From IMG/VR virus record IMGVR_UViG_3300027811_000039, positions 21,149-85,148 of that record: a stretch of 64,000 nt of DNA; one strand, given 5' to 3'. Positions 1 through 64,000 of the stretch are shown in pieces. Under the pieces are notes generated by a model. It worked only from the letters and a program-made list of their open reading frames with translations, made no database searches and had not been told where the DNA came from. This DNA comes from a virus. The position numbers and the translations under genes are program-made. How positions within the stretch are numbered: position 1 is the stretch's first letter; each line of letters starts with the position of its first letter.

Positions 1-238
1 CTGATCAAAACCATTTCCTCTGCACTCGCTTTAATAATCATTTTCAATCTCTCCCCTATTCTCCATTTATGAAATCTTCCCAATCCATGATCCATTTACC
101 ATTTACCTTTATGCCCCCGGTTGCCCACGAAAATTCGCACCATCCATGCCCATCTATAAGCACCTCCATAACCGTTTTCCCAAATTCATTTATAAGTCCT
201 TCTCTTCTCCTCCAATCCTGAGCCACATATTTCATAAT

Positions 239-556
239 TTAGGCCATTTCTTTCTGCTTCAATGCTCTTTCACCATCCCAAAAAAATGGTTTATGACACG
301 TTTTACAAAATGCATTATTCTTATGCTTAGGGTTTTTAGATCCCTTCATTTGTAATCCTCTTAGCATTATTAATATTGATGCAGGTACACCAAACAATAA
401 AAAGATAATGCCTAATGGAAAAAATACTAGTAGGAAAAATGCACCAAAGGTTATCATAAACATTAACGCTGCTAATCCAGAAGTGAATGTTGGTGGAATT
501 ACCTTTACATTTTCACTATCACAATGTGGACATTTCATCTTATTTTTCTCCCACAT
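239..556 (-). CDS. Hypothetical membrane protein with Zn-ribbon-like Cys pairs
   Basis: CPHC and CKTC pairs flank two hydrophobic helices. Confidence 0.55.
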   Translation of the reverse strand: MWEKNKMKCPHCDSENVKVIPPTFTSGLAALMFMITFGAFFLLVFFPLGIIFLLFGVPASILIMLRGLQMKGSKNPKHKNNAFCKTCHKPFFWDGERALKQKEMA

Positions 557-773
557 ATAATAAATTTTTTGTGTTCAATATAACATCTGCGATTTCCTTC
601 TGCTTTTCAATATCAAGTGTCAATGTATAATCTCTTAATTCTTCGGACATTGTCTGGATAACTTGTGTTTGATCTAGACTTAGCTTTGGTTTTGAATACT
701 TGAATATGGACATACCTCCTGTGATCCCGATTACTGCAACCATTGTTACGATTAAATATTTGCTTTTATTCAT
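540..773 (-). CDS. Hypothetical protein with N-terminal membrane anchor
   Basis: ORF with hydrophobic N-terminus and an AGGGG-type RBS upstream. Confidence 0.5.
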   Translation of the reverse strand: MNKSKYLIVTMVAVIGITGGMSIFKYSKPKLSLDQTQVIQTMSEELRDYTLTLDIEKQKEIADVILNTKNLLYVGEK

Positions 774-901
774 CCTATTTTTCCCCTCTCATTTCATAAA
801 AATGTAAGTTTCGATACACTCTATACGGCTTCCCTGTTTTACCTCTAAGCAATATCTGGCACGGTATTCTTCTGAATCCATTTTCTGATAATTTTTTCAT
901 C

Positions 902-1303
902 TTATTTTCCCCCTCTAATCACTGTAAACTTCTCGGTAACATTCATCATTATTTCAGACGGATCCACATAACCATTGCCATGCCCTGCCGATCTAGCTTC
1001 CCTGCAATCCTTAACCTTTACTGAATCAAAATACATATCTCTCTCGATTCCAGCAATCCCATGCCATTTTACTGATTCCATTTCTCTTAATGAGAAGTAG
1101 CCCCATTCCTTTTCTAATCCATCTACTAAACCAAAGAACAAGTAGTCACCATTCTCCTGCCGTTCTCCTTCGACTGCAAACCATGTCCAGCTACTACCAA
1201 GGGCATAGAATTTGCAGATAATCTTTTTCTCTTCCAACTCGATTCCCTCTGTGCTATATAATTTAGGCATTTTTTTCTCAATCGCTTTTGTTAATAATTT
1301 CAT
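902..1303 (-). CDS. DUF2958-family protein
   Basis: Motifs K-F...W-T-W-F-A-V-E...FFGLVDGLEKEWGYFSL.E recognised. GAGGT RBS. Confidence 0.75.
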   Translation of the reverse strand: MKLLTKAIEKKMPKLYSTEGIELEEKKIICKFYALGSSWTWFAVEGERQENGDYLFFGLVDGLEKEWGYFSLREMESVKWHGIAGIERDMYFDSVKVKDCREARSAGHGNGYVDPSEIMMNVTEKFTVIRGGK

Positions 1304-1427
1304 TTTGCATTACCTCACCTTTTTTTATTTTCCTCAACCTCATATGCTTATTATACTCGATCTTGTTGACATTGTCCACATATCACCATCATTTTAAGTA
1401 CATCAATTTTTACCATTTTACTTCCTT

Positions 1428-1643
1428 CTAATACACTTTCATGATCCTGTATTTCTTATTGAACTTTGCAAGATTCCAGCCCTCACCCTGTTCATCAATC
1501 TTTAATGTTTGGTTATCCTCATTGAATCCCAATACTTGTTTGAGCCATATCAAATCATGGTGATTATTCTTGGCATCAATTTTAAACTCAATTTTCAACG
1601 TCTTGCGGTTTACTGCTAATTCCATCATTTTATTTTCCTCCAA
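1428..1643 (-). CDS. Hypothetical protein
   Basis: Short ORF co-oriented with the early-region genes. Confidence 0.5.
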   Translation of the reverse strand: MEENKMMELAVNRKTLKIEFKIDAKNNHHDLIWLKQVLGFNEDNQTLKIDEQGEGWNLAKFNKKYRIMKVY

Positions 1644-1774
1644 TTTTTAGCAACTTAGATTATAATTAAACATCCAATATTCAGCCGATCTATATATGGA
1701 TCTATTCCCCTTCACCCTGCTTGGGTGCTTAGTAACCCAAGCAGGGTGTGCAATCCTTTATAATTCATTTTCAT

Positions 1775-1969
1775 TTACATCTCCTCCAATGACCAATTTG
1801 CTTCTAATCCTTCTGGCTCCTTAACCATAACATCGGATCTATTCATTCCATGATATCTAGCAAATCCGAATGATTTTTTCTCAGCATCCTTCAAATCTTT
1901 TGCCTCGAAAGCTAATCTTGGATCATAAACTTCATCAAACATCAGAACGTGTAATATATATTTTTTCAT
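1775..1969 (-). CDS. Hypothetical protein
   Basis: ORF directly downstream of promoter-operator 2022 with a GAAGGGG RBS. Confidence 0.6.
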   Translation of the reverse strand: MKKYILHVLMFDEVYDPRLAFEAKDLKDAEKKSFGFARYHGMNRSDVMVKEPEGLEANWSLEEM

Positions 1970-2036
1970 TTTTAATTTCCCCCTTCAATTCCTGATCTCT
2001 TGCACTATTGTATCATCTAATGTAGACTTTGTCAAC

Positions 2037-2252
2037 TTATGCAGCTTTTTTTATCTTCATTTCCAATTTGATAATCATATCTTTTACATCTTCGTAATCT
2101 CTTTCGCATTGATTCACTCTTTCATCATACAACTCATAATCGTCATTTGCTTCAAGCGATTCCTTATATGCAGCCTTCATCTTACGTTCCAATCTACCAA
2201 GCTCATAATTCAAATCATCCAACCGTACCTTCATTGATTCTATCTTTTTCAT
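2037..2252 (-). CDS. Coiled-coil hypothetical protein
   Basis: Start reassigned to ATG 2252 (GGAGG RBS). The longer ORF-track start runs through the promoter leader. Confidence 0.6.
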   Translation of the reverse strand: MKKIESMKVRLDDLNYELGRLERKMKAAYKESLEANDDYELYDERVNQCERDYEDVKDMIIKLEMKIKKAA

Positions 2253-2286
2253 TTTAATTTCCTCCATTTTGTTTTTATATTTAGTT

Positions 2287-2333
2287 GATAAGCGATCCCA
2301 TGCCCATCGCGTTGTGGAACGTCCATCGCTCTC
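2287..2333 (-). ncRNA. Leader RNA motif, copy 3 (degenerate)
   Basis: GATGGACG-N14-GGGCATGGGATC closed by a GAGCGAT/ATCGCTT stem, just downstream of promoter 2364. Confidence 0.5.
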
Positions 2334-2538
2334 AACTCCATGCACTTATTGTACCATATTTTAGTAGACATTGTCCACACCAATTTATAGAAATTAATCT
2401 TTATCTAAATAATGAATATCTTCCATCAATTCATAGTCATCCTCATAGAATTCCTCAGCCTTGCTATACTCGATGAGGACATATAATTCTTCTATTCCCA
2501 TCTTAATTATTCTCCTTTTATTCTTAATTTATGGATCT

Positions 2539-2585
2539 GGAAGTGATCCCATGCCCCGGCACATTGCGTTGCGTCCATCACTTCC
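2539..2585 (-). ncRNA. Leader RNA motif, copy 1
   Basis: 35-bp core 2545-2579 is identical to 4045-4079 and is closed by a GGAAGTGAT/ATCACTTCC stem. Confidence 0.55.
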
Positions 2586-2658
2586 TCATCTCTATATTGC
2601 ATATAGTATACGTTTTTGTTGACTTTGTCTACAGTAACATATGGTTAATATTCATTAT

Positions 2659-3027
2659 TTAGGACAATGCTCTGAGCCATCTATCTTTCATGTCTTGGGT
2701 ATCTTTACCTATATCAAAAGACATCGTAACTTCAACCATTCCTTGGTTTGTCTCGAAACGCTTAGGTGCAAATGCTAGGCTGCTTCCAGCCTCAATAACT
2801 CCAATTGCTTTCATGGCATCAAGATCCCTCTTGGCCCAATTTCCAGCTTTCATGAATTCATAAACTTTACCATCTTCCGTGCATCCATATATTATTTTAA
2901 ATCCCATACACTTGCCAGTTGCCTTGTTAGCATCCTGCACATTATTTAAAGGCATTTCATAAAACTTATGGGGCATGAATCCCTCTGTCGTTTTAACCAT
3001 CCCAATAAAATTTTCACATTTTTTCAT
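2659..3027 (-). CDS. Hypothetical protein
   Basis: ORF with GGTTGA leader motif upstream. Confidence 0.6.
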   Translation of the reverse strand: MKKCENFIGMVKTTEGFMPHKFYEMPLNNVQDANKATGKCMGFKIIYGCTEDGKVYEFMKAGNWAKRDLDAMKAIGVIEAGSSLAFAPKRFETNQGMVEVTMSFDIGKDTQDMKDRWLRALS

Positions 3028-3112
3028 ATCTCATCAACCTCTTTCATTTTTTATATCCTTCAACCAACCTATGGCTCATTATACCATTTTTTTGTATACT
3101 TTGTCCACATTA

Positions 3113-3391
3113 TCAAACTTCCAATTCTTTCATTTTTTCTTTCAGATTTTCTAACTCCGCTATTTTATTTCTAATTTCCAATTCCATTTTTGATATTTCC
3201 AACGCTCTCGGGTGCATATCTTTTATTAACAACATCCCATGGTTTACATATAAAAGTGCTATATCACGCTTTTCATTGATGCTAGGATAATAATCATATA
3301 CCATTTGGATAATCTCAAATTCCGCATTAGTAAATACCTTATATTCTGGATTCATCTCTGCAACCAAATCTGTAAATTCAATATTAGTCAT
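3113..3391 (-). CDS. Hypothetical protein with C-terminal coiled coil
   Basis: ORF with strong GGAGGAGG RBS. Confidence 0.6.
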   Translation of the reverse strand: MTNIEFTDLVAEMNPEYKVFTNAEFEIIQMVYDYYPSINEKRDIALLYVNHGMLLIKDMHPRALEISKMELEIRNKIAELENLKEKMKELEV

Positions 3392-3406
3392 TTTTATTTC
3401 CTCCTC

Positions 3407-3664
3407 CTATAATCCATTTATAGCTAATATCATACCTTCATAATCCGGGCCATCCTGAGCTGATCCATATGATTTTTTCTGGTAGAAATTATCTTTAAGC
3501 CAACAAACCTTTTTTTGCACATCCCAGCTAATATCTGAATTTTCAACCATGATAGCAAATGCTTTATCAAAAGAATTCTTAGCAGCAACCTTATTCTCAT
3601 TTCTCATATGTCTACCAGAATTATTCAAGGCTCTCATAATTAATATCTCATTTTTATTCATCAT
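3407..3664 (-). CDS. Hypothetical protein
   Basis: ORF downstream of promoter-operator 3716. Confidence 0.6.
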   Translation of the reverse strand: MMNKNEILIMRALNNSGRHMRNENKVAAKNSFDKAFAIMVENSDISWDVQKKVCWLKDNFYQKKSYGSAQDGPDYEGMILAINGL

Positions 3665-3743
3665 CTTTTCCCCCTTATTCTTTTCCTCAACCTGTGCCTA
3701 TTGTACCATCAAACAGTAGACAATGTCTACTGTTTGATATAGA

Positions 3744-4010
3744 CTAAATTATTCCATATATTTTAGATTTGAAAACAAAGTAATCATCTTCAAATTCAAC
3801 CCAATCAAGTTCACCATTAAACTGTAAGCATTGATATCGGAAGAAAGCTATTATTGCACCAAGTGTCCATTCAGTTTCCTTTACCCATTGCATGAATGAC
3901 ATATCATCGGGCCTCATGCAACAAAGAGCTGTCATTTCATTTTCATGTTCCTTATTGTATGGAGTATTTTTCACCAGATCTATAAATTGTTGCTTTTTGC
4001 TTATCTTCAT
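3744..4010 (-). CDS. Hypothetical protein
   Basis: ORF with AAGGAG RBS, downstream of promoter 4115 and a leader RNA motif. Confidence 0.6.
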   Translation of the reverse strand: MKISKKQQFIDLVKNTPYNKEHENEMTALCCMRPDDMSFMQWVKETEWTLGAIIAFFRYQCLQFNGELDWVEFEDDYFVFKSKIYGII

Positions 4011-4039
4011 TTTGTTTTTCCTCCTTATTTATCAGAGAA

Positions 4040-4084
4040 ATCAAGATCCCATGCCCCGGCACATTGCGTTGCGTCCATCTCGAT
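4040..4084 (-). ncRNA. Leader RNA motif, copy 2
   Basis: Same 35-bp core as 2545-2579, closed by a different stem (ATCGAGAT/ATCTTGAT). Confidence 0.55.
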
Positions 4085-4321
4085 CTCCCTTATGGCTTTA
4101 TTATATCGTAACAAGTAGACATTGTCCACTATATATATTTACCAATTATTAGGCTTTTATCAACTCAAATCTTTCAATAGTTTTACAGGTAAGCTGCCGA
4201 ACAGCCCGCTCTTCTTCAGTTTCCAGCTTCCCCTTATATTCCATGCTGCCCTCATATTTATATGTCAAGATAGATCCATTTTTAAAATATGCAATCGCTT
4301 TAATCATCTTCATTTCCTCCT

Positions 4322-4528
4322 TTATTTAGAATTTAGAATTTCCAGATCCATATCCAATAACCATTGGGCCAAGATTTTAACATCATCCAATTCCTCAATT
4401 TTCAGCTTCCTTGTTTGTCCTATTTCAACGATCTGTTTCAGCCTATCGCCAATCTCATTAATCGTTTTCCCCATATTTTCTCTTTCAGTTTTCATCTTGC
4501 ATCTCTCCTTTAATTTTCTCTCGCTCAC
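4322..4528 (-). CDS. Hypothetical protein (true start probably internal)
   Basis: ORF downstream of promoter-operator 4550. Confidence 0.45.
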   Translation of the reverse strand: MSERKLKERCKMKTERENMGKTINEIGDRLKQIVEIGQTRKLKIEELDDVKILAQWLLDMDLEILNSK

Positions 4529-4592
4529 AATTTAATAATACCATATGTAGTGGACAATGTCCACAGTTGGCCAAGGGTAATGGATATTTATT

Positions 4593-4796
4593 TCAAATGT
4601 TTTCACCAAATGGATTATGGATCAACTTATATATATCAATCCAATTCTTGCAAGCAGAAACATCTAACTCAGCAATCTTGAGCACCATCATTTGATAATA
4701 TCCATCTATCTGCTCATAAGTGCTTAAACGTGTCAATGCTGCCCACGTTCCATAGGATACGCATCTTAATTCGTTCTTTGCTTCATCTTTTGTCAT
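4593..4796 (-). CDS. Hypothetical protein
   Basis: ORF in a tight operon with 4803-5607. Confidence 0.55.
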   Translation of the reverse strand: MTKDEAKNELRCVSYGTWAALTRLSTYEQIDGYYQMMVLKIAELDVSACKNWIDIYKLIHNPFGENI

Positions 4797-4802
4797 TTCA
4801 TT

Positions 4803-5201
4803 TCACCATTTCACTTCAATTAATTCAATGAGCATCCCATCATTCTGAGCTTTCTCAATCCATCCATCCGTGCTATCCCATGTATATGAATTCATGAATT
4901 CTTCTAAGGTCTGGTCACAATCGGATATGTTCATTAATTTTATCGCATACTCTTTTGGGATCGTGAATTCCCTACAGTAATACGCATATTCCTCACCATC
5001 ATTCCTGAATGGGTCATGAGCTGGGTATGCTGTGAGTGTTACCTTTTCCCCAACATATGATGGATTGGATGGTATTATCTGTTCCCTCGGAACTGGTTCA
5101 TCATCCATTTTATTTTCCTCTATCTTCAATCCACAGATCCTGCAATAATTCGCATTACTGCTATGTTCTTCGTTTTCACATCTAGGACATAAATAAATCA
5201 A
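4803..5201 (-). CDS. Zn-ribbon hypothetical protein
   Basis: N-terminal CPRC-x10-CRIC. Confidence 0.6.
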   Translation of the reverse strand: MIYLCPRCENEEHSSNANYCRICGLKIEENKMDDEPVPREQIIPSNPSYVGEKVTLTAYPAHDPFRNDGEEYAYYCREFTIPKEYAIKLMNISDCDQTLEEFMNSYTWDSTDGWIEKAQNDGMLIELIEVKW

Positions 5202-5607
5202 AGCAATTTCCCCCTCTTATATTCTCCCAAGGCCCCTTGTGCTTATGCTTCCATGATAGATCCCTGACCTGTTCACTACTATATTCAAAGTGCTTAATCA
5301 ATCCTCTTGCAGCATAGTATTTTTCCTTATCATAAAATCGCTGGTAGACTCCTTCAAATACAATGTTTTCCCCGATCTCAATCCAACCATGATCTATAGG
5401 AATCCCTCCAAGCACCATGCAGGTTCCATGAATAAGTTTGATTTTCGATTGGCTTAATGAATGTATAATATAATCCCAACTTTTATTAAAACACGCTTTA
5501 GGGTAAACTCTATTGGTAACATTGATTTTATATACAGGATCTACGGCTACCTGCAGATCCCTATATTCTTCTCTTGTTCTCTTTACTGCTTGGTACATAG
5601 TAGGCAT
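5182..5607 (-). CDS. Putative papain/transglutaminase-like fold protein
   Basis: ACFNKS...LIHG...DHGWIE gives a possible Cys-His-acid triad. Start reassigned to ATG 5607 after a GGGG RBS. Confidence 0.45.
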   Translation of the reverse strand: MPTMYQAVKRTREEYRDLQVAVDPVYKINVTNRVYPKACFNKSWDYIIHSLSQSKIKLIHGTCMVLGGIPIDHGWIEIGENIVFEGVYQRFYDKEKYYAARGLIKHFEYSSEQVRDLSWKHKHKGPWENIRGGNCFDLFMS

Positions 5608-5620
5608 TCCACTGTTCCCC

Positions 5621-5770
5621 CTATTCGCTGATTGCATCAATTCGGATGAAGTTATCTTTATCTTGAAGCTTAACAATGAATTTGTCCATAGCTAATCTGG
5701 TTTTGAATTCCTTCATTTTTCCAACCATTTGATCTTTTTTATTAACCTCAACCCATTTTACAGCTACCAT
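5621..5770 (-). CDS. 49-aa hypothetical protein (below the ORF-track cutoff)
   Basis: MVAVKWVEVNKKDQ...IDAISE read by hand, downstream of promoter 5833. Confidence 0.45.
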   Translation of the reverse strand: MVAVKWVEVNKKDQMVGKMKEFKTRLAMDKFIVKLQDKDNFIRIDAISE

Positions 5771-5853
5771 TTTATTTTCCTTCTTTCATTTTTTATTTCC
5801 TCAACCTCTTGGCATCATTATACCATTTTCTTGTATACTTTGTCCACACGTTT

Positions 5854-6081
5854 TTAATATCCTTCTGGCACTTCCTTAACATCCCAATCCCACGGAGCCA
5901 TATTGGTATATTTGCATATATAATCAAAAACATTGGATTCTTTAACCTTCGCAGGGTTTACCTTATATCCATTCCCTCTCAAATCTTTTATGAATCTAGC
6001 CTTTGTTTCGTACTCTTTATTCTCAATAAAAGATATCCCATTGCCATAACTCGATTTCACCAAAGCACTATATGTTTTCAT
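5854..6081 (-). CDS. Hypothetical protein
   Basis: ORF downstream of promoter-operator 6144 with an AAGGA RBS. Confidence 0.6.
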   Translation of the reverse strand: MKTYSALVKSSYGNGISFIENKEYETKARFIKDLRGNGYKVNPAKVKESNVFDYICKYTNMAPWDWDVKEVPEGY

Positions 6082-6174
6082 TTTTAGTTCCTTCTTTCTT
6101 TTTTAAAATCTCTCTCAACCGCATCTTCATAGTACCATCACATAGCGACATTGTCCACACCAAATTATAGAAGA

Positions 6175-6195
6175 AGGCCCGATTATCACGGGCCT
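6175..6195 (-). terminator. Hairpin terminator after the DUF932 gene
   Basis: AGGCCCG-N7-CGGGCCT followed by a pyrimidine-rich tract on the minus strand. Confidence 0.6.
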
Positions 6196-6200
6196 ATTTT

Positions 6201-7217
6201 CTATGCTGCAACAAGTTCGGTATAGATGAATGATTCCAACGCTATTCTTGTATCTTCATTCGTTAATACTTGTGCTGCTCTGGTAAAGCTATTAACAAGA
6301 TCATACACTGTAGCTTGCTTAGAATCTATTCTCTCTACTTGGAAGCACTCCTGTACTGTCACATTGAATTCCTTCGGCAGTGTGATCCCTTTTGTTCTTT
6401 TGAGTAGATCATTGATTGCTTTCATCGGATCAGTAATCTTCATATTTTTTGTTTGAGCGAATTGGGCCATCTGTTTTTCTCCTTGGCTTAAAACCTTTTC
6501 AAATGCCTGAGCAACCTTTAGCGGCATATCTTCTTTCTTAACTCCCATGTGTCTCTGCATGAATCTTTCGGTCTTTGCTTCCACGACTTGAAGGCCATTA
6601 GAACAAATCGTCCGGTATATAAATCCCCCAATTGATACGCTTCGTTTTCCAACCTCGCTATTTCTGATCTGCATACCAAACATTAATTCATCCGGTTGTC
6701 CATCCTTTAATGTCCCAGCGTTATAAGATATCTCAGGGAAAGTTATTCTCATATTGAATCCGTCAAATAACTCATCTGTATTGAATCTCTTGATCTCATG
6801 TTTCTGATCTCCCACAACATCGGCTACCATTTTCAAAACATCAGTATTATCAAAGATTGAATATTTATCAGTGAGTACAGATCTAACATATTTTTTACCA
6901 TCTTGCTCAACCGTTCTCAGCATCCAATTTTTTTCTTCATACTTGGCATTATTTATCCAATAATCCACATTCTGTTTCTGTAGATCCAAAGGGCATCTTT
7001 CCATGTAAGTTGTTGGGATAGCCAATTTGTGGAACAATTGATTTTTTCCCCAATCGGTAAAGCCATAAAATTCATTCCCTGTGATAAGTTCCCCATTCAC
7101 GCTATATCCTAACAATTTAGGGCTAACGAATACATCCTCGGTTCTAGTATCCTTCTCCTTGGACATTTCTAATAATTCATTAATTGTTTTAGTTGCCATT
7201 TTCTTTTCCCCCATCAA
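6201..7217 (-). CDS. DUF932-family protein
   Basis: R.VLTDKYSIFDN...FG+QIRNSEVG..SV.IGGFIYRTICSNGL and C-terminal T.YDL.N.FT pattern. Confidence 0.75.
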   Translation of the reverse strand: MMGEKKMATKTINELLEMSKEKDTRTEDVFVSPKLLGYSVNGELITGNEFYGFTDWGKNQLFHKLAIPTTYMERCPLDLQKQNVDYWINNAKYEEKNWMLRTVEQDGKKYVRSVLTDKYSIFDNTDVLKMVADVVGDQKHEIKRFNTDELFDGFNMRITFPEISYNAGTLKDGQPDELMFGMQIRNSEVGKRSVSIGGFIYRTICSNGLQVVEAKTERFMQRHMGVKKEDMPLKVAQAFEKVLSQGEKQMAQFAQTKNMKITDPMKAINDLLKRTKGITLPKEFNVTVQECFQVERIDSKQATVYDLVNSFTRAAQVLTNEDTRIALESFIYTELVAA

Positions 7218-7477
7218 TTTTTATTTTTTTCCTTCAACCTCTTGGCATCATTGTACTATACATCTGTAGACTTTGTCAACAGTAAACGACATTTATATTT
7301 AATATTTTTTCAAAGCGAATTTTTTACCATTCAATCCTGCGAATCTAATATCAATGAATATGATTTCTATAATTTTTCTCTTCTTCATTTTCTTTTCCCC
7401 CCAAATTTTTTATTTCCCTCAACCTCTTGGCTTTATTGTATATGTTTCTGTTTACATTGTCTACATGAAAATATATC

Positions 7478-7720
7478 CTATTCCCCATCTTTGAACTTTG
7501 TCAAAATCAATTCATCATTCCACATCTCATATGTTACTGAGCCGATACCATCTAGCTCTAAATTACCATTCTCATTAACGTATATATTTATCTCTCTCTG
7601 TAATCCTTCACCATTTATTTTGATCTTGGCCTTTCCTACTAATCTTTTCATGTCTTTCTCCTCCAAATTTACTTTTATATTTAAACTAGGAAGGTTGGGG
7701 CTTACCCAACCTTTTTCCAC
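7478..7720 (-). CDS. Hypothetical protein
   Basis: ORF overlapping the end of the preceding gene. Confidence 0.5.
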   Translation of the reverse strand: MEKGWVSPNLPSLNIKVNLEEKDMKRLVGKAKIKINGEGLQREINIYVNENGNLELDGIGSVTYEMWNDELILTKFKDGE

Positions 7721-8163
7721 ATTAGGTATTCAACGATGCAGGTTATGGTTCTGAATGATACGTTATATTCTTTAGCCAAGTGTGATTTACGCATTCCAGC
7801 TTTAAACTTTCCACGGATTTCTATGACTTGCTCTGGGCTTAATTTTGGTTTAAATTTATCGGTTCTCTCAACCTTTTGAACATTTTCAATCTTCTTAGCT
7901 TTCTTCGCCTTTTTTATCTTCTCTGGCATCATGATAAATTCGATCATCTTATTTAGTTCTTCATCTAATATTTTGCTTTCAATTTCAGATTCTTCGGTAA
8001 TCTTTTCACCAAGCTCATACCATCTTTTAATAGTTGATTCTGTGATTTGTTTTTCTTTTCCCGATTCAACCTCAGTAGCAATGATCTCGCCATTCACCTT
8101 ATGTTCTACTATGAATTCTTTACCATTTCTTTTATTAATTGCATTATATTTCATTTTCATCAA
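7702..8163 (-). CDS. Protein with C-terminal helix-turn-helix
   Basis: KLSPEQVIEIR...KSHLAKEYNVSFRTITCI. Confidence 0.6.
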   Translation of the reverse strand: MMKMKYNAINKRNGKEFIVEHKVNGEIIATEVESGKEKQITESTIKRWYELGEKITEESEIESKILDEELNKMIEFIMMPEKIKKAKKAKKIENVQKVERTDKFKPKLSPEQVIEIRGKFKAGMRKSHLAKEYNVSFRTITCIVEYLMWKKVG

Positions 8164-8467
8164 TCTCCTTTTATATTTAATTTGCTCAACCTCTTATTTA
8201 CATAGTACCATTTGCAGACATTGTCTACAACGCCCAATTATTTCCATTTTATTATTCAATAACCTCATAAAATGAAATGAAGGACATTTTGCTAAGCGTC
8301 ATTTTCCTACCAGTTTCCTTATTTATCAAGGTATAGATCCATCCAGTTTCAGGTGTCCAACCTTCACGGTAAAAATATTCAACCATATTAGATTTATCAA
8401 TGCACGATTTTTCCATTTCTATTTCCTCCAATTTTACTTTTATATTCAGAATGGGGAAGGAGATTTT

Positions 8468-8773
8468 TTACATCTCCTGCAACCATCTCGCATTATCAAA
8501 ATCTAGCAGCCCACCAGCATCTAGTATTTCTTGGAGTGCCTTTTTCCCTCCCATTGGGGTATACGGTGCATCAATCATTGGTCTGCCCATTGCTCTTTTT
8601 AGGAAATTGATTGGGGCCAGATCTGCAGCGAAAGCGAAATATCCCAGCCCTTCCACATGGAAAGCATATCCTTTATTCATTTCAATATAACCTCTAGCTG
8701 TTCCGAATTTTTTACCCTCAATCTTTACTATTTTCAACTTGGCGTTAATTTCTAATGTTGTCATTTCAACCAC
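8468..8773 (-). CDS. Hypothetical protein
   Basis: ORF downstream of promoter-operator 8821. Confidence 0.55.
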   Translation of the reverse strand: MVEMTTLEINAKLKIVKIEGKKFGTARGYIEMNKGYAFHVEGLGYFAFAADLAPINFLKRAMGRPMIDAPYTPMGGKKALQEILDAGGLLDFDNARWLQEM

Positions 8774-8877
8774 TCCTTTTTTTATCTCTCAACCTTATGT
8801 GTTTATAGTACCATTTTTATGTAGACTTTGTCAACAATTAATTTATCAGGAAGGGGAGTTTCCTCCCCATGTTTTAT

Positions 8878-9072
8878 CTAATTTGCATACTTGTGAATCA
8901 CACTCAATAACTCACAATATTCCCCGCCATGAAGTTTATATAATCTGCTTTTATATACGGCCTCCCAGTTACCAGTATCCTTAGCATCCTGAATTCTTTT
9001 AACATCTGCTTGTGTCGTATAACTTTTATCATAAGATCTTCTTTTTTTAATCTCATCCAATATTATTTTCAT
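8878..9072 (-). CDS. Hypothetical protein
   Basis: ORF downstream of promoter-operator 9131. Confidence 0.55.
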   Translation of the reverse strand: MKIILDEIKKRRSYDKSYTTQADVKRIQDAKDTGNWEAVYKSRLYKLHGGEYCELLSVIHKYAN

Positions 9073-9284
9073 TTCATTTTCCTCATTTCATTTTTTAAAT
9101 TCTCCCGGCTCATTTATAATACCACACCATGTAGACATTGTCCACATTTTATTCAAACTCAATCCTTAAATTTGTATATCCAAGGTGCATATAAACTGAT
9201 CGCTTATGATTTACCTTGCTCCTAGTACAATACATACATTTTCCATCTTTTCCGTCCAAATCTGTAAAATATAAAATAAACATT

Positions 9285-9512
9285 TCAGTTCCCCTTCGCT
9301 CTTAATATAGGTGCCATAGATCCTTTGCCCATTGGGTAGATGCACTCCATGTTGTCCCAGTTAGTAATCCTACGACTCGATGTAGAATCCTGCCCAATTC
9401 TTTTTATCGTAATGGATTTATCAGTTCTCCTAACAACCTCATAAACCCAAATGCATTCATAATCGCAAACTGATCTGCATGAATATTCTTGCCCAACTTC
9501 AAATCTTTGCAT
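9285..9512 (-). CDS. Hypothetical protein
   Basis: ORF coupled to 9499-9747. Confidence 0.6.
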   Translation of the reverse strand: MQRFEVGQEYSCRSVCDYECIWVYEVVRRTDKSITIKRIGQDSTSSRRITNWDNMECIYPMGKGSMAPILRAKGN

Positions 9513-9747
9513 TTTTCATTACCTCCATATATTCTTGATAATCATTATTTTGTAAATCCTCAATGGTTTGATATTCCTCTTGCCCTTCTTTCAACATAAT
9601 GCTAATGGTATCAATATTATTCATCTTAACTATTCTCTCATACGCTGCCAACCAACTATATTCATTAGCTATCAATGTAAAATTATATCCTCTTTCTTCC
9701 AACCACGCTTTGTATTCTTGTTCTTCTTCATAATTCATCCTCAACAT
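9499..9747 (-). CDS. Hypothetical protein
   Basis: ORF downstream of promoter-operator 9793 with an AAGGAG RBS. Confidence 0.55.
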   Translation of the reverse strand: MLRMNYEEEQEYKAWLEERGYNFTLIANEYSWLAAYERIVKMNNIDTISIMLKEGQEEYQTIEDLQNNDYQEYMEVMKNAKI

Positions 9748-9816
9748 CTCCTTTTATTTTTCTCAACCCCTATGCTCTATTATAACGTATTTGCAGACAT
9801 TGTCCACATAAATATT

Positions 9817-9855
9817 AATAAATGGATCCCAGTTTTGGGCTGGGATCCATTTATT
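9817..9855. terminator. Bidirectional intrinsic terminator
   Basis: Perfect 16-bp inverted repeat AATAAATGGATCCCAG / CTGGGATCCATTTATT with a 7-nt loop. Confidence 0.8.
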
Positions 9856-9857
9856 TA

Positions 9858-10088
9858 TTACGCTTCTGCATTTCGCTTTTCAATCCAAGTATCAACTTGT
9901 TTCTCTGTCCATACTGGTCTATTCCCAATATAGGTCGCAGGGCTAGGGATGATGCCACGTTTCCAATAGGTATGGACTTTACGGCGATCCCATCCACCAA
10001 TTCTTTTCCCGAACTCAGTCACTCCAAGCAATTTCGGGATACCCGCTATTTCCTTTTTCATTATATCTTCAATAGTTAATACCTTCAT
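9858..10088 (-). CDS. Excisionase/AlpA-like winged-HTH DNA-binding protein
   Basis: LLGVTEF..RIG.WDRRKV..YWKRG..P.P...GNRPVW...V..W. Confidence 0.65.
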   Translation of the reverse strand: MKVLTIEDIMKKEIAGIPKLLGVTEFGKRIGGWDRRKVHTYWKRGIIPSPATYIGNRPVWTEKQVDTWIEKRNAEA

Positions 10089-10100
10089 TATTTTTCCCTC

Positions 10101-10406
10101 CTATTCATTAACGGCAATAAATCTAAATGTTTTTTTCTCAAAATAATGGTGTATACATTCATCAACAACCATTTCCACATTCCCTTTTATATCCCTAATG
10201 TCTCCAAATATTCTGTCATGTTCCGACTTATTAACTTCTGCAACATGTTCCAATGCCTTTAATATCTGAGTATTTTCCTTGACTTGGATTTCTAAACTAT
10301 CAAATCTAGATTCTAATCCATCAAACCTAGATTCTAAGCTATCAAAACGAGAATTCAATTTTTCAAATTGTACTAATACTAATTCCTGAAATTTTTCGTT
10401 ATCCAT
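10101..10406 (-). CDS. Coiled-coil protein (heptad RFD/LE repeats), paralog 1
   Basis: MDNEKFQELVL...RFDSLESRFDGLESRFDSLE. Confidence 0.65.
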   Translation of the reverse strand: MDNEKFQELVLVQFEKLNSRFDSLESRFDGLESRFDSLEIQVKENTQILKALEHVAEVNKSEHDRIFGDIRDIKGNVEMVVDECIHHYFEKKTFRFIAVNE

Positions 10407-10632
10407 TTTTTATCCCCCTATACATCTCACATTTTCTTTTTGCATACATTTCAATCAGATCATTATTAAAATCTACCAATTCTTTATTCCATGCTTTTAC
10501 TATAGAAATCTCATTATCAATGCTATCAAATCTTTGATCCATCTGTTCAAATCTTTTATCAATAACCAAAAACCTTTTATTCATCTGTGTTAATAGATTT
10601 AATACTAATTCTTGGAATTCATTATTTTCCAT
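10399..10632 (-). CDS. Coiled-coil protein, paralog 2
   Basis: MENNEFQELVL...KRFEQMDQRFDSID. Confidence 0.65.
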   Translation of the reverse strand: MENNEFQELVLNLLTQMNKRFLVIDKRFEQMDQRFDSIDNEISIVKAWNKELVDFNNDLIEMYAKRKCEMYRGIKNG

Positions 10633-10639
10633 ATATACA

Positions 10640-10933
10640 CTATTCCCCTTTAACTATTTCCGTGAAGTCACTCCAATCCTCTACCTTAAATGCTCTTATA
10701 TCCCTAACTGACTTCTTGAACCAATCTATTTTTTGCAATTTATTTATCGCTTTATATACATTCGTTAAATTATTCTGGTCACTAGAAATATACAGACTCC
10801 CTTGTGTCCATGTAAATCCAATCGCCTCTAATTCTTGTCTCACTTCAAGATAGGCATTGCCATATGATTCACCATAATGTTTTTTTAATTCGTCTGTTTT
10901 CATATCAAATGCTATCGCATACAATAGCCTCAA
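10640..10933 (-). CDS. vapD: VapD-family (Cas2-like fold) ribonuclease
   Basis: YAIAFD...Y..AY.E+R..L...GF...QGSLY...[20 protein letters not shown]. Confidence 0.85.
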
Positions 10934-11011
10934 CCTCCTTGAGCATTATTTTCTTAATTCAAATGTACCATTTATTGTTTACTATGTCAACAGGATATTA
11001 TTGCCACGCAG

Positions 11012-11401
11012 CTATTCAATATCTTCTGCCCAGCTATCTATCTTTTCAAATGCCAGAATTTTTTCGTCATCAAATCCAGCACCTTCCAATAATCTATATT
11101 CACCTATGATCTCTTGCCCGAACTGCCCCAATATTGCTTGTAAGCTGAATGTCCGTGCTATCCTGCCCCTACCATCCCCCACCTCGGATAACTTTACCCC
11201 TCGCTTTGTTACCTTCACATAAAACCGTTTCTTATCCTTAGAGAAGCCCACATTAATTCTGATCTCTTCCCTATCTGCTTCATCTAGATCCTTTATCAGC
11301 CTAAGCACGACATACCCCGGGAGGTAGCCGATCTTTTTCCTAAGCTTTACCACATCCAAATGCTTCGCCCATGTTATTAATTCTTTGGTGTATGGCTCCA
11401 T
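11012..11401 (-). CDS. Hypothetical protein
   Basis: 129-aa ORF. No family recognised. Confidence 0.55.
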   Translation of the reverse strand: MEPYTKELITWAKHLDVVKLRKKIGYLPGYVVLRLIKDLDEADREEIRINVGFSKDKKRFYVKVTKRGVKLSEVGDGRGRIARTFSLQAILGQFGQEIIGEYRLLEGAGFDDEKILAFEKIDSWAEDIE

Positions 11402-11405
11402 TTAT

Positions 11406-11819
11406 TCACCCCATCTTTGTAAATAAAATTTCAATTTCTGAAATTTTATAATACTCACCATTATAATAAGATTTAGCATTATTTCTTTTTAATAATCTCT
11501 TAACATCCCATGCACCCATGCTAAAATAATGCTTTATATTATTTGCATGAATATATGTTTTATTTGATGGCAGATATGATGAATTGAGGATCGGCGATAA
11601 TTCCACAATATAAAATGCTTCCCTTTCATCTAATTCATTAACATCAACTTCTATATATGAAAAGCTATCAAAATCCTTGTCCCTATGTCCATAAATTCTT
11701 GATACTCCAAACTTGCTTTGGCCTACATAGATTATCTTGTTATCCTTAATCAGAAAATAGATCATCGGTTTTTTATTAATATTTTGTTTTTTATCCAAAA
11801 TATAATTTACCAATTTCAT
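11406..11819 (-). CDS. GIY-YIG-like nuclease domain protein
   Basis: MIYFL....IIYVGQS....SRIYGH...E.E...I..L.P.LN. Start placed at ATG 11819. Confidence 0.6.
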   Translation of the reverse strand: MKLVNYILDKKQNINKKPMIYFLIKDNKIIYVGQSKFGVSRIYGHRDKDFDSFSYIEVDVNELDEREAFYIVELSPILNSSYLPSNKTYIHANNIKHYFSMGAWDVKRLLKRNNAKSYYNGEYYKISEIEILFTKMG

Positions 11820-11855
11820 CCACCTTACTTTTATTATTAATAAGATATATAAACT

Positions 11856-11954
11856 TTGTATAGGTGTATTTTGTATAGGTGTATTTTGTGGGTTCAAATT
11901 CTGCACCCCCCCAGTATAGAATCTGCACCCCCCCAGTGCAAAATCTGCACCCCC
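11856..11954. repeat. Putative replication origin: three iteron-like repeats at 22-bp period plus a 15-bp tandem repeat
   Basis: CTGCAC(5-7) units start at 11901, 11923 and 11945. TTGTATAGGTGTATT occurs at 11856 and 11871, next to an AT-rich tract. Confidence 0.7.
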
Positions 11955-11967
11955 TGTTGATAACTAT

Positions 11968-12357
11968 CTATTTCCTTTCATCCATCATTTCGTTAAATAA
12001 TTTATCTGGACTCAGCATACCTTCCGCAACCATTCTTTCCATTTCCTCTGTGTCATCGTTATATAAAAAATACATAACTTTTTCAAATCCCGGTTTTCCA
12101 GCCTTAACTTTCCATATATAACCATTCTCTTCTAACCACTTCATTCCCGATAAAACGCTATTCTTGCTTAATTTTGTTAGACTTATAAGCTGAGACATTG
12201 CCAACCAATCACCAATTTTTCCCCAACCCCATGTTTTTCTGACTAATATCAAATAACATTTAATAGCAGCAAGATTAGTCATTTTTGGGATATATATATC
12301 AAAAACAACATTTGGGACTTCGGTATAATTTTTCTGTGGTTTTGGTAATCTAAACAT
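11968..12357 (-). CDS. Phage replication-initiator-like winged-HTH protein (lambda O N-terminal type)
   Basis: NYTEVPNVVFD...L.LVRKTWGWGK..DW+AMSQL..LTKLSKNSV..G+.WLE..GYI. Confidence 0.7.
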   Translation of the reverse strand: MFRLPKPQKNYTEVPNVVFDIYIPKMTNLAAIKCYLILVRKTWGWGKIGDWLAMSQLISLTKLSKNSVLSGMKWLEENGYIWKVKAGKPGFEKVMYFLYNDDTEEMERMVAEGMLSPDKLFNEMMDERK

Positions 12358-12377
12358 CTTATTTTTCTCCTTTAATT

Positions 12378-12408
12378 AAAAAAGCCACCTTAGCACAAGC
12401 CAGATAGC
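12378..12408 (-). terminator. Terminator-like hairpin (putative attenuator) immediately before the rep RBS
   Basis: Minus-strand RNA GCUAUC-UGGC-UUGU-GCUA-A-GGUGGC-UUUUUU. RBS AAGGAG at 12372-12367. Confidence 0.55.
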
Positions 12409-12428
12409 AGAAGATCCATAAAATGTCA

Positions 12429-12458
12429 TTGATACCTTGTACTATTACATGGTACAAT
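12429..12458 (+). promoter_or_regulatory. Plus-strand sigmaA promoter antisense to the rep leader
   Basis: TTGATA-18 bp-TACAAT with TG extension, inside an imperfect palindrome. Confidence 0.55.
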
Positions 12459-12464
12459 GGGCAT

Positions 12465-12546
12465 AATGTTATAGGAATCTCTGCACTATTTTGGGTAGTG
12501 CTAAGACGAGAAAACCTTCAAGGACTGAGAATCCTTGGAGGTTTTT
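12465..12546 (+). ncRNA. Putative ~80-nt antisense (countertranscript) RNA
   Basis: Lies between the promoter at 12429-12458 and a 14-bp stem plus T-tract terminator at 12511-12546. Internal hairpin GCACTA-TTTTGGG-TAGTGC. Confidence 0.5.
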
Positions 12547-12564
12547 GCTTTATTCATTTTTGCC

Positions 12565-12573
12565 ATTATATCA
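12565..12573 (-). promoter_or_regulatory. Extended -10 promoter for the rep leader
   Basis: TGaTATAAT on the minus strand, about 200 nt upstream of the rep ATG. Confidence 0.5.
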
Positions 12574-12576
12574 CAA

Positions 12577-12762
12577 TCATGGGACGAGTTGAGTTTTATT
12601 TTTCTCCTTCAACGCTTTCTGGATATAAATCCAATATTCCTTTGATACCACGATAACATTCCCATAATTAGATTCCACTTCAAGTGGCTCATTGGATCTT
12701 ATAACCTCATTTATTTTTCCGAAAAAGTTATCTCTGAACTCAGCTACTGCAATTTTCTCCAT
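12577..12762 (-). CDS. Phd/YefM-family antitoxin-like protein
   Basis: I.VAEFRDNFFG.+NEVI....PL.V....GNV+VVS.EYW. Confidence 0.75.
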   Translation of the reverse strand: MEKIAVAEFRDNFFGKINEVIRSNEPLEVESNYGNVIVVSKEYWIYIQKALKEKNKTQLVP

Positions 12763-12784
12763 CTTCTTTTACTCCTTTACTCTT

Positions 12785-12979
12785 TTACCCCTTTATCTTA
12801 ACTGCTGCAAAAATCATCCTATTAACCCCAATAACCTTTCCTAAAACTTCATGATGTTCATCTTCAAAATGAGTAGGTTCTTTGTATCCCTGTTCCCTAG
12901 CAATTTTTGTATCTTCAAATACATCCTCAATTTTCACTGTCAGAAATCTTGGTGTTTTAATATAATCGCCTTTTTTCAT
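12785..12979 (-). CDS. Hypothetical protein
   Basis: ORF with GAGGGG RBS. Confidence 0.55.
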   Translation of the reverse strand: MKKGDYIKTPRFLTVKIEDVFEDTKIAREQGYKEPTHFEDEHHEVLGKVIGVNRMIFAAVKIKG

Positions 12980-12999
12980 TTCTTTTAAGTTCCCTCCTT

Positions 13000-13269
13000 T
13001 TATGGATTACATAAAATCTCGTCATGGTGCCCACAATTCCTGAAAATAATATTTTCTTTTCCATCTATACTAAATGTAATTCTAATATCCATATTTCCAC
13101 TAATCTCATAAACTCCTCGATACCCTTTGACCTTTTTAAATCTCAAACTATTTGGCAATGGTTCAGAAAACAACTGGACTATCGCCTTATTTATTACCTT
13201 TTGTATTGCTCTATCTAATTTCATATATTGTTTTGTGAAATAATTAGTTCTCTGCAAATCTTTAAACAT
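13000..13269 (-). CDS. RelE/ParE-superfamily toxin
   Basis: RT..F.KQY.KL...SLRFKKVKG..GVYEI...DIRITF...I.FRN.G.HDE. Overlaps the upstream antitoxin gene. Confidence 0.75.
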   Translation of the reverse strand: MFKDLQRTNYFTKQYMKLDRAIQKVINKAIVQLFSEPLPNSLRFKKVKGYRGVYEISGNMDIRITFSIDGKENIIFRNCGHHDEILCNP

Positions 13270-13546
13270 CTGATTTTAACCCATCTAAATGTTTCATTAA
13301 ATTTTCTAGATCCATCGGTTTACTGACTCTTCCCAACCTGATATCTTCATCAGCCTCACGTTCTCCATCTTGCCATTCTTTTGTCCAGAACCATGCTTGG
13401 CTTTTATCAATAACTAGAACTGGTGTAATAATTATCTTTCCATCTTGGACGATAATTTCCAAATTATCCCCTTTCTTTATCTCTAACTCTGCTACAACTT
13501 CTTTTGGTAAAGTTATTTGGGATTTCTCCCTGAGTGTCAGAATCAT
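13262..13546 (-). CDS. AbrB/MazE/SpoVT-family antitoxin
   Basis: LREKSQITLPKEV..EL.IK.GD.LEI...DG.III.P, then QAWFWT.EWQ.GERE. Confidence 0.85.
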   Translation of the reverse strand: MILTLREKSQITLPKEVVAELEIKKGDNLEIIVQDGKIIITPVLVIDKSQAWFWTKEWQDGEREADEDIRLGRVSKPMDLENLMKHLDGLKSDV

Positions 13547-13630
13547 TTCCTTCCCCACTTTCCTACATTCCAACTTTCCTACATTTGCATTGTACTATGA
13601 TTATGATTACTTTGTCAACATGTAAGCAAA

Positions 13631-13657
13631 AGAAAAGGGCCGGATGTTTATCCGGCC
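13631..13657 (-). terminator. Intrinsic terminator ending the structural/lysis operon
   Basis: GGCCGGAT-N4-ATCCGGCC stem followed by CTTTTCTTTT on the minus strand. Confidence 0.75.
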
Positions 13658-13660
13658 TAT

Positions 13661-13945
13661 TTACTTTCCATTCCCATTCCTTGCGACTTCAATTGTTGAC
13701 TTACTGGAAGAATATAAACCACTAGCTGATAATCCAGTAATAATCCCAAGTAATACAGCCATTGGTATATCCTCCTGTGAACTAGGCATGAAAAAATAGG
13801 ATACTAAAATACCCAACACTATATTTGATACTGGGTAATACTTTTTATCCATCCCTAGACTTTTAAATACTTGGGTTATAACTATAATGATAGGGATGAA
13901 AAAAGACATCAATTGCCAATCATTTGCATTAATAAAAATTTCCAT
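13661..13945 (-). CDS. Holin
   Basis: Three hydrophobic segments with P++...+TQV.K...KKY.P...LG...GI+.GL.ASGLYS..K. Start at ATG 13945 with AGGAGG RBS. Confidence 0.75.
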   Translation of the reverse strand: MEIFINANDWQLMSFFIPIIIVITQVFKSLGMDKKYYPVSNIVLGILVSYFFMPSSQEDIPMAVLLGIITGLSASGLYSSSKSTIEVARNGNGK

Positions 13946-13958
13946 ATAGGCCATCCTC

Positions 13959-14258
13959 CTATGGACAAAGAGTAGGCTGCACAACATCAAATGTTCTACT
14001 AGAAGTGAAAACATTTCCAGATGGATAACCAATTCTTACCTCGAATTTATAGACTCCAGTTGTCGGTAAATCGCCAGAAGCTACTTGATATGCTACTTTA
14101 CCACCAGTAGTATTATAAAACATCATGGTATGACTAGTTAATGATTGACCATCATAAATGCATAATGAAGCAGTAGTTGCTCCCGATAAATCAACGACTG
14201 CATCTGAGGGATCAACAATAGTAAAGATTAATAATGCTCCTATGTCATCTACTTTCAC
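13959..14258 (-). CDS. BppU-N-like baseplate/adaptor beta-sandwich protein
   Basis: D.G..L.F.+VD....VDLSGAT...G.V.Y....GDL...G.Y.FEV.+. Confidence 0.55.
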   Translation of the reverse strand: MKVDDIGALLIFTIVDPSDAVVDLSGATTASLCIYDGQSLTSHTMMFYNTTGGKVAYQVASGDLPTTGVYKFEVRIGYPSGNVFTSSRTFDVVQPTLCP

Positions 14259-14270
14259 TCATGTTTCACC

Positions 14271-16727
14271 TCAACTTCTCTCTATCACGACTTGATGATT
14301 AATTTCATTAAATATTTTGATAGTATAATTAATCTTAATATTTATGATCATCGTATTTGGAATTGGTACTGTAAATATAGATACTGCTGGATCAACATGG
14401 ATTAATTTACCTATCATAATCGTTGGATTAGAGACACTAAATATTGCAATTGCTGGCGTTGGATAAAGTACATAATCTACAGTGATTCCATTAGCTGAGA
14501 AATTAGCTACTGCTGGCGTTGGATAAAGTATATAATCTACAGTGATTCCATTAGTTGAGAATGTTGCAGTTGCTGCATCAGGATATATACTTAAAGTGAT
14601 GCCTATCCCATTAGCACTGAAAGTTGCCACTGCTGGCGATGGATAAATAATAAAATCAGCAGTGATTTCATTCGTGCTAAAAGTTGCTACTGCTGGCGTT
14701 GGATATATTACTAAATTTATATCTACATCTTGAGCAGAAAAGATTATTACTGCTGGAGTTGGGTTGATTATTGATATAAGTGTTGGAGGTGGAAGAGATA
14801 ATGTGATAACACTTTCTGTTGCATGTTGAGTTAATCTTATTGTTGGAGTTGCAACGACAAAATTAATAATCGTTGGCATAGCTGTTATGGTCATATTTAC
14901 CTGAATAGAATTCGTGCTAAAATTAGTTACTGCTGGTGATGGATGAATTGTTTGAACATTTCTTACTCCATTTGATGTGAATGTTCCAATCGCCGAATCT
15001 GGATAAATTATTAAGTTATTTTTTACTGAATTTGCAGTAATATTTATCACTGTTGGCGTAGGATAAATTTTAGTTATCGTAACCAATGGACTTTGAGCTG
15101 ATACATTAATGATCTCCGTAGTCGGCTGATATGAAATAGATGTTCTGACTGATCCATTAATTGTTCCATTATTAGATAATGTGGTAGCATTATAGGCTAC
15201 TGTCCCACTCTGTTCATTCAATTTCCAATAACCTTGTAAACCAGAAGTTCCGGGATTGATTTCGCCTAACATGAAATCCTGAATTTGAGTTTGGGTTCGT
15301 GCTATACTCCACAACCTAACTTCATCAATTACGCCCTTGAATCCAAAATTTACTGGGCCACCATTTTCCCATATTGCAAAAAATAGATCCGTGGAACTAT
15401 TTATGATTATAGTTCCGGTAGCTGGTGTAGTAACTCCTACTGCACCATCAATATATAAGATAATATTTGCTCCATTATACGTTATTGCAATATGATGAAT
15501 TTCAGATATTGTCCAAGCGGAAATATTGTATATCTGGAGGACTCCACCAGTTACACTTGTAACAAAAGTAGATCTTAATTCCCCACCATTATTAGGTAGT
15601 GTAAATTGATCTAATGTTCCTCTTTTGTACATTGTTCGTGGTGATCCTGCTGGCTGAGCTGATGGAACGGCATCTAGCCTTATGCGATATTCAATCGTTA
15701 TTGCAGCAGTTGGCTCAATAGATGTTGATCTTGGAACTTGAATATAATTACTAGTTGTACCATTAAATTTATAGGAATAATAAGTCTTTGGTGCAACATT
15801 GAAAACTTGGCGTGGATTGGGAGCTGTGATACTTATGGTAGCTGGACTAGGTTGAATCGTTACAGTCCCTAATATTATCGTTGGATTTTGGGCTGAAAAA
15901 TTAATAACAACAGGATCTGGTAACACAAGGGAATTAGCAACCGATGGGCTTTGAGCAGATATAGCTATTATTTCTGCCTCTGGTTGATACGATATAGACG
16001 TTCTAACAACCGTTCCATTTATATCTCCATCATTGGTTGGAGTATTTGCACTAAATGCTATGGTTCCAGAATCTTCATTTAATTTCCAATATCCAACTAG
16101 TCCAGAAGTTCCGGGATCTACTTCACCTAACATATTGGCAGATATTTGGGGTTGAGTCCGGGCAGTGCTCCAAATTCTTACTTCATCAATCATGCCTTTA
16201 AATGCAAAACTCACTGGGCCACCAGTTTCATAACCACTAAAAAATAAATCGGTGGTGTTATCTGTGCTTATAGTTCCAGTTGCTGGAGAGGTATTTACTG
16301 CAACACCATCAATATATTGGATGATATTTGTGCCGTCATAAGTTATGGCTACATGATGAATTTCCGAAGTTGTCCACGTTGATATATCTGCAATTTGAAG
16401 AACTCCACCTGTTCCATTTGTTGAAAAAACTGATCTAAGCTGACCGCCATCATTGGGCAAAGTGAAAACATCTAGTGTTGTCCTTTTATAAATTACTCTT
16501 GGAGATCCTGTTGGTTGTGCTGCAGTAAGAGCATCTAGCCTCATTCTCCATTCATAGGTTATCGCTGCACTTGGCTCAATAGACGTTGATCTTGGAACTT
16601 GGATGTAATTCGTATTTACACCATTAAATTTATAGGAATAATAAGTTTTTGGTGCGACATTGAAAACTTGGCGTGGATTGGGAGCAGTTATGGAAATACT
16701 TACGGCAGAAGGATTAATTGTTGCCAT
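14271..16727 (-). CDS. Tail fibre/receptor-binding protein: two LamG/ConA-like domains plus 20-aa repeats
   Basis: Duplicated H.A.TYDG...Y.DG...F.G.IDEVR.W...GL.GYWKL.E.SG module at 861-bp period. C-terminal IYP.PA..+FS.N repeats. Confidence 0.75.
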   Translation of the reverse strand: MATINPSAVSISITAPNPRQVFNVAPKTYYSYKFNGVNTNYIQVPRSTSIEPSAAITYEWRMRLDALTAAQPTGSPRVIYKRTTLDVFTLPNDGGQLRSVFSTNGTGGVLQIADISTWTTSEIHHVAITYDGTNIIQYIDGVAVNTSPATGTISTDNTTDLFFSGYETGGPVSFAFKGMIDEVRIWSTARTQPQISANMLGEVDPGTSGLVGYWKLNEDSGTIAFSANTPTNDGDINGTVVRTSISYQPEAEIIAISAQSPSVANSLVLPDPVVINFSAQNPTIILGTVTIQPSPATISITAPNPRQVFNVAPKTYYSYKFNGTTSNYIQVPRSTSIEPTAAITIEYRIRLDAVPSAQPAGSPRTMYKRGTLDQFTLPNNGGELRSTFVTSVTGGVLQIYNISAWTISEIHHIAITYNGANIILYIDGAVGVTTPATGTIIINSSTDLFFAIWENGGPVNFGFKGVIDEVRLWSIARTQTQIQDFMLGEINPGTSGLQGYWKLNEQSGTVAYNATTLSNNGTINGSVRTSISYQPTTEIINVSAQSPLVTITKIYPTPTVINITANSVKNNLIIYPDSAIGTFTSNGVRNVQTIHPSPAVTNFSTNSIQVNMTITAMPTIINFVVATPTIRLTQHATESVITLSLPPPTLISIINPTPAVIIFSAQDVDINLVIYPTPAVATFSTNEITADFIIYPSPAVATFSANGIGITLSIYPDAATATFSTNGITVDYILYPTPAVANFSANGITVDYVLYPTPAIAIFSVSNPTIMIGKLIHVDPAVSIFTVPIPNTMIINIKINYTIKIFNEINHQVVIERS
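14461..15120 (-). repeat. About eleven 60-bp (20-aa) in-frame tandem repeats
   Basis: GGATA recurs at 14461, 14521, 14581, 14641, 14701, 15001 and 15061 (GGATG at 14941), all in a 60-bp register. Confidence 0.8.
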
Positions 16728-16751
16728 ATTCTTCCTCCTTTCCTCAAAGAT

Positions 16752-16786
16752 ATAAAACCCACGATTTTAAATATCGTGGGTTTTAT
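16752..16786. terminator. Terminator-like hairpin
   Basis: Perfect 14-bp inverted repeat ATAAAACCCACGAT / ATCGTGGGTTTTAT. Confidence 0.7.
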
Positions 16787-16808
16787 TTATCGAAAAATAC
16801 TAAGCTAC

Positions 16809-17228
16809 TTATCTTACGTAGGTACATATTTCGCATTGAGTGCAATCCATCTTAGAAAAATTCTTGGGTATGAATGTATTAATCGATGCAAGAGAATCGC
16901 AATAGCTTTGACATTCTGAACTTGTTGCAAATGGATTTCCACTCACAACAACCATATCTGCTGAATCACAATATATTTGGCATCTTGAACTACTCGAAAA
17001 TGCATCTCCACTTATATACCACCAATTAAAAATTACTTGAATTCTGAGATCACTAACAACTTCATCCATTGTACAAATATCATTTATTCTCATACAAGGT
17101 GTGCATCCAGCACTTGACCTATGATAACTACCAGAATGTCCATTGCTTATCAATTCTCCAATTACAACCTCGCACTCACCAATAGTTTTATATGATGCTT
17201 GAGTTTGTGCAAGCCAAAGATTAGCCAA
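16809..17228 (-). CDS. Cys-rich hypothetical protein with internal repeat
   Basis: TTG start after a GAAGGGAG RBS. Repeat SG.[AP]F..SS.CQ.YCDS occurs twice. Confidence 0.55.
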   Translation of the reverse strand: MANLWLAQTQASYKTIGECEVVIGELISNGHSGSYHRSSAGCTPCMRINDICTMDEVVSDLRIQVIFNWWYISGDAFSSSSRCQIYCDSADMVVVSGNPFATSSECQSYCDSLASINTFIPKNFSKMDCTQCEICTYVR

Positions 17229-17243
17229 TTTTTCTCCCTTCTT

Positions 17244-18077
17244 TCAGAATTGATTAGGCCATTTGTGACCGTAGTCGGCGATTAGTTCCGGTGGGCATGG
17301 GCCGACTAAGGATATAAATTTATCTACATCATCTTTAGTTATGGTAATACGCATTCCTTGACCAGAAATTTTATTACTTTTGGTTATCGTGGAATGAATT
17401 CCCAAATTACTAAGACCTTTAACAAGTATTTCCTGATCTTTCAAAGGGAAATAATTGGTGTACAAAGTTAGTCTAGTTCGGTATTTTTCTTCAGTTCTAC
17501 TACCATCGCCAAGATACCAATGCAATAACATCCTCGGAGTTAAAACTAAATCTGCTGGCACACGCTTTTTTGGCTTGTACCAGCGTTTTTTCATCTCTCC
17601 TAAGATTGGAATATGGACGCTCCTGAATTGATATAATTCCGAAGCATTCATTTTTGAACCTTTATTTATTCCACCTGACATAATTTTTTCCTCCGCAGGA
17701 CGAATACCCATGGGACTTGTTGGTAATCCATTTAATTTAAATTCTTCCTTCAACCATTCCATATGATTTAAAGAAATAGAACCATGACCATAACCAGCAG
17801 AAAGCTTACTCGGAGTAAATATTAAACTACCATCTCCCAATAAATTACCTTCAAGTATCTCTCTTAATGGTTCCGTAATTTCAATAAATTGATTTTCACC
17901 AAGACAAGCACGTTGTCGTCCAAGACTGTGGGAAATTTCAAAACCATTTTGTTTAAGATACTTACTAATAACTTCCCGATCTGTTCCAACTTCTTTTGAT
18001 ATTGCCCTGAGTGATAAACCTTTGTTATGGTATTCAATTATTTCCTGAATTTTTTCTGGTGACAGAACTTTTGCCAT
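17244..18077 (-). CDS. Free-standing LAGLIDADG homing endonuclease with N-terminal HTH
   Basis: ILEGNLLGDGSL and LLHWYLGDGS motifs. Start at ATG 18077 (AGGGGGAG RBS). Confidence 0.85.
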   Translation of the reverse strand: MAKVLSPEKIQEIIEYHNKGLSLRAISKEVGTDREVISKYLKQNGFEISHSLGRQRACLGENQFIEITEPLREILEGNLLGDGSLIFTPSKLSAGYGHGSISLNHMEWLKEEFKLNGLPTSPMGIRPAEEKIMSGGINKGSKMNASELYQFRSVHIPILGEMKKRWYKPKKRVPADLVLTPRMLLHWYLGDGSRTEEKYRTRLTLYTNYFPLKDQEILVKGLSNLGIHSTITKSNKISGQGMRITITKDDVDKFISLVGPCPPELIADYGHKWPNQF

Positions 18078-18137
18078 ATTAACTCCCCCTCTGTCACCCA
18101 TTGTACTCCACCAATGGATACAATTCAAGTTGGAATT

Positions 18138-18629
18138 TTAGGTAAGATCAATTATACCGGCTGTACTCCAGCTTATAGTTAGATCTCCACCATTTGTTAC
18201 GACTGGGAAGCCACTATCAATATAACAAATCAAGGTAGTCCCAGTATCACTAGTAGTAGATCCAGCACCACCCTCTCTGATTAATATAGCTGATCCAGCA
18301 GTTCCAGCATCAATTCCTGTCCAAGTTATATCTGTGGCATCAAATACAGCCCTGTTATTAGTATTATCTTGGGTGAGCGTTTTGGATGCTAATGTCTTTC
18401 TTCCTGTAGATGCACCAATACCATTGTCATACCCTGTACCATTTAATTCATAGGATTCTGGATCTGCTGTTGTCCCAAAAGAAAAGGTATTATGATCTGG
18501 ATTAACCGTGTAGCCAGTTGAGATTAGAGCGACTTTAACGGTATCCGAGAGTAGATCAATATGATCCAATTGACCACTAGATGGAGCAACCGCGAACTTT
18601 TTAAATCTGTTATACACTGTGTTTGCCAT
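18138..18629 (-). CDS. Minor tail/virion structural protein
   Basis: N..YN.FK...DL.SDT+KVAL...GY..G...L......+FDA.D+TW...L+.YID...NGGD.T+.W pattern seen in phage minor tail proteins. Confidence 0.6.
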   Translation of the reverse strand: MANTVYNRFKKFAVAPSSGQLDHIDLLSDTVKVALISTGYTVNPDHNTFSFGTTADPESYELNGTGYDNGIGASTGRKTLASKTLTQDNTNNRAVFDATDITWTGIDAGTAGSAILIREGGAGSTTSDTGTTLICYIDSGFPVVTNGGDLTISWSTAGIIDLT

Positions 18630-18663
18630 TTTTTAAAACCCCTTTCAAAATAATAATAATAAT

Positions 18664-19971
18664 TTAGACATTGGTAACTGTTGGTACTGGTAACGTGAAA
18701 TTAATTACCGCTGAATCAGGATGGTAAGATATAACTTCTCTTGTTGTTCCATTTATTACACCATCATTAGTGCCATTATTAAGGGCATTAAAAGCAGTCA
18801 CTCCACTAATCTCATCTAATTTCCAATATCCAACTAGGTTGCTTGAATTAGGATCTACTGAACCCATCATATTGGCTGAAATTTGAGGTTGACTTCTAGC
18901 CACATCCCAAATACGTACTTCATCAATGAATCCTTCATAGCCAAGGAAAACTGGGCCACCATTTTCATATATCCCAAAATACAGATCGCGTGTATTATGT
19001 GATATAGTTCCAACTATTGGAGTTGTAACTCGGGCTACTCCATCAACATAAAATATGACATTAGCCCCATCATATGTGGTAGCTAAATGATGGATAATAT
19101 TCGTATCCCAGCTGGTAATATTAAAAATTTGCTCTATCACCGTAACCCCAACAACAAGTCTTGAAACCACTGTACCTTGTGTAGCTCGCGTAAAATATTC
19201 ATATCCTATTGCAAAAGTATCGGAATATTTATGGATGATTCTTGGGGTTGCTGTTGCTTGTAATCCAACAATGGTATTCAATCTAGTCCGACATTCTACT
19301 GTAATTGCTGCCGTTGGCTCAATGGTCGTAGTTCTAGGAATTTGGATGTAATCAGTATTTGAACCATCAAAATTATAACCATAGTAGACCTTTTGTGCGA
19401 CATTAATTACTATAGGGTTGAGTGTTTCTGCTGAAAAATTTAATAAATTTGATGCAGGCCCAAGTGTAATATGCGTATTATCAGATTCATACCACACCCA
19501 ATTGAAATCAACGACCTGTGCCGTGAGTGATCCATTAGTTATCCTAATGGCATAACTCATCTCTTGGTCTAGGATAAATTCCGGTTCCGCTTGATTCCAT
19601 TCAAGCAATGGAATAAGGAAAATATCTTCAAGGATTGTTCCCACGCCAGTTAGTGTTGAATCAGTATATATTTCGATAGTTGGAACAACATTACTTGAAT
19701 ATTTACTGTTAAACACTGGGGAAGTTGTTACCCCTATGGCGAATGTCGCATTTTCATTAACCGTGATACTAATCAATGGTGCATACGTTATGATATGCCT
19801 ACATGTTAAATGGACAAACTTATCTTTTCCTACTACAATTTGAAGATCTAGTGTGCTAGAACCGGGTATTGTTATTTGTTTTACCCAACTAAAAGTTGAA
19901 CCAGAAAATAAAAATTGGAGTTCATAAATAGTTGGGCGTGATACTCCTAGATACCCACCATTCAAATTCAA
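18664..19971 (-). CDS. Virion protein: beta-sandwich paralog domain fused to a LamG/ConA-like domain
   Basis: N-terminal ~170 aa resembles 20022-21028 (ends DFNWVWYESDN). C-terminal LamG resembles 14271-16727. Confidence 0.7.
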   Translation of the reverse strand: MNLNGGYLGVSRPTIYELQFLFSGSTFSWVKQITIPGSSTLDLQIVVGKDKFVHLTCRHIITYAPLISITVNENATFAIGVTTSPVFNSKYSSNVVPTIEIYTDSTLTGVGTILEDIFLIPLLEWNQAEPEFILDQEMSYAIRITNGSLTAQVVDFNWVWYESDNTHITLGPASNLLNFSAETLNPIVINVAQKVYYGYNFDGSNTDYIQIPRTTTIEPTAAITVECRTRLNTIVGLQATATPRIIHKYSDTFAIGYEYFTRATQGTVVSRLVVGVTVIEQIFNITSWDTNIIHHLATTYDGANVIFYVDGVARVTTPIVGTISHNTRDLYFGIYENGGPVFLGYEGFIDEVRIWDVARSQPQISANMMGSVDPNSSNLVGYWKLDEISGVTAFNALNNGTNDGVINGTTREVISYHPDSAVINFTLPVPTVTNV

Positions 19972-20021
19972 TAAAATTCACCTCTAATCTAACAAAGGAA
20001 TTTAATTTCTAAAAACAAATT

Positions 20022-20522
20022 TTAATTACTTGATTCATACCAAACAAATGTAAAATCTGCTGGCGTTGCTCCACCAGAATTTGCAATTGTCATCAGGTAA
20101 CTAGTATTTGTCTTTAATATTATTTCAGGTGCCAATTGAACACTAGCAGTATTTGCAACAAGCTTTATGGTTTCAAGATTAATCGGTGCCGTTGCTCCAC
20201 CAGTGGAAGTAGTTGGTGCGGTATTAATCGCAGCAGTAACTGCCGTATCATTAATTCGATTTACGTTAGTTATGCCTGTAGCAAGTATCCCATCTGCCTT
20301 TATGCCATTTTCATTAAATATAAAACTCAACCCTGTACTTGCAGTCTGTAAATTCCTAGCTATTAGATGAACTATTTTCCCAGTGCTAGTTTTTAACTGA
20401 AAATTAGTATTGCCATTTGGAAATGATTGCTGATATTGCCACTTAAACATAGCACCAGCAAAAACAAATTGTGCGGTATAAGGAGTATCCCTAAATGGAG
20501 TTAGACTTAATCCACCTATCAT
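20022..20522 (-). CDS. Virion beta-sandwich protein, paralog B
   Basis: FR.TPY..QF.FAG.M..WQY...F..GNTN.QLKT...APEIILK..T.Y.M.I.NSG...DF.FVWYES.N. Confidence 0.65.
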   Translation of the reverse strand: MIGGLSLTPFRDTPYTAQFVFAGAMFKWQYQQSFPNGNTNFQLKTSTGKIVHLIARNLQTASTGLSFIFNENGIKADGILATGITNVNRINDTAVTAAINTAPTTSTGGATAPINLETIKLVANTASVQLAPEIILKTNTSYLMTIANSGGATPADFTFVWYESSN

Positions 20523-20545
20523 TTTTAAATAGCACCCCCCTCCTC

Positions 20546-21028
20546 TTAATTATCCGATTCATACCACACGAATCCAAAATCAATCACAGCATCTACGGCT
20601 CCTGAATTAGTAATCTTCATAATATAATCCGTATCACTTTTTAAAATTATTTCCGGTGACTCTTGTACGAATGGACTCCCTGAAACCAAAAGAACATCAT
20701 CAATGATCGTTCCACTTGTCGCACTTGGATTCGTATAAATTTTAAATGCCGAAGTAGAATTAACATTTCTATTCACATTAAAAAATGCAAGTGCAGATGT
20801 CCCTTGTACACTGATAACAGAATCTTGAATAAACTGAAAGACTAAAGCCGTACTGGATGTCAGCAATGTCCTATTTATGAAATGAATAATTTGAGTTGGT
20901 GGAGTTTTTAATTGATAGTTTGTATTTCCGGGTACAAATGTTGAACTATATTGCCATTCATACATTTTTCCAGCAAATGCAAACTGCAGATTGTATGGAG
21001 TATGTCGAAAAGAAGTTAGACTGAACAT
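20546..21028 (-). CDS. Virion beta-sandwich protein, paralog A
   Basis: Same motif set as 20022-20522. Confidence 0.65.
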   Translation of the reverse strand: MFSLTSFRHTPYNLQFAFAGKMYEWQYSSTFVPGNTNYQLKTPPTQIIHFINRTLLTSSTALVFQFIQDSVISVQGTSALAFFNVNRNVNSTSAFKIYTNPSATSGTIIDDVLLVSGSPFVQESPEIILKSDTDYIMKITNSGAVDAVIDFGFVWYESDN

Positions 21029-21052
21029 TATTACTTATCAACTCCTTTCCTT

Positions 21053-21406
21053 TTAACTTTTAATTTCAATGACATGTGGACTTACTGTGCCAGTAAATGC
21101 AATTGCATAAACCTTTTGACTTTTAGTTGGATCTAATCTAATTGTCGCTGATGTTCCAGAATCAACTAAAAATCCATCTACCGTATTAAGACTTGTTGTG
21201 TTTTTTATAAAAAATAATCCCGAGGTATCATTTTCTATAAACAGAGTATGCCTCTCACTTAATGTAGTGGTACCAGATTTTAATTCTGTGACTGCTGTGG
21301 TAGTTAACGCTACTGTGCCTATTCTAGTTCCAGATCCCCAACATTCATTATCTAAGATAGTCCCATAACCCCTATGATTCGCTGGTGCTGGTGGAGTAAA
21401 AGGCAT
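21053..21406 (-). CDS. Putative virion protein
   Basis: Thr-rich beta-strand protein in the tail module. Confidence 0.55.
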   Translation of the reverse strand: MPFTPPAPANHRGYGTILDNECWGSGTRIGTVALTTTAVTELKSGTTTLSERHTLFIENDTSGLFFIKNTTSLNTVDGFLVDSGTSATIRLDPTKSQKVYAIAFTGTVSPHVIEIKS

Positions 21407-21425
21407 TCCAAAAACCTCCTTCTCT

Positions 21426-21848
21426 TTAAAATTTATCTAACCATCGGCATCCAATACCGATGGCACTTGCTCCCGATGAAAACGCTGTAAAAGAAAGTGT
21501 TTCACCCGGTAAAGACAACATGATGTAATCAGACATATCAATACTTTGGCTACCAGTTTTTCCTAATTTAATTGGAAAAACCAAAGTTCCACCACTTACA
21601 CTTGTGGCTGCAATATCATAGATACTTGTTACAGCACCACCTCCAGTGGCAGCACTAATTGTGTCATACGAAGAAACTCCAACTTGAAATGAAACAGTGA
21701 CTTCATCCAACTTTGATCCAGTTATAGTATCTCCAAATACTGAATACTGAGGCCCTTTTTTGGATGCATCTCGTAATACTTGCCCATTATATATAGCTTC
21801 TGAAGCATTCCTATGATTTTGTGGAGGTACAAATGCTGTCACTTTCAA
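21426..21848 (-). CDS. Putative virion protein
   Basis: N-terminus F.PP.NHR resembles that of 21053-21406. Confidence 0.55.
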   Translation of the reverse strand: MKVTAFVPPQNHRNASEAIYNGQVLRDASKKGPQYSVFGDTITGSKLDEVTVSFQVGVSSYDTISAATGGGAVTSIYDIAATSVSGGTLVFPIKLGKTGSQSIDMSDYIMLSLPGETLSFTAFSSGASAIGIGCRWLDKF

Positions 21849-21858
21849 TCCCTCCTTT

Positions 21859-24213
21859 TTAAAACTGTAATCGTTTAATCCTTAATCTTGTCATTCTCTC
21901 TGAGGAATTTATAGTTGTCGCAAGAGATGCGAATCCAACAAGTCTAACCGTAGAACCTGACTCTATATACATAGTAACGGATCCATTAGTCATACTGTCA
22001 CTCTCCATTGCATTATGATAACTTAATGCTGCTCTGTTAATACCATTGATTTCCACAAAGTGTTCTACTAAACCACCAGTTATTCCTGCTCCCCACCTAA
22101 CAGCACAATCAATATGATATATCCCATTACGTCTAGGACGGAATATTCCATTTGCTGTACTCCACTCACGAAGGGGATCATTTATTTTTTGGGCTGATGT
22201 AACCCCTGATGGATCAAATTGAGTTGATAATTTTTTCAGATTGAGTGCGAATGATGTCCCTGCTGGTGCCACTTGTTTGGAACTTGGATATGTTTGAATA
22301 TATGTGTTCCTATTGAAATATCCAAAAGCACCATTTTGAGCACCCCATAAAGCTGATTCAGGTTGATATGATACTGGTTGTTCGGTAGGAGTTAATTGAA
22401 CCGCATCCACCAAATACCTCATATTTGGATTAGCACTACTCTGAGTCATCGAAACCTCTAGATATACTGTACTCGTCGGGAGATTCCTTATATTTGGAAT
22501 AGCTACTCTTGTCCATTTATACCAATTTGCCGATGTTGCCAATAAATCATAATCCGCAATCCCTACCCTAGATATCCTATGTGCAATTCCTCCTATGAAA
22601 TCCATCGCCCATACTTCTAATCTTGCTTTTCCATCAACAGTAGTCCCCGGGAAAGAAGATATATAAGCACTATAAGAATACGGCCCATTTAACTCAATTG
22701 TCTCATTTATGAACGCTAACTGTTTTGGATTCCTCCTACTACTTCCAACTACAAGAGCTTGGAAATCATTCGGTGTCCTATTTTCCTGTGTCATTCCAGC
22801 AAGGCCATTCAGTAATTCTGATGTAAATCTTGGTGCTGGTGTTACTGCTGTGGTCATTGTGCTAGGTGATGTCGTGTTACCCCAATACCATGTATTGATA
22901 TTGGTATTCAACGGTCTAGCTACCGCATATGTTCCTTCTGCGTCAGGTGTTGATTCTGTTGATCTCATTAACTCAAAACTATGATCCTTAACCATATTTC
23001 CAGAATACGCATTTTCTTCCCATACACCTTGACGGTTATCAAACTTGAATTTATGCTCTTGAATCTTAGCACCATCTGTAAATGTTATCTTTCTTGTCTG
23101 GTTTTGAAGGGTAATTTGCGTCTGTTCAGGTTCCGAATAATTATAGGTTATCTCTTGAATCCTAGTCGTAAATTCAATATCTGGATTTATTAAATGATCA
23201 ATAACATTTACGACATCACCCAATCGTGCTGCCTCAAATCCATGACCAGTTAGAATTTCCAGATCAAGTGCTGTCATTTTATACTCAAGGCGTGGAGAAT
23301 TATTACTCTGTAATGCACTCCATGTTTCCTCTAATAATAATTCTGGATCATTTTGATCTGGATTAGAATAGAATCCCAACCTATTCCTTGTTCCATTTGA
23401 TCTTCCATATGCTGCCTTTGCTACTGGATCCTCAACATAAGTTTGCGTTATTGGTTTATCCGCAGGATCTCCACCTATTGTTGTCCACAATACATTGCCA
23501 AAATCCAACCGTCTAATGCCGCCGGGAATTTCTTGAGCTTTTCCATATCCGTATAATGCTGTTTTCAGCTCATAAGTTTCCACATTTCTTTCAAGACTAA
23601 CAATATCCTTGCTATATTCAAACCGTTTTCCATTATCAGATCCAACTTGTGAAACAAGGTCAATAAAACGCCCTGAAATGGAACCATTTGCTGTTAATGT
23701 TACCCTGAATTGCCATTCCAATCCGAACACCTGAGTTAATGCATATATCGCTTCTGTTTTACTACTTAATTCTGCCTTTATGGATTCAGTTCCAGTTGTT
23801 GCTATAGACCCAGCCACCCACCTTGAAGTAGTACCAAATGCTAATATTGCTGCTAATGTTGCAGTTGCATCTTGTTCCGAAACTATCAAATAACTGATAA
23901 ACTCATCATTCATCTCTGTTATAAATTGATGTTCACAAGTAACTTTCTTGATAACTTCATCGCCATGTTCTTCTGCCATTTTGACTATTTCAAAGAGTTG
24001 AACTGCTTCATCTTTATCCTTAAATGCCACCAAATTACCTTCAATAACAAATTCGGAATCTGGATGATCCCCCGGTACTGTAAAAGTAAATGTATTTTCC
24101 GCATTAATCTGAACATAATGCAAGGCATCCCAAAATGGGCATGGGCCATAAACTACATCATTTAAAACAGCCAGAACATATTCTGTTTGACCATCAAGAA
24201 TTGTTAAATCCAT
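21859..24213 (-). CDS. Tal/tail-spike hub (prophage tail endopeptidase-like, minor structural protein)
   Basis: Follows Dit. F+Y.K+I..+ER.V+..E+.TALYG.GK...PELLLE.T...L motif, with C-terminal accessory domains. Confidence 0.8.
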   Translation of the reverse strand: MDLTILDGQTEYVLAVLNDVVYGPCPFWDALHYVQINAENTFTFTVPGDHPDSEFVIEGNLVAFKDKDEAVQLFEIVKMAEEHGDEVIKKVTCEHQFITEMNDEFISYLIVSEQDATATLAAILAFGTTSRWVAGSIATTGTESIKAELSSKTEAIYALTQVFGLEWQFRVTLTANGSISGRFIDLVSQVGSDNGKRFEYSKDIVSLERNVETYELKTALYGYGKAQEIPGGIRRLDFGNVLWTTIGGDPADKPITQTYVEDPVAKAAYGRSNGTRNRLGFYSNPDQNDPELLLEETWSALQSNNSPRLEYKMTALDLEILTGHGFEAARLGDVVNVIDHLINPDIEFTTRIQEITYNYSEPEQTQITLQNQTRKITFTDGAKIQEHKFKFDNRQGVWEENAYSGNMVKDHSFELMRSTESTPDAEGTYAVARPLNTNINTWYWGNTTSPSTMTTAVTPAPRFTSELLNGLAGMTQENRTPNDFQALVVGSSRRNPKQLAFINETIELNGPYSYSAYISSFPGTTVDGKARLEVWAMDFIGGIAHRISRVGIADYDLLATSANWYKWTRVAIPNIRNLPTSTVYLEVSMTQSSANPNMRYLVDAVQLTPTEQPVSYQPESALWGAQNGAFGYFNRNTYIQTYPSSKQVAPAGTSFALNLKKLSTQFDPSGVTSAQKINDPLREWSTANGIFRPRRNGIYHIDCAVRWGAGITGGLVEHFVEINGINRAALSYHNAMESDSMTNGSVTMYIESGSTVRLVGFASLATTINSSERMTRLRIKRLQF

Positions 24214-24234
24214 AATCTAACACTTCCCCTTTTC

Positions 24235-26196
24235 TTAAAGCCAACGCGGAGTATATTCCAACGTGATTATTGCAGCTGTATCATTTGATAGGAAATAATG
24301 ATCTCCTGTTAATACTGGGAATTGAGACTGAGCACTAACGAATTGCATAATACTCTCCGTTGTAAGGAAAAAATTATTAGCATAAGAGCCACTTGTATTT
24401 ATTTGGAATGCATCATACGTCGATCCTGTTGTTAATATTTCAAATCTACTTGTCGTGGGATAAATATCTAATCGAAGATATGTTGATGCCAATGTTTGGT
24501 GGAATGTAATGACTGGATAACCATAAGCAGATCCCTCATTTGATACTAAAGTTCCATATAGAGTTTCATCCCAAGTATATTTAACTGATGCTTTTGTATC
24601 CTTGATCAATGGTTTTCTAAGTTTCCACGAATCATCAATATCCGTATCATTTCTGATAATCTGACTAAATCTCACATCTTCATAACAAGCATTGACCCTA
24701 TATGCTGTACTATTTGAAACCGAACCCACCCAAGCAGTTGAAAATGCTGTCATCTTCGGTGGCCTTATTGATGTCGCAGAAGTAATCTGATACGAAGTAT
24801 TATTTTCAAGATCAACCAATGTCACTTTCATTAATCCAGTTACTGCCGATCCCGTCAGATACCATCGTGCAGCTAAATAATATGGTCTACCAACTACCAG
24901 ATCTACACCTATATCTAGATCAACTACTTTTTGTTGCAGACCAGTATTAGATATTTCAAATCTTACAACATCTTCACCAGATCCAAACCCAGTTCCATGT
25001 GATACAGCAATCCTGTCTATTGTCGGCCCTGCTGAAAAAAGACCCCAATCAAAGAATGCTCCGAACGTGGATGGTTGGCTTACTTTCTTGAAAAACATAT
25101 CAATGGAACCTTGTTGACCATTGAGTTTATTCGTAGGTTTTACTTTTAAGAATTCAACAGCCCTTGTTTGTCCACCCTTCATCCAACTTGACGAATATGC
25201 CTTACGTTCCAATTGCAACGCATCAAAATACACTTCCACACTTTGCTGGGAAGTTGTCAATATTTTTAAAACAACAGTTGTCGTTCCTGCTGCAGCCGTA
25301 AATGAAAGTTCAAGCCGTTGATATGCATTCCAATCCAATACCAAAGATGAACTATCAGTAGTCGTTGCTCCACCATTATTTTCTAAACTCTGGAGTTTTA
25401 CCATACCTTGTCCTCTTAAATAAACGCTAAACGTATAACTAAGCCCAGCAGTTATCGCAACAGCTACAATGGACGTTCCTTCAATTGCAGTAACCCCGGG
25501 AGTTCTCAGTTTCAATGTCTCCGAATCAATAAGTCCATATGCTCTCACATCATTCAAGGTTGTACCTGTTCCAATGGTCGTAAATTGGCTAGTTCCACTT
25601 GCTACAGAAGTTATTGCTGTGAGCATATTAGTAGTGTGTTCTTCAACATAAATTCCTTTATTATAAGCACAATCCTCAAATCTTGGTGCATTAGTACCCT
25701 TCTCAACAAATCCAAGTCCTGTCATATCTCTTGTATAAGCACTTGATGCCCTAATGAATGTTGCGGGTGCTTCTTGTGAAATAACATGAGTCAACGAACT
25801 TGTGGAATGGGAAACTCCATCTGGAACCAAGAATATTAGCGTCACTTTCCCAAATGAAAGTAATTGGTCGAACTTAGTCTCACTAGATAAAACTGCATAA
25901 TATAATCTATCTGTTTCATCATCCACTATCAATTCCTGCAATCCACCTTTAGGATCCAAGAAATTTGCAATCTTTTCAATTGTCTTTCTCAAATTAGGTT
26001 GATCTGAATCCTTAACCGTTATCTCGAAATCAACGGTTTTACTACTCAAATCATTCCTATAAAAATAAATACCGTCCCTATTCGGCACGGTTGCAGATCT
26101 CGTATTAATCGGTGGTGAAACATTCCGTTTAACTTTATTGATAATAATATCTTTATATTCTGACCTTATACCTCCAAACGAAAAACTAAATGCCAC
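24235..26196 (-). CDS. Distal tail protein (evolved Dit) with inserted carbohydrate-binding and LamG-like domains
   Basis: FSF.GI.SE...L+.DDE.DR.YYA...F+VPD N-terminus and ...+EYTPRWL C-terminus around insertions. Confidence 0.85.
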   Translation of the reverse strand: MAFSFSFGGIRSEYKDIIINKVKRNVSPPINTRSATVPNRDGIYFYRNDLSSKTVDFEITVKDSDQPNLRKTIEKIANFLDPKGGLQELIVDDETDRLYYAVLSSETKFDQLLSFGKVTLIFLVPDGVSHSTSSLTHVISQEAPATFIRASSAYTRDMTGLGFVEKGTNAPRFEDCAYNKGIYVEEHTTNMLTAITSVASGTSQFTTIGTGTTLNDVRAYGLIDSETLKLRTPGVTAIEGTSIVAVAITAGLSYTFSVYLRGQGMVKLQSLENNGGATTTDSSSLVLDWNAYQRLELSFTAAAGTTTVVLKILTTSQQSVEVYFDALQLERKAYSSSWMKGGQTRAVEFLKVKPTNKLNGQQGSIDMFFKKVSQPSTFGAFFDWGLFSAGPTIDRIAVSHGTGFGSGEDVVRFEISNTGLQQKVVDLDIGVDLVVGRPYYLAARWYLTGSAVTGLMKVTLVDLENNTSYQITSATSIRPPKMTAFSTAWVGSVSNSTAYRVNACYEDVRFSQIIRNDTDIDDSWKLRKPLIKDTKASVKYTWDETLYGTLVSNEGSAYGYPVITFHQTLASTYLRLDIYPTTSRFEILTTGSTYDAFQINTSGSYANNFFLTTESIMQFVSAQSQFPVLTGDHYFLSNDTAAIITLEYTPRWL

Positions 26197-26217
26197 TAAT
26201 AATCCCTCCTTTCTTTA

Positions 26218-28737
26218 TTAAGGAGTAACCCCTCTAGCCCTTAATTGATTTTGTTGAAGTCTGAATAATTCTTTCGCTATCTCAGCGATATCAGTTTCTT
26301 TTCTAACATACACATTTTCCACCACAACAGGCGAATATGTCATTTCTGGTTGAGTCCCAGCAACGCTATTCGGTGTTGTTGTTCCAGTTGGTGCCGACAT
26401 CGCCGGATATGCCGTACCTGTATCCCCTGAAATAACAGTCGGAACACCAACTGATGCTATCCGTGATGTTGCCGTGCTAGTTGTCATACTTCGAGTTGCT
26501 GCCGTTGATCCACTTGATATCTCGGATGCTATTGTACTGAAATTACTTGATTGTGCTGCTTTTGTTGCACCTTTTATTTCCTTACTAAGTTTTGAAACAT
26601 GTTGAGTAACTGCTACCCAATCTGCATTACTTTCCTTTGCCTTTGCAGACGCATCCTTGATCGCTTGACCAAAATTCTCATATTGAAGTTTTGCATCATA
26701 TAATGCTGTTTCAGTATCAAGGAATTCTTTTGTATTGGTCTGCCCTGCTTTTGATAATGCATTCAACTTATTGGTTAAATCATTTACTTTTAGTGCAGCA
26801 ATTCTTTGCTGTGCTCCTATGACCTCAATAGATTTTCCTAAATATATGGTGCTATCAGTAGCAAGACCATTTTGAAGTCTAAATATTTCTAACTGTTTTC
26901 CTAAGATATCTATTTGATGATCAAAATAATCCAGAGCTGTTAATGCTATTTCTGTGGCACTACTGAATTCTTTAATTGCTCCTGTAGTATCAGTTACAGT
27001 ATTTCCCAATTTTTTGGCATCATCTGCAGCCTTTTGGAGTGAATTACCATAATCATTTGTCGCAGGAGTTGCCAACCCACTAATTCCACCAGTTACACTA
27101 GAAACAATACCTTTTACTTGGTTGATAACATTATTTGTCAATGCTGACCAGTTTTGAGATATAACTGCTTGGGCATTCCCAATTGACATTTGTGCATTTG
27201 AAAATGATACTTCTGCAGAACCAAGGGCATTGCTTAATCCTGATCCAAACGAATAAACAGAACGTCTAGCTGCATAAAAACCATTCGCAATCGCTGCCAA
27301 TGGCCCACCAAAACTTCCTAATCTATCAATAGTTGGTTGAATAATATCCAACATTCTATTAAATGCATTGTACATTACTGTTACGAGGCCCAACATTGTC
27401 CTTTTAGCATCTGCATACATAGCAGAAAAACCAGCAACGATTAATGCTGGTAATGCTTGAAATACTTTTGATATAGAACTCCAATTAGTAGCAACGATAT
27501 AGGCAAGTGCTGCAAACGCTGCTGCTGCCCCTGCAATTAAAGCAAACTTCAAAGATACTCCATTCAATACCAATGCTAAAGCTGTCATTCCACCGATTAC
27601 AGCTACTAATGTCGGAACAAAATACCCACCTAATTTAGCTGTTGCACCCTGTACTGCTGCCGTTATCTTATCCCAATTAGTGGCTATTAAATAAGCAACA
27701 TATCCGAATATTGCTCCCTTGATAATTGCTGGTAATAGAGCTAAAACAAATCTCCCGATCCACATTACAGCAAGGCCAATTGCTGGAACGAGTGCCCCCG
27801 CTATTGCTCCTGTTACAACGAATATCATAGCTAGAACTTGTGGTGGTATCATTTGTTTAATCGCTGCCGACATACTACCAGTTTTCTCTGCCAACTCTAT
27901 TACATTTTTAGTTAATTCTCTCAGATAACCAGTAAACTCGATTAATCCCCCTATGGCAGATTTTATCCCTAATAAATCAATGAGCATCGCTCCAAAATTG
28001 ATCATTATTTGTCCGACATTATCCTGCAAATTTGAAAACATTCCGAGTAAAGTCTTTGATTGTGCTTGCATTGATCCACCGAAACTATCAGCCATTCCTT
28101 TGAGCAAAGCACTTATTCCAGTTGCAGCATCAACCGTTCCCTTTGTAACTTGGGCCATTGCACCTTTGGTATCTGTGCCTATATTTTTAGCAAGTAATTT
28201 CCATACTGGTATCCCTGTCTCTGCTAATTGATTCATTTCCTCTGCTGATACCTTGCCCTTAGCATTCATCTGCCCTAATGCTCGGACAACCCTTGCTATT
28301 TCTACTTCCCCGCCACCCAATGCACCAACGGCATCCCCTATATTAGTCATCATTGGAATAATACTTTTTGCTTCAAATCCAAATGCTAATAATTGTTTCG
28401 ATGATTTCTGCAATCCTATCAATGTAAACGGTGTATGTGCTGCGAAGTCTGCCATCTCAGCTAAGAATTCTTTAGCTTTTTTTGCACTTCCTAATAGCGT
28501 TGTAAACGCTACCATCGTTTGTTCCATATCCCCAGCCATCTTTATTGATGCTAATCCAAATGCACCAATAGCGATTGCAGCTGCACCAACCATTTTGGAA
28601 AAAGTTACGCTTGCTTCCTGAGCTGCCGTTGCACTTCCCGCAAATGAATTTAAAGCATTTTGTGCTTGGTTCATTCCATTTATAAACGCTGAAACCGATG
28701 CCGAAACAACAACATCAATTGTATCAATCAATCCCAA
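26218..28737 (-). CDS. Tape measure protein
   Basis: F.TLLGS...A...L.E+.DFAA.TPF...LGQM.AKGK+..EE+NQL.E.GIP domain, plus Ala/Gly-rich hydrophobic middle. Confidence 0.95.
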   Translation of the reverse strand: MGLIDTIDVVVSASVSAFINGMNQAQNALNSFAGSATAAQEASVTFSKMVGAAAIAIGAFGLASIKMAGDMEQTMVAFTTLLGSAKKAKEFLAEMADFAAHTPFTLIGLQKSSKQLLAFGFEAKSIIPMMTNIGDAVGALGGGEVEIARVVRALGQMNAKGKVSAEEMNQLAETGIPVWKLLAKNIGTDTKGAMAQVTKGTVDAATGISALLKGMADSFGGSMQAQSKTLLGMFSNLQDNVGQIMINFGAMLIDLLGIKSAIGGLIEFTGYLRELTKNVIELAEKTGSMSAAIKQMIPPQVLAMIFVVTGAIAGALVPAIGLAVMWIGRFVLALLPAIIKGAIFGYVAYLIATNWDKITAAVQGATAKLGGYFVPTLVAVIGGMTALALVLNGVSLKFALIAGAAAAFAALAYIVATNWSSISKVFQALPALIVAGFSAMYADAKRTMLGLVTVMYNAFNRMLDIIQPTIDRLGSFGGPLAAIANGFYAARRSVYSFGSGLSNALGSAEVSFSNAQMSIGNAQAVISQNWSALTNNVINQVKGIVSSVTGGISGLATPATNDYGNSLQKAADDAKKLGNTVTDTTGAIKEFSSATEIALTALDYFDHQIDILGKQLEIFRLQNGLATDSTIYLGKSIEVIGAQQRIAALKVNDLTNKLNALSKAGQTNTKEFLDTETALYDAKLQYENFGQAIKDASAKAKESNADWVAVTQHVSKLSKEIKGATKAAQSSNFSTIASEISSGSTAATRSMTTSTATSRIASVGVPTVISGDTGTAYPAMSAPTGTTTPNSVAGTQPEMTYSPVVVENVYVRKETDIAEIAKELFRLQQNQLRARGVTP

Positions 28738-28768
28738 AATTCCTCACCTACTTTCTGGTGCGAATTTT

Positions 28769-28801
28769 AAAAAGATAACTCAACCACATTGATTGAGTTA
28801 T
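28769..28801 (-). terminator. Terminator-like hairpin between the chaperone genes and the tape measure gene
   Basis: 12-bp stem ATAACTCAATCA/TGGTTGAGTTAT followed by CTTTTT. Confidence 0.6.
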
Positions 28802-28971
28802 TTTTGTCTTCTTGCTTTATCTTCCTCAATTTTCCGCATTTTTGCTTCATACGAATAAAAAGCATTCCATTCATAGAACTCTGCAGTTCCCATTCTCTCT
28901 CTTAATTCAGCTACGGTCATCCTAAGTTCTTTTGCTAAAATAAATTCAAATCTATATTCTCCATCAAGGAC
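28798..28971 (-). CDS. Tail assembly chaperone C-terminal (GT-like) extension, +1 frame
   Basis: Hand-translated VLDGEYRFEFILAKELRMTVAELRERMGTAEFYEWNAFYSYEAKMRKIEEDKARRQK. It overlaps the chaperone stop, and no RBS-linked start was seen. Confidence 0.75.
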   Translation of the reverse strand, partial: VLDGEYRFEFILAKELRMTVAELRERMGTAEFYEWNAFYSYEAKMRKIEEDKARRQK

Positions 28972-29335
28972 GAAATCGTTTCTCCGCTTCTTTTACAGCT
29001 AACTCCGTCAACCCCGAAATAGCTAAGATTTCATTCAAAACTGTATCTACTGCTTTTGCAGATTTACCCTGAATCTCCAAATAATCTTGTTCGGTGAAAA
29101 CAGGATCAATAACACCATGAATAAACATTAGCAGCTCTAGTCGATCCGAATTGATTTCTTCGCCCAACACCGCTTCTTTTCTAAGTTGTTGTTGTTTCGC
29201 CTTACTGAACTCCCTAATTAAGACATCCCCACCCCACTCAGGAACATGAATTTCCTTTTCTTTAAGTGGAACGGATTTGATCTCACTTGCCGACAACCTA
29301 CTTTTCTTCTCTTTCATAAAAAAACTTCCCCCCAT
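28964..29335 (-). CDS. Tail assembly chaperone (G-like)
   Basis: +.VPEWGG.V.+RE....GV+DP.F...V+..I..+SGL, located before the tape measure gene. Confidence 0.8.
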   Translation of the reverse strand: MGGSFFMKEKKSRLSASEIKSVPLKEKEIHVPEWGGDVLIREFSKAKQQQLRKEAVLGEEINSDRLELLMFIHGVIDPVFTEQDYLEIQGKSAKAVDTVLNEILAISGLTELAVKEAEKRFRP

Positions 29336-29343
29336 AATTTTAA

Positions 29344-30990
29344 TTAAACGGCTGTTGACCTTGAAACTGTTCCTGAAACTTGAAATGAAGCAGTAAATGT
29401 TGCTGCACTATCAATGGCAACAGGCACCTCATAACTCGTTAAGAAACAAGTCCCACTATATTTCGCATACATACCATTAACTGGTGCTGTTGTCCCGGGA
29501 TAATACACGAAAGCAGCCGATGTTCCCAATATTCCAGATAGATATCTATTTGGTGTGGTAGAAAATATTCCCTCTATCGAAATAGTTGCATCCCTCAACC
29601 CCGCAACATATTCTTTCGAAGAACTGCAAAACACCGAAACCTCGACTGTATCTAATGTCCTCGGAAATGTTACACTCTTGATCCAACAATTTAAAAGTCT
29701 CTCGGTTCCACCAGAATCCGTAATGCTGAAACCAGAATTCTTCCCATGAACTGCATGGACTGGACTTGGGTAAGTCAGAAGTAGATCACTCAAACTTTCA
29801 GCAAAATTTAGATCAATATCTGCACCAGTTACACCATAGGCAGCACCCAATCCATTCAAATCACTTGAATATTGCCATGCATTCCAGAAATCATTTACAT
29901 AATTTCCAAACGCAAGATAATCAAATGATGGATAAACCCCAGCACCAAAATTAGCTGCCAACCATAACGGTGCAATTAATCCCACTCCACCTTTGACAGA
30001 ATGGACTAATTCATTAGGCACGGTTGCCATTGTGTCAATAGTATAATAGGCCGTATACAACATTACCTGTTTACCAGTTAATTGCCTGAACTTATTAACA
30101 AATGCTTCAATAAAATCATAACCCGAATCATTCGTAACTGCTGGATATATACTGCCAAATTGATTTTCAAAATCCAATACTGGCATTATATCTCCCCAAT
30201 CAGAACCACCTAATTCATTGTCAATAAACGTCTTAAATAATATTGCCTCTGCTTCCGCATCTGCTACAGAAGTCAACCATCTTAAATTTGCAACATCATA
30301 GTAATTCATTCCTTTGAACCAATAAAACCCTACTGCTATTCCTGCAGCTCTTGCAGCTGCAATATTAACAGCAAGCATTTGGGCATCCTGTGAATAATGG
30401 GATGGTGCTGCATCTGCCGTTACGACCCATGCACCATCTGCTGAATCTGCATAGGTTCCAGTACCGACACTATTGACATCAAAAATCGTTTCCCAAACAA
30501 CATCATCTGTACTATATTCAACGAGCAAATCATTGAATGTCCTACCTGTGACTTGTTTTAAAACGAAATATCTAATGTTGGTCGATGCAGTTAAATCAAC
30601 TTTTACCCATTGTGCCGATCCACTTCCAATGGTAACAGAAGTCGCAAGACTTCCATCTGTAAAATTTGCCAATGCCCCAGCCGTAGGTGCAATCGAAGAT
30701 GTTACAGTTTTTCCACCTGCTACCTCTGTCAAAGCAGTATTATAAACTTCTATTTCATTGAAAACATTATCTCCATTCACATCACTACCATTACAAGTAA
30801 CCCGAATGTACCTAGCTGTATGGAAATCAAAACCATTCCCACCAGCTTTCAACCATACAAATCTTACCCCTGCACCATACATAGTTGCCCAATTGATAGG
30901 ATATTGAGCACTTGCTACATCTGCACCCTGAACCAATCCAGCTTGATCCACCAAGCTGTACCATTGAAAATATCCCGCTGACTGAGTCAC
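29344..30990 (-). CDS. GH25 lysozyme with an inserted discoidin/F5-8-like domain, fused to a C-terminal tail-tube domain
   Basis: GADVASAQ, PVLDFE and WQYSS...G.DIDLN motifs. The last ~140 aa are near-identical to 31036-31449. Confidence 0.85.
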   Translation of the reverse strand: MTQSAGYFQWYSLVDQAGLVQGADVASAQYPINWATMYGAGVRFVWLKAGGNGFDFHTARYIRVTCNGSDVNGDNVFNEIEVYNTALTEVAGGKTVTSSIAPTAGALANFTDGSLATSVTIGSGSAQWVKVDLTASTNIRYFVLKQVTGRTFNDLLVEYSTDDVVWETIFDVNSVGTGTYADSADGAWVVTADAAPSHYSQDAQMLAVNIAAARAAGIAVGFYWFKGMNYYDVANLRWLTSVADAEAEAILFKTFIDNELGGSDWGDIMPVLDFENQFGSIYPAVTNDSGYDFIEAFVNKFRQLTGKQVMLYTAYYTIDTMATVPNELVHSVKGGVGLIAPLWLAANFGAGVYPSFDYLAFGNYVNDFWNAWQYSSDLNGLGAAYGVTGADIDLNFAESLSDLLLTYPSPVHAVHGKNSGFSITDSGGTERLLNCWIKSVTFPRTLDTVEVSVFCSSSKEYVAGLRDATISIEGIFSTTPNRYLSGILGTSAAFVYYPGTTAPVNGMYAKYSGTCFLTSYEVPVAIDSAATFTASFQVSGTVSRSTAV

Positions 30991-31035
30991 ATCCCCCTCA
31001 CCCTCCTCCCTTTAAAATATTAATATGAAAAACAA

Positions 31036-31449
31036 TTATGCTGTCGTAGTCCTACTGACTGTACCCGATACTTGGAAAGCTGCTGTAAAAGTCGCTGCTG
31101 CATCTACGGCAGTCGGGATCTCATACGATGTCAAGAAACAAGTTCCAGTATATTTAGCATATTTCCCTGCTACTGGTGCTGTCGTCCCGGGATAAAAAGC
31201 AAATGCTGCAGAAGTGCCCAATATCCCATTCAAATACCCATCAACTGTGGTTGAAAATATTCCTTCCACACTTAATGTCGCATCTCTCAAACCAACGACA
31301 TATTCCTTGGCTGAACTACAAAAAACCGATACTTCAACTGTATCAGCAGTTCTTGGGAATGTGACACTTTTGACCCAACAATTTAATAATCTTGGTGTTC
31401 CACCCGAATCTGTAATACTAAATCCCGCATTTTTACCATGTACTGCCAA
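31036..31449 (-). CDS. Major tail tube protein
   Basis: AVHGKN...T.EVS.F....KEYV.GLRDAT+S+EG.F...Y.IPT.VD....F.A.FQVSG. TTG start at 31449. Confidence 0.85.
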   Translation of the reverse strand: MAVHGKNAGFSITDSGGTPRLLNCWVKSVTFPRTADTVEVSVFCSSAKEYVVGLRDATLSVEGIFSTTVDGYLNGILGTSAAFAFYPGTTAPVAGKYAKYTGTCFLTSYEIPTAVDAAATFTAAFQVSGTVSRTTTA

Positions 31450-31470
31450 TGTAAACAACTCCTTCCAAAG

Positions 31471-32169
31471 TTATAATCTCTTAACTCCTGTATTAAAAGC
31501 TGCTGTCCCAGCTCCCGAAAATGTCCACGATGTACGAGTATATCGTTTGATATTAGTCCCTGTAGATGCTCTCTGTGCCGTTCTAACCGATGAAGCAAAT
31601 GTCTGAACTGTTGCCCACGATGTTCCAGCAGATGAATGTTGAATATTAACCGTTACAGTTATACCACCAGTAATTCCATCTAATTGCAAATACGTCAATA
31701 TCCCTCCTGTTGTTGCGACTAAATTATCGTATGCCGTACCAACGCCAGAACTTGCCCTTGTCTGGAATGCTATATGGGAGATAATATTATCTACTCCAAG
31801 TGTTGCTTGACCAGCAACCGTAACGCCAACTGCTCCATCTACAGGACTCATGATTTCATACGATGTTTGGTCAGTCTTTATTCCATAACCCGGTTGACCA
31901 ACTCCCGATCTATTTGGATAATACGTCCATATACTAGTCGATGCTAAAGTCTGATTAAATACATAATCAGTTTCTAATGTGCTTCCCGCAAAAAATCCCT
32001 CAGCAGATATCGTGCCATCTCTTAATCCCACAATATAAGTTTTACTTTCTTGATTGAATGCACTTACATCTACCACATCTGCAGATTGTATTACTGAAAA
32101 ACTTTTGAGATAAGTTGTCAAATCATATCCATTAATATACGTTCTTGCATTTTTACCATGATTAGCCAA
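31471..32169 (-). CDS. Tail-tube paralog with C-terminal beta-sandwich extension
   Basis: ANHGKN...DV+DVSAF...K.Y+.GLRDG.IS.EGFF...YEI.SPVDG. Confidence 0.75.
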   Translation of the reverse strand: MANHGKNARTYINGYDLTTYLKSFSVIQSADVVDVSAFNQESKTYIVGLRDGTISAEGFFAGSTLETDYVFNQTLASTSIWTYYPNRSGVGQPGYGIKTDQTSYEIMSPVDGAVGVTVAGQATLGVDNIISHIAFQTRASSGVGTAYDNLVATTGGILTYLQLDGITGGITVTVNIQHSSAGTSWATVQTFASSVRTAQRASTGTNIKRYTRTSWTFSGAGTAAFNTGVKRL

Positions 32170-32187
32170 TTCATTACCTCCTCCCTC

Positions 32188-32604
32188 CTAAGTCGATATG
32201 GTTTTCATTACAGCAAAATTACACGCTACAAGATTGCGTGAATTTTCATCTATACCCAAACGAAATGGAGATTGTATTGCATTGACCCTAAGATAAAAAC
32301 TTCCAGAATCTAAGCTAGAAGCCTTTATCGTTTGATTAGCTATTCCAATCAAAACCCTGAAAGCACTTTCTGCTTTATTTCTAGCGAATTGATATTCGGT
32401 TGATCTGGAAATAATCTGAATTCTTGGGTTCTCCCATGCTGCAACATTAGTCGATCCGAATGTATCCTGTGGTCTCTCTCCACCAGTTTCATAAATAATT
32501 AAAAGTGAATCTGGTTTATTGGGCGAATACGACTTGAAAATATTAGTTCCAACAGTACCGATTCCATTATCTTGAAGGTGTCTTGCCAATTCATCCAATA
32601 TCAT
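32188..32604 (-). CDS. Tail terminator / minor capsid protein
   Basis: L...GIG..G.+IF....P..PD....YETGG..P...P..Q+..R...P..LG.DEN.R....NF. Confidence 0.8.
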   Translation of the reverse strand: MILDELARHLQDNGIGTVGTNIFKSYSPNKPDSLLIIYETGGERPQDTFGSTNVAAWENPRIQIISRSTEYQFARNKAESAFRVLIGIANQTIKASSLDSGSFYLRVNAIQSPFRLGIDENSRNLVACNFAVMKTIST

Positions 32605-32628
32605 AATTTACACCTTCCTTAATCCAAA

Positions 32629-33021
32629 CTACTGCGATGATATAAGTTGATTTACCGTTGCTTCTACTGCACCCCTAACATGGCCCCTCTGATCTTGGAC
32701 AGCACTTTCATAATATTTGACTCTACCTACATGGTGATATACATTTAGATCTTCATGCACTTTAAGGGCATAAGATGCAGATGGCCCACCAAATGCTCCC
32801 ATACTTTTTATCGTCCTAGCTAATACAACTGGTGGAACAACATGACCCGATGCCCTTAATGCTCCTGTATCAACTGGTGTTCTTTCCTTCGCCAATGTCA
32901 TGATAATTTCATGTTCACGATTGAGTGTTATCATCAATGCTGGGATTATCCCATTAGCTATTGCATTAAAATCACGAACAGTTTCAACTATTCCTGTTAC
33001 AGTAATTGTTGTGTCAGTCAT
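32629..33021 (-). CDS. HK97 gp10-like neck/tail component
   Basis: AKE.TPVDTG.LRASG...YA..VHE...G..KY.E. Confidence 0.8.
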   Translation of the reverse strand: MTDTTITVTGIVETVRDFNAIANGIIPALMITLNREHEIIMTLAKERTPVDTGALRASGHVVPPVVLARTIKSMGAFGGPSASYALKVHEDLNVYHHVGRVKYYESAVQDQRGHVRGAVEATVNQLISSQ

Positions 33022-33356
33022 TATCCCTTCCTCCCAAATTTTATTCTAATATGATGATATGCCCCATCTTCATCTGGAAAAGCATCCATATCTAAAATCT
33101 TGGGTTGTGTCCCATCTGGAAAAGTTATTTGATCTTCTGGATCAAACGTCCCTGTTGATGCTACATAGACAACGGCTACAACCAAATTTTCAGCTTCCAT
33201 ATCTCTCGATATAGCTTGATGAAGGTGAACTATACGACATTGATAATCACTTGATGCCGTTGAATAAAGTGGTGCTCCATAGGCTGAATATCCTAATATT
33301 TGATTCCTCACAATTGTATCTCTCATAAATTCAAGGAATTCAGTTTCAAAGCTCAT
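33021..33356 (-). CDS. Head closure/stopper protein
   Basis: Position and D.+T.PDG.+P.I...DE.G..HH motif. Confidence 0.7.
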   Translation of the reverse strand: MSFETEFLEFMRDTIVRNQILGYSAYGAPLYSTASSDYQCRIVHLHQAISRDMEAENLVVAVVYVASTGTFDPEDQITFPDGTQPKILDMDAFPDEDGAYHHIRIKFGRKG

Positions 33357-33369
33357 ACTTTATCACCCC

Positions 33370-33801
33370 TTAGCTTGACGAACCAACTAGGGTTCCCGGG
33401 AAATCATTCATGTGTTTATAGAATTCTGGAACAACTCTATCCGTATTTTGTTCCTGACTTTGTTTATCAGCCTTAGATATCCCACCAGCATATACTTGTG
33501 GTCTACCTCTATATAACCTTGATAAAATCCAAAGTCTACCCGCTTGATCCCTAAATGATCTAGATTTTTCCACAAGATTAATCCTTAAATCGCCAACCGA
33601 CTTATCGGATGCCTCTCTCGAAAATTTACTTGAAAGTGTTTCGCATCCCATAGCTGCAGCTGCGATTGGATTCGGAAATATACTGAGCAAATAATATATT
33701 TCTTCATCACTTAATAATTGATCAGTTATATCCGTATCCCTAACAAGGAACCTAACTTCATCTTTCAGATTATCTGCTGGGTAGCCATCATAACTCCACA
33801 A
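33370..33801 (-). CDS. Head-tail connector/adaptor
   Basis: WSY.G.P....DEVRFLV.DTD....LL.DEEI.YL...A...C....KF...VGDL. TTG start at 33801. Confidence 0.75.
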   Translation of the reverse strand: MWSYDGYPADNLKDEVRFLVRDTDITDQLLSDEEIYYLLSIFPNPIAAAAMGCETLSSKFSREASDKSVGDLRINLVEKSRSFRDQAGRLWILSRLYRGRPQVYAGGISKADKQSQEQNTDRVVPEFYKHMNDFPGTLVGSSS

Positions 33802-33879
33802 AATATTACACCCCTTCCATATATTTTCAGTATATACATACTTAATCAGCATGTATAATTCAATTTGGGGTGGTTAAAC

Positions 33880-34422
33880 ATGAAGAAACCCAAACTTTAT
33901 ATAGGTGATAATAACTTAATTAAAACTTGTTCTGATTGTGGACATATTAAAGAAATAGGCGAATTCCATAAGAATAAGAATGGACTCTTTGGTGTTAGGG
34001 GAAATTGTAAACATTGTAGAATTGAGTATAATAGAACATATTCAAAAAATTACGCTAAAACTCCAAAAGGAATAATTACCTGTGCTCGTTCAATCAAAAA
34101 ATATCAGTCTAGCGAAAAATATAAAACGACCTCAAGGCTATATTGGCAAAATCACAAAGAGGCACTGAACAGAAAAACTAGAAATGCAAAAATCAAACGA
34201 AAGATAATTATGGATCAATTTGAACCTATAGATCATATTCGCGTAGCCAACAGAGATCAATGGACATGCTACTTGTGTAATAAACAAATTGAAGGAAATG
34301 ATTTATCCATTGATCATGTTATTCCACTTTCAAAAGGTGGCAGTCATACATATGAAAATGTTAAAGCCACTCATTTAATTTGTAATTTAAGAAAGGGAAC
34401 AAAACTAATCAAAGTCATATGA
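33880..34422 (+). CDS. HNH endonuclease (opposite strand)
   Basis: C..C...K...EF...C..C N-terminus and W.CYLC...SIDHVIPLSKGG.H...N+...H..CN..KG. Confidence 0.9.
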   Translation: MKKPKLYIGDNNLIKTCSDCGHIKEIGEFHKNKNGLFGVRGNCKHCRIEYNRTYSKNYAKTPKGIITCARSIKKYQSSEKYKTTSRLYWQNHKEALNRKTRNAKIKRKIIMDQFEPIDHIRVANRDQWTCYLCNKQIEGNDLSIDHVIPLSKGGSHTYENVKATHLICNLRKGTKLIKVI

Positions 34423-34459
34423 CCACATGATGTGAAACACCTCCCAACACAAAAGGCAG

Positions 34460-34714
34460 CTATTTAGCTGCCTTTCCTTTTGACTCCTTCTTTAAATCTT
34501 CAACATTTCCATCCGTTATGCCGAATAATTTTTCCCTTTTTGATTTAACATCCAATAACGAACCCCTATAAATGATTCGCCCTAGAATTAACGCCACCAT
34601 TCTTTGTTCATTAACATTATTGAATTGCTCAGTTGTATAAATCTCTCCCGCCTTTAATGGCAAATCATCAAATCTATATCCATTCCTCAAAACTAAATGA
34701 TATAGTTCACTCAT
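34460..34714 (-). CDS. Hypothetical protein in the head-neck module
   Basis: ATGA-type overlap with the upstream gene. Confidence 0.55.
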   Translation of the reverse strand: MSELYHLVLRNGYRFDDLPLKAGEIYTTEQFNNVNEQRMVALILGRIIYRGSLLDVKSKREKLFGITDGNVEDLKKESKGKAAK

Positions 34715-35670
34715 TTTTGTGGCCTTCCCTTCGGCTTAGAATAAACGTCTAATCTAGTTGGATTTCCAAGTCGCATAATATATTCAACATCGTGTAATGC
34801 TCCAAGAAGATTTTGCTCGGCTTGAAGTTGCTGATTAGCTTGTTCCTGCATCCCAATCCTTTGTCTTCTGGTATTTTCAACTCGCTCAATTAATTCTGTA
34901 CGTCTTGCTTCCAACTTTTGCATATACGCTGTCGCATCATCGTAACCATAAAGGAATGGACTTAGGAGGAGATCCGAAACAGGTGGTTTATAGAGTTTAA
35001 TGCCCTTTCCCCTAGCCCACCCAAGGAAGAACTCACAACTTGGTCTTTGGTGCTGGAACTCTTGATCCTGTGCCATATTGACACCATAAACCTGAATATC
35101 CTTGTAACCCATCTTGATCGCAAGGGCTATCATCCATGAAATAGAATTGGTGAAATATGATCTCTGTCTAACATCTGGTTGATCCAATGCCATTTCTTCA
35201 CCATATATATCAAACTCTTCCAGAACTTCCTGTAATGGATATTCAATCGAATTCGGAATGTTTGGATGTTTTCTCCACATGAGTACAGGACACTTTAAGA
35301 AACCAAGATTCCTAACTTGTTGTGCATCCCTAATTGTTGGTGGCTCATAACCATGCAATTGAAACCACGCTGTTGCTCTTAATGCAATCTTGGGCCTATC
35401 TAGATACAACTCATTCAATGCCCAAACATCAATACCTTTTGCATCAAGTGGTGCCCATTTCAAACTGTCAGGTGCAAATCCAAGAATCATAACACTATCG
35501 TTATATCTCTTGAATTCATAGATCTCCTCTTTTGAAACTGTAGCTTTCGATAAATCATAGAATTTAGGAATTGGTTTTTCTACTTCAACTGGTTGATCAT
35601 TTTCAATGATAGTCTCTCTTACCTCTTGATCCAACATCGTTAATTCTTCACTCATAAATTTAGTGGGCAT
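34711..35670 (-). CDS. Cst-II(GT42)/Maf/DUF115-like Rossmann-fold transferase candidate
   Basis: MILGFAPDSL...DVWALNELY and TNSISWMIALAIKMGYKDIQVYGVNM parallel Cst-II IIAGNGPSL...DVFRCNQFY and TSGVYMCAVAIALGYKEIYLSGIDF (recalled from memory). Confidence 0.55.
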   Translation of the reverse strand: MPTKFMSEELTMLDQEVRETIIENDQPVEVEKPIPKFYDLSKATVSKEEIYEFKRYNDSVMILGFAPDSLKWAPLDAKGIDVWALNELYLDRPKIALRATAWFQLHGYEPPTIRDAQQVRNLGFLKCPVLMWRKHPNIPNSIEYPLQEVLEEFDIYGEEMALDQPDVRQRSYFTNSISWMIALAIKMGYKDIQVYGVNMAQDQEFQHQRPSCEFFLGWARGKGIKLYKPPVSDLLLSPFLYGYDDATAYMQKLEARRTELIERVENTRRQRIGMQEQANQQLQAEQNLLGALHDVEYIMRLGNPTRLDVYSKPKGRPQK

Positions 35671-35717
35671 CTCCCCCCAAAGGATTGCCCTTGTCCCTCC
35701 CTTAATCTTTTCTTTTT

Positions 35718-36104
35718 TTAGCTAGATCCAAAAGTGCTTCCGATATTAGAAACAACGAAATATTTTACTGCTGATACGGCAATAAATTGCACAACTTCCC
35801 CTCTGGCACTTAAATTAAATGACCTTCCTGTACTTGATACGGTTGAACCAAAAAGGACTGTAGTTGTATTTGGAATAATCTTATACGAGGAAGATGAGCC
35901 AGATTGAACTAGGCAAATGACTGTTTTATCCACCCCAGCATAAAGCGGTGGATCAATTCTGAATGTTCTTACACCCGCCTTGGTTGAAGATAAGGTTGTT
36001 ACCCCATAACCAGTAATAGCTGTCCCTGTACTTGTAACAGCTTGTATAGCATATCTTTCATCATACGTTTTCATGAATGGACGTTGCTCTTTTTCAAATC
36101 CCAT
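35718..36104 (-). CDS. Ser/Thr-rich putative virion protein
   Basis: Directly after the major capsid gene, with beta-rich composition. Confidence 0.55.
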   Translation of the reverse strand: MGFEKEQRPFMKTYDERYAIQAVTSTGTAITGYGVTTLSSTKAGVRTFRIDPPLYAGVDKTVICLVQSGSSSSYKIIPNTTTVLFGSTVSSTGRSFNLSARGEVVQFIAVSAVKYFVVSNIGSTFGSS

Positions 36105-36137
36105 CTACTTTCACCTCCATCAAAAATGAAAATTACA

Positions 36138-36163
36138 GGGAAGGTCACTCTTTGAACCTTCCC
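36138..36163 (-). terminator. Hairpin after the major capsid gene
   Basis: GGGAAGGT-N10-ACCTTCCC with a weak U tract. Confidence 0.5.
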
Positions 36164-36174
36164 ATTATTTATGC

Positions 36175-37149
36175 CTAAGTTATAGCTGCCGAGAAGAAGC
36201 AACCTAAATCAGCCCCAACAACTTTTAAGCTATATGCCGATTCTCCTTCAATCCGATTAGCAGCATTTTGTTCCATGCGGAAATTCTTGATCCTGACACC
36301 TTCTGCTCCTGAACCAAAAAGTCCAGACCATGTGAACAGATACCCAGCAGAAGGTTGATACAAGCCTGGTGCTGGTGCAGCATATCCAAGGAATGCATTT
36401 TTACCATACACAAAACTATATGATGCTGTAGCAGTCTCATTTGCAGTATTCCTAACTGCCCTTGGTACAAGCACTCTCTCCACATCGAACAAAACAGCCA
36501 GAATTTCTTCTGTGATAACTCCTTTTTGGGTATATTTAACACGATCTAAAATATCTGGATGATTTTTCAATGTTGTATAAACCTGTGGCCCGAGAACTAG
36601 GCAATTCGGACGATAACCAGTTTTTTGAGAAATACTATCCGCTTCGTTCGTAATATCCTCAATAGGTGTACTGACGATATTATCCCAAAGTGTGAAATCA
36701 ACACCTCCAACTAGATCTGTCCCAGTCGTAGCACCAGTCCAAAGTCCAGTAGTGAAGAAATGTGTGACCCAATCAAGTTCACGTTTGAGAAGAATTTGTT
36801 GAGTTACATAAACGGTGTGTGATCTCTCAAGTTGCAACGGTTGATCTGCATTAGCTCTTGTTTGGTCGTCAAGATCCGCATGGTATCCGATTACATCACA
36901 AGAGTAATTATCTGTGCTCAAACGATATCCACCACCAGCAGTTTCTGCCCCCGGTGCCCTCAATTTAGCTTCACTACGGAAGAAATCAGCTTGTGAGAAT
37001 ACGAAATACTTATCACTCTTATTGGTAACTGGAACAATCGGAAATACTTTATTCGCAATGAAGTTACGTTCTGTATCCTGAATATATGCAATTGAAATGT
37101 TAGTTAATGCACGGTCTACATGAACATCCGATAAGGTAGGATTCGGCAT
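36175..37149 (-). CDS. Major capsid protein (HK97 fold, capsid protein E-like)
   Basis: P..SDVHVD..LTNIS+AY.Q....IA..VFP.VPV...G..PN.+V+G.....L..HP.I. Confidence 0.9.
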   Translation of the reverse strand: MPNPTLSDVHVDRALTNISIAYIQDTERNFIANKVFPIVPVTNKSDKYFVFSQADFFRSEAKLRAPGAETAGGGYRLSTDNYSCDVIGYHADLDDQTRANADQPLQLERSHTVYVTQQILLKRELDWVTHFFTTGLWTGATTGTDLVGGVDFTLWDNIVSTPIEDITNEADSISQKTGYRPNCLVLGPQVYTTLKNHPDILDRVKYTQKGVITEEILAVLFDVERVLVPRAVRNTANETATASYSFVYGKNAFLGYAAPAPGLYQPSAGYLFTWSGLFGSGAEGVRIKNFRMEQNAANRIEGESAYSLKVVGADLGCFFSAAIT

Positions 37150-37194
37150 ATCTGTTACCTCCTTCTATTTCTGTAATTAATAGCAATAAAAAAA

Positions 37195-37271
37195 CCCCCT
37201 AAAGTTGGCAACAAAAAAGCACGATCTTTACTGGGGGGGATTCAGTAATGGGCAATGCCCTAGATCGTGCT
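37195..37271 (-). other. Branched (three-way junction) structured intergenic element upstream of the capsid gene
   Basis: 10-bp outer stem 37218-27/37262-71 encloses two hairpins, followed by a U6 tract and a downstream GGGGG-U8. Confidence 0.55.
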
Positions 37272-37302
37272 AAATCTTAATTTTTTTTAAATCAAACTGA
37301 AT

Positions 37303-37689
37303 TTAGGTTGTCATACCAACTGCCGAGAAAGCAACAGTAGCAATTCCACTAGATGCAGAAGCAACAAGAACAGGCCCATACATTGATGCTTTTGCAGGAA
37401 TAGCAGCCGTACTATATGCCAATCCATTGTTTGCAATCCAGAAATTGCTACCCAAAGCCATTGCACTCCTACATGCAATCTTGGAAATACATCCGGGAAT
37501 CCAAATTTCACCTGCATCTCCGGTAATAGGATTATTCTGCAAAATACCAATAGGATAAATTGCGGTCGTTGTTGCCCCAATAGCAAAATAATCTGCTACT
37601 GTCGATGCCCTAACACCCTGATATTGTCGGTTTTGCATACTGCTAGAAGCAATGAGTGAGAAACTTAAATTTTTGATATCGTAAGCCAT
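37303..37689 (-). CDS. Head decoration / capsid cement protein
   Basis: G+LQN.P..G.A.E+...G.SK+ pattern, located between the scaffold and capsid genes. Confidence 0.7.
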   Translation of the reverse strand: MAYDIKNLSFSLIASSSMQNRQYQGVRASTVADYFAIGATTTAIYPIGILQNNPITGDAGEIWIPGCISKIACRSAMALGSNFWIANNGLAYSTAAIPAKASMYGPVLVASASSGIATVAFSAVGMTT

Positions 37690-38603
37690 TATTTACCGCT
37701 CCTTTCTTTGGTGTACTCATCATAGAGTTTAGGATTTTCCGCAAGAACCCGATCAACAGCCTGTGACATACTTTGTCCTTGACCTTTAGCAACATAACTT
37801 TTAGCCAATTCTTCAATCTTGGCCCAAGCACTATCACTAGTCCCAGTTGCCTCTGATCCGATTTCCTTAAACAAATCTGACTTTTCAATCTTGGCATTAG
37901 CATCTTTCAAAGCAGTTTCTAATGATAATCCATACTCTGCCGAAACTTCATATGCCTTTTTCAAAATGTCACCAACTACCATAGCAGTTCCAATATTCGG
38001 GTAACTAGCACCCTTCTCTTGGTACTCCTTGGTAATTCTGATTTCTCTTTCCGATTTCAGAACAGCTTCCAATTCATCAGCTTTCTTAATCGCAGATTCA
38101 TGTTCTTTCCAAAGCATCTGAACAAGTTCACGGGATTCTTCAGGAATAGCATCAAGATCCAATGACCCATCTTCTTTCTTCATCCTCTTTTTCTCCGCAA
38201 CAACAGGTGTTGGTTTAGGCATTTCTTTTCCTCCTTTTGGATTAGCTGGTTTTTCTATTTCCTCTTCTTCCATATCACCATAACCAGCCATGCTAATTAA
38301 TTTTTCCATGAAACTTTTCGGCATTTCTTCCTTATATGCCGACATTAATTTGAGTGCCCCTTTTGCAGCCTTACACGCTTTTTCACTCAACTTCATTTTT
38401 TTCATGATGTTTTCGATGCTCTCAGCATTCTCTAAATCAATGTCTAATTCATCAAGTGATTTCAAGACATCATCCAATTTGTCCAAGTTGTCTCCTCCTT
38501 TTTGTTTTAAGAGTAAGAATAACCGCTCATTTGCAGGTTTAGCTACCAAGGATATTTCTTCAACATTCAACCCTTTAAGCTCATTGATAAACAATTGTGC
38601 CAC
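37689..38603 (-). CDS. Scaffolding protein
   Basis: L.V.EISLV..PAN N-terminus and Lys/Glu-rich helical body. Confidence 0.65.
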   Translation of the reverse strand: MAQLFINELKGLNVEEISLVAKPANERLFLLLKQKGGDNLDKLDDVLKSLDELDIDLENAESIENIMKKMKLSEKACKAAKGALKLMSAYKEEMPKSFMEKLISMAGYGDMEEEEIEKPANPKGGKEMPKPTPVVAEKKRMKKEDGSLDLDAIPEESRELVQMLWKEHESAIKKADELEAVLKSEREIRITKEYQEKGASYPNIGTAMVVGDILKKAYEVSAEYGLSLETALKDANAKIEKSDLFKEIGSEATGTSDSAWAKIEELAKSYVAKGQGQSMSQAVDRVLAENPKLYDEYTKERSGK

Positions 38604-38609
38604 CCCCCC

Positions 38610-40073
38610 TTAGCTGACTGGCTTATCTACTGGTATCCTCCTAGAAAATCCACCAATTGAAAAACCATTGAACTTTTTTTCCTTGATCGAATCCCACATT
38701 TTGGCATCGTTGATCTTAACAGCCATTATCCAAGTGCCTTTTACGATATCTTGACCACCTAATTTAAAATCCAATGGTGCAAGATAACTTTCAACGACAT
38801 TTGCCTTGGCCTTGCCCTTGTGCGACTCTCCTACAACTCTGGAATCTTGCAAATAGATATGTGCAGTTTTTTCTATTTCCTCTGCACCTATTGTGTCATT
38901 CTGAGCATCGACACTTCCCGGTTCTAAAACTATGCCATACACAAGTTGCTTTTCTACATCAGCCTTGATTATATCTGCATAGATTTTTTCATCTTTTTCA
39001 TCACTAGGTTTTACTTTCTTCTTCGGCCTCTTCCAATCTGTAGAATCTATATGGACATCCCCTACGCTTGGCAACCCCTTATTAATTTCTTCAAGTTTAA
39101 TCTTGATTTGTTTAAGTTTTCTTCCAACCTCACCAGAATCATTAAACTTTCGGATTGCCATAGGGTGCGGTAAAACAAAATCAACATCTCCATCAAGAGC
39201 TTTTTTGGCCTTTTGCCCTAAAGCTACAATTACCTTTGGATTAGCTCTTTCTAATTCACCATCCAACCAATCTTTCCAATTACCAACTTCCACATCTGTT
39301 GGTTCCCTGACATTCCCCGATTTATCAACCAATAACATTGGTACAACATTAGTTAGAAATATATCATTACGGCCCAACCCTAATGGTTTGATATACATTT
39401 CATTAAAAGTTTCCCCACACGGCCCAACGAATGCTTCCCCTCGTAAATATTCAATCTTTCCCGGTGATGCTCCGACAAACGCTATTTCCGAATTTGCCCC
39501 ACCTGAACTCTTAACCATTGGAACTAATTCATCGCTTTTTTCTACTGGAGGAATTTCCTTTTTAAATGGACTGACCAATTTTTCATCTTCCCAAATCTTT
39601 CGCATTTTTGCATAGTATTTGTCAACATGATCTTTCATTCCCTGTATATCTTCTTTTGGAACATTTATTTGCGATGTTCCACCTTCTAGCATAGCCCCAT
39701 TTAAAATTGCTGCAGAAGTAAATATTGCTCTAGGTATCGCCATCAATTTTCCATCAATCACATTTGCAATTGGAAATTTATATCCACCAAAAGCTTCCTT
39801 GTTTTCATCATCAACCCATAAGAAACCTTGGCTAAATTTACCCCAATTTATATCTTCCTTATCCGTTCCCCTTGCCCACTCTCTGATATTTTTTTCCGCT
39901 TCTGATCCATCCCATTCCAATTCTCTATCAGCAATGGGCAAATCCTTGAACGGTGTTACTCCCTTTATGATTTCCTCTGGAACTGCTATTTCATGGATCT
40001 TGTCAAATGTTTCTTTTGGTATAAATTTTTTGAGAGTATCCAAGACTACATCTAAATACTCCTGAACTTGCAT
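38610..40073 (-). CDS. XkdF-like prohead protease-family protein with a central uracil-DNA-glycosylase-like domain
   Basis: C-terminal LVYG+VLEP..VD.Q.D...EEIEK.AH...H...VVESY.AP...GTW+M...W..+K...+NGFSIGG. Central FVG.SPG..E...G.AFVG..G...TNVV...P.VIVALG..A...HP. Confidence 0.8.
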   Translation of the reverse strand: MQVQEYLDVVLDTLKKFIPKETFDKIHEIAVPEEIIKGVTPFKDLPIADRELEWDGSEAEKNIREWARGTDKEDINWGKFSQGFLWVDDENKEAFGGYKFPIANVIDGKLMAIPRAIFTSAAILNGAMLEGGTSQINVPKEDIQGMKDHVDKYYAKMRKIWEDEKLVSPFKKEIPPVEKSDELVPMVKSSGGANSEIAFVGASPGKIEYLRGEAFVGPCGETFNEMYIKPLGLGRNDIFLTNVVPMLLVDKSGNVREPTDVEVGNWKDWLDGELERANPKVIVALGQKAKKALDGDVDFVLPHPMAIRKFNDSGEVGRKLKQIKIKLEEINKGLPSVGDVHIDSTDWKRPKKKVKPSDEKDEKIYADIIKADVEKQLVYGIVLEPGSVDAQNDTIGAEEIEKTAHIYLQDSRVVGESHKGKAKANVVESYLAPLDFKLGGQDIVKGTWIMAVKINDAKMWDSIKEKKFNGFSIGGFSRRIPVDKPVS

Positions 40074-40135
40074 TATCAATCTCTCCTTCCTCTCAAAAAT
40101 AATAAAAAGCACCGACTAAACCAGATACATTTTAA

Positions 40136-40429
40136 TTAAATCAATGCATCGGTAGTCGGTGCTACTCTTGAATCTGCAAGATGAACATACTTGCACTTAT
40201 TACATTTTATTTGAACTCTTCCATCAGCAAAACCTAAAAGGTGATTACACATCGGACACCTTATTGCTTCAAGATTTATAGTGCTCGGATGGATAATTGT
40301 TTTCCACCTATAATCCTCTAGGATTGCCCCATTACTCTCAAATATGACATTTGAAGAGTTACATACCACATTCTCTTTAAGCACTCTCATTTGCCCTTTA
40401 AAACTCCTCTCCTTGGAATTTTGTTTCAA
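40136..40429 (-). CDS. Com-like zinc-ribbon regulator (true start likely internal)
   Basis: IRCPMCNHLLG...+QIKC.KC. Confidence 0.55.
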   Translation of the reverse strand: MKQNSKERSFKGQMRVLKENVVCNSSNVIFESNGAILEDYRWKTIIHPSTINLEAIRCPMCNHLLGFADGRVQIKCNKCKYVHLADSRVAPTTDALI

Positions 40430-40435
40430 TGGACA

Positions 40436-40717
40436 TCATGCTTCTCTCTCCATTCTCTCCTTCTCTGCCCTTACCCTATTTGCCTCTCCTCCCCGCTTAT
40501 GTCTTTCCGATCTGTTATATTTCAAAATCGTAATAACTTCCTCATATAATGCAATATCAATTTCCTTCAAAAATTTCTGCAGATCTCTATGAACTGTACT
40601 TTTGCTTACTCCGAATTCTTCTGCAGTTACCCTAATTGTTGATTCATTTTCAACAATAAAATTTGCTTCCAATACTGCTCTCTGATGGATCAATTCTCGT
40701 AATGCTGAATTAATCAT
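40436..40717 (-). CDS. spoIIID: SpoIIID-like sporulation transcription factor
   Basis: T+R..A.EFGVSKSTVH+DL...L.EI...L..EV..IL.Y.+S.RH.RGGEA matches SpoIIID. Confidence 0.9.
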   Translation of the reverse strand: MINSALRELIHQRAVLEANFIVENESTIRVTAEEFGVSKSTVHRDLQKFLKEIDIALYEEVITILKYNRSERHKRGGEANRVRAEKERMEREA

Positions 40718-40761
40718 TAGAAATTGGCTCCCCCCTAATTCCTAAAAATATACCCATATCA

Positions 40762-41688
40762 TTAAATGAAAACAAGTCCCATTGCACATCTGCAATGAGG
40801 GTGAAGCGTCGGGGTTAATGATATATAACTTTTTCCCGAAAGTAACGGTGTCCCAAAGCTTTCCTCCAACCCAACTATTTTTCCATTAAGACTATTACAC
40901 CACGCACATAAACGATCATCTGGTGTCGTAATCCATTTCCTCCTAGTAGTTGCGGTATCAAGTAATCCTTGTTCTACCGACTGTAACCATAATGACTGTT
41001 GCCCCATATTTGCTGCCGTGATAGTCTCTGTTCTTGCGATATTCCTTGACCTATAGATAAGCAAATCCCGAGCATATGCCCTAGTTCTTTGCTCAATCAC
41101 TTTATCTGAAAGCTTTTGAATAATTAATGTTCTTCTCAAATTATTTACTGCCCTTGCTTGCCTCTCAGTAAGTCCAACTATTTTACTGATCTCTTTTGCC
41201 GATTCATAAGGATGCAACCCCTCAACAAAAGCATCATTTATTATTGTTCTTACCGCTTTCCTAGTTTCTTCCGTAATCTCAACAATTAACTTTCCAGTAT
41301 GATCCTTGATATAATCCAACGACTTTGGATTCAAAGTGTTAAAGCTTGCATTCATTCTGATTCCTCTAGGTAAAAAGGGTATTGATTTTTCCCCTGCACT
41401 ATCAAATACCGCTTTGTAAATTAGTGAAATCTTAACCATTTCAGATTCAAAAATTCCCCAAGGTATGGATTCCATAACACCATTAATAGATACGATTTCT
41501 AGAGCACTTCTCATTTCATTGATATTGATATTTCCCTTAGTCCTCTCAACTGCTTGCATGAATGCTTCTACCATCTGTGGTTGATAACCATCAGCCACAC
41601 CATGTATCATGTTCCATTCTTTATCACCATAAGAACCCTTATATATAATCTTTATTTTTGGTTCCCTAAATCTAAACATGGCAATCAT
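40762..41688 (-). CDS. Phage minor head morphogenesis protein (MuF-like)
   Basis: IARTETI.A.N.G...KWITT.DDR.C..C..LNG...P.LHP.CRC. Confidence 0.9.
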   Translation of the reverse strand: MIAMFRFREPKIKIIYKGSYGDKEWNMIHGVADGYQPQMVEAFMQAVERTKGNININEMRSALEIVSINGVMESIPWGIFESEMVKISLIYKAVFDSAGEKSIPFLPRGIRMNASFNTLNPKSLDYIKDHTGKLIVEITEETRKAVRTIINDAFVEGLHPYESAKEISKIVGLTERQARAVNNLRRTLIIQKLSDKVIEQRTRAYARDLLIYRSRNIARTETITAANMGQQSLWLQSVEQGLLDTATTRRKWITTPDDRLCAWCNSLNGKIVGLEESFGTPLLSGKSYISLTPTLHPHCRCAMGLVFI

Positions 41689-43010
41689 TCCTTAACTGAA
41701 ACTGGAAGTCCTGCTGTTTTTCTCAAATAATCCTCTAGTTCATCATCTGGGAATAACGGTGCTCCTGCTCCTGCTAATCTTGAAATATAATTACCAAGTT
41801 CTTCCAGATCTGGACTTTCTATATCTCCATGCTCTAGGGTTGGTAACTTTTCAAGATTGAAACCATTAAGTGCTAACAACCTTGGGATTGCATAACGATT
41901 AAATGTCGCTGCAATTGAATCCAACCAAGTTCCCAATGCCGTACTAAATAATTTTGTCTTATCTGAACTTAATGCATATGACCCATTCGGTGTAGCAGTT
42001 CCCAATAATATGAAATCTGCCATAACTGTCATTGCTAATCTTTGGTCAAGCCTTGTTATGATTTGATTGGTATCAAAATTCCTTCTGCCACCACTCGTCA
42101 ATAACTCCAACCTAACCAATTGATTATTCTGTTCATCATAAATTGCTGGTAAAACTGCTCCCTCTTGTTCATCTCTCCTAATATTGGTCACAAGCTTTTT
42201 CATCGCATTATAAGCATCTTTTTCCCCTGCCGTAGCATTAACATCCGTCCATTCAACTGGCACATACACAACTGGATACCCAGCTAATTCCCTCTCGACC
42301 CCAATGGCCTCATAAGTCTCGATCCTTTTCTTGATGTACCATGTTCGATAAGCACATCTCAATATAGATCTACCTTCTGGATTATTTTTATGAATTCCAG
42401 TTCTGAACAATAATGCTTTTTCGATAGGAATTGTTCGATATTGATAATCTGGTGGTGGAAGCTGAATCATTGCTTGAATTCCTCCACCTTCATCAAACAC
42501 CCAACGCCACAAAGTTTCCTGTGCTCTTATCGGTATCTTCCTCCAACCAATTTTTCCATCAGTAAACCTACTATTCTTGGTCGGATCCCTACTCTCCCCA
42601 AGTCTCCTTTTATATACAATTTCATGGTAAGAGAATCCATAAATCAAAAAGGAAAGTATTTCAGATATGGTATCCTCCCATGTACTGGACATATCCACTA
42701 AGCACGATTCAACGAACTTACTCGCTTCTTCGTCTTTTGTATCTCCTCCCCCCGCTTGCACCCTCCACGGCACTTGCCTAATCAACATATCAATAACGAA
42801 TAAAATTGCACCGATAACACTATCATTTTCGGACATTTCCTTATAAATGCGAACCCTTGTATCAAAGCTAGAAAGTTGTTTTAATTGTTCTTCATAGACA
42901 TAACCTGAGTATTCAATTAACCCAGTACGCCCCAATTCTCTAGTTGCAATCTGAGGCGTTACTCCCTGCTTCTTTACTTTTACTTCCGAATCATTTGGTG
43001 GTTGTGCCAT
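41685..43010 (-). CDS. Portal protein (DUF935/Mu gp29-like)
   Basis: SF+.YG+S.HEIVY...W++..+R.QE...NPEG.S+LR..Y..W..K...E..G.ER...G.P, following terL. Confidence 0.9.
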   Translation of the reverse strand: MAQPPNDSEVKVKKQGVTPQIATRELGRTGLIEYSGYVYEEQLKQLSSFDTRVRIYKEMSENDSVIGAILFVIDMLIRQVPWRVQAGGGDTKDEEASKFVESCLVDMSSTWEDTISEILSFLIYGFSYHEIVYKRRLGESRDPTKNSRFTDGKIGWRKIPIRAQETLWRWVFDEGGGIQAMIQLPPPDYQYRTIPIEKALLFRTGIHKNNPEGRSILRCAYRTWYIKKRIETYEAIGVERELAGYPVVYVPVEWTDVNATAGEKDAYNAMKKLVTNIRRDEQEGAVLPAIYDEQNNQLVRLELLTSGGRRNFDTNQIITRLDQRLAMTVMADFILLGTATPNGSYALSSDKTKLFSTALGTWLDSIAATFNRYAIPRLLALNGFNLEKLPTLEHGDIESPDLEELGNYISRLAGAGAPLFPDDELEDYLRKTAGLPVSVKE

Positions 43011-43195
43011 CCACTACTCGCCTCCCTCTCCCGAAGGCAGAAGTCAAGTGCTTTCCTTAGAGTCCAAGTTGTAGATTCGGATATTCGCCTAATAATCCAA
43101 AATTCCAGATCATTCAGCAGACACTCTCTTTCCACTTCCTGTTCCTCGCTAACCATCATCGCTAATTTTTGATAGTGTTCTAATACCTTACCCAC
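42980..43195 (-). CDS. Hypothetical protein
   Basis: ORF with AAGGGGTG RBS between terL and portal. Confidence 0.5.
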   Translation of the reverse strand: MGKVLEHYQKLAMMVSEEQEVERECLLNDLEFWIIRRISESTTWTLRKALDFCLREREASSGWHNHQMIRK

Positions 43196-43241
43196 TCATA
43201 TCACCCCTTTCTCTAAGTCAATACCTCAACCCATTAGCCTT

Positions 43242-44576
43242 TTAAAATTTGTGCGGGCTATCCCGAGAAAAATCTTCAATGCCCGCAGGGTTATAACTCA
43301 TGATTTTCTTTAACCCACCCATTAATTCAGTTATGGCAAAAACAAGAGCATCAATTCTATCTGGTGAATCTGGATCACTTTCTGGATCCCACTCAATCAT
43401 CTGAGTTTCTAAATCAGGAAACAACCCCACATGATGCACACGATTTTGTTCATATAATGCTGCTACTGGTTCAGCTCTTACCTTTTTTCCCTTACTTGAA
43501 TGCACGCCCCTGAACGCCACATTTGTATCAATTGTTTTTATAACGTGTTGAACCATATCCCCACCTTGATTTATTTCTGCAACAACCCTATCTGCTAACA
43601 ATTTATTGTAAAGCGAAACTACCGCATTGCCCCATCCATTCGGAGATTCAATGCATGACTTATCATCCAACACATAGAATTCACCATCAATTCCCTTCCC
43701 TACGGCAACAATTCCTGTTTCATCCGATTTTTTATTTGCCGTAATAGCTGGATCCACCCCAACCACAATTCTCACCAATCTTGGATGTTTATTAACTCTT
43801 GTCTCTTCAATATTTTTGCTCTTCCACAATGCTTTTGGATTATCGTCAAGAACTTTACCATAAATTTCCTGTTGTCCAATCCTTGTTCCCTTAAACCTCT
43901 CGATAATTGAACTAAAAAAAACAGGAGATAAATTATCCCTGTTTTCAAAAGTAGATCCTCTAGTCACATAAACATTCGGATCATTTATTAATCTTTTAAT
44001 AGTTGCAGTCGGCCTTGGTGTCGTAGTTATGATACACCTCGGATCATTCCCGATCCTCAAACAAAACGCAATCATATCCATGACTTCTTTTTGTTTTCGA
44101 GCAGAACATAATTCGTCAATCCAAGCTGTATCTATATTCGGGCCACGCAATTGATCTGGTTCATCACCCGAATAAGTTATTGCGATTGCTCCAGTATGAA
44201 ATGTTATTTTCCTCTTTGATGGCTCATACATCGGCCTCTTATACTTTGGGAAAACACTTAAAACACCACTAGGCCCCTCAACCATTACGTCTCTAATATC
44301 TGCCGTTCTCGGTGCAACCAAAGCAATATATTTCGATTTGTGAGCATCAACTCTTTCACGAATCCACTCTGCAGCCATCTTGGTTTTTCCATATCCTCTT
44401 CCAGCCAAAACCAACCAATATGTCCAATCTCCCTCTGGTTCAATCTGATTCTGCCTTGCCCATAATCCCCTCCAATCATAATACAAAAATTCTACTTCTT
44501 CCGATGAAAGGTTTTTTATGAATTCTTCTTTCTGTTCCTTGCCTAGTAATCTAAATTTTGCAAACGAATCTTTCAA
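43242..44576 (-). CDS. Terminase large subunit
   Basis: Walker A LAGRGYGKT, Walker B AWIDE, nuclease VGVDP...SDETG and SPDR+DAL. Confidence 0.97.
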   Translation of the reverse strand: MKDSFAKFRLLGKEQKEEFIKNLSSEEVEFLYYDWRGLWARQNQIEPEGDWTYWLVLAGRGYGKTKMAAEWIRERVDAHKSKYIALVAPRTADIRDVMVEGPSGVLSVFPKYKRPMYEPSKRKITFHTGAIAITYSGDEPDQLRGPNIDTAWIDELCSARKQKEVMDMIAFCLRIGNDPRCIITTTPRPTATIKRLINDPNVYVTRGSTFENRDNLSPVFFSSIIERFKGTRIGQQEIYGKVLDDNPKALWKSKNIEETRVNKHPRLVRIVVGVDPAITANKKSDETGIVAVGKGIDGEFYVLDDKSCIESPNGWGNAVVSLYNKLLADRVVAEINQGGDMVQHVIKTIDTNVAFRGVHSSKGKKVRAEPVAALYEQNRVHHVGLFPDLETQMIEWDPESDPDSPDRIDALVFAITELMGGLKKIMSYNPAGIEDFSRDSPHKF

Positions 44577-44733
44577 AATACTTCAACCCCACAACATCGT
44601 TCGCTTTATTATTTTAATTTGCGTACCTTCGCCCATCTTATTACGCAGCAGTTCCCCTAGCATCACTCATGACAATCCATGTAATTGCGGAAGCTACAAT
44701 GAATCGCACTAGAACCGCCCCCATTAATTCACA

Positions 44734-45438
44734 TCAAATTAGGCATCTAAGTAATTCAAATCCCTCTGCTGAACTCATTCCCACTATTGACCCCATATTA
44801 CAGGCCATTAATTGAACTAATTCAGTCGATCTAGGATGCGGGAAATCTCTGATCTCCGTGTCATAACATTTCAACGCATTCACCTTTAATTCTGTGAATA
44901 ATCCAACATCCATAAAAACATTCGGGCTAAAACTCCCAAATGCCGAAAATGTCCATTCTGTACTCGATGGTATCGGGAACATATAAATAGCTGCAACCCT
45001 ATGTTTGCCCTGCATCGGCCTTGTTGCCGTAATTACTGCCCTATTTGTAATACAATGATCAATATTTAGATCCTTTTGAGAATGCGTGAATATGCAATCT
45101 GGTTTTATCTCTTCAATGATTTCCTCAATAGATTTAACTATGGTCAATAATGGAACAGTATCGAACTTATTGTCTGGATAATCAAAAAATCTCATATATT
45201 TCTTAGTTTCTACCTTTGGGATCCCCATCAATACAGACATCGCAGACCTTGATTTCTCTTTGACTTTTTCTTTCTCGAAATCTAATAACTTATCATTATC
45301 AGTCCTTGATGTTAATCCATAACTCATATACACAATATGGACGTTTTGTTCATCCATCCTCACCGATCTAGCTATAATTCCACCACATCCAAGCACTTCA
45401 TCATCTGGATGGGCAGCTATCACCATTATCTCAGGCAT
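44734..45438 (-). CDS. PIG-L/LmbE-family deacetylase
   Basis: AAHPDDEVLGCGG...D+N+DH. Confidence 0.9.
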   Translation of the reverse strand: MPEIMVIAAHPDDEVLGCGGIIARSVRMDEQNVHIVYMSYGLTSRTDNDKLLDFEKEKVKEKSRSAMSVLMGIPKVETKKYMRFFDYPDNKFDTVPLLTIVKSIEEIIEEIKPDCIFTHSQKDLNIDHCITNRAVITATRPMQGKHRVAAIYMFPIPSSTEWTFSAFGSFSPNVFMDVGLFTELKVNALKCYDTEIRDFPHPRSTELVQLMACNMGSIVGMSSAEGFELLRCLI

Positions 45439-46127
45439 TACATCAAATCCCCCATCAATAATTTCGCTAGTTTAAGATCATGTGCCGTATTGATATCCAT
45501 TGCTCTTTCCTCACTCACATAGTAAGGCATTATTTTTGGCATATAAAAATCTTCATACTGCATAAAACTCTTAGTCCTAACGAAAATAATTGAACCATCA
45601 TGGATATATGCCGATTCCAATTCAGTATGTTGAGTATCAATATCATCTGGAAACATCGGTTCCACTAGGCCAGTTTCCTTATTCACCCTAAGCGAATGCT
45701 TGGGTGGATGCTTCAATTTACTCACACTCATTACCCCATTTATCCCTGTATGCTTTTCCATCAATGCTGACGCTGTTCTTAAATCATTAATGGTTCTGAG
45801 TGGTGATGTTGGGATAATTAACGCTATATTATCGAAATGATTTTCTTCCGCACAATATATCTCGGCAAGATATTTTACCAATGTCCTAAGTTTGCAATGA
45901 TCACCACTGAGATTGGGTGGCCTCAAATGCAGGGCCACTTTATATTTTGATGCGATATCTAAAAATGATCTTTCATCACTCGTCACAACAATTTCAGAAA
46001 AAACTCCACTTGCTACCGATATTTCTATTGCGTGTTCCAATAAAGATTTCCCATTAATCATTTGGATATTTTTCTTTAATAATCTCCTTGATCCACCTCT
46101 TGCTGGGATTATAGCTAATGTTCCCAT
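45438..46127 (-). CDS. Acylneuraminate cytidylyltransferase (NeuA/PseF/SpsF family)
   Basis: AIIPARGGSRRL..KNI..+NGK.L...PTSPLR...DI.T..D. Confidence 0.93.
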   Translation of the reverse strand: MGTLAIIPARGGSRRLLKKNIQMINGKSLLEHAIEISVASGVFSEIVVTSDERSFLDIASKYKVALHLRPPNLSGDHCKLRTLVKYLAEIYCAEENHFDNIALIIPTSPLRTINDLRTASALMEKHTGINGVMSVSKLKHPPKHSLRVNKETGLVEPMFPDDIDTQHTELESAYIHDGSIIFVRTKSFMQYEDFYMPKIMPYYVSEERAMDINTAHDLKLAKLLMGDLM

Positions 46128-46146
46128 CCTTTTCCCCCCGCTTCAC

Positions 46147-46851
46147 CTACACCAACATAGCCACCAAATTCCATGTTGCTTCTTTATTTTTTTCTGGTGT
46201 GATAATTTGAGATTCTTTATACTCTAACAACTCTATCTCAAATCCAGATTCAGCAAAAATACTACTAAGATGTTCCTTCGTGCTAAAATGTACTGCTCCA
46301 CAACCTGAAAATTTTCCCGCATTGAACATGAATGTAAATGGATCACCCGCATTATCCTCAGTTACTCTCCCAACCCTTTCACCATGTTCCCATGCAAACC
46401 AATCAATGCCAACAAACTTTCCTGCTGGTTTTAACTTTTCTGCTATAAATGCCAAAGAATCCAAAATGCTCATTGTCGTATTATGTGTCAAGGAACTTCT
46501 ATCAATCACAAGATCAAATTTTTCATCGAATGGAATTATTTTAGTAAAATCAGCATTGACAACCTTATCTGCTATTTCTGGATATTTATCACGAATCAAC
46601 TTAACGGCTGTCGGACTACCTTCAATTGCATAATATTGAACACCAATGGAAAGGAAATAAGGTATATTTGCACCAATTCCCGGCCCCAACTCTAAGACCT
46701 TATCACCCTCCACCAAATTAGCATATCGTTTTACATATTTGATCAAATCAGTCCAAGGCCACAATGAATGGCTCTTTCCCACTAGATATCTCTCTTCCCA
46801 CTCTTTTGCTATCATCATTCCACCACCATATAACTCATAGTGGGACACCAT
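46147..46851 (-). CDS. Class I SAM-dependent methyltransferase (start probably near 46815)
   Basis: KVLELGPGIG...YAIEGS...FDLVIDR.SL.H. Confidence 0.85.
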   Translation of the reverse strand: MVSHYELYGGGMMIAKEWEERYLVGKSHSLWPWTDLIKYVKRYANLVEGDKVLELGPGIGANIPYFLSIGVQYYAIEGSPTAVKLIRDKYPEIADKVVNADFTKIIPFDEKFDLVIDRSSLTHNTTMSILDSLAFIAEKLKPAGKFVGIDWFAWEHGERVGRVTEDNAGDPFTFMFNAGKFSGCGAVHFSTKEHLSSIFAESGFEIELLEYKESQIITPEKNKEATWNLVAMLV

Positions 46852-47498
46852 TCAAATCTCTGTAACCGAATATTTTTTAGTCCTAACGTTTCCCTAATTG
46901 CTAATGTTTCACCGGGCCAATTTTCATTATTTGCCTCGTCAAAAGCTATCACCGAACCCCTGACTATTCTTTCTTTGCATAATTCTAAGCACACCCTTGT
47001 TGGCTCATATATATCAAAATCAAAATATGCTAGAGCAACAATTGTTTCTGGATGTTTACGAAAATAATCTGGCAAGCTAAAAAGCACATTCCCTTTCACC
47101 AACTCATGTTTAGATATGTGGCTAATAGGACTTGCCTTTTCTTGTTCCACCAATATTTTTTCTAGATATTCTTGGTAGTTTTTAGTAACTCCCATATCTC
47201 CAATTTTTGCATCCCCATCATATTCAGACACTTGTGGGAATCCCTCGAAAGTATCAAAACCAACAATCTTTCTTGTATAATTAAACGGTTCAAACATCCC
47301 TCTTAGGCATTCAAATATAGCCATATCTTGACCCCATCTAACTCCAAACTCAAAGATATTACCATGAACATTTATGATCTTCCTATATAATTCATAAAGG
47401 AATATAACTCTGGTTAATGGCTGTCTCTTGATAAATAAATTAAGATTAGATAACATTTCATGCTCAGGTATCGGACAATCCACAAACATACTTATCAT
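46815..47498 (-). CDS. TylF/MycF-family sugar O-methyltransferase
   Basis: G.IFEFGV..G...GFDTFEGFP...ALAY.D.D.YEPT...G.+IAFDE. Confidence 0.85.
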   Translation of the reverse strand: MISMFVDCPIPEHEMLSNLNLFIKRQPLTRVIFLYELYRKIINVHGNIFEFGVRWGQDMAIFECLRGMFEPFNYTRKIVGFDTFEGFPQVSEYDGDAKIGDMGVTKNYQEYLEKILVEQEKASPISHISKHELVKGNVLFSLPDYFRKHPETIVALAYFDFDIYEPTRVCLELCKERIVRGSVIAFDEANNENWPGETLAIRETLGLKNIRLQRFEWCPTMSYMVVE

Positions 47499-48241
47499 TT
47501 AACTACCCCATCCAAAGTTATTTTTTTAACATTACCGCTCATGATTATATCCAAAGAATTCGGCCCCTCGTTGAATAAAAGGTCAATTATGCCCATAAAA
47601 GGAATGAACTCCCCATGCAATTGCCGATATATCGGGTGGATATATTCCTGAAAATAAGGTTGGATATTATTTACCCTAAACGATTCCCTATTTGCATAAT
47701 TCTGACCTTGCCCACCAAAGATATAGATATCAGCTTCGAGTGTCTTGCACATATCTAAAACAAGATCATTCTTGACACCCTCAAAGCTATAATTAACCGC
47801 ATAGTCAACTTCTGTCTTAATACCTAATATCTTCAAATACCAATCAAACATATGGTTGTTTAAATCAATCAGATATTTCCAATCTCGTCTATAAACATCT
47901 TTAAAAAATTCTGCATATTCATTAAAATATTTAGCTTTTTTATAAGCTAAGTAGATCGAAGTCCAATTCTTATCTCTCCATCTGGTGCTGTTATTTATCT
48001 CGATCTCAGCTATGGTTTTATTACGGTGATCTTTCTTTAATACAGGAACAGTCAACCACATATAACCAGAATGTGTCTTTATCTTGTTCCTATTCATCCA
48101 ATCCTTATTGCAATATTGAACTTGATCAAAATGGATATATTTATCAGCCAATGCAACCTTGTGAAACAACCCCAACCAAGGTACATAGCTAGTTTGATGT
48201 GCTGTTAATACCATCAATTTATTCGGACTTAAAACAGGCAT
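47495..48241 (-). CDS. WbqC-family protein
   Basis: HQ..Y+PWLG.F.K...D.VQY....W.NRN+IKT...WLT+PV...Y.Q..GEF+P.+.I+DLLFN.G. Confidence 0.9.
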   Translation of the reverse strand: MPVLSPNKLMVLTAHQTSYVPWLGLFHKVALADKYIHFDQVQYCNKDWMNRNKIKTHSGYMWLTVPVLKKDHRNKTIAEIEINNSTRWRDKNWTSIYLAYKKAKYFNEYAEFFKDVYRRDWKYLIDLNNHMFDWYLKILGIKTEVDYAVNYSFEGVKNDLVLDMCKTLEADIYIFGGQGQNYANRESFRVNNIQPYFQEYIHPIYRQLHGEFIPFMGIIDLLFNEGPNSLDIIMSGNVKKITLDGVVK

Positions 48242-49194
48242 TCCTTCACCACCATTATTATAAATTCCACCTCTTCATCGGTGAGATTCGGATAAATCGG
48301 TAATGATACTAGACTTCTAGTAAGTTCTAATGCATTCGGGAAATATTCCTTTATGCCCAATAACTCCGATTCCACAATCGGTATAATCGCCCTAATGCCA
48401 TGCAATGCCAATACCTTAACAAGTACCCTCGCCTTACTAGTTATCAATATAGCCCTATACCTGACATCCTCTATATTTTCCTTCTTACTCCACAACATAG
48501 GCAACCCAGCCATAACATATTTGCTGAATATTTCTTCCCTACGTTCAATGAACCTTCCCAACTTAGCTAATTGAACCCTGCCAATCGCTGCTTGTAAATC
48601 AGTCATTTGAAAATTAAATCTTGGCTTTAGGTCATCCCTCATATCAAATTCTCTGAAATCCCTTATTTCATCTATTTGATCTCTTGACCACGATACAACT
48701 GCCCCACCCTGTCCACCACTAGTAATAATCTTTGTTGCCGAAAATGAGAATACCCCATAATCTCCAATTGTCCCAACGAATCTGTCATTAACCTTCGCAC
48801 CCAATGCCTGTGCTGCATCTTCAATGAACGGTGTTTTCATACTCTGAATATAATTAGGGAATCCAAACATATGAGTAACGATATTCAAATCAATTGCATC
48901 CACATCCTTAGGACACGGAACACAATTTGCCATAATTATGGCATTTCTCACGGATGAACAAGTATAAATCGGATATGATACCCTCTCTATTCCTAGTTGC
49001 CTTATCGCTAAATATAAAGCTGCAGTTCCACTACTAACGGCTACTGCATGACCATCTGGAATTCCAAGATACCTGCACAATTCATTTTCAAATCCCTCAA
49101 CCTCTTTGCCTTGTCCAACCCATCCAGATTCAATAACCCTATTTGCAGCCCTCATTTCATCCGTGCCCATAGTTGGGCAATTATGAGCTATCAT
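48229..49194 (-). CDS. DegT/DnrJ/EryC1/StrS PLP aminotransferase
   Basis: AVSSGTAAL...IEDAAQA.G...FSFSATK.IT.G..GG. Confidence 0.9.
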   Translation of the reverse strand: MIAHNCPTMGTDEMRAANRVIESGWVGQGKEVEGFENELCRYLGIPDGHAVAVSSGTAALYLAIRQLGIERVSYPIYTCSSVRNAIIMANCVPCPKDVDAIDLNIVTHMFGFPNYIQSMKTPFIEDAAQALGAKVNDRFVGTIGDYGVFSFSATKIITSGGQGGAVVSWSRDQIDEIRDFREFDMRDDLKPRFNFQMTDLQAAIGRVQLAKLGRFIERREEIFSKYVMAGLPMLWSKKENIEDVRYRAILITSKARVLVKVLALHGIRAIIPIVESELLGIKEYFPNALELTRSLVSLPIYPNLTDEEVEFIIMVVKECLF

Positions 49195-49640
49195 GGCCTA
49201 ATATAATATCCTGCTCTGATATTCATCGGATTCCCCCAAACCAAAGAATAAGGCGGGATCTTCCCCGGCCCAACCATTGTTCCAGCAACAATAACCGAAT
49301 GATGCCCTATAGTAGTTCCACCCTTTACAACTGAATGTGAACCAATGAAAACATTGTTCCCGATCCAAATCCCTTTTCGTTCAATATCTTCTGAGAATCC
49401 AAGGCATTTTTTATGGGAATCTGCTGCATTGATAGCAACAAATGAAGCAATATCACAATCATTTTGGATCACAACATTCACACCTTTGGCATTTATTTCA
49501 GAAAACGCCCCAATGTAAACATTATCCCCAATCACAGGACTTCCCTTAACGATCACCATCGGATGGAATCTATTTATATCCAACCCCAATAATTCAATGA
49601 TTATCTTTTTCATTCTCGCTTTTAAGGATATCTTTATCAT
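49191..49640 (-). CDS. Hexapeptide-repeat (left-handed beta-helix) acyltransferase
   Basis: IGDNVYIGA...IG.NVFIG..SV+..G..IG..S+I.AG. Confidence 0.85.
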   Translation of the reverse strand: MIKISLKARMKKIIIELLGLDINRFHPMVIVKGSPVIGDNVYIGAFSEINAKGVNVVIQNDCDIASFVAINAADSHKKCLGFSEDIERKGIWIGNNVFIGSHSVVKGGTTIGHHSVIVAGTMVGPGKIPPYSLVWGNPMNIRAGYYIRP

Positions 49641-50634
49641 TCAACTTTTCCCCTTTTCCAATATCCCTAGAAGCAATCATGCCTAAGAATAGATCAATAT
49701 TTATTGGTGCCAACCCATCACTCGGACGCATCATGCCTAAATTTTTATCCGTAAATAGATCCCCTGCTTTTATATCTAATATTGCTGTCAAACTTCTTCT
49801 AGCTATCTTCCTCATGGCCTCTTCTTTTTTAGTCGGCCTCAACCCACTAGAACCAAGCATTTTGTCTGCTTTGTGAATTGCCTCAACCCAATCTTTCAGA
49901 TCTTGGGGATTCTTGCTGAATTTATGATCTGGCCCAATATCACTATTGGATAGAGTAAAATGTGTCTCAAATACTCTTGCCCCGAAACCCAACGCCAACA
50001 CCGCAGCAATATGTCCTGTTGTATGATCCGAATAACCAAGCAACATATTCGGTAACACCTTTGAAATCTTATCCAACTTTTTCATATTCACTTCATCTGG
50101 CATTGTTGGATATAAAGATGTGCAATGCAGGATAATAAGAGGATAATCATCATCATTCCCCTTTATCACATTAACTGCTTTCTCGATCTCTTCTTGATGT
50201 GCCATCCCGCACCCTAGAATGATAGGTAATTTTGTTGCCGAATATTTCCTAAGCAATGGTAAATTATTCAGATCATCCGAACCAACTTTTATTGCCTTGA
50301 TACCCAAATCTAAAAGCAATTCTAAATCCGAATAGTTTTGTGGCGTTGATAAAAACGTGATACTCAACTGTTCTGTCCACCTTTTTATCTGTCTCCATTC
50401 ATCAACTTCCAACTCACAAGCCTTAAATGTTTTATATAACTCTGCATTAGGATTACAGAATTCATCAGCCTTGAAGGTCTGGAACTTGATCGCATCAACA
50501 CCCGCTCTTTTAGCTGCCCCAACCATCTCCATTGCTGTTTTCAGATTACCATTATGATTAATCCCAACCTCAGCTATAGTAAATGGTCTATGATATCTAC
50601 TTATCGTCCTGCCCCTAATCTGGATTTCCCTCAT
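49594..50634 (-). CDS. N-acetylneuraminate-synthase family (NeuB/PseI/SpsE) with SAF domain, copy 2
   Basis: IAEVG+NHNG...DAIKFQTF...KVGS.D..N..L...LHC.S.YPT...GYSDHT.G...E.HFTL...GPDH. Confidence 0.93.
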   Translation of the reverse strand: MREIQIRGRTISRYHRPFTIAEVGINHNGNLKTAMEMVGAAKRAGVDAIKFQTFKADEFCNPNAELYKTFKACELEVDEWRQIKRWTEQLSITFLSTPQNYSDLELLLDLGIKAIKVGSDDLNNLPLLRKYSATKLPIILGCGMAHQEEIEKAVNVIKGNDDDYPLIILHCTSLYPTMPDEVNMKKLDKISKVLPNMLLGYSDHTTGHIAAVLALGFGARVFETHFTLSNSDIGPDHKFSKNPQDLKDWVEAIHKADKMLGSSGLRPTKKEEAMRKIARRSLTAILDIKAGDLFTDKNLGMMRPSDGLAPINIDLFLGMIASRDIGKGEKLNDKDILKSENEKDNH

Positions 50635-51710
50635 ACAAAACTAGTCCAATCATCCCATGTTATAACTTCATTCTTGGCAATATCCCTATTCACTCTCTTA
50701 CCGATCATTTGACCCATATAAAGAGGTGACACCCCAGTTCCCGGCCTCTTTGCACATAACATATCTTTGGTGATCACTTCACCCTCCGATATATTACAAT
50801 CTGCAACGATACTCGTTAAATACAAACATTTCATGGATAAATCTTCGATTGAAGGTTTTAATGCTTTTTCACCCATCACCAACTCAGCCTGTCTAATGTT
50901 CTTTACCCACTTCCTAAACTCAATCGGATCTAGTGCTTTGCTGTGATGATGCCCAACTGTATCCCTATTCATTGTCATCCTTTTTTCCATCAATTCTGCA
51001 CCCAACGCAACTGCCATTACATCGACTTTTGCATCTCTTGAATCTGCAGAATATCCAACTGGAATCCCTAACATCTCTTTTAAATATGGGATGCTGTTTA
51101 GATTTATTTTCTCTACCGAACTCGCATGGCTGCAATAAACCAACATGACCTCTGTTGCTCCATGCTTTTCAAGGAACTCCAATATCTGAACAACCTCACC
51201 CATGATTGCTGGCCCCAAATCAATCTGAATCGGCTTGCCTGTCTTTGCGACTGCTTCAAGTAATGGGTAATTCCTAAGATCCCATGAACCTATTTTATAA
51301 GCAGAAACATTAGCGTCTTCTGCCCATTGAACACTTCGCAACGAATCCACCGACAAATAAAAAGTTATCCCGATACTTTTTGCATATCTGGACAACTCTA
51401 TCAATTCCAATGGGCTAAATTGATGTTTCTTTAACATTTCAAACATATTTTCTTCTTGAATCCCACTAGAAGTCTCATATCTATATTTTACCGATTTATC
51501 CGACATAAAACCTTCACAATCAATAGTCTGAAACTTTACAGCATTTGCTTCTGCAACTTTTGCCTCATAGATCAATTCCTTTGCTGTCTCTAGACATCCA
51601 CAAGCCGTCACTCCTGTCTCAACAACAATATAAATTGGGTTCCCTTTTCCTATTTCATTTCCCCCAATATTAAAATGCGACCTGAAATTACTTCTCAGCT
51701 TCATTTTCAT
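50631..51710 (-). CDS. N-acetylneuraminate-synthase family with SAF domain, divergent copy 1
   Basis: AVKFQT...YKIGS.D..NYPL...GYS.D...EKR.T....G.HH...KRPG.G+.P. Several canonical NeuB residues differ (NHNG is TACG, SDH is SAD). Confidence 0.85.
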   Translation of the reverse strand: MKMKLRSNFRSHFNIGGNEIGKGNPIYIVVETGVTACGCLETAKELIYEAKVAEANAVKFQTIDCEGFMSDKSVKYRYETSSGIQEENMFEMLKKHQFSPLELIELSRYAKSIGITFYLSVDSLRSVQWAEDANVSAYKIGSWDLRNYPLLEAVAKTGKPIQIDLGPAIMGEVVQILEFLEKHGATEVMLVYCSHASSVEKINLNSIPYLKEMLGIPVGYSADSRDAKVDVMAVALGAELMEKRMTMNRDTVGHHHSKALDPIEFRKWVKNIRQAELVMGEKALKPSIEDLSMKCLYLTSIVADCNISEGEVITKDMLCAKRPGTGVSPLYMGQMIGKRVNRDIAKNEVITWDDWTSFV

Positions 51711-52222
51711 TTTACCCCCAACTTCAATTCCGCAAGTTTATCAATTGTTCTCTTCTCTAATCTGCTAACATAAGACCTCGAAATACCTATTAACTCTGCA
51801 ATTCTCTCTTGCTTTAATTCATAGTAAATTGCATAGGTAAAAATATCCCTTTGCCTCTGATTCAAAGAATTCAACACACCTCTAATTGCAATTATGTCCA
51901 GAACATTGTCATATTCAAGATGTTTTGAATCTGAAATTGATTCATTTAGATATTCTTTCAACTCTCTAGAAACATTCTTTCTTCTTAATGCCATTTTTAT
52001 CTCATTTTCCATACACTTAACTGCATATGTCGAAAACTTAGTTCCTTTATCTGGATTAAATGTTATTCCTGCTTTACATAAAGCATATGAAAACATAGAA
52101 AAAATTTCATCATAGTTATATGGGTACTCTATAGTACATTTATTTGACCACTTGTTAGCCATATATCTCGCCAGATTTAAGTTATCTTCCACCAATCCCC
52201 TTTGCTCTTCATTTAATTTCAT
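51707..52222 (-). CDS. Sigma-70 family factor, SigK-like region 4
   Basis: FNPDKGTKFSTYAVKCMENEI and IAELIGISRSYVSRLEKR. Confidence 0.85.
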   Translation of the reverse strand: MKLNEEQRGLVEDNLNLARYMANKWSNKCTIEYPYNYDEIFSMFSYALCKAGITFNPDKGTKFSTYAVKCMENEIKMALRRKNVSRELKEYLNESISDSKHLEYDNVLDIIAIRGVLNSLNQRQRDIFTYAIYYELKQERIAELIGISRSYVSRLEKRTIDKLAELKLGVK

Positions 52223-52253
52223 TCGCTTTACCTCCCACCAAAGAGTAAAGCCA

Positions 52254-52844
52254 TCAAGAAACGTGTTCTATTTCACTCGACTTCCTATTGAATTTCGCAA
52301 GTTTGTCAATGATTCTTTTTTCCAATCTACTAATATACGATTGCGATATTTTCAATTTGTCTGCTATGACTTTTTGCGATTCTTTATGGAAATAACGCAT
52401 AGTTATGATTTTCAATTCACGTTCTTTCAATATCTTTATCGCATCTTTAGCACACATTAAATCTAGTATCGCATCATATTGCAAATGATCATTATTGCTA
52501 ATGAACTCCTCTAACTCAACCGTATTCCCATCCGAATCCTCTGACATAATTCCATTTAGATATAGATCTGGCCCATTTCTCAACTGATTACCTTTTTTCC
52601 TGAAAGCCATTTTTATCTCATTCTCCATACATCTAGCAGCATAAGTTGCGAATTTAGCACCAGCTAAATTATCTGGATCAAAACTTCTTGCAGCTTTACA
52701 TAATGCAAATGAGAACATCGAAAAAATATCATCATGATCGAAATTCTGGACTCCACATTTCACCCATTTATGTGCCATATATCTAGCCAAATTTATATTG
52801 TCCTCAACTAATTTCCTTTGTTCTTCATTCATAATCATTTCCAT
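52254..52844 (-). CDS. Sigma-70 family factor, SigE-like region 4
   Basis: KFATYAARCMENEI and SQK.IAD.L.ISQSYISRLEKRII. Confidence 0.88.
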   Translation of the reverse strand: MEMIMNEEQRKLVEDNINLARYMAHKWVKCGVQNFDHDDIFSMFSFALCKAARSFDPDNLAGAKFATYAARCMENEIKMAFRKKGNQLRNGPDLYLNGIMSEDSDGNTVELEEFISNNDHLQYDAILDLMCAKDAIKILKERELKIITMRYFHKESQKVIADKLKISQSYISRLEKRIIDKLAKFNRKSSEIEHVS

Positions 52845-52889
52845 TTGCCTTCCCCCTCACAAGAAAACAAAAAAACGACTTTCGCCGTT

Positions 52890-53951
52890 TTACCTTGACG
52901 CTTCTCCCAACGCCATTATTATTAACTTTTGTTCATACTCACTCATGCTCGGATACAATGGAATGGTCAATAGGTATTTCCAGATCCTTTCCGCTATCGG
53001 TGTGGCTCCCGCCATATCATAGAAACTTTGGAGTGTTACTGGCCTGTAATGGATTTGAGTATTAATTTTGTATTCCTTCAACTTTTCGATAAACCTATCA
53101 CGATGTTGGGTTAATATTATATAAATGTGCCTTGCATTAGTCCTATTCTGCTCCTGCACAATTTTAGCAATATCTAATTCATCTAGAGCTTTGTCATAAA
53201 CACTAGATAATCTCTGTCTCGCCAAAACCAATTCTGGAATCCTTTTTATCTGGTTTAAACATAACCCAGCCTGAATATCTGACATTCTGTAATTATATCC
53301 AAGGAATATGGTATCCCCGTTTTCCCTTCCATGATTCCTGAATGCTTTCATGATCCTATAATTCTCTTCGCTGTTTGTGGTTATTATTCCACCCTCACCA
53401 CTAGTGATTAATTTAGATGGATGTAAACTGAAACAACTTAGGTCAACAAGGGTTCCAACCTTTTTGCCCATATATGATGCACCCAACGAATGACAAGCAT
53501 CAGCAACTACCTTTAGGCAATATCTTTTCGCTATACCATTGATCCATTCATAATCTACTGGTTGCCCTGCGAAATCTACTGGGATAATTGCTTTGGTTTT
53601 ATATGTGATCTTCCTTTCGATATCTGCAGGATCAATCAATAATGTTCTTTCACATATATCCGCAAATACAGGAACCCCACCCATATATTTCACCACATTT
53701 GCTGTTGCAACGAATGTCATGGATGGAACAATCACTTCATCCCCCGGCCTGATCCCTATCGCCATCAATGCAGTATGGAGTGCTGCTGTCCCGCTTGATA
53801 CAGCTACCGCATATTTTGCACCAACCGATTTTCTGAATTCATCTTCAAATACTTCTATGATCTCACCCTGCGTAATGCTTTTTCCTCTAAGAACCCTTAT
53901 GACCTCTTCAATATCTTCATCCTCTAACTGGTGTTTTGCATAGGGAATCAA
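52890..53951 (-). CDS. pseC: UDP-4-amino-4,6-dideoxy-HexNAc aminotransferase (PseC-like)
   Basis: IPYAKH.+..EDIE.V..VL....ITQG...DACHSLG...SLHP.K.IT+GEGG...LGYNYRM+DIQ. TTG start at 53951 with AGGAGG RBS. Confidence 0.85.
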   Translation of the reverse strand: MIPYAKHQLEDEDIEEVIRVLRGKSITQGEIIEVFEDEFRKSVGAKYAVAVSSGTAALHTALMAIGIRPGDEVIVPSMTFVATANVVKYMGGVPVFADICERTLLIDPADIERKITYKTKAIIPVDFAGQPVDYEWINGIAKRYCLKVVADACHSLGASYMGKKVGTLVDLSCFSLHPSKLITSGEGGIITTNSEENYRIMKAFRNHGRENGDTIFLGYNYRMSDIQAGLCLNQIKRIPELVLARQRLSSVYDKALDELDIAKIVQEQNRTNARHIYIILTQHRDRFIEKLKEYKINTQIHYRPVTLQSFYDMAGATPIAERIWKYLLTIPLYPSMSEYEQKLIIMALGEASR

Positions 53952-53973
53952 AGTTCCTCTACCTCCTAACATC

Positions 53974-54498
53974 CTAGAAAGCATTCCAAATGAACTCTTT
54001 GGCATAAACCTCATAGCACAATTTCCCGCCCCACCCTGCAAACTCGATTGGCTTTCTGCTTTTATATATAGATTCCAAGACCGAAACTTTAACAATCGTG
54101 TAGGTAGGATCATTGGATTTATAACCATTGACCCAAATTATTGCTGCATTTTGGCGAATATAACTTTCAAGTTGACCCTTCTTTAATCTGAATTTCACCA
54201 ACTTGTTGTTATTTGCTTTCACTTCAACAGGTTTTCCATTTAGGAGGAAATCTGCCTTAGTAGTAACTTCTGAATCATCTAGATAATCACCCGAATTGTC
54301 ACATCCATTTTCCTCAATTACCAACTCTTTACCATATTTTGATTCATAAATTTTTTTATATCTTTGAATAATATCTCGTTCCCTAGCCGTACTAACTGCA
54401 ATATCTTTTTCAAACACTTCCCTTGTTCTAGAATCCATTCGGTAATCAATTACAATAATTATCACCTTCATATGGATAAAAGAAAAAACCGCATTCAA
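53974..54498 (-). CDS. PD-(D/E)XK-like nuclease-fold protein (start uncertain, possibly 54438)
   Basis: KADFLLNGKPVEVK motif. Confidence 0.55.
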   Translation of the reverse strand: MNAVFSFIHMKVIIIVIDYRMDSRTREVFEKDIAVSTARERDIIQRYKKIYESKYGKELVIEENGCDNSGDYLDDSEVTTKADFLLNGKPVEVKANNNKLVKFRLKKGQLESYIRQNAAIIWVNGYKSNDPTYTIVKVSVLESIYKSRKPIEFAGWGGKLCYEVYAKEFIWNAF

Positions 54499-54503
54499 GC
54501 AGT

Positions 54504-54776
54504 TTATTGGAATTGCATTATTCGATATTTCCTCTCAGCAGATACCACATATGTCCCATCCTCAGTTTTCTCGACTACCATTACATATTCTGGTGGACAT
54601 TGGCCCTGCTCTATTTCCTCAAATAAATCTGAAATAGCGATATATTCCATTGTATCTTTATGGAACATCATTTCTGCTCTATATATAATCATTCTCCCTG
54701 TGATTGCCATAACCAACTCTGGCGATTCTAAAATATCTGATCTCGGAATATCAAATTGTCCCAACCTCAAATTCAA
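54504..54776 (-). CDS. Hypothetical protein
   Basis: 90-aa ORF with TTG start, immediately downstream of the repeat array. Confidence 0.55.
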   Translation of the reverse strand: MNLRLGQFDIPRSDILESPELVMAITGRMIIYRAEMMFHKDTMEYIAISDLFEEIEQGQCPPEYVMVVEKTEDGTYVVSAERKYRIMQFQ

Positions 54777-54805
54777 GGTTTATTCCCACTTTCCAATTTG
54801 ATTTT

Positions 54806-62599: not shown

Positions 62600-63231
62600 G
62601 CATCTTTCCTCGCTCTCCCATTAATAATAGCAACCATATTTCCATAAGACATTTCAAAAGTTTCCGCAAGTTGTTTCCTTGTATAATTTCCTGTTTCCCA
62701 TAATGATTTTATGACCCTAATTTCTTCATCATTAAACTTTGAATTGTGATGAGTATTCCCTTTTGGTGGTTTTCTCCTTTGTCCATTAAGCAATTTATTC
62801 ATATAACTTCTTGCAATTCCAAATTTATCAGCTAATTCTCTCTGAGTAAAATGACCACTCTCATACTCACTTCTTACCTTTTCAATCATTTCATCCGTAT
62901 ATTTAGCATTATAAACATTAAACCCTGATCCATTTCTGCCCTTCATCACCATATCACTCGAATTTTCTTGAGGTGTTCCCAAAAATAAATGGGATGGTTT
63001 TACACATGAAGGATTGTCACATTTATGGCAAACCAATAATCCTTCTTCAATTTCACCATATGCAAATTCCCAAGATACCCTATGTGCCCTTAATATCGGT
63101 TCCCCAGCCTTACCTTTTCCAATTTGTCCATACCCTTTTGCTGTTTTAAAACCTTTCCATATCCAACAATTTTCCGTGACTTCTACTTTTTCCATAAATC
63201 TTTCAAACAATGATTTTTTATGATTGCCCAT
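62596..63231 (-). CDS. HNH endonuclease with C-terminal HTH domains
   Basis: CW.W.G...GYG...AHR.SW...G+.VCH.CDNP.CV.P.HL.LGT..EN..D. Confidence 0.9.
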   Translation of the reverse strand: MGNHKKSLFERFMEKVEVTENCWIWKGFKTAKGYGQIGKGKAGEPILRAHRVSWEFAYGEIEEGLLVCHKCDNPSCVKPSHLFLGTPQENSSDMVMKGRNGSGFNVYNAKYTDEMIEKVRSEYESGHFTQRELADKFGIARSYMNKLLNGQRRKPPKGNTHHNSKFNDEEIRVIKSLWETGNYTRKQLAETFEMSYGNMVAIINGRARKDA

Positions 63232-63244
63232 GTTGCTTATCCCC

Positions 63245-63631
63245 CTAAAATCCTAGCTCTTCCATCACCCGAACTGCACTATTTGCACCATTACAAACTG
63301 TCGCAAACCAACCAATTTTATTCAACTTCTCAATCCATTCTTCTTGTTCTGGCGTTGCCTTTGTCCCCTTCTTCCTTTTCATTTCAATAGCAACACCCCT
63401 GAACTGTGGTGACTTAGGCGGGATATCAAAAATGATAAGGTCTGGAAATCCCGCTTTCACTCCCTGTGCTTTTAACCTCGCCCCTGTCAAATAACTTCTG
63501 TTCCCACCATTTGGAACATGAATAAAAGTGATCCTCTTGTACTCCATCCATTGAACGAATGCATATTGCTCTTGATCCTCTGACGGTATCGGCATTTTTT
63601 GCTTTTTCTTAGTCTTGCTCACGATATTCAA
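63245..63631 (-). CDS. VRR-NUC domain nuclease
   Basis: E..EQ..+V.W...HVPNGG.R...GV..G.PDL...+EMK...T.EQ..W...L. Confidence 0.9.
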   Translation of the reverse strand: MNIVSKTKKKQKMPIPSEDQEQYAFVQWMEYKRITFIHVPNGGNRSYLTGARLKAQGVKAGFPDLIIFDIPPKSPQFRGVAIEMKRKKGTKATPEQEEWIEKLNKIGWFATVCNGANSAVRVMEELGF

Positions 63632-63815
63632 TCATGATCCCCTTCAATCTTAATTCTCTCAGGATCTTCATCCGAATATAAGCTGGGTAAAGCCACGTTC
63701 CTAACCCACTTCCACACATAAAACCATAAACCACTTTCCATTCCGTTTGAACCGCATGACCAACCGCAAACATGACCATGAGTGATAGGATCCATTGAGT
63801 ATAAAACTTAGCCAT
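63609..63815 (-). CDS. Small membrane protein
   Basis: Two hydrophobic segments. Confidence 0.5.
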   Translation of the reverse strand: MAKFYTQWILSLMVMFAVGHAVQTEWKVVYGFMCGSGLGTWLYPAYIRMKILRELRLKGIMIEYREQD

Positions 63816-64000
63816 TCCAATACCCTCCGATTACTTAATTGGATTCAGCTTCCTCCAATCTCAATAACCTGAAATCCAATCTTGCCAATTTTCCCCGCCG
63901 ATATACTTCAACATCATCAGCATTTTGATATATAACTTTCAAATGATCTAGGACAATATACACATCAGCTATTTTTTCAGCCACTAAGCATAGATCATTA

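Follow-up and report, generated by a model that had tools for sequence, protein, structure and literature searches.

The presence of a uracil-DNA-glycosylase (UDG)-like domain inside a phage head protein of the XkdF type raises the question of what such a domain does there. The question was addressed in a window of 64,000 nucleotides (positions 21,149 to 85,148 of IMG/VR virus record IMGVR_UViG_3300027811_000039). The source record is 86.7 kb long and rated 99% complete, and no second UDG was found in it. The 487-aa ORF starts with an ATG at 40073, downstream of a strong ribosome binding site. In the order terminase, portal, MuF, SpoIIID-like gene, UDG-XkdF gene, probable scaffold, small protein and major capsid protein, the gene occupies the protease slot of the head module, and the order portal, MuF, this gene, scaffold and capsid is also seen in relatives. 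The genes concerned are:

41685-43010, minus strand: portal gene (PF06074).
40762-41688, minus strand: MuF gene (PF04233).
40436-40717, minus strand: SpoIIID homologue, within the head module.
38610-40073, minus strand: UDG-XkdF gene, whole ORF of 487 aa, comprising leader, head module, UDG-fold domain and XkdF protease.
37689-38603, minus strand: probable scaffold gene, 304 aa, the next gene after UDG-XkdF, with an N-terminal EISLV..PAN strand and rich in the Lys motif described below.
36175-37149, minus strand: major capsid protein gene (phrog_1005, E 3e-91), downstream of the UDG-XkdF gene.

Several features of the wider genome were noted in passing. The SpoIIID homologue is found in the same place in three close relatives and, together with two sigma factors at 51707-52844, points to a spore-forming member of the Bacillota as host. 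In the close relatives L086:17-926 and P0003 the portal gene leads directly to SpoIIID without a MuF gene, so MuF appears to be dispensable or mobile in this lineage. Between the terminase genes (44734-56254, minus strand) lies a nonulosonic-acid-type sugar pathway with PseB-like, two DegT-like, two NeuB-like, cytidylyltransferase, WbqC, TylF and PIG-L genes, and a weak match to CST-I sialyltransferase was found at 34711-35670. At 29344-30990 (minus strand) a lysozyme-like domain is fused to a tail-tube paralogue, and two more tube-like genes adjoin it. By appearance, genome positions 1-20000 (locus L094, outside the window) encode a replication initiator, a RecT and YqaJ pair, a tyrosine recombinase, a MazF-like protein and ParA, and no DNA polymerase, which suggests a temperate or plasmid-like phage that uses host replication.

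Within the ORF, Pfam placed UDG (PF03167) at residues 191-308 (65.2 bits against a cut-off of 24.3, E 8.8e-18) and XkdF (PF14550) at residues 368-480 (105.9 bits against a cut-off of 24). The chain was divided as follows:

39963..40073, minus strand: leader, residues 1-37, ending at candidate cut site IIK/G (Lys37).
39537..39962, minus strand: unnamed mobile head module, residues 38-179, the N-terminal domain of a preliminary description of this DNA.
39534..39545, minus strand: candidate cut site VEK/S (Lys179), just before the UDG domain; the Lys is kept and the next residue varies in close homologs.
39078..39524, minus strand: UDG-fold domain, residues 184-332, family-4-derived and Fe-S-less, from Pfam, AlphaFold2 model and alignment.
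39459-39473, minus strand: GASPG motif, at the motif A position.
39429-39431, minus strand: Phe215 of FVG, a pocket residue.
39348-39350, minus strand: Asn242, a pocket residue.
39156-39170, minus strand: PHPMA, motif B, containing His303.
39117-39134, minus strand: GEVGRK helix, nearly invariant, at the C-terminal end of the UDG domain.
39075..39086, minus strand: candidate cut site INK/G (Lys332), just after the UDG domain; kept in P0001-P0007.
38610..38972, minus strand: XkdF-type prohead protease domain (PF14550), residues 368-487, starting with candidate self-cleavage site IIK/A (Lys370).

The preliminary description had divided the protein into an N-terminal domain, a UDG core and an XkdF domain. 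All three are real, the first of them a separate unit with a model pLDDT of 86, and a fourth part, the conserved 37-aa leader, had been missed. The UDG core was correctly placed at 39150-39495, since GASPG, Phe215 of FVG, Asn242 and PHPMA all map there, inside a slightly larger full domain (about 39078-39524). Replacement of GE(A/G)PG by GASPG and retention of FVG, N and HP could each be located in the ORF, and the reported lack of Fe-S cysteines was confirmed, all four family-4 positions being missing by comparison with seven true family-4 proteins.

A structure search, proposed there as a check, bore out the UDG assignment. The AlphaFold2 model of residues 180-335 (pLDDT 95.6, pTM 0.90) has a UDG fold, with UdgX (6ail) as best match (Z 17.4, rmsd 2.4, 150 residues aligned), Z 17.2 to family-4 1l9g and Z 15.2 to family-5 2d3y; the top 13 structure rows were all UDG-fold, and the first non-UDG row had a Z of 6.7. 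Glu208, Phe215, Asn242 and His303 correspond to E47, F54, N80 and H155 of the Tth family-4 enzyme, so that four of the six residues lining its uracil pocket are retained. Ala202 and Ser203 stand in place of Tth E41 and G42, and Val255 is in register with N89, the water-positioning Asn of motif 3, the adjacent Asn254 not being conserved. In Tth UDGa, loss of the His reduces k2 by more than three orders of magnitude, E41Q lowers efficiency about 900-fold and E41A-G42D about 560-fold (PMC5387724). The domain also has a four-residue insertion at the UdgX loop position, a deletion of about 20 residues (a hairpin) before motif B, and a family-specific Arg211 and GEVxRK motif. Its scores against family-4 TIGR00758 (66.2 bits) and UdgX TIGR03914 (66.4 bits) fall below the respective cut-offs of 125.3 and 189.95. 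Judged by alignment and model, it is a member of the UDG superfamily but not of family 4. Its dN/dS of 0.06-0.13 is like that of the protease; the domain is genuine, conserved and maintained by selection.

A profile search of 1.8 billion representatives (E < 1e-30; clusters at 50% identity) found the domain in at least 185 phage clusters, and all counts out of 150 given here refer to the best 150 of these. His303 is present in 149/150, as is Glu or Asp at 208, followed by Arg318 and Lys319 (148/150), Glu315 (143/150) and Arg211 (141/150). The uracil-specific positions vary far more: position 215 is Phe in 58/150 and Leu in 68/150, Asn242 is kept in 74/150, and the full E-F-N-H pocket set occurs in just 21/150, the query included. 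At the second position of motif A, Ala is found in 101/150 and Glu is not among the common residues. Ser203, which occupies the position of the UNG catalytic Asp, is Ser in 104/150, and one may speculate that it takes part in activity. Since the uracil-specific residues drift throughout the family, selection would seem to keep something other than strict uracil recognition. In a tree all 150 rows formed one group apart from seven family-4 rows, a split that was well supported, although the 148 columns gave weak inner support and the in-group had been selected by profile. The branch closest to family 4 is that of P0147, a ligase-bearing member in which Arg211 and the RK motif are missing and which is a possible intermediate form. 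Another relative, P0020, has rubrerythrin and rubredoxin-like domains ahead of UDG-XkdF.

The tie between this domain and the protease is nearly constant. XkdF lies downstream in the same chain in 136/150 representatives; several of the non-fused ones end at contig ends, and in two complete unfused members that were checked the UDG gene stands immediately before a solo XkdF gene. Stand-alone members were found neither below 267 aa by a word search of limited sensitivity nor among the best 150 profile matches. No cultured phage was found to carry a UDG domain of this family, the only matches being partial ones (27-37%) to ordinary UDGs.

The closest UDG domains (61-64% identity) are in proteins of 950-1,630 aa that bear a ligase. 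Such long relatives add an ATP-dependent ligase, a LigD-like 3'-phosphoesterase and a nucleotidyltransferase, together with variable methylase, 2H, GNAT or lactamase-fold domains, giving up to eight domain parts per chain compared with four in the query. The ligase motif KxDG/KxNG is intact in 38 of 44 rows (the remainder are four truncated or partial rows and two with Arg), and the GS..DxD motif of the nucleotidyltransferase is kept. The phosphoesterase-like domain gave weak LigD PE matches (Pfam E 0.01-0.03; PDB E 0.017-0.38), all to PE-type entries, and its His, His, Asp and Arg are invariant; at the C-terminus of P0149 it is interrupted by the apparent start of an intein. The full pocket is found in 17 of 46 members with the repair kit and 4 of 104 without it (raw p 4e-7), an association that is not significant after kinship correction (4 independent pairs). 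No ligase was found in the query genome, and Nfo-type AP endonuclease is absent from seven complete relatives.

The leader profile matches 67 of the best 150 representatives, and the leader is common to the long polyproteins and to split forms without XkdF. Its dN/dS is 0.04-0.15 in the closest pairs, and it may be a packaging or assembly tag. Residues 38-179 had no match in Pfam or PHROG and no fold match in the PDB (best Z 3.3; Foldseek E 2.9), a result that falls short of proving a new fold. Their Atlas structure neighbours (TM 0.7-0.8) are inside HK97-type and Mu-type protease proteins; the module occurs in 11/150 family members, on either side of the UDG domain, and recurs on several other kinds of prohead protease. 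Because the leader is common with the long forms and the tree groups the query with them, the query is most likely a reduced descendant of a long form that gained module 38-179.

In the protease, K370, H418 and S472 are invariant in 40 homologs, and the catalytic His418 and Ser472 are intact in the query. The strand that closes the protease, EISLV..PAN, is not in the query ORF; at 68 loci the next gene begins with it, in all three frames. In the query the stop codon is in frame with the scaffold start (TAA, six G, GTG; 38604-38612), an arrangement that can be put down to chance because the 68 loci split 15/28/25 over the frames, and read-through into the scaffold gene was rejected. A predicted complex between the XkdF domain and the first 48 residues of the next gene scored 0.73, with 0.00 for the best of three controls, on a scale where the mark was reached by 58 of 80 solved pairs and 2 of 110 mismatched pairs and where two pieces of one divided fold may succeed through resemblance to protease folds already solved. 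Runs agreed in at least 93% of contacts, partner pLDDT was at least 63, and partner residues 16-18 lay against Ser472. The N-terminus of the next gene is thus predicted by the model to complete the XkdF protease fold.

A motif of the form [VIL]xK[AS] was enriched on both sides of the UDG domain, with 45 occurrences upstream against 11.4±3.1 in shuffles (3.9-fold) and 59 downstream against 10.5±3.1 (5.6-fold). Among other head proteins, at loci that are partly redundant, enrichment was 5.4-fold in scaffolds, 2.6-fold in MuF, 0.8-fold in capsid and 0.9-fold in portal, and the Arg version of the motif, used as a control, was not enriched (0.6-1.4-fold). From the 2.6-fold enrichment in MuF (loci L001-L089) it follows that MuF may also be processed at maturation. 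In the query each of the four domain borders carries the Lys motif (Lys37, 179, 332 and 370); one additional motif, VDK/S at 251, is inside the UDG domain and is not conserved. The HK97 protease cuts at K103/S104 (PMC10275583). We infer that Lys37, 179, 332 and 370 are candidate sites of cleavage by the protease.

The reading we favour, tentatively, is that the UDG domain is a packaged cargo, freed at maturation, that would recognise uracil-type lesions in the injected DNA and either slowly excise or hold the base. On the evidence of the sequence, packaging and release of the domain are likely; its delivery to the cell is slightly favoured, and recognition of a damaged base in DNA has about even chances. 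The chain would be made from the protease slot of the head module, where it is encoded with its protease residues intact. According to the model, the XkdF domain takes its missing strand from the N-terminus of the scaffold, so that the chain would be docked on the scaffold and carried whole into the prohead. The protease would cut after Lys in [VIL]xK/[ASG], which would break up the scaffold and separate leader, head module, UDG domain and protease from one another, and the folded 17-kDa UDG domain would be retained in the head and enter the cell with the DNA. There it may flip out and bind, and probably slowly excise, uracil-type damaged pyrimidines in phage DNA. In the ancestral long form the glycosylase would have acted first in a packaged kit that also held 3'-phosphoesterase, nucleotidyltransferase and ligase, of which the query phage would have kept the lesion-recognising step alone, leaving the rest of the repair to the host.

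The kept fold and pocket, the purifying selection, the constant tie to a protease, the ligase-bearing nearest relatives, the Lys motif and the protease-scaffold model all speak for the cargo reading. Against it, the equivalents of E41 and N89 are lost and the uracil-specific residues drift family-wide; hosts already possess UDGs, which makes the benefit less evident, the kit comes without an AP endonuclease and the query genome is without a ligase; and the upstream cut site is imperfect in close homologs, with one motif lying inside the domain. Part of the interpretation in the preliminary description agrees with this reading. Release at head maturation, suggested there, gains sequence support from the flanking Lys motif, the intact protease residues and the scaffold docking, and a role on DNA lesions would be in keeping with the retained pocket residues and with the ligase, phosphoesterase and nucleotidyltransferase partners of the nearest relatives; the suggestion tying the domain to candidate DNA-modification genes (56.5-58.8 kb) failed, as described below. 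A bolder form of the cargo reading, which we consider unlikely, would make the family a distinct phage-head-specific UDG branch with its own active-site design (Ser at the UNG catalytic-Asp position with the near-invariant His, Glu/Asp, Arg and Arg-Lys), acting on bases that are damaged or marked by the host and forming the conserved core of a virion-packaged, protease-released base-repair kit injected against particle deamination or host defences.

Of the alternatives, the one that survives best, with a modest chance of being right, keeps packaging and delivery and has the domain act as a non-catalytic clamp on abasic sites, uracil, ends or nicks, shielding the genome from host repair or defence nucleases and resembling UdgX in effect, not in chemistry. 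Loss of E41, N89 and the Fe-S cluster would suit such a clamp, as would the drift of F215 and N242 while PHP, Arg211, Arg318 and Lys319 stay near-invariant, and there are precedents both in the catalytically dead UDG domains on N4-like phage polymerases (PMC13697223) and in tight binding without excision (PMC4787834). However, the catalytic His and the pocket acid, which the dead N4-like domains lost, are the best-kept polar residues here, the UdgX His is absent (Val255), and with a net charge of -1 (family median +1.5) the domain as a whole is not basic.

Unlikely is a role confined to the prohead, in which the domain would be a head-assembly module that binds DNA, scaffold or portal, or times the protease, and is never injected. 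UDG is the one constant XkdF partner while ligase, phosphoesterase and others come and go, and the new invariant residues that replace the deleted hairpin could form a protein-binding surface. Such a role is hard to reconcile with the 190-aa domain that separates UDG from XkdF in 39 members, with the separate genes seen in some, with the cut-site motifs that part the UDG domain from the protease, and with the fact that most XkdF proteins bear other cargo or none.

We regard as improbable a weapon against the uracil-containing DNA of another phage in the same cell, or a decoy that titrates out a UDG inhibitor: polyvalent proteins have been proposed as conflict effectors (PMC5512222) and the pocket variation (Glu or Asp at 208) could reflect changing targets, but the enzymes joined to it ancestrally heal and seal and are not nucleases. 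Still more improbable is that the domain serves as reader or proofreader of a base modified by this phage itself, using genes that lie upstream of the small terminase:

56508-58831, minus strand: TAGT glycosyltransferase (PF20691, 64 bits), radical SAM and ParB-like genes, the ParB match being weak.

These genes are a possible DNA-modification set, and their presence would favour such a reader. The link of the UDG family to them was nevertheless rejected on co-occurrence, TAGT being found in 0/7 near-complete and 1/24 domain-bearing relatives and thymidylate synthase in 0/24. A uracil- or hmU-substituted genome was likewise rejected, no thymidylate synthase, dCMP deaminase, dUTPase or own polymerase having been seen in the query genome. 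That the domain is a decaying relic digested along with the scaffold, as loss of the partner repair domains in the query lineage might suggest, is largely refuted by the selection on it (dN/dS 0.06-0.13) and by residues that are near-invariant over 150 clusters.

The general design of a cargo-bearing head protease has already been published in the form of polyvalent proteins (Iyer et al. 2017, PMC5512222), in which unrelated domains are joined on a virion protein that is encoded in the head module and ends in an assemblin-like peptidase, and which were proposed to be processed and injected. The query likewise has disparate domains in one chain and a virion-gene location with a C-terminal peptidase. 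The main text of that paper describes no UDG, XkdF, glycosylase or DNA-ligase cargo, no cut-site motif and no scaffold-completed protease. Other cargoes on XkdF found in the database search were 2H, Nudix, ParB, Dam and pyrophosphatase, and UDG cargo on a phage head protein was not found in the searched literature, which comprised papers open without a subscription.

With family-4 UDG (UDGa; Tth 1ui0, T. maritima 1l9g, TIGR00758) the query shares the fold, the E47/F54/N80/H155 pocket and the His-Pro of motif B. It differs from family 4 in being without the Fe-S cluster and its N-terminal segment, in having GASPG for GE(A/G)PG and no N89, in a change of the C-terminal 'EDL' to 'RKL', and in belonging to a family of which no stand-alone member was found. 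UdgX of M. smegmatis (6ail; TIGR03914) is the top structural match and has an insertion in the same loop, whereas the query has no KRRIH, Val at the His109 position and no Fe-S cluster. UDG domains also occur on phage family-A polymerases, where those of SPO1 and SP-15/phiLo are active and N4-like ones inactive (PMC13697223). These are similar in being part of a multi-domain protein and in a repair link to ligase and X-family polymerase (PMC13697223; Z 13.4 to 9qhs), but they belong to the replication fork of phages with modified thymine, while the domain described here is on a head protein of phages without thymidylate synthase.

The protease half shares with HK97 gp4 and XkdF proteases (PF14550, PF04586) the His/Ser pair, the protease slot and putative cut sites of Lys followed by a small residue, as at HK97 K103/S104; it differs in that, at all loci where the final strand of the fold was located, the scaffold gene encodes it. 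In XkdF of B. subtilis PBSX the closing strand is at the protein's own N-terminus. To the published design the query adds a separate branch of the UDG superfamily and a predicted rule of maturation that can be tested. If the cargo reading is true, widespread uncultured phages would carry DNA repair in the particle, acting before any phage gene expression; the literature searched held no account of this in any phage. Being small (150 aa), free of Fe-S and variable in its pocket, the UDG could serve as a reagent, with the reservation that the enzyme may be dead. For XkdF-type heads two rules are predicted, from the model and from the motif respectively, namely that the scaffold completes the protease and that cutting occurs at [VIL]xK/[AS], and both make the 2017 polyvalent-protein idea testable through the expression of four genes.

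Follow-up and report, generated by a model that had tools for sequence, protein, structure and literature searches.

A SpoIIID-family gene in the head module of a soil phage

The DNA analyzed here, referred to as the window, is a 64-kb stretch comprising bases 21149-85148 of an 86,734-bp IMG/VR record that is rated 99% complete; the sequencing runs containing this phage are of soil-metagenome DNA, and its coverage in the source soil samples is high. On the minus strand, at 40436-40717, lies an ORF of 93 amino acids that begins with ATG and whose product carries a helix-turn-helix (HTH) and a C-terminal basic motif, with the signature EFGVSKSTVHRDL...RHKRGGEA. A strong ribosome binding site (RBS), GGGGGGAG, occurs 9 nt upstream of the start, within a 44-nt gap (40718-40761, minus strand) that follows the gene for a MuF-like minor head protein (40762-41688, minus strand; PF04233). 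An earlier note on this DNA had placed the ORF between the MuF gene and a prohead protease gene. That position is right, but a further small gene also occupies the interval, encoding a 97-aa Com-like zinc ribbon of the form CxxC...CxxC (40136-40429, minus strand). The protease gene beyond it (38610-40112, minus strand), whose likely true start is the ATG at 40072, specifies an XkdF-type prohead protease (PF14550) with a UDG-superfamily domain (PF03167).

The SpoIIID signature reported in the earlier note was confirmed. The PF12116 SpoIIID profile matches the product with 92.9 bits (E 1.3e-26), well above the family cut-off of 27, and aligns residues 8-87 with model positions 2-81 of 82. Further matches are to phrog_11726, "sporulation stage III protein D" (E 2.7e-22), and, by sequence, to B. 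subtilis SpoIIID in PDB entry 2L0K (E 1.2e-18). An AF2 model built from a 30-sequence alignment (pLDDT 89.5) contains five helices, and a Foldseek search with this model returned 2L0K as the sole significant PDB match (prob 1.00, TM 0.66); the modeled protein has the all-helical, HTH-containing fold of that SpoIIID-DNA structure. The regions through which SpoIIID binds DNA are the HTH recognition helix and a C-terminal basic region (PMC3789822 Fig. S3 legend), and both are present in the phage protein, wherein SKSTVHRD corresponds to SKSTVHKD of 2L0K and ERHKRGGEA to IRHLRGGEA. Assignment to the SpoIIID family is far beyond chance, and the profile scores, the fold and the dN/dS values given below rule out a chance ORF or a pseudogene.

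A phage-only lineage under purifying selection

An exhaustive HMMER search retrieved 2062 homologous clusters at E up to 0.001, compared with five matches from a word-indexed protein search, and among these clusters no homologue outside the focal clade exceeded ~53% identity. In a tree of 118 homologues and 83 columns, which are too few to fix deep placement, the window protein groups with seven relatives, all from soil viral contigs, in a phage-only clade (8 rows, SH-aLRT 97) on a long stem of 0.76, with tips of 0.2-0.7. This clade falls outside the Bacillaceae SpoIIID group (SH-aLRT 98), whose tips range from 0 to 0.12 and are mostly below 0.05, and the window protein accordingly does not branch with cellular SpoIIID. 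Scores against the TIGR02844 equivalog model, with its cut-off of 111.5 bits, are in keeping with this arrangement: the window protein reaches 81.7 bits and its clade relatives 86.5-90.7, the whole phage clade spanning 81.7-91. Four of five cellular controls scored 130-154 (Bacillus 152-154, Lachnospiraceae 138, Syntrophomonas 130) and the fifth, from Clostridium sp. CAG:448, scored 104; the homologues of phage CP51 and viral contig L036 scored 104-106.

Within the phage clade dN/dS is 0.06-0.33, and the segments VSKSTVHRD and ERH.RGG are invariant; the gene is under purifying selection. The protein is a member of the SpoIIID family and not a SpoIIID orthologue. Judged from these comparisons, it is a functional gene belonging to an old, fast-evolving phage lineage. 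Recent capture from a Bacillus host, also considered, was rejected because of the phage-only clade in the tree and the low TIGR02844 scores.

A Com-like zinc-ribbon partner and the setting in the head operon

The zinc-ribbon protein shows weak matches to phrog_13819 (gpCom) and phrog_6417 (translational regulator), and a match to PF10122 (E 0.006) that lies below threshold; its alignment across relatives contains 32 invariant columns and a conserved CxxC...CxxC core. In every member of the clade this gene adjoins the SpoIIID-like gene, and in some relatives its start overlaps the SpoIIID-like stop. At least eight related soil-phage contigs carry the SpoIIID-like gene in the head operon together with the Com-like gene, and the order portal-(MuF)-SpoIIID-zinc ribbon-protease is kept in all relatives, which derive from several JGI soil samples. 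Their portal and capsid proteins are ~90% identical to those of the window, whereas MuF, SpoIIID-like and zinc-ribbon proteins are only ~60% identical. One complete relative of 88 kb (L018:8633-10466) lacks MuF between the portal and SpoIIID-like genes; the latter begins only 24 nt after the portal gene, and the SpoIIID-like and zinc-ribbon pair and the rest of the head module are retained.

Megablast of 10 kb against phages gave no match, portal proteins of Arthrobacter phages and of a faecal contig, at 46-53% identity, were the best of the cultured matches, and no close prophage was found in 401 sampled Bacilli genomes, the best major-capsid match there being 47% identical. A distant prophage in a Bacilli genome, with a capsid ~46-47% and a portal 57% identical, has portal-MuF-protease in succession without the SpoIIID-like and zinc-ribbon genes, and the pair therefore looks like an insertion specific to the clade. 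A moron, as an independently expressed accessory cassette, would have both a promoter and a terminator of its own; a conserved terminator-like hairpin with a U-run lies on the 3' side of the pair, but no conserved promoter on its 5' side, and the pair is absent from the distant prophage. Comparison of the upstream regions of five relatives revealed no conserved promoter before the SpoIIID-like gene; a weak TTGTTT-17-TATATT match is present in the window only and is not kept in relatives, and the late region as a whole is depleted of matches to sigma-70-type promoters (43 versus an expected 69.8). No promoter was thus found for the SpoIIID-like gene alone, and it is most likely co-transcribed with the head genes. 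Members of the clade also share the fusion of the UDG-superfamily domain (PF03167) to the XkdF protease (PF14550), of which the distant Bacilli prophage matches the XkdF part only.

Such a location, directly after MuF and portal genes and with presumed late synthesis, could suggest that the protein has a virion-linked or non-transcriptional role, either traveling in the virion, alongside MuF and the genome, to serve as a pilot regulator in the next cell, or organizing DNA in the head. Eichenberger et al. 2004 (PMC517825) found many chromosomal sites that SpoIIID occupied without effect on transcription, and suggested an architectural role for it. We regard this proposal as very improbable: the 88-kb relative keeps the SpoIIID-like gene though MuF is absent there, the distant prophage has the same head module without the pair, and homologues in other phages are found among replication or regulatory genes rather than head genes.

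Hairpins and conserved non-coding elements of the late region

Following the zinc-ribbon gene is a 20-bp hairpin (40109-40162) with an adjoining U-run (40095-40108), both on the minus strand. The hairpin has a predicted dG of -32.7 kcal/mol and a z score of -6.7, with compensatory changes at 5 of its 20 pairs among six phages; the hairpin and U-run (40095-40162) span the zinc-ribbon stop codon and end a few nucleotides before the protease RBS. This structure is terminator- or attenuator-like. The zinc ribbon and hairpin together (40095-40429, minus strand) may constitute a terminator or attenuator, or else a Com-type translational switch that gates expression of the protease, scaffold and capsid.

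Other conserved elements were observed in the window, none of which, like the rest of the 64 kb, matched an Rfam family. A structured element at 37160-37300 (minus strand), located between a gene for a 128-aa protein and the major capsid gene and conserved in five related phages, contains a long hairpin, GCACGRTC...GAYCGTGC, whose loop includes a C7 run; a U-run comes next, followed by a G5 stretch for which the loop C7 is a possible pairing partner. It too is without an Rfam match. Upstream of the large-terminase gene, at 44590-44730 (minus strand), five related phages share strongly conserved non-coding blocks, TGGGGGCGGTTCTA ... GCTAGGGGGACTGCAGCG ... GGGCGAAGGTACGCA, which have no Rfam match and fold no better than shuffled sequences; possible interpretations are a pac site, a promoter read by the phage sigma factors and an RNA element. 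A further hairpin and U-run (52845-52891, minus strand) is situated directly 5' of the RBS of the first of two sigma factor genes. The recurrence of a hairpin followed by an RBS before the first sigma, protease and capsid genes hints that a long late transcription unit may be subject to antitermination or RNA processing.

Two sigma factors and the mother-cell set

The two adjacent sigma factor genes, separated by 31 nt, are embedded among virion-glycosylation genes on the minus strand (sigma 1, 52254-52844; sigma 2, 51707-52222). The best NCBIfam matches of both products are SigK and SigE, at scores far below the equivalog cut-offs. In alignment with the Bacillus wiedmannii proteins, region 4.2 of sigma 1 reads KISQSYISR and that of sigma 2 GISRSYVSR, compared with GISQSYISR in SigE and GISRSYVSR in SigK; the Q or R residue at this site sets the choice of -35 element by SigE versus SigK (PMC3789822). 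Sigma 1 is in this respect of SigE type and sigma 2 of SigK type. Both phage sigma factors begin at region 2 and have no counterpart of the N-terminal 40-60 residues of the host proteins, and hence no pro-sequence. From their spacing the two genes may be co-expressed rather than expressed sequentially.

In Bacillota the mother-cell cascade proceeds from sigmaE to SpoIIID (with GerR), then to sigmaK and finally GerE (Eichenberger et al. 2004, PMC517825). The earlier note had proposed that the SpoIIID homologue completes a SigE-SpoIIID-SigK set, and at the family level such a set exists: all three members are present, with the distinguishing Q and R residues. Wiring of the cascade is not visible, since no canonical SigE or SigK promoter precedes the spoIIID-like or the sigK-like gene. 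More generally, no match to ATA/AC-N(15-18)-CATAnnnT was found within 120 nt upstream of any late gene, and the 11 minus-strand matches compare with 14.7 expected; this consensus is the canonical one, and the phage sigma factors may read one that has diverged. The broader claim that the phage carries mimics of the entire mother-cell cascade could not be sustained. GerE is absent (PF00196 was not found anywhere in the 86.7-kb genome), pro-sequences are lacking, all three proteins score far below their equivalog cut-offs, the SpoIIID-like protein belongs to a fast-evolving phage-only clade, canonical SigE and SigK promoters are missing, and SpoIIID boxes, as described below, occur at the frequency of chance.

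Candidate targets and the early operator

The box GGACAAG occurs six times in the window compared with 6.3 expected, RGACAAG is likewise at chance, and 29 other SpoIIID-positive viral loci contain 50 GGACAAG boxes against 39.5 +/- 16.8. The sole intergenic GGACAAG box of the window, at 35690-35696, is not conserved in relatives.

That no targets are visible in the phage genome is compatible with targets in the host, whereby the SpoIIID-like protein and the SigE- and SigK-type sigma factors would bind host SpoIIID boxes and mother-cell promoters, with the outcome that sporulation is blocked, hastened or reprogrammed, or that virions are made in the mother cell. The earlier note had conjectured that the phage could time virion production and glycosylation to sporulation or reprogram spore coat formation, ideas that are speculative. 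Host boxes could be bound, given how little the phage protein differs from host SpoIIID in recognition helix and basic motif, and the sigma factors bear the Q and R specificity residues of SigE and SigK. Precedents in the literature point the same way: SigF- and SigG-like phage sigma factors expressed in B. subtilis lowered spore yield (PMC9429907, PMC10294663), and a published list of sporulation genes that are enriched in phages infecting spore-formers includes spoIIID (Schwartz et al. 2023, PMC10294663). On the other hand, a protein encoded in the head operon without its own promoter is probably made minutes before lysis, and such late production along with head proteins fits poorly with a developmental program lasting hours. 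Membership in an old, fast-evolving phage clade that scores below every cellular TIGR02844 control is unlike what would be expected of a faithful mimic; in addition, GerE is absent and none of the 401 sampled Bacilli genomes contains a close prophage. Control of host sporulation by the phage protein is possible but unsupported, and we consider take-over of the host program unlikely, if still to be reckoned with.

A different set of prospective sites is found in the early region, where about 17 sigma-A promoters share a 15-bp operator, GT(G/T/A)GACA(A/T)(A/T)GTC.AC, placed over the -35 box. Within 1365-9807 of the window, a half-site of this operator, GGACAA(T), resembles a SpoIIID-type box. 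The SpoIIID-like protein might bind the operator as a repressor, silencing early genes once the head genes are expressed. Of the 17 sites associated with promoters, 9 have GGACAA(T) as the half-site on the -35 side and 15 have GACAA; the half-site fits RRACAR, the core of the B. subtilis SpoIIID box. It also matches the ACARK end of the C. difficile SpoIIID box, KRTAACARK (PMC5025042). The -35 hexamer TTGACA already supplies GACA, however, and the additional match therefore amounts to only 2-3 bases. Operator type and recognition helix are both kept in three relatives (G001, G002 and G004), a conservation that does not discriminate among candidate repressors. The two-fold symmetry of the operator (GTnGAC N3 GTCnAC) suggests a protein that binds as a dimer, unlike SpoIIID of B. 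subtilis, which binds as a monomer. Moreover, beyond the window the genome has two genes for HTH_3 proteins of XRE type (genome coordinates 20047-20208, minus strand, at the distal end of the early region, and 10892-11056, plus strand), and their products would be more ordinary candidates for repressors of the early regulon. Late shut-off of early genes by the SpoIIID-like protein strikes us as improbable.

SpoIIID-like genes in other phages

Phage homologues are catalogued as the PHROG family phrog_11726 and in the list of Schwartz et al. 2023 (PMC10294663), and annotated ones include Clostridium phage vB_CpeS-CP51 gp43 and Bacillus phage vB_BceM-HSE3 gp024; a 2025 review describes phage copies of SpoIIID as "not validated", none having been tested experimentally (PMC12713726). 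Association with sigma factor genes recurs among them. Among IMG/VR contigs outside the focal clade, an immediate neighbor of the SpoIIID-like gene is a sigma-70-family gene in two (L036, L043) and a region-4-only ORF in another (L042), and in a fourth (L035) a sigma gene lies 0.65 kb away; by comparison, at 80 cellular spoIIID loci no sigma gene occurs at a distance of up to 3 kb. Sigma70_r2 was detected in 6 of 15 further SpoIIID-positive phage records. Relative to the 13.4% of phage genomes that carry any sigma factor, a figure for all phages and not specifically for those of spore-formers (PMC9429907), the pairing is enriched. Several complete SpoIIID-positive phages, including two jumbo phages of 241 and 256 kb, have no detectable sigma factor, and the coupling is therefore not obligatory.

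Elsewhere the neighbors of SpoIIID-like genes encode RNR, a replisome organizer with a DnaB-like helicase, or YqaJ recombinase. These replication and early-gene surroundings make the head-operon position of the window gene unusual, and they fit a role for the family in phage regulation.

Several observations concern the wider set of homologues. In contigs L029, L030, L021 and L044 the SpoIIID gene either sits at an end of the contig or has genes for a histidine kinase and a response regulator next to it, and these four cluster with cellular SpoIIIDs in the tree; they are probably host spoIIID genes beside integrated elements, and the viral-contig set must be read as including some of these. 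A sigma-E annotation in HSE3 looks doubtful: gp017 (L007:304-912), labeled "RNA polymerase sigma-E factor precursor", gave no match to a Pfam sigma domain at E up to 0.001, and elsewhere the HSE3 genome shows just one weak sigma-like signal. Finally, the top scorers of the exhaustive HMMER search were four metagenomic proteins of 337-599 aa (P0006, P0007, P0009 and P0051) carrying 5-6 tandem SpoIIID-like HTH stretches, an architecture for which we found no published description.

Discussion

Within one 87-kb genome we find a compact set consisting of a SpoIIID-like factor, a SigE-type sigma factor and a SigK-type sigma factor. At stake is whether the sporulation regulators of phages steer host dormancy, or whether a ready-made circuit has been recruited for the timing of phage functions. 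The explanation we prefer, tentatively and at slightly less than an even chance, is that the SpoIIID-like protein is a late regulator of phage transcription that works with the phage's own sigma factors. It builds on features that are directly supported, namely family membership, fold, DNA-contact motifs, purifying selection, synteny and the recurrent linkage of SpoIIID-like with sigma genes. The protein would be a small DNA-binding transcription factor of the SpoIIID family, long resident in the phage lineage. With the gene for the Com-like zinc ribbon, its gene would make up a regulatory cassette of two genes that soil phages of one clade, 80-88 kb in size, carry as an insertion between MuF and protease. 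Co-transcription of the cassette with the portal and MuF genes would make the SpoIIID-like factor a late protein. It may then act on transcription by the phage SigE- and SigK-type sigma factors, which have no pro-sequences, activating or repressing a few promoters late in infection. This would resemble events in the mother cell, where SpoIIID modulates promoters that depend on SigE and SigK; the logic of that circuit may have been borrowed for the phage's own program, not for running sporulation of the host.

More elaborate arrangements of the same components can be envisioned. The three regulators, again with sigma factors devoid of pro-sequences, might constitute a self-contained SigE-SpoIIID-SigK feed-forward circuit that times the late and virion-glycosylation genes. 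Alternatively, the circuit might make those genes readable both by the phage sigma factors during lytic growth and by host SigE and SigK in the mother cell. In either form, the GGACAA-containing operators might in addition allow the SpoIIID-like protein to silence the 17 early promoters. We judge this group of proposals to be decidedly unlikely.

Capsid operons are usually treated as plain polycistronic units. The position of the SpoIIID-like gene in the head operon, its Com-like partner and the covarying hairpin point to regulation within the capsid operon of these phages.

The nearest known counterpart is SpoIIID of B. subtilis (2L0K), which also has 93 residues and the same fold (TM 0.66), with ~50% identity over the aligned residues. 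The recognition helices read SKSTVHRDL in the phage protein and SKSTVHKDL in B. subtilis, and the basic motifs RHKRGGEA and RHLRGGEA, respectively. The two differ in that the phage copy belongs to a fast-evolving phage-only clade below the equivalog cut-off, and its gene resides in a head operon rather than a chromosomal SigE-dependent unit, with no canonical SigE promoter or SpoIIID boxes nearby. Compared with the mother-cell cascade (PMC517825), the phage has homologues of three nodes and the Q and R residues that distinguish SigE from SigK, but is without pro-sequences, GerE and SigE or SigK consensus promoters at the spoIIID-like and sigK-like genes. It resembles the phages in which sporulation-like sigma factors have been described (SPO1 gp2.21, SP10 g120, Goe3 and others) in bearing its own copies of such factors. 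Schwartz et al. 2022 (PMC9429907) argue that the described factors are dispensable for basic lytic growth. The factors tested in that work were SigF- and SigG-like, whereas those of this phage are SigE- and SigK-like and are accompanied by a SpoIIID-like partner. Among phages with SpoIIID homologues, CP51 is similar in having a "sporulation sigma factor" 2.5 kb upstream of its SpoIIID-like gene. CP51 gp43 and HSE3 gp024 belong to the same family as the window protein and are only 36-38% identical to it, and genes for the catalogued homologues are located in early, regulatory or replication regions, in contrast to the head-morphogenesis operon of the window. What is unusual here is this head-operon location, the protein being otherwise another member of the catalogued phage SpoIIID homologues; unlike the catalogued phages, this one also pairs the gene with a Com-like zinc ribbon and carries both a Q-type and an R-type sigma factor.

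Follow-up and report, generated by a model that had tools for sequence, protein, structure and literature searches.

Two sigma factor genes inside a sugar operon of a soil phage

The DNA analysed here, referred to as the window, is a 64,000-nucleotide stretch of an 87-kb soil virus genome whose record is estimated to be 99% complete and includes terminase, portal and head genes. The sequencing runs with phage DNA were soil metagenome DNA runs only, with no RNA runs listed among them. Near-identical DNA was absent from the phage collection searched, and 185,579 representative genomes searched for related prophages gave just two distant matches. Rfam returned no matches within the window, and 36-bp repeat arrays are present on the phage DNA. 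The nearest named homologues of the phage endolysin all belong to the spore-forming Desulfosporosinus (47–50% identity, full length). The features of the locus are as follows.

52254..52844, minus strand: sigUp, Q-type sigma factor; ORF of 196 aa with sigma-2, linker and sigma-4
51707..52222, minus strand: sigDn, R-type sigma factor; ORF of 171 aa
52308..52349, minus strand: sigUp recognition helix in region 4.2, ISQSYISRLEKRII (Q168), from the translation
51749..51784, minus strand: sigDn recognition helix in region 4.2, ISRSYVSRLEKR (R149), from the translation
52872..52889, minus strand: terminator-like hairpin in the interval that separates the PseC-like gene from sigUp
52890..53966, minus strand: PseC-like DegT aminotransferase gene directly upstream of sigUp (Pfam DegT_DnrJ_EryC1, 362 bits)
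44734..51710, minus strand: downstream sugar genes, assigned by Pfam

The interval 51707-52844, for which the sequence-only reading had claimed two sigma paralogs with a common N-terminus and differing region 4.2, bounds exactly two intact ORFs, both on the minus strand. Their products are 49% identical (E 1e-55, with one large gap), share the N-terminal sequence NEEQRxLVEDNxNLARYMAxKW and differ in their translated recognition helices, in full agreement with that claim. The genes were also correctly placed within a sugar cluster: they lie inside a nonulosonic-acid sugar operon, and the sps genes of B. subtilis, to which the cluster had been compared, are indeed sigmaK-dependent mother-cell genes. 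The stop codon of sigDn overlaps the start of a NeuB gene, and the downstream interval encodes two NeuB-family synthases, a hexapeptide acyltransferase, a DegT aminotransferase, WbqC, methyltransferases, a CMP-sugar cytidylyltransferase and a PIG-L deacetylase, separated by intergenic gaps of -37 to 19 nt. The start of the PseC-like gene was set from relatives, which begin LIPYAKHH; its longest ORF reaches 54128. The stem sequence of the hairpin is the same as that of the terS leader hairpin, with 2 matches in the window and 0 in 100 shuffles.

Both proteins contain Sigma70_r2 (PF04542; 31.1 bits for sigUp and 29.8 bits for sigDn, cut-off 24) and Sigma70_r4 (PF04545; 46.8 and 44.9 bits, cut-off 24.1). 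The top NCBIfam matches of both are the SigK and SigE families, and the two are therefore phage-encoded proteins whose best TIGRFAM match is a sporulation sigma family, in the sense of Schwartz et al. 2022. The best NCBIfam scores of sigUp, 112 bits for SigK and 106 bits for SigE, are far below the cut-offs of 252–349. Against the SigE equivalogs TIGR02835/NF006158 (cut-offs 348.6/339), sigUp scored 100.9/106 bits and sigDn 79.2/81.3 bits; against the SigK equivalog TIGR02846 (cut-off 298.65), they scored 103.2 and 81.7 bits. Relatives of the sigma factors at 50–70% identity were found in metagenomic viral contigs only, and the sigUp orthologues in four related phages are 64–70% identical. Among close relatives, dN/dS was 0.06–0.28 for Q-type and 0.04–0.07 for R-type proteins, values that indicate purifying selection on both genes.

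Specificity residue, linker and history of the duplication

The reference motifs given in the sequence-only reading were compared with clostridial orthologues (16 SigE and 16 SigK) and not with the B. subtilis proteins. All 16 SigE references match both SigE models at E <= 1e-50 (one of them scoring 423.6 bits, above the cut-off of 339), and all 16 SigK references exceed the TIGR02846 cut-off. The first 11 residues of the sigUp helix, ISQSYISRLEK, are identical in 16/16 clostridial SigE proteins, and the 14-mer is their consensus. The first eight of the sigDn helix are the ISRSYVSR of 15/16 clostridial SigK proteins, the remaining one reading VSRSYVSR; all 16 SigK orthologues contain (I/V)SRSYVSRIEK. 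One residue in this helix, Q217 in sigmaE and R in sigmaK, sets ATA versus AC at -35, and Q217R is sufficient for sigmaE to use sigmaK promoters (PMC3789822). At this position sigUp has the SigE-type glutamine, Q168, shared by 15/15 Q-clade proteins, and sigDn the SigK-type arginine, R149, shared by 10/10 R-clade proteins. Another column of the helix is split in the same way, with I in SigE and the Q-clade and A/T in SigK and the R-clade.

Across 19 columns that discriminate SigE from SigK, neither phage copy sides with one host factor. The TYAxRCIENEI motif earlier attributed to both host proteins is invariant in the SigE and SigK sets, and in the phage copies M replaces I. One region 2.4 position is K/R in 25/25 phage proteins and L in 32/32 host proteins, a change that may alter -10 reading and hence the target consensus. 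The proposed mimicry of both mother-cell sigma factors is restricted to region 4.2, with its Q/R residue.

The absence of an inhibitory pro-sequence, already suspected, was confirmed by alignment: residue 6 of the phage protein lies 28 residues past the SigE YIGG landmark, and neither phage sigma factor has any residues N-terminal to region 2.1. Neither a SigE-type pro-sequence (removed by SpoIIGA) nor a SigK-type one (removed by SpoIVFB) is therefore present in sigUp or sigDn.

In the linker, sigDn is missing ~17 residues of sigUp. Together with its tandem orthologues, which like it form long branches, it lacks ~17–20 linker residues including a DGNE motif that is kept in SigE and SigK as well as in Q-type and endolysin-adjacent R-type proteins. 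In related sigma factors, this linker segment enters the active-site channel. Because of its loss, sigDn could be supposed to initiate no longer and to have a modulatory role instead, such as competition for core polymerase or -35 sites; the long branches would fit such a role. We consider this very improbable, given that Pfam finds both DNA-binding domains intact, that the R-type dN/dS is so low, and that there are functional minimal sigma factors whose linkers are short.

In the phylogenetic tree, both phage sigma factors fall into a clade made up of phage proteins only, the sister group of SigE+SigK. AU tests rejected the grouping of Q-type proteins with SigE (p 0.0004) and of R-type proteins with SigK (p 0.0011), leaving the phage proteins outside both host clades, and sigDn clusters with the R-type proteins of relatives (support 99/97). 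Because the clade is exclusively phage and these groupings are rejected, the duplication is old and internal to the phage lineage, and the arginine of the R-type proteins, lying as they do outside both SigE and SigK, therefore arose convergently, apart from SigK, with 2 changes on the tree. The sequence-only reading was right that the paralogs arose by duplication. Two other histories were ruled out: separate captures of sigE and sigK by the tree and AU tests, and a recent tandem duplication by the grouping of sigDn with endolysin-adjacent R-type genes of other phages and by the 7-kb distance between the two types in G045.

Both types are carried by the genomes G000, G043, G044 and G045, in tandem or apart. 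In a related phage the R-type gene adjoins the endolysin, and G046, a relative with terminal repeats, has a Q-type gene and no R-type gene. Judged from these arrangements, the tandem layout is derived, the R-type gene having relocated from beside the endolysin.

The conservation of the two types also bears on whether they are simply a redundant or dosage pair, both copies serving the same promoters and Q/R having little effect in this protein background. Regions 2.3–2.4 and most of region 4.2 are common to the two copies, and G046 gets by with the Q-type alone, as such redundancy would allow. Against this, Q and R are each clade-invariant across deep divergence, with 2 changes over the whole tree; one Q-to-R change switches sigmaE specificity (PMC3789822); and purifying selection acts on both genes despite their 49% identity. 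We regard redundancy as improbable.

Promoters and further regulators on the phage genome

The search for SigE/SigK promoters on the phage that the sequence-only reading had suggested gave a negative answer. In four genomes, neither strict nor relaxed sigmaE/sigmaK-type promoters (CATAnnnTA, CATA(H)(H)(W)T, AC-N15-18-CATAnnnT(A) and ATA-N15-18-CATAnnnT) were enriched in sense versus antisense orientation or clustered upstream of genes. Two-block motif enumeration over 177 upstream regions recovered housekeeping-type promoters and a SpoIIID-like GACAA box only. Three further features of the window are relevant here.

59403..59461, minus strand: housekeeping-type terS promoter (TTTACA, 17 nt, TATATT with TG), with two TTTGGCAGGG repeats upstream
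59463..59948, minus strand: regulator of 161 aa just upstream of the terS promoter, with a domain resembling sigma region 4 (phrog_36, phrog_248)
40436..40717, minus strand: SpoIIID homologue of 93 aa (PF12116, 92.9 bits, cut-off 27)

The early phage promoters are of the housekeeping type, as is the terS promoter, which is conserved in G044 and G045; there is thus no obvious need for the phage's own sigma factors. The 161-aa regulator, which gives weak Sigma70_r4_2 and TIGR02937 matches, is a candidate late activator. Each genome has two copies of a conserved TC(A/T)TAC(A/G) motif whose core is CATACA, lying here at 62011-62021 of the window and upstream of a gene outside it. The motif is a possible alternative promoter, with no assignable -35 element.

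The SpoIIID homologue scored 81.7 bits against TIGR02844, under the cut-off of 111.5, and matched PDB 2L0K at E 1e-18 with its recognition helix conserved; by homology, it is predicted to be a third mother-cell-type regulator of the phage genome. The SpoIIID consensus in B. subtilis is TAGGACAAGC (PMC11180830). On the phage, all 17 occurrences of GGACAAG are in sense orientation, with 0 in antisense, 8 of them intergenic (binomial p 5e-4) and often 2–5 nt past a TATAAT, and the strand and position pattern recurs in three relatives. The SpoIIID consensus site is thus enriched and strand-specific at phage promoters.

These sites weigh on the main alternative, which is host takeover: sigUp and sigDn would be pro-sequence-free stand-ins for SigE and SigK that work chiefly on the host chromosome and switch on or derail the mother-cell genes of an infected spore-former, with the phage SpoIIID completing the set. 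The recognition helices, identical or nearly so to those of the host factors down to the specificity residue, suit such a role, and factors made without a pro-sequence would not depend on the SpoIIGA or SpoIVFB checkpoints. It is also consistent with the lack of enrichment of canonical sigmaE/K promoters on the phage itself and with the spore-forming source of the closest endolysin homologues, and it has a precedent in phage sigF/sigG-like factors that alter host sporulation gene expression and lower spore yield (PMC9429907). On the other side, the proteins fall outside the SigE and SigK clades, the rest of their sequence tracks neither host factor, the region 2.4 residue is unlike that of 32/32 host proteins, and SpoIIID-type boxes at phage promoters point to internal use; moreover, the phage host is a guess, and the promoter scans covered phage genomes. 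We view host takeover as possible but unlikely.

A proposed phage circuit and comparison with known systems

The reading we prefer, to which we would give an even chance, is that sigUp and sigDn are two active sigma factors with different -35 preferences in a phage-internal circuit of mother-cell-type parts. They would be functional members of a phage-specific lineage related to SigE/SigK and, made without a pro-sequence, would be active right upon translation. Both would bind the core RNA polymerase of the host and guide it to promoters with similar -10 and different -35 elements, the Q-type copy reading a T-containing, sigmaE-like (ATA) element and the R-type copy a C-containing, sigmaK-like (AC) element. 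The pair itself goes back to the old duplication within the phage family, its arginine was acquired without descent from SigK, and the present sub-lineage has the R-type gene transferred from beside the endolysin into the sugar operon, where it follows the Q-type gene. The pair and the SpoIIID homologue would form part of the phage's own timing circuit, with phage genes as its probable targets. The retained TYAxRC(M)ENE of regions 2.3–2.4 and both sigma domains argue for this proposal; counted against it are that the phage scans found no promoter class for either factor, that the early and terS promoters are housekeeping-type, that G046 lacks the R-type gene, that sigDn has lost linker residues and that region 2.4 has changed. 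A more far-reaching version, which we consider unlikely, is a checkpoint-free mother-cell chain in this phage family, consisting of SpoIIID and two factors, one sigmaE-like and one sigmaK-like, the -35 specificity of the latter re-invented by a convergent Q-to-R change that followed the duplication within the phage lineage. Such a chain would control the timing of late functions, virion sugar decoration for instance, or force an infected spore-former into a mother-cell-like state.

The phage family keeps two mother-cell-branch members that differ at the sigmaE/sigmaK switch residue, plus a SpoIIID homologue. If the two factors read different -35 elements, the sigmaE-to-sigmaK specificity switch would have been repeated independently in nature, and the pair, 171 and 196 residues long and needing no processing, would be a compact system for its study. 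It would further show whether phages of spore-formers copy mother-cell cascade logic for their own timing or turn it against the host.

Compared with SigE and SigK of Bacillota (TIGR02835/NF006158 and TIGR02846/NF004471), the best-scoring families, the phage proteins have the same layout of sigma-2, short linker and sigma-4, the same TYAxRCxENE in regions 2.3–2.4, and a region 4.2 helix that is identical (Q-type to SigE) or nearly so (R-type to SigK). They differ in scoring ~80–112 bits against cut-offs of 252–349, in forming a separate clade, in lacking the pro-sequence and ~25 further N-terminal residues, in the region 2.4 L to K/R change in every phage protein, and in the shortened sigDn linker. 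The nearest isolated-phage match, the RNA polymerase sigma factor of Bacillus phage vB_BmeM-Goe8, is distant (33% identity over 90% of sigUp). In the SPO1 cascade, gp28 and gp33/gp34, successive phage sigma factors retarget the host core polymerase to new promoter classes. The present pair is alike in principle; the sequence families are unrelated, and the main early and terS promoters here stay housekeeping-type.

SPO1 also encodes gp2.21, a sporulation-like, single-copy, non-essential factor and, by an unconfirmed hypothesis of other authors, a reader of sigK-like SPO1 promoters (cited in Schwartz et al. 2022, PMC9429907). Both cases have in common the idea that mother-cell-type promoters on phage DNA are read by a phage sigma factor, with the difference that sigK-like promoters were not found on the phage studied here. 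That phages carry sporulation-like sigma factors, as the sequence-only reading had noted, is established by the sigF/sigG-like examples g168/g169 of Bacillus phage Eldridge, g120 of SP10 and g157 of Goe3, for which action on host or phage late genes has been proposed (Schwartz et al. 2022, PMC9429907). The present pair belongs to the same phage-borne sporulation sigma group, and Eldridge likewise has two copies, with consecutive gene numbers. Those factors, however, are of the forespore type and have been assayed in B. subtilis, whereas the pair described here, known from sequence alone, is split at the -35 residue and accompanied by a SpoIIID homologue. The phage sporulation-type sigma factors studied so far resemble forespore sigF/sigG, and this pair is of the mother-cell, sigE/sigK branch.

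Two sigma paralogs that differ at a specificity residue

The source virus record, of which the window is a part, is 86,734 bp long with an estimated completeness of 99%. The sigma locus consists of exactly two ORFs, both on the minus strand, termed Q-type and R-type after the residue (Q or R) at the region 4.2 position equivalent to B. subtilis sigmaE Q217:

52254..52844, minus strand: sigUp, the Q-type gene, ORF of 196 aa
52308-52349, minus strand: region 4.2 helix of sigUp, translating to ISQSYISRLEKRII
51707..52222, minus strand: sigDn, the R-type gene, ORF of 171 aa
51749-51784, minus strand: region 4.2 helix of sigDn, translating to ISRSYVSRLEKR

Both products scored above the Pfam cut-offs for Sigma70_r2 and Sigma70_r4 and were assigned to phrog_351 (PHROGs, 'RNA polymerase sigma factor'); their top NCBIfam families were SigK and SigE in a near tie, at about 80-112 bits against cut-offs of 252-349. 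They are 49% identical (E 1e-55) and, as the sequence-only reading had described, have a common N-terminus and differ in the region 4.2 helix. Comparison of close relatives shows purifying selection on each gene (Q-type dN/dS 0.06-0.28, R-type dN/dS 0.04-0.07).

Reference motifs were read from clostridial orthologues, not from the B. subtilis proteins. The SigK reference comprised 16 Clostridia proteins above the TIGR02846 cut-off, and their 16 partners in those genomes formed the SigE reference. Each of these partners matched both SigE models at E <= 1e-50, the one member with a displayed score reached 423.6 bits (cut-off 339), and sigG adjoined the partner gene in 5/5 genomes checked. ISQSYISRLEK was present in 16/16 SigE and (I/V)SRSYVSRIEK in 16/16 SigK proteins, and TYAxRCIENEI was invariant across both sets, in agreement with the region 2 motif previously ascribed to both factors. 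Q217 of B. subtilis sigmaE versus the arginine of sigmaK determines ATA versus AC -35 elements, the Q217R substitution enables sigmaE to use sigmaK promoters, and the same Q/R pair is retained in C. difficile (Saujet et al. 2013; PMC3789822). The assignment of one SigE-type and one SigK-type helix is thus borne out, and the difference between sigUp and sigDn falls on a residue of documented function.

The reported lack of a pro-sequence in either copy also stands: the position 28 residues past the YIGG landmark at the mature SigE start aligns to sigUp residue 6, so both the pro-sequence and about 25 residues beyond it are lacking. About 17-20 linker residues, including the DGNE motif, are gone from sigDn and its tandem orthologues; the motif is kept in SigE, SigK, the Q-type and the endolysin-adjacent R-type.

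Likeness to the host factors and descent of the pair

Nineteen alignment columns consistently separate SigE from SigK. Over these columns the Q-clade has the SigE state at 6 and the SigK state at 9, and the R-clade has them at 4 and 7, respectively. The phage clades parallel the host factors within region 4.2 only: the Q/R column shows no exception in either clade (100%), and in the column four positions past the RLEK core SigE and the Q-clade share I where SigK and the R-clade have A or T. sigUp is SigE-like at 5/6 helix columns. The idea that the pair mimics both mother-cell sigma factors therefore holds for region 4.2, but neither host factor is tracked over the 19 columns. Regions 2.3-2.4 of the phage proteins retain the TYAxRCxENE core, and the residue following ENEI separates the two groups: all 32 host proteins have L there, all 25 phage proteins K or R. 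In sigma-70 alignments this position matches a residue that touches the -10 element at its upstream end; on that match, the phage factors may read a -10 element other than CATA.

Close relatives of the two proteins occurred only in viral contigs from metagenomes, and a search of representative bacterial genomes returned only two distant matches. Four related phages (L016-L019) share this tandem arrangement at the equivalent position, with the Q-type gene ahead of the R-type. In the 88-kb contig G045, the Q-type follows the PseC-like gene and the R-type lies between the endolysin and the 161-aa regulator; in three short contigs (L008, L009 and L023) the R-type adjoins the endolysin; and G046, of 88 kb with terminal repeats, has the Q-type only.

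A maximum-likelihood tree was built from 69 proteins and rooted on SigF/SigG, the forespore line. In it, SigE (99/98*) and SigK (100/98*) formed sister clades (100/96*), and 23 phage proteins formed a separate group (93/91, rising to 99/92* once two long-branch rows were added) with R (95/87*) and Q (88/87) subclades. sigDn grouped with the other tandem R-types (99/97*), and the endolysin-adjacent R-types were sister to them. Once the helix (14 columns) and both long-branch rows were taken out, support was 100/99* for the phage clade, 89/83 for Q and 60/77 for R. AU tests rejected grouping of the Q-type with SigE (p 0.0004) and of the R-type with SigK (p 0.0011). The Q/R state requires two changes on the tree and Q is also found in SigF and SigG, indicating that arginine arose twice. 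Taken together, the tree, the AU tests and the state changes argue that the pair stems from an old duplication within the phage lineage, that the R-type gene was relocated afterwards, and that its resemblance to SigK at the Q/R residue is convergent. Origin of the paralogs by duplication, as previously proposed, is upheld, but the event is placed inside the phage lineage and outside the SigE and SigK clades. At L019 8001-8513 and in protein P0004, the linker segment of one relative's Q-type gene resembles more distant Q-type proteins, which suggests mosaic recombination inside the gene.

The late region and the sugar operon

The late genes, listed here in order, all lie on the minus strand; the two HNH genes near the endolysin are given last:

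60028-60864, minus strand: endolysin (amidase_3), first in late order
59463-59948, minus strand: 161-aa protein with a sigma region-4-like domain
58837-59331, minus strand: terS
minus strand, after terS: ParB-like gene, then radical-SAM gene
56508-58158, minus strand: TET-associated glycosyltransferase (PF20691) and the radical-SAM protein adjoining it, in the stretch from terS to the sugar genes
56286-56498, minus strand: Acb2/Tad1-like protein, 70 aa (Acb2/Tad1 hairpin domain, 73 bits)
55271-56254, minus strand: PseB-like gene
54846-55210, minus strand: repeat array between the PseB-like and PseC-like genes
minus strand, after the array: PseC-like gene, then sigUp and sigDn
minus strand, downstream of sigDn: two NeuB-family synthases, acyltransferase, aminotransferase, WbqC, methyltransferases, cytidylyltransferase and PIG-L deacetylase
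43242-44576, minus strand: terL, past the sugar genes, with portal and head genes next
60925-61527, plus strand (uncommon in the late region): HNH homing-endonuclease gene
62596-63231, minus strand: second HNH homing-endonuclease gene

The sigma genes are set off from their neighbours and from each other by 45, 31 and -4 nt, so the pair is built into the sugar operon, as the sequence-only reading had it. The host sps sugar genes to which this cluster was compared are indeed sigmaK-dependent mother-cell genes in B. subtilis; the comparison is sound on that point and remains an analogy. The glycosyltransferase and radical-SAM pair may form a DNA-modification module, and the 70-aa protein is a candidate sponge for defence-signal nucleotides. 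The 36-bp-period arrays, two larger ones of which lie outside the window (genome 3234-4888 and 14511-16677), carry the motif GAGTGA(A/G)(C/T)CA in a strand-specific manner (56 sense versus 3 antisense copies) and are kept in relatives. Two minus-strand non-coding blocks, upstream of terL (44576-44733) and of a 324-aa capsid-like gene (37149-37302), are conserved across four phages and had no match in Rfam; the latter contains a hairpin whose C-rich loop is conserved, with a G-run and then a T-run after it.

Regulatory sites, candidate targets and known systems

The following elements bear on regulation:

52872-52889, minus strand: terminator-like hairpin between the PseC-like gene and sigUp, directly upstream of sigUp
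59349-59372, minus strand: terminator-like hairpin in the conserved terS leader, just past the promoter
59403-59461, minus strand: conserved housekeeping-type terS operon promoter, TTTACA-17-TATATT with a TG extension
40436-40717, minus strand: SpoIIID-family protein in the head module (Pfam 92.9 bits, cut-off 27)
62011-62021, minus strand: TCATACAGATT-motif copy 1, after a terminator and just before the cluster of the small Cys-rich gene and endolysin
genome about 10814, outside the window: TCATACAGATT-motif copy 2, upstream of a gene

The stem AACGGC...GTCGTTTTT is common to both hairpins (2 matches in the window versus 0 in 100 shuffles), which suggests common attenuation or antitermination control; given the hairpin directly upstream of sigUp, the sigma genes may be expressed at a lower or gated level relative to the upstream genes. 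Two TTTGGCAGGG repeats, spaced by 11 bp, lie upstream of the terS promoter and are likely the binding site of the adjoining 161-aa region-4-like regulator.

The targets of sigUp and sigDn could lie on the phage or in the host. The SpoIIID homologue, also found in G044, G045 and G046, conserves the GVSKSTVH recognition helix and basic tail of this mother-cell regulator (TIGR02844 81.7 bits against a cut-off of 111.5; PDB 2L0K, E 1e-18). GGACAAG, the core of the B. subtilis SpoIIID consensus TAGGACAAGC (PMC11180830), occurs 17 times in sense and 0 times in antisense in the phage genome (e.g., window 35690-35696), with 8 copies in the intergenic 12% of the genome (p 5e-4), typically 2-5 nt after TATAAT; three related phages repeat the pattern. 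This suggests that at least the SpoIIID homologue acts on the phage's own promoters, and it is mainly for this reason that we rank a phage-internal circuit above host takeover.

The proposed scan for SigE/SigK promoters on the phage gave a negative result: with both strict and relaxed sigmaE- and sigmaK-type patterns, sense counts did not exceed antisense counts in this genome, and the strict -10 CATAnnnTA had 0 matches within 120 nt upstream of any gene start. Only 2/11 relaxed sigmaE-type and 1/10 sigmaK-type sense matches fell within 150 nt upstream of a gene, and counts were similar in three relatives. Two-block motif enumeration over 177 upstream regions recovered only housekeeping-type promoters and the GACAA box; promoters of the small-gene region (window 1-14,000) are of the housekeeping type TTGACA-17-TATAAT. 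That no promoter class for sigUp or sigDn was found on the phage weakens the case for phage targets and leaves room for host targets. Each of the four phage genomes has two copies of the motif TCATACAGATT(G/A)(T/G)A(A/G)GAA, a possible alternative promoter in which CATACA would be the core.

This DNA turned up only in DNA runs of soil metagenomes. The closest named homologues of the endolysin all belong to Desulfosporosinus or related Desulfitobacteriaceae (47-50% identity, full length). These bacteria are spore-formers, which hints weakly at a host that sporulates.

Overall, the original observation is confirmed and its interpretation supported in part. Sporulation-like sigma factors were, as that reading stated, already known in phages: those of spore-formers mostly carry sigF/sigG-like factors, some of which reprogramme B. 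subtilis and lower spore yield (Schwartz et al. 2022; PMC9429907), and a sporulation sigma orthologue group and spoIIID are listed among phage-borne genes (Schwartz et al. 2023). The novelty lies in how the features combine: two mother-cell-branch factors that diverged within a phage lineage, a Q-to-R change that is convergent and falls on the residue known for specificity, the lack of a pro-sequence in both, and, encoded in the same genome, a SpoIIID homologue for which the phage has matching sites. Among known systems, phage Eldridge has a consecutively numbered sigF/sigG-like pair, g168/g169, and for SPO1 gp2.21 there is an unconfirmed idea that it reads sigK-like promoters on SPO1 DNA (PMC9429907).
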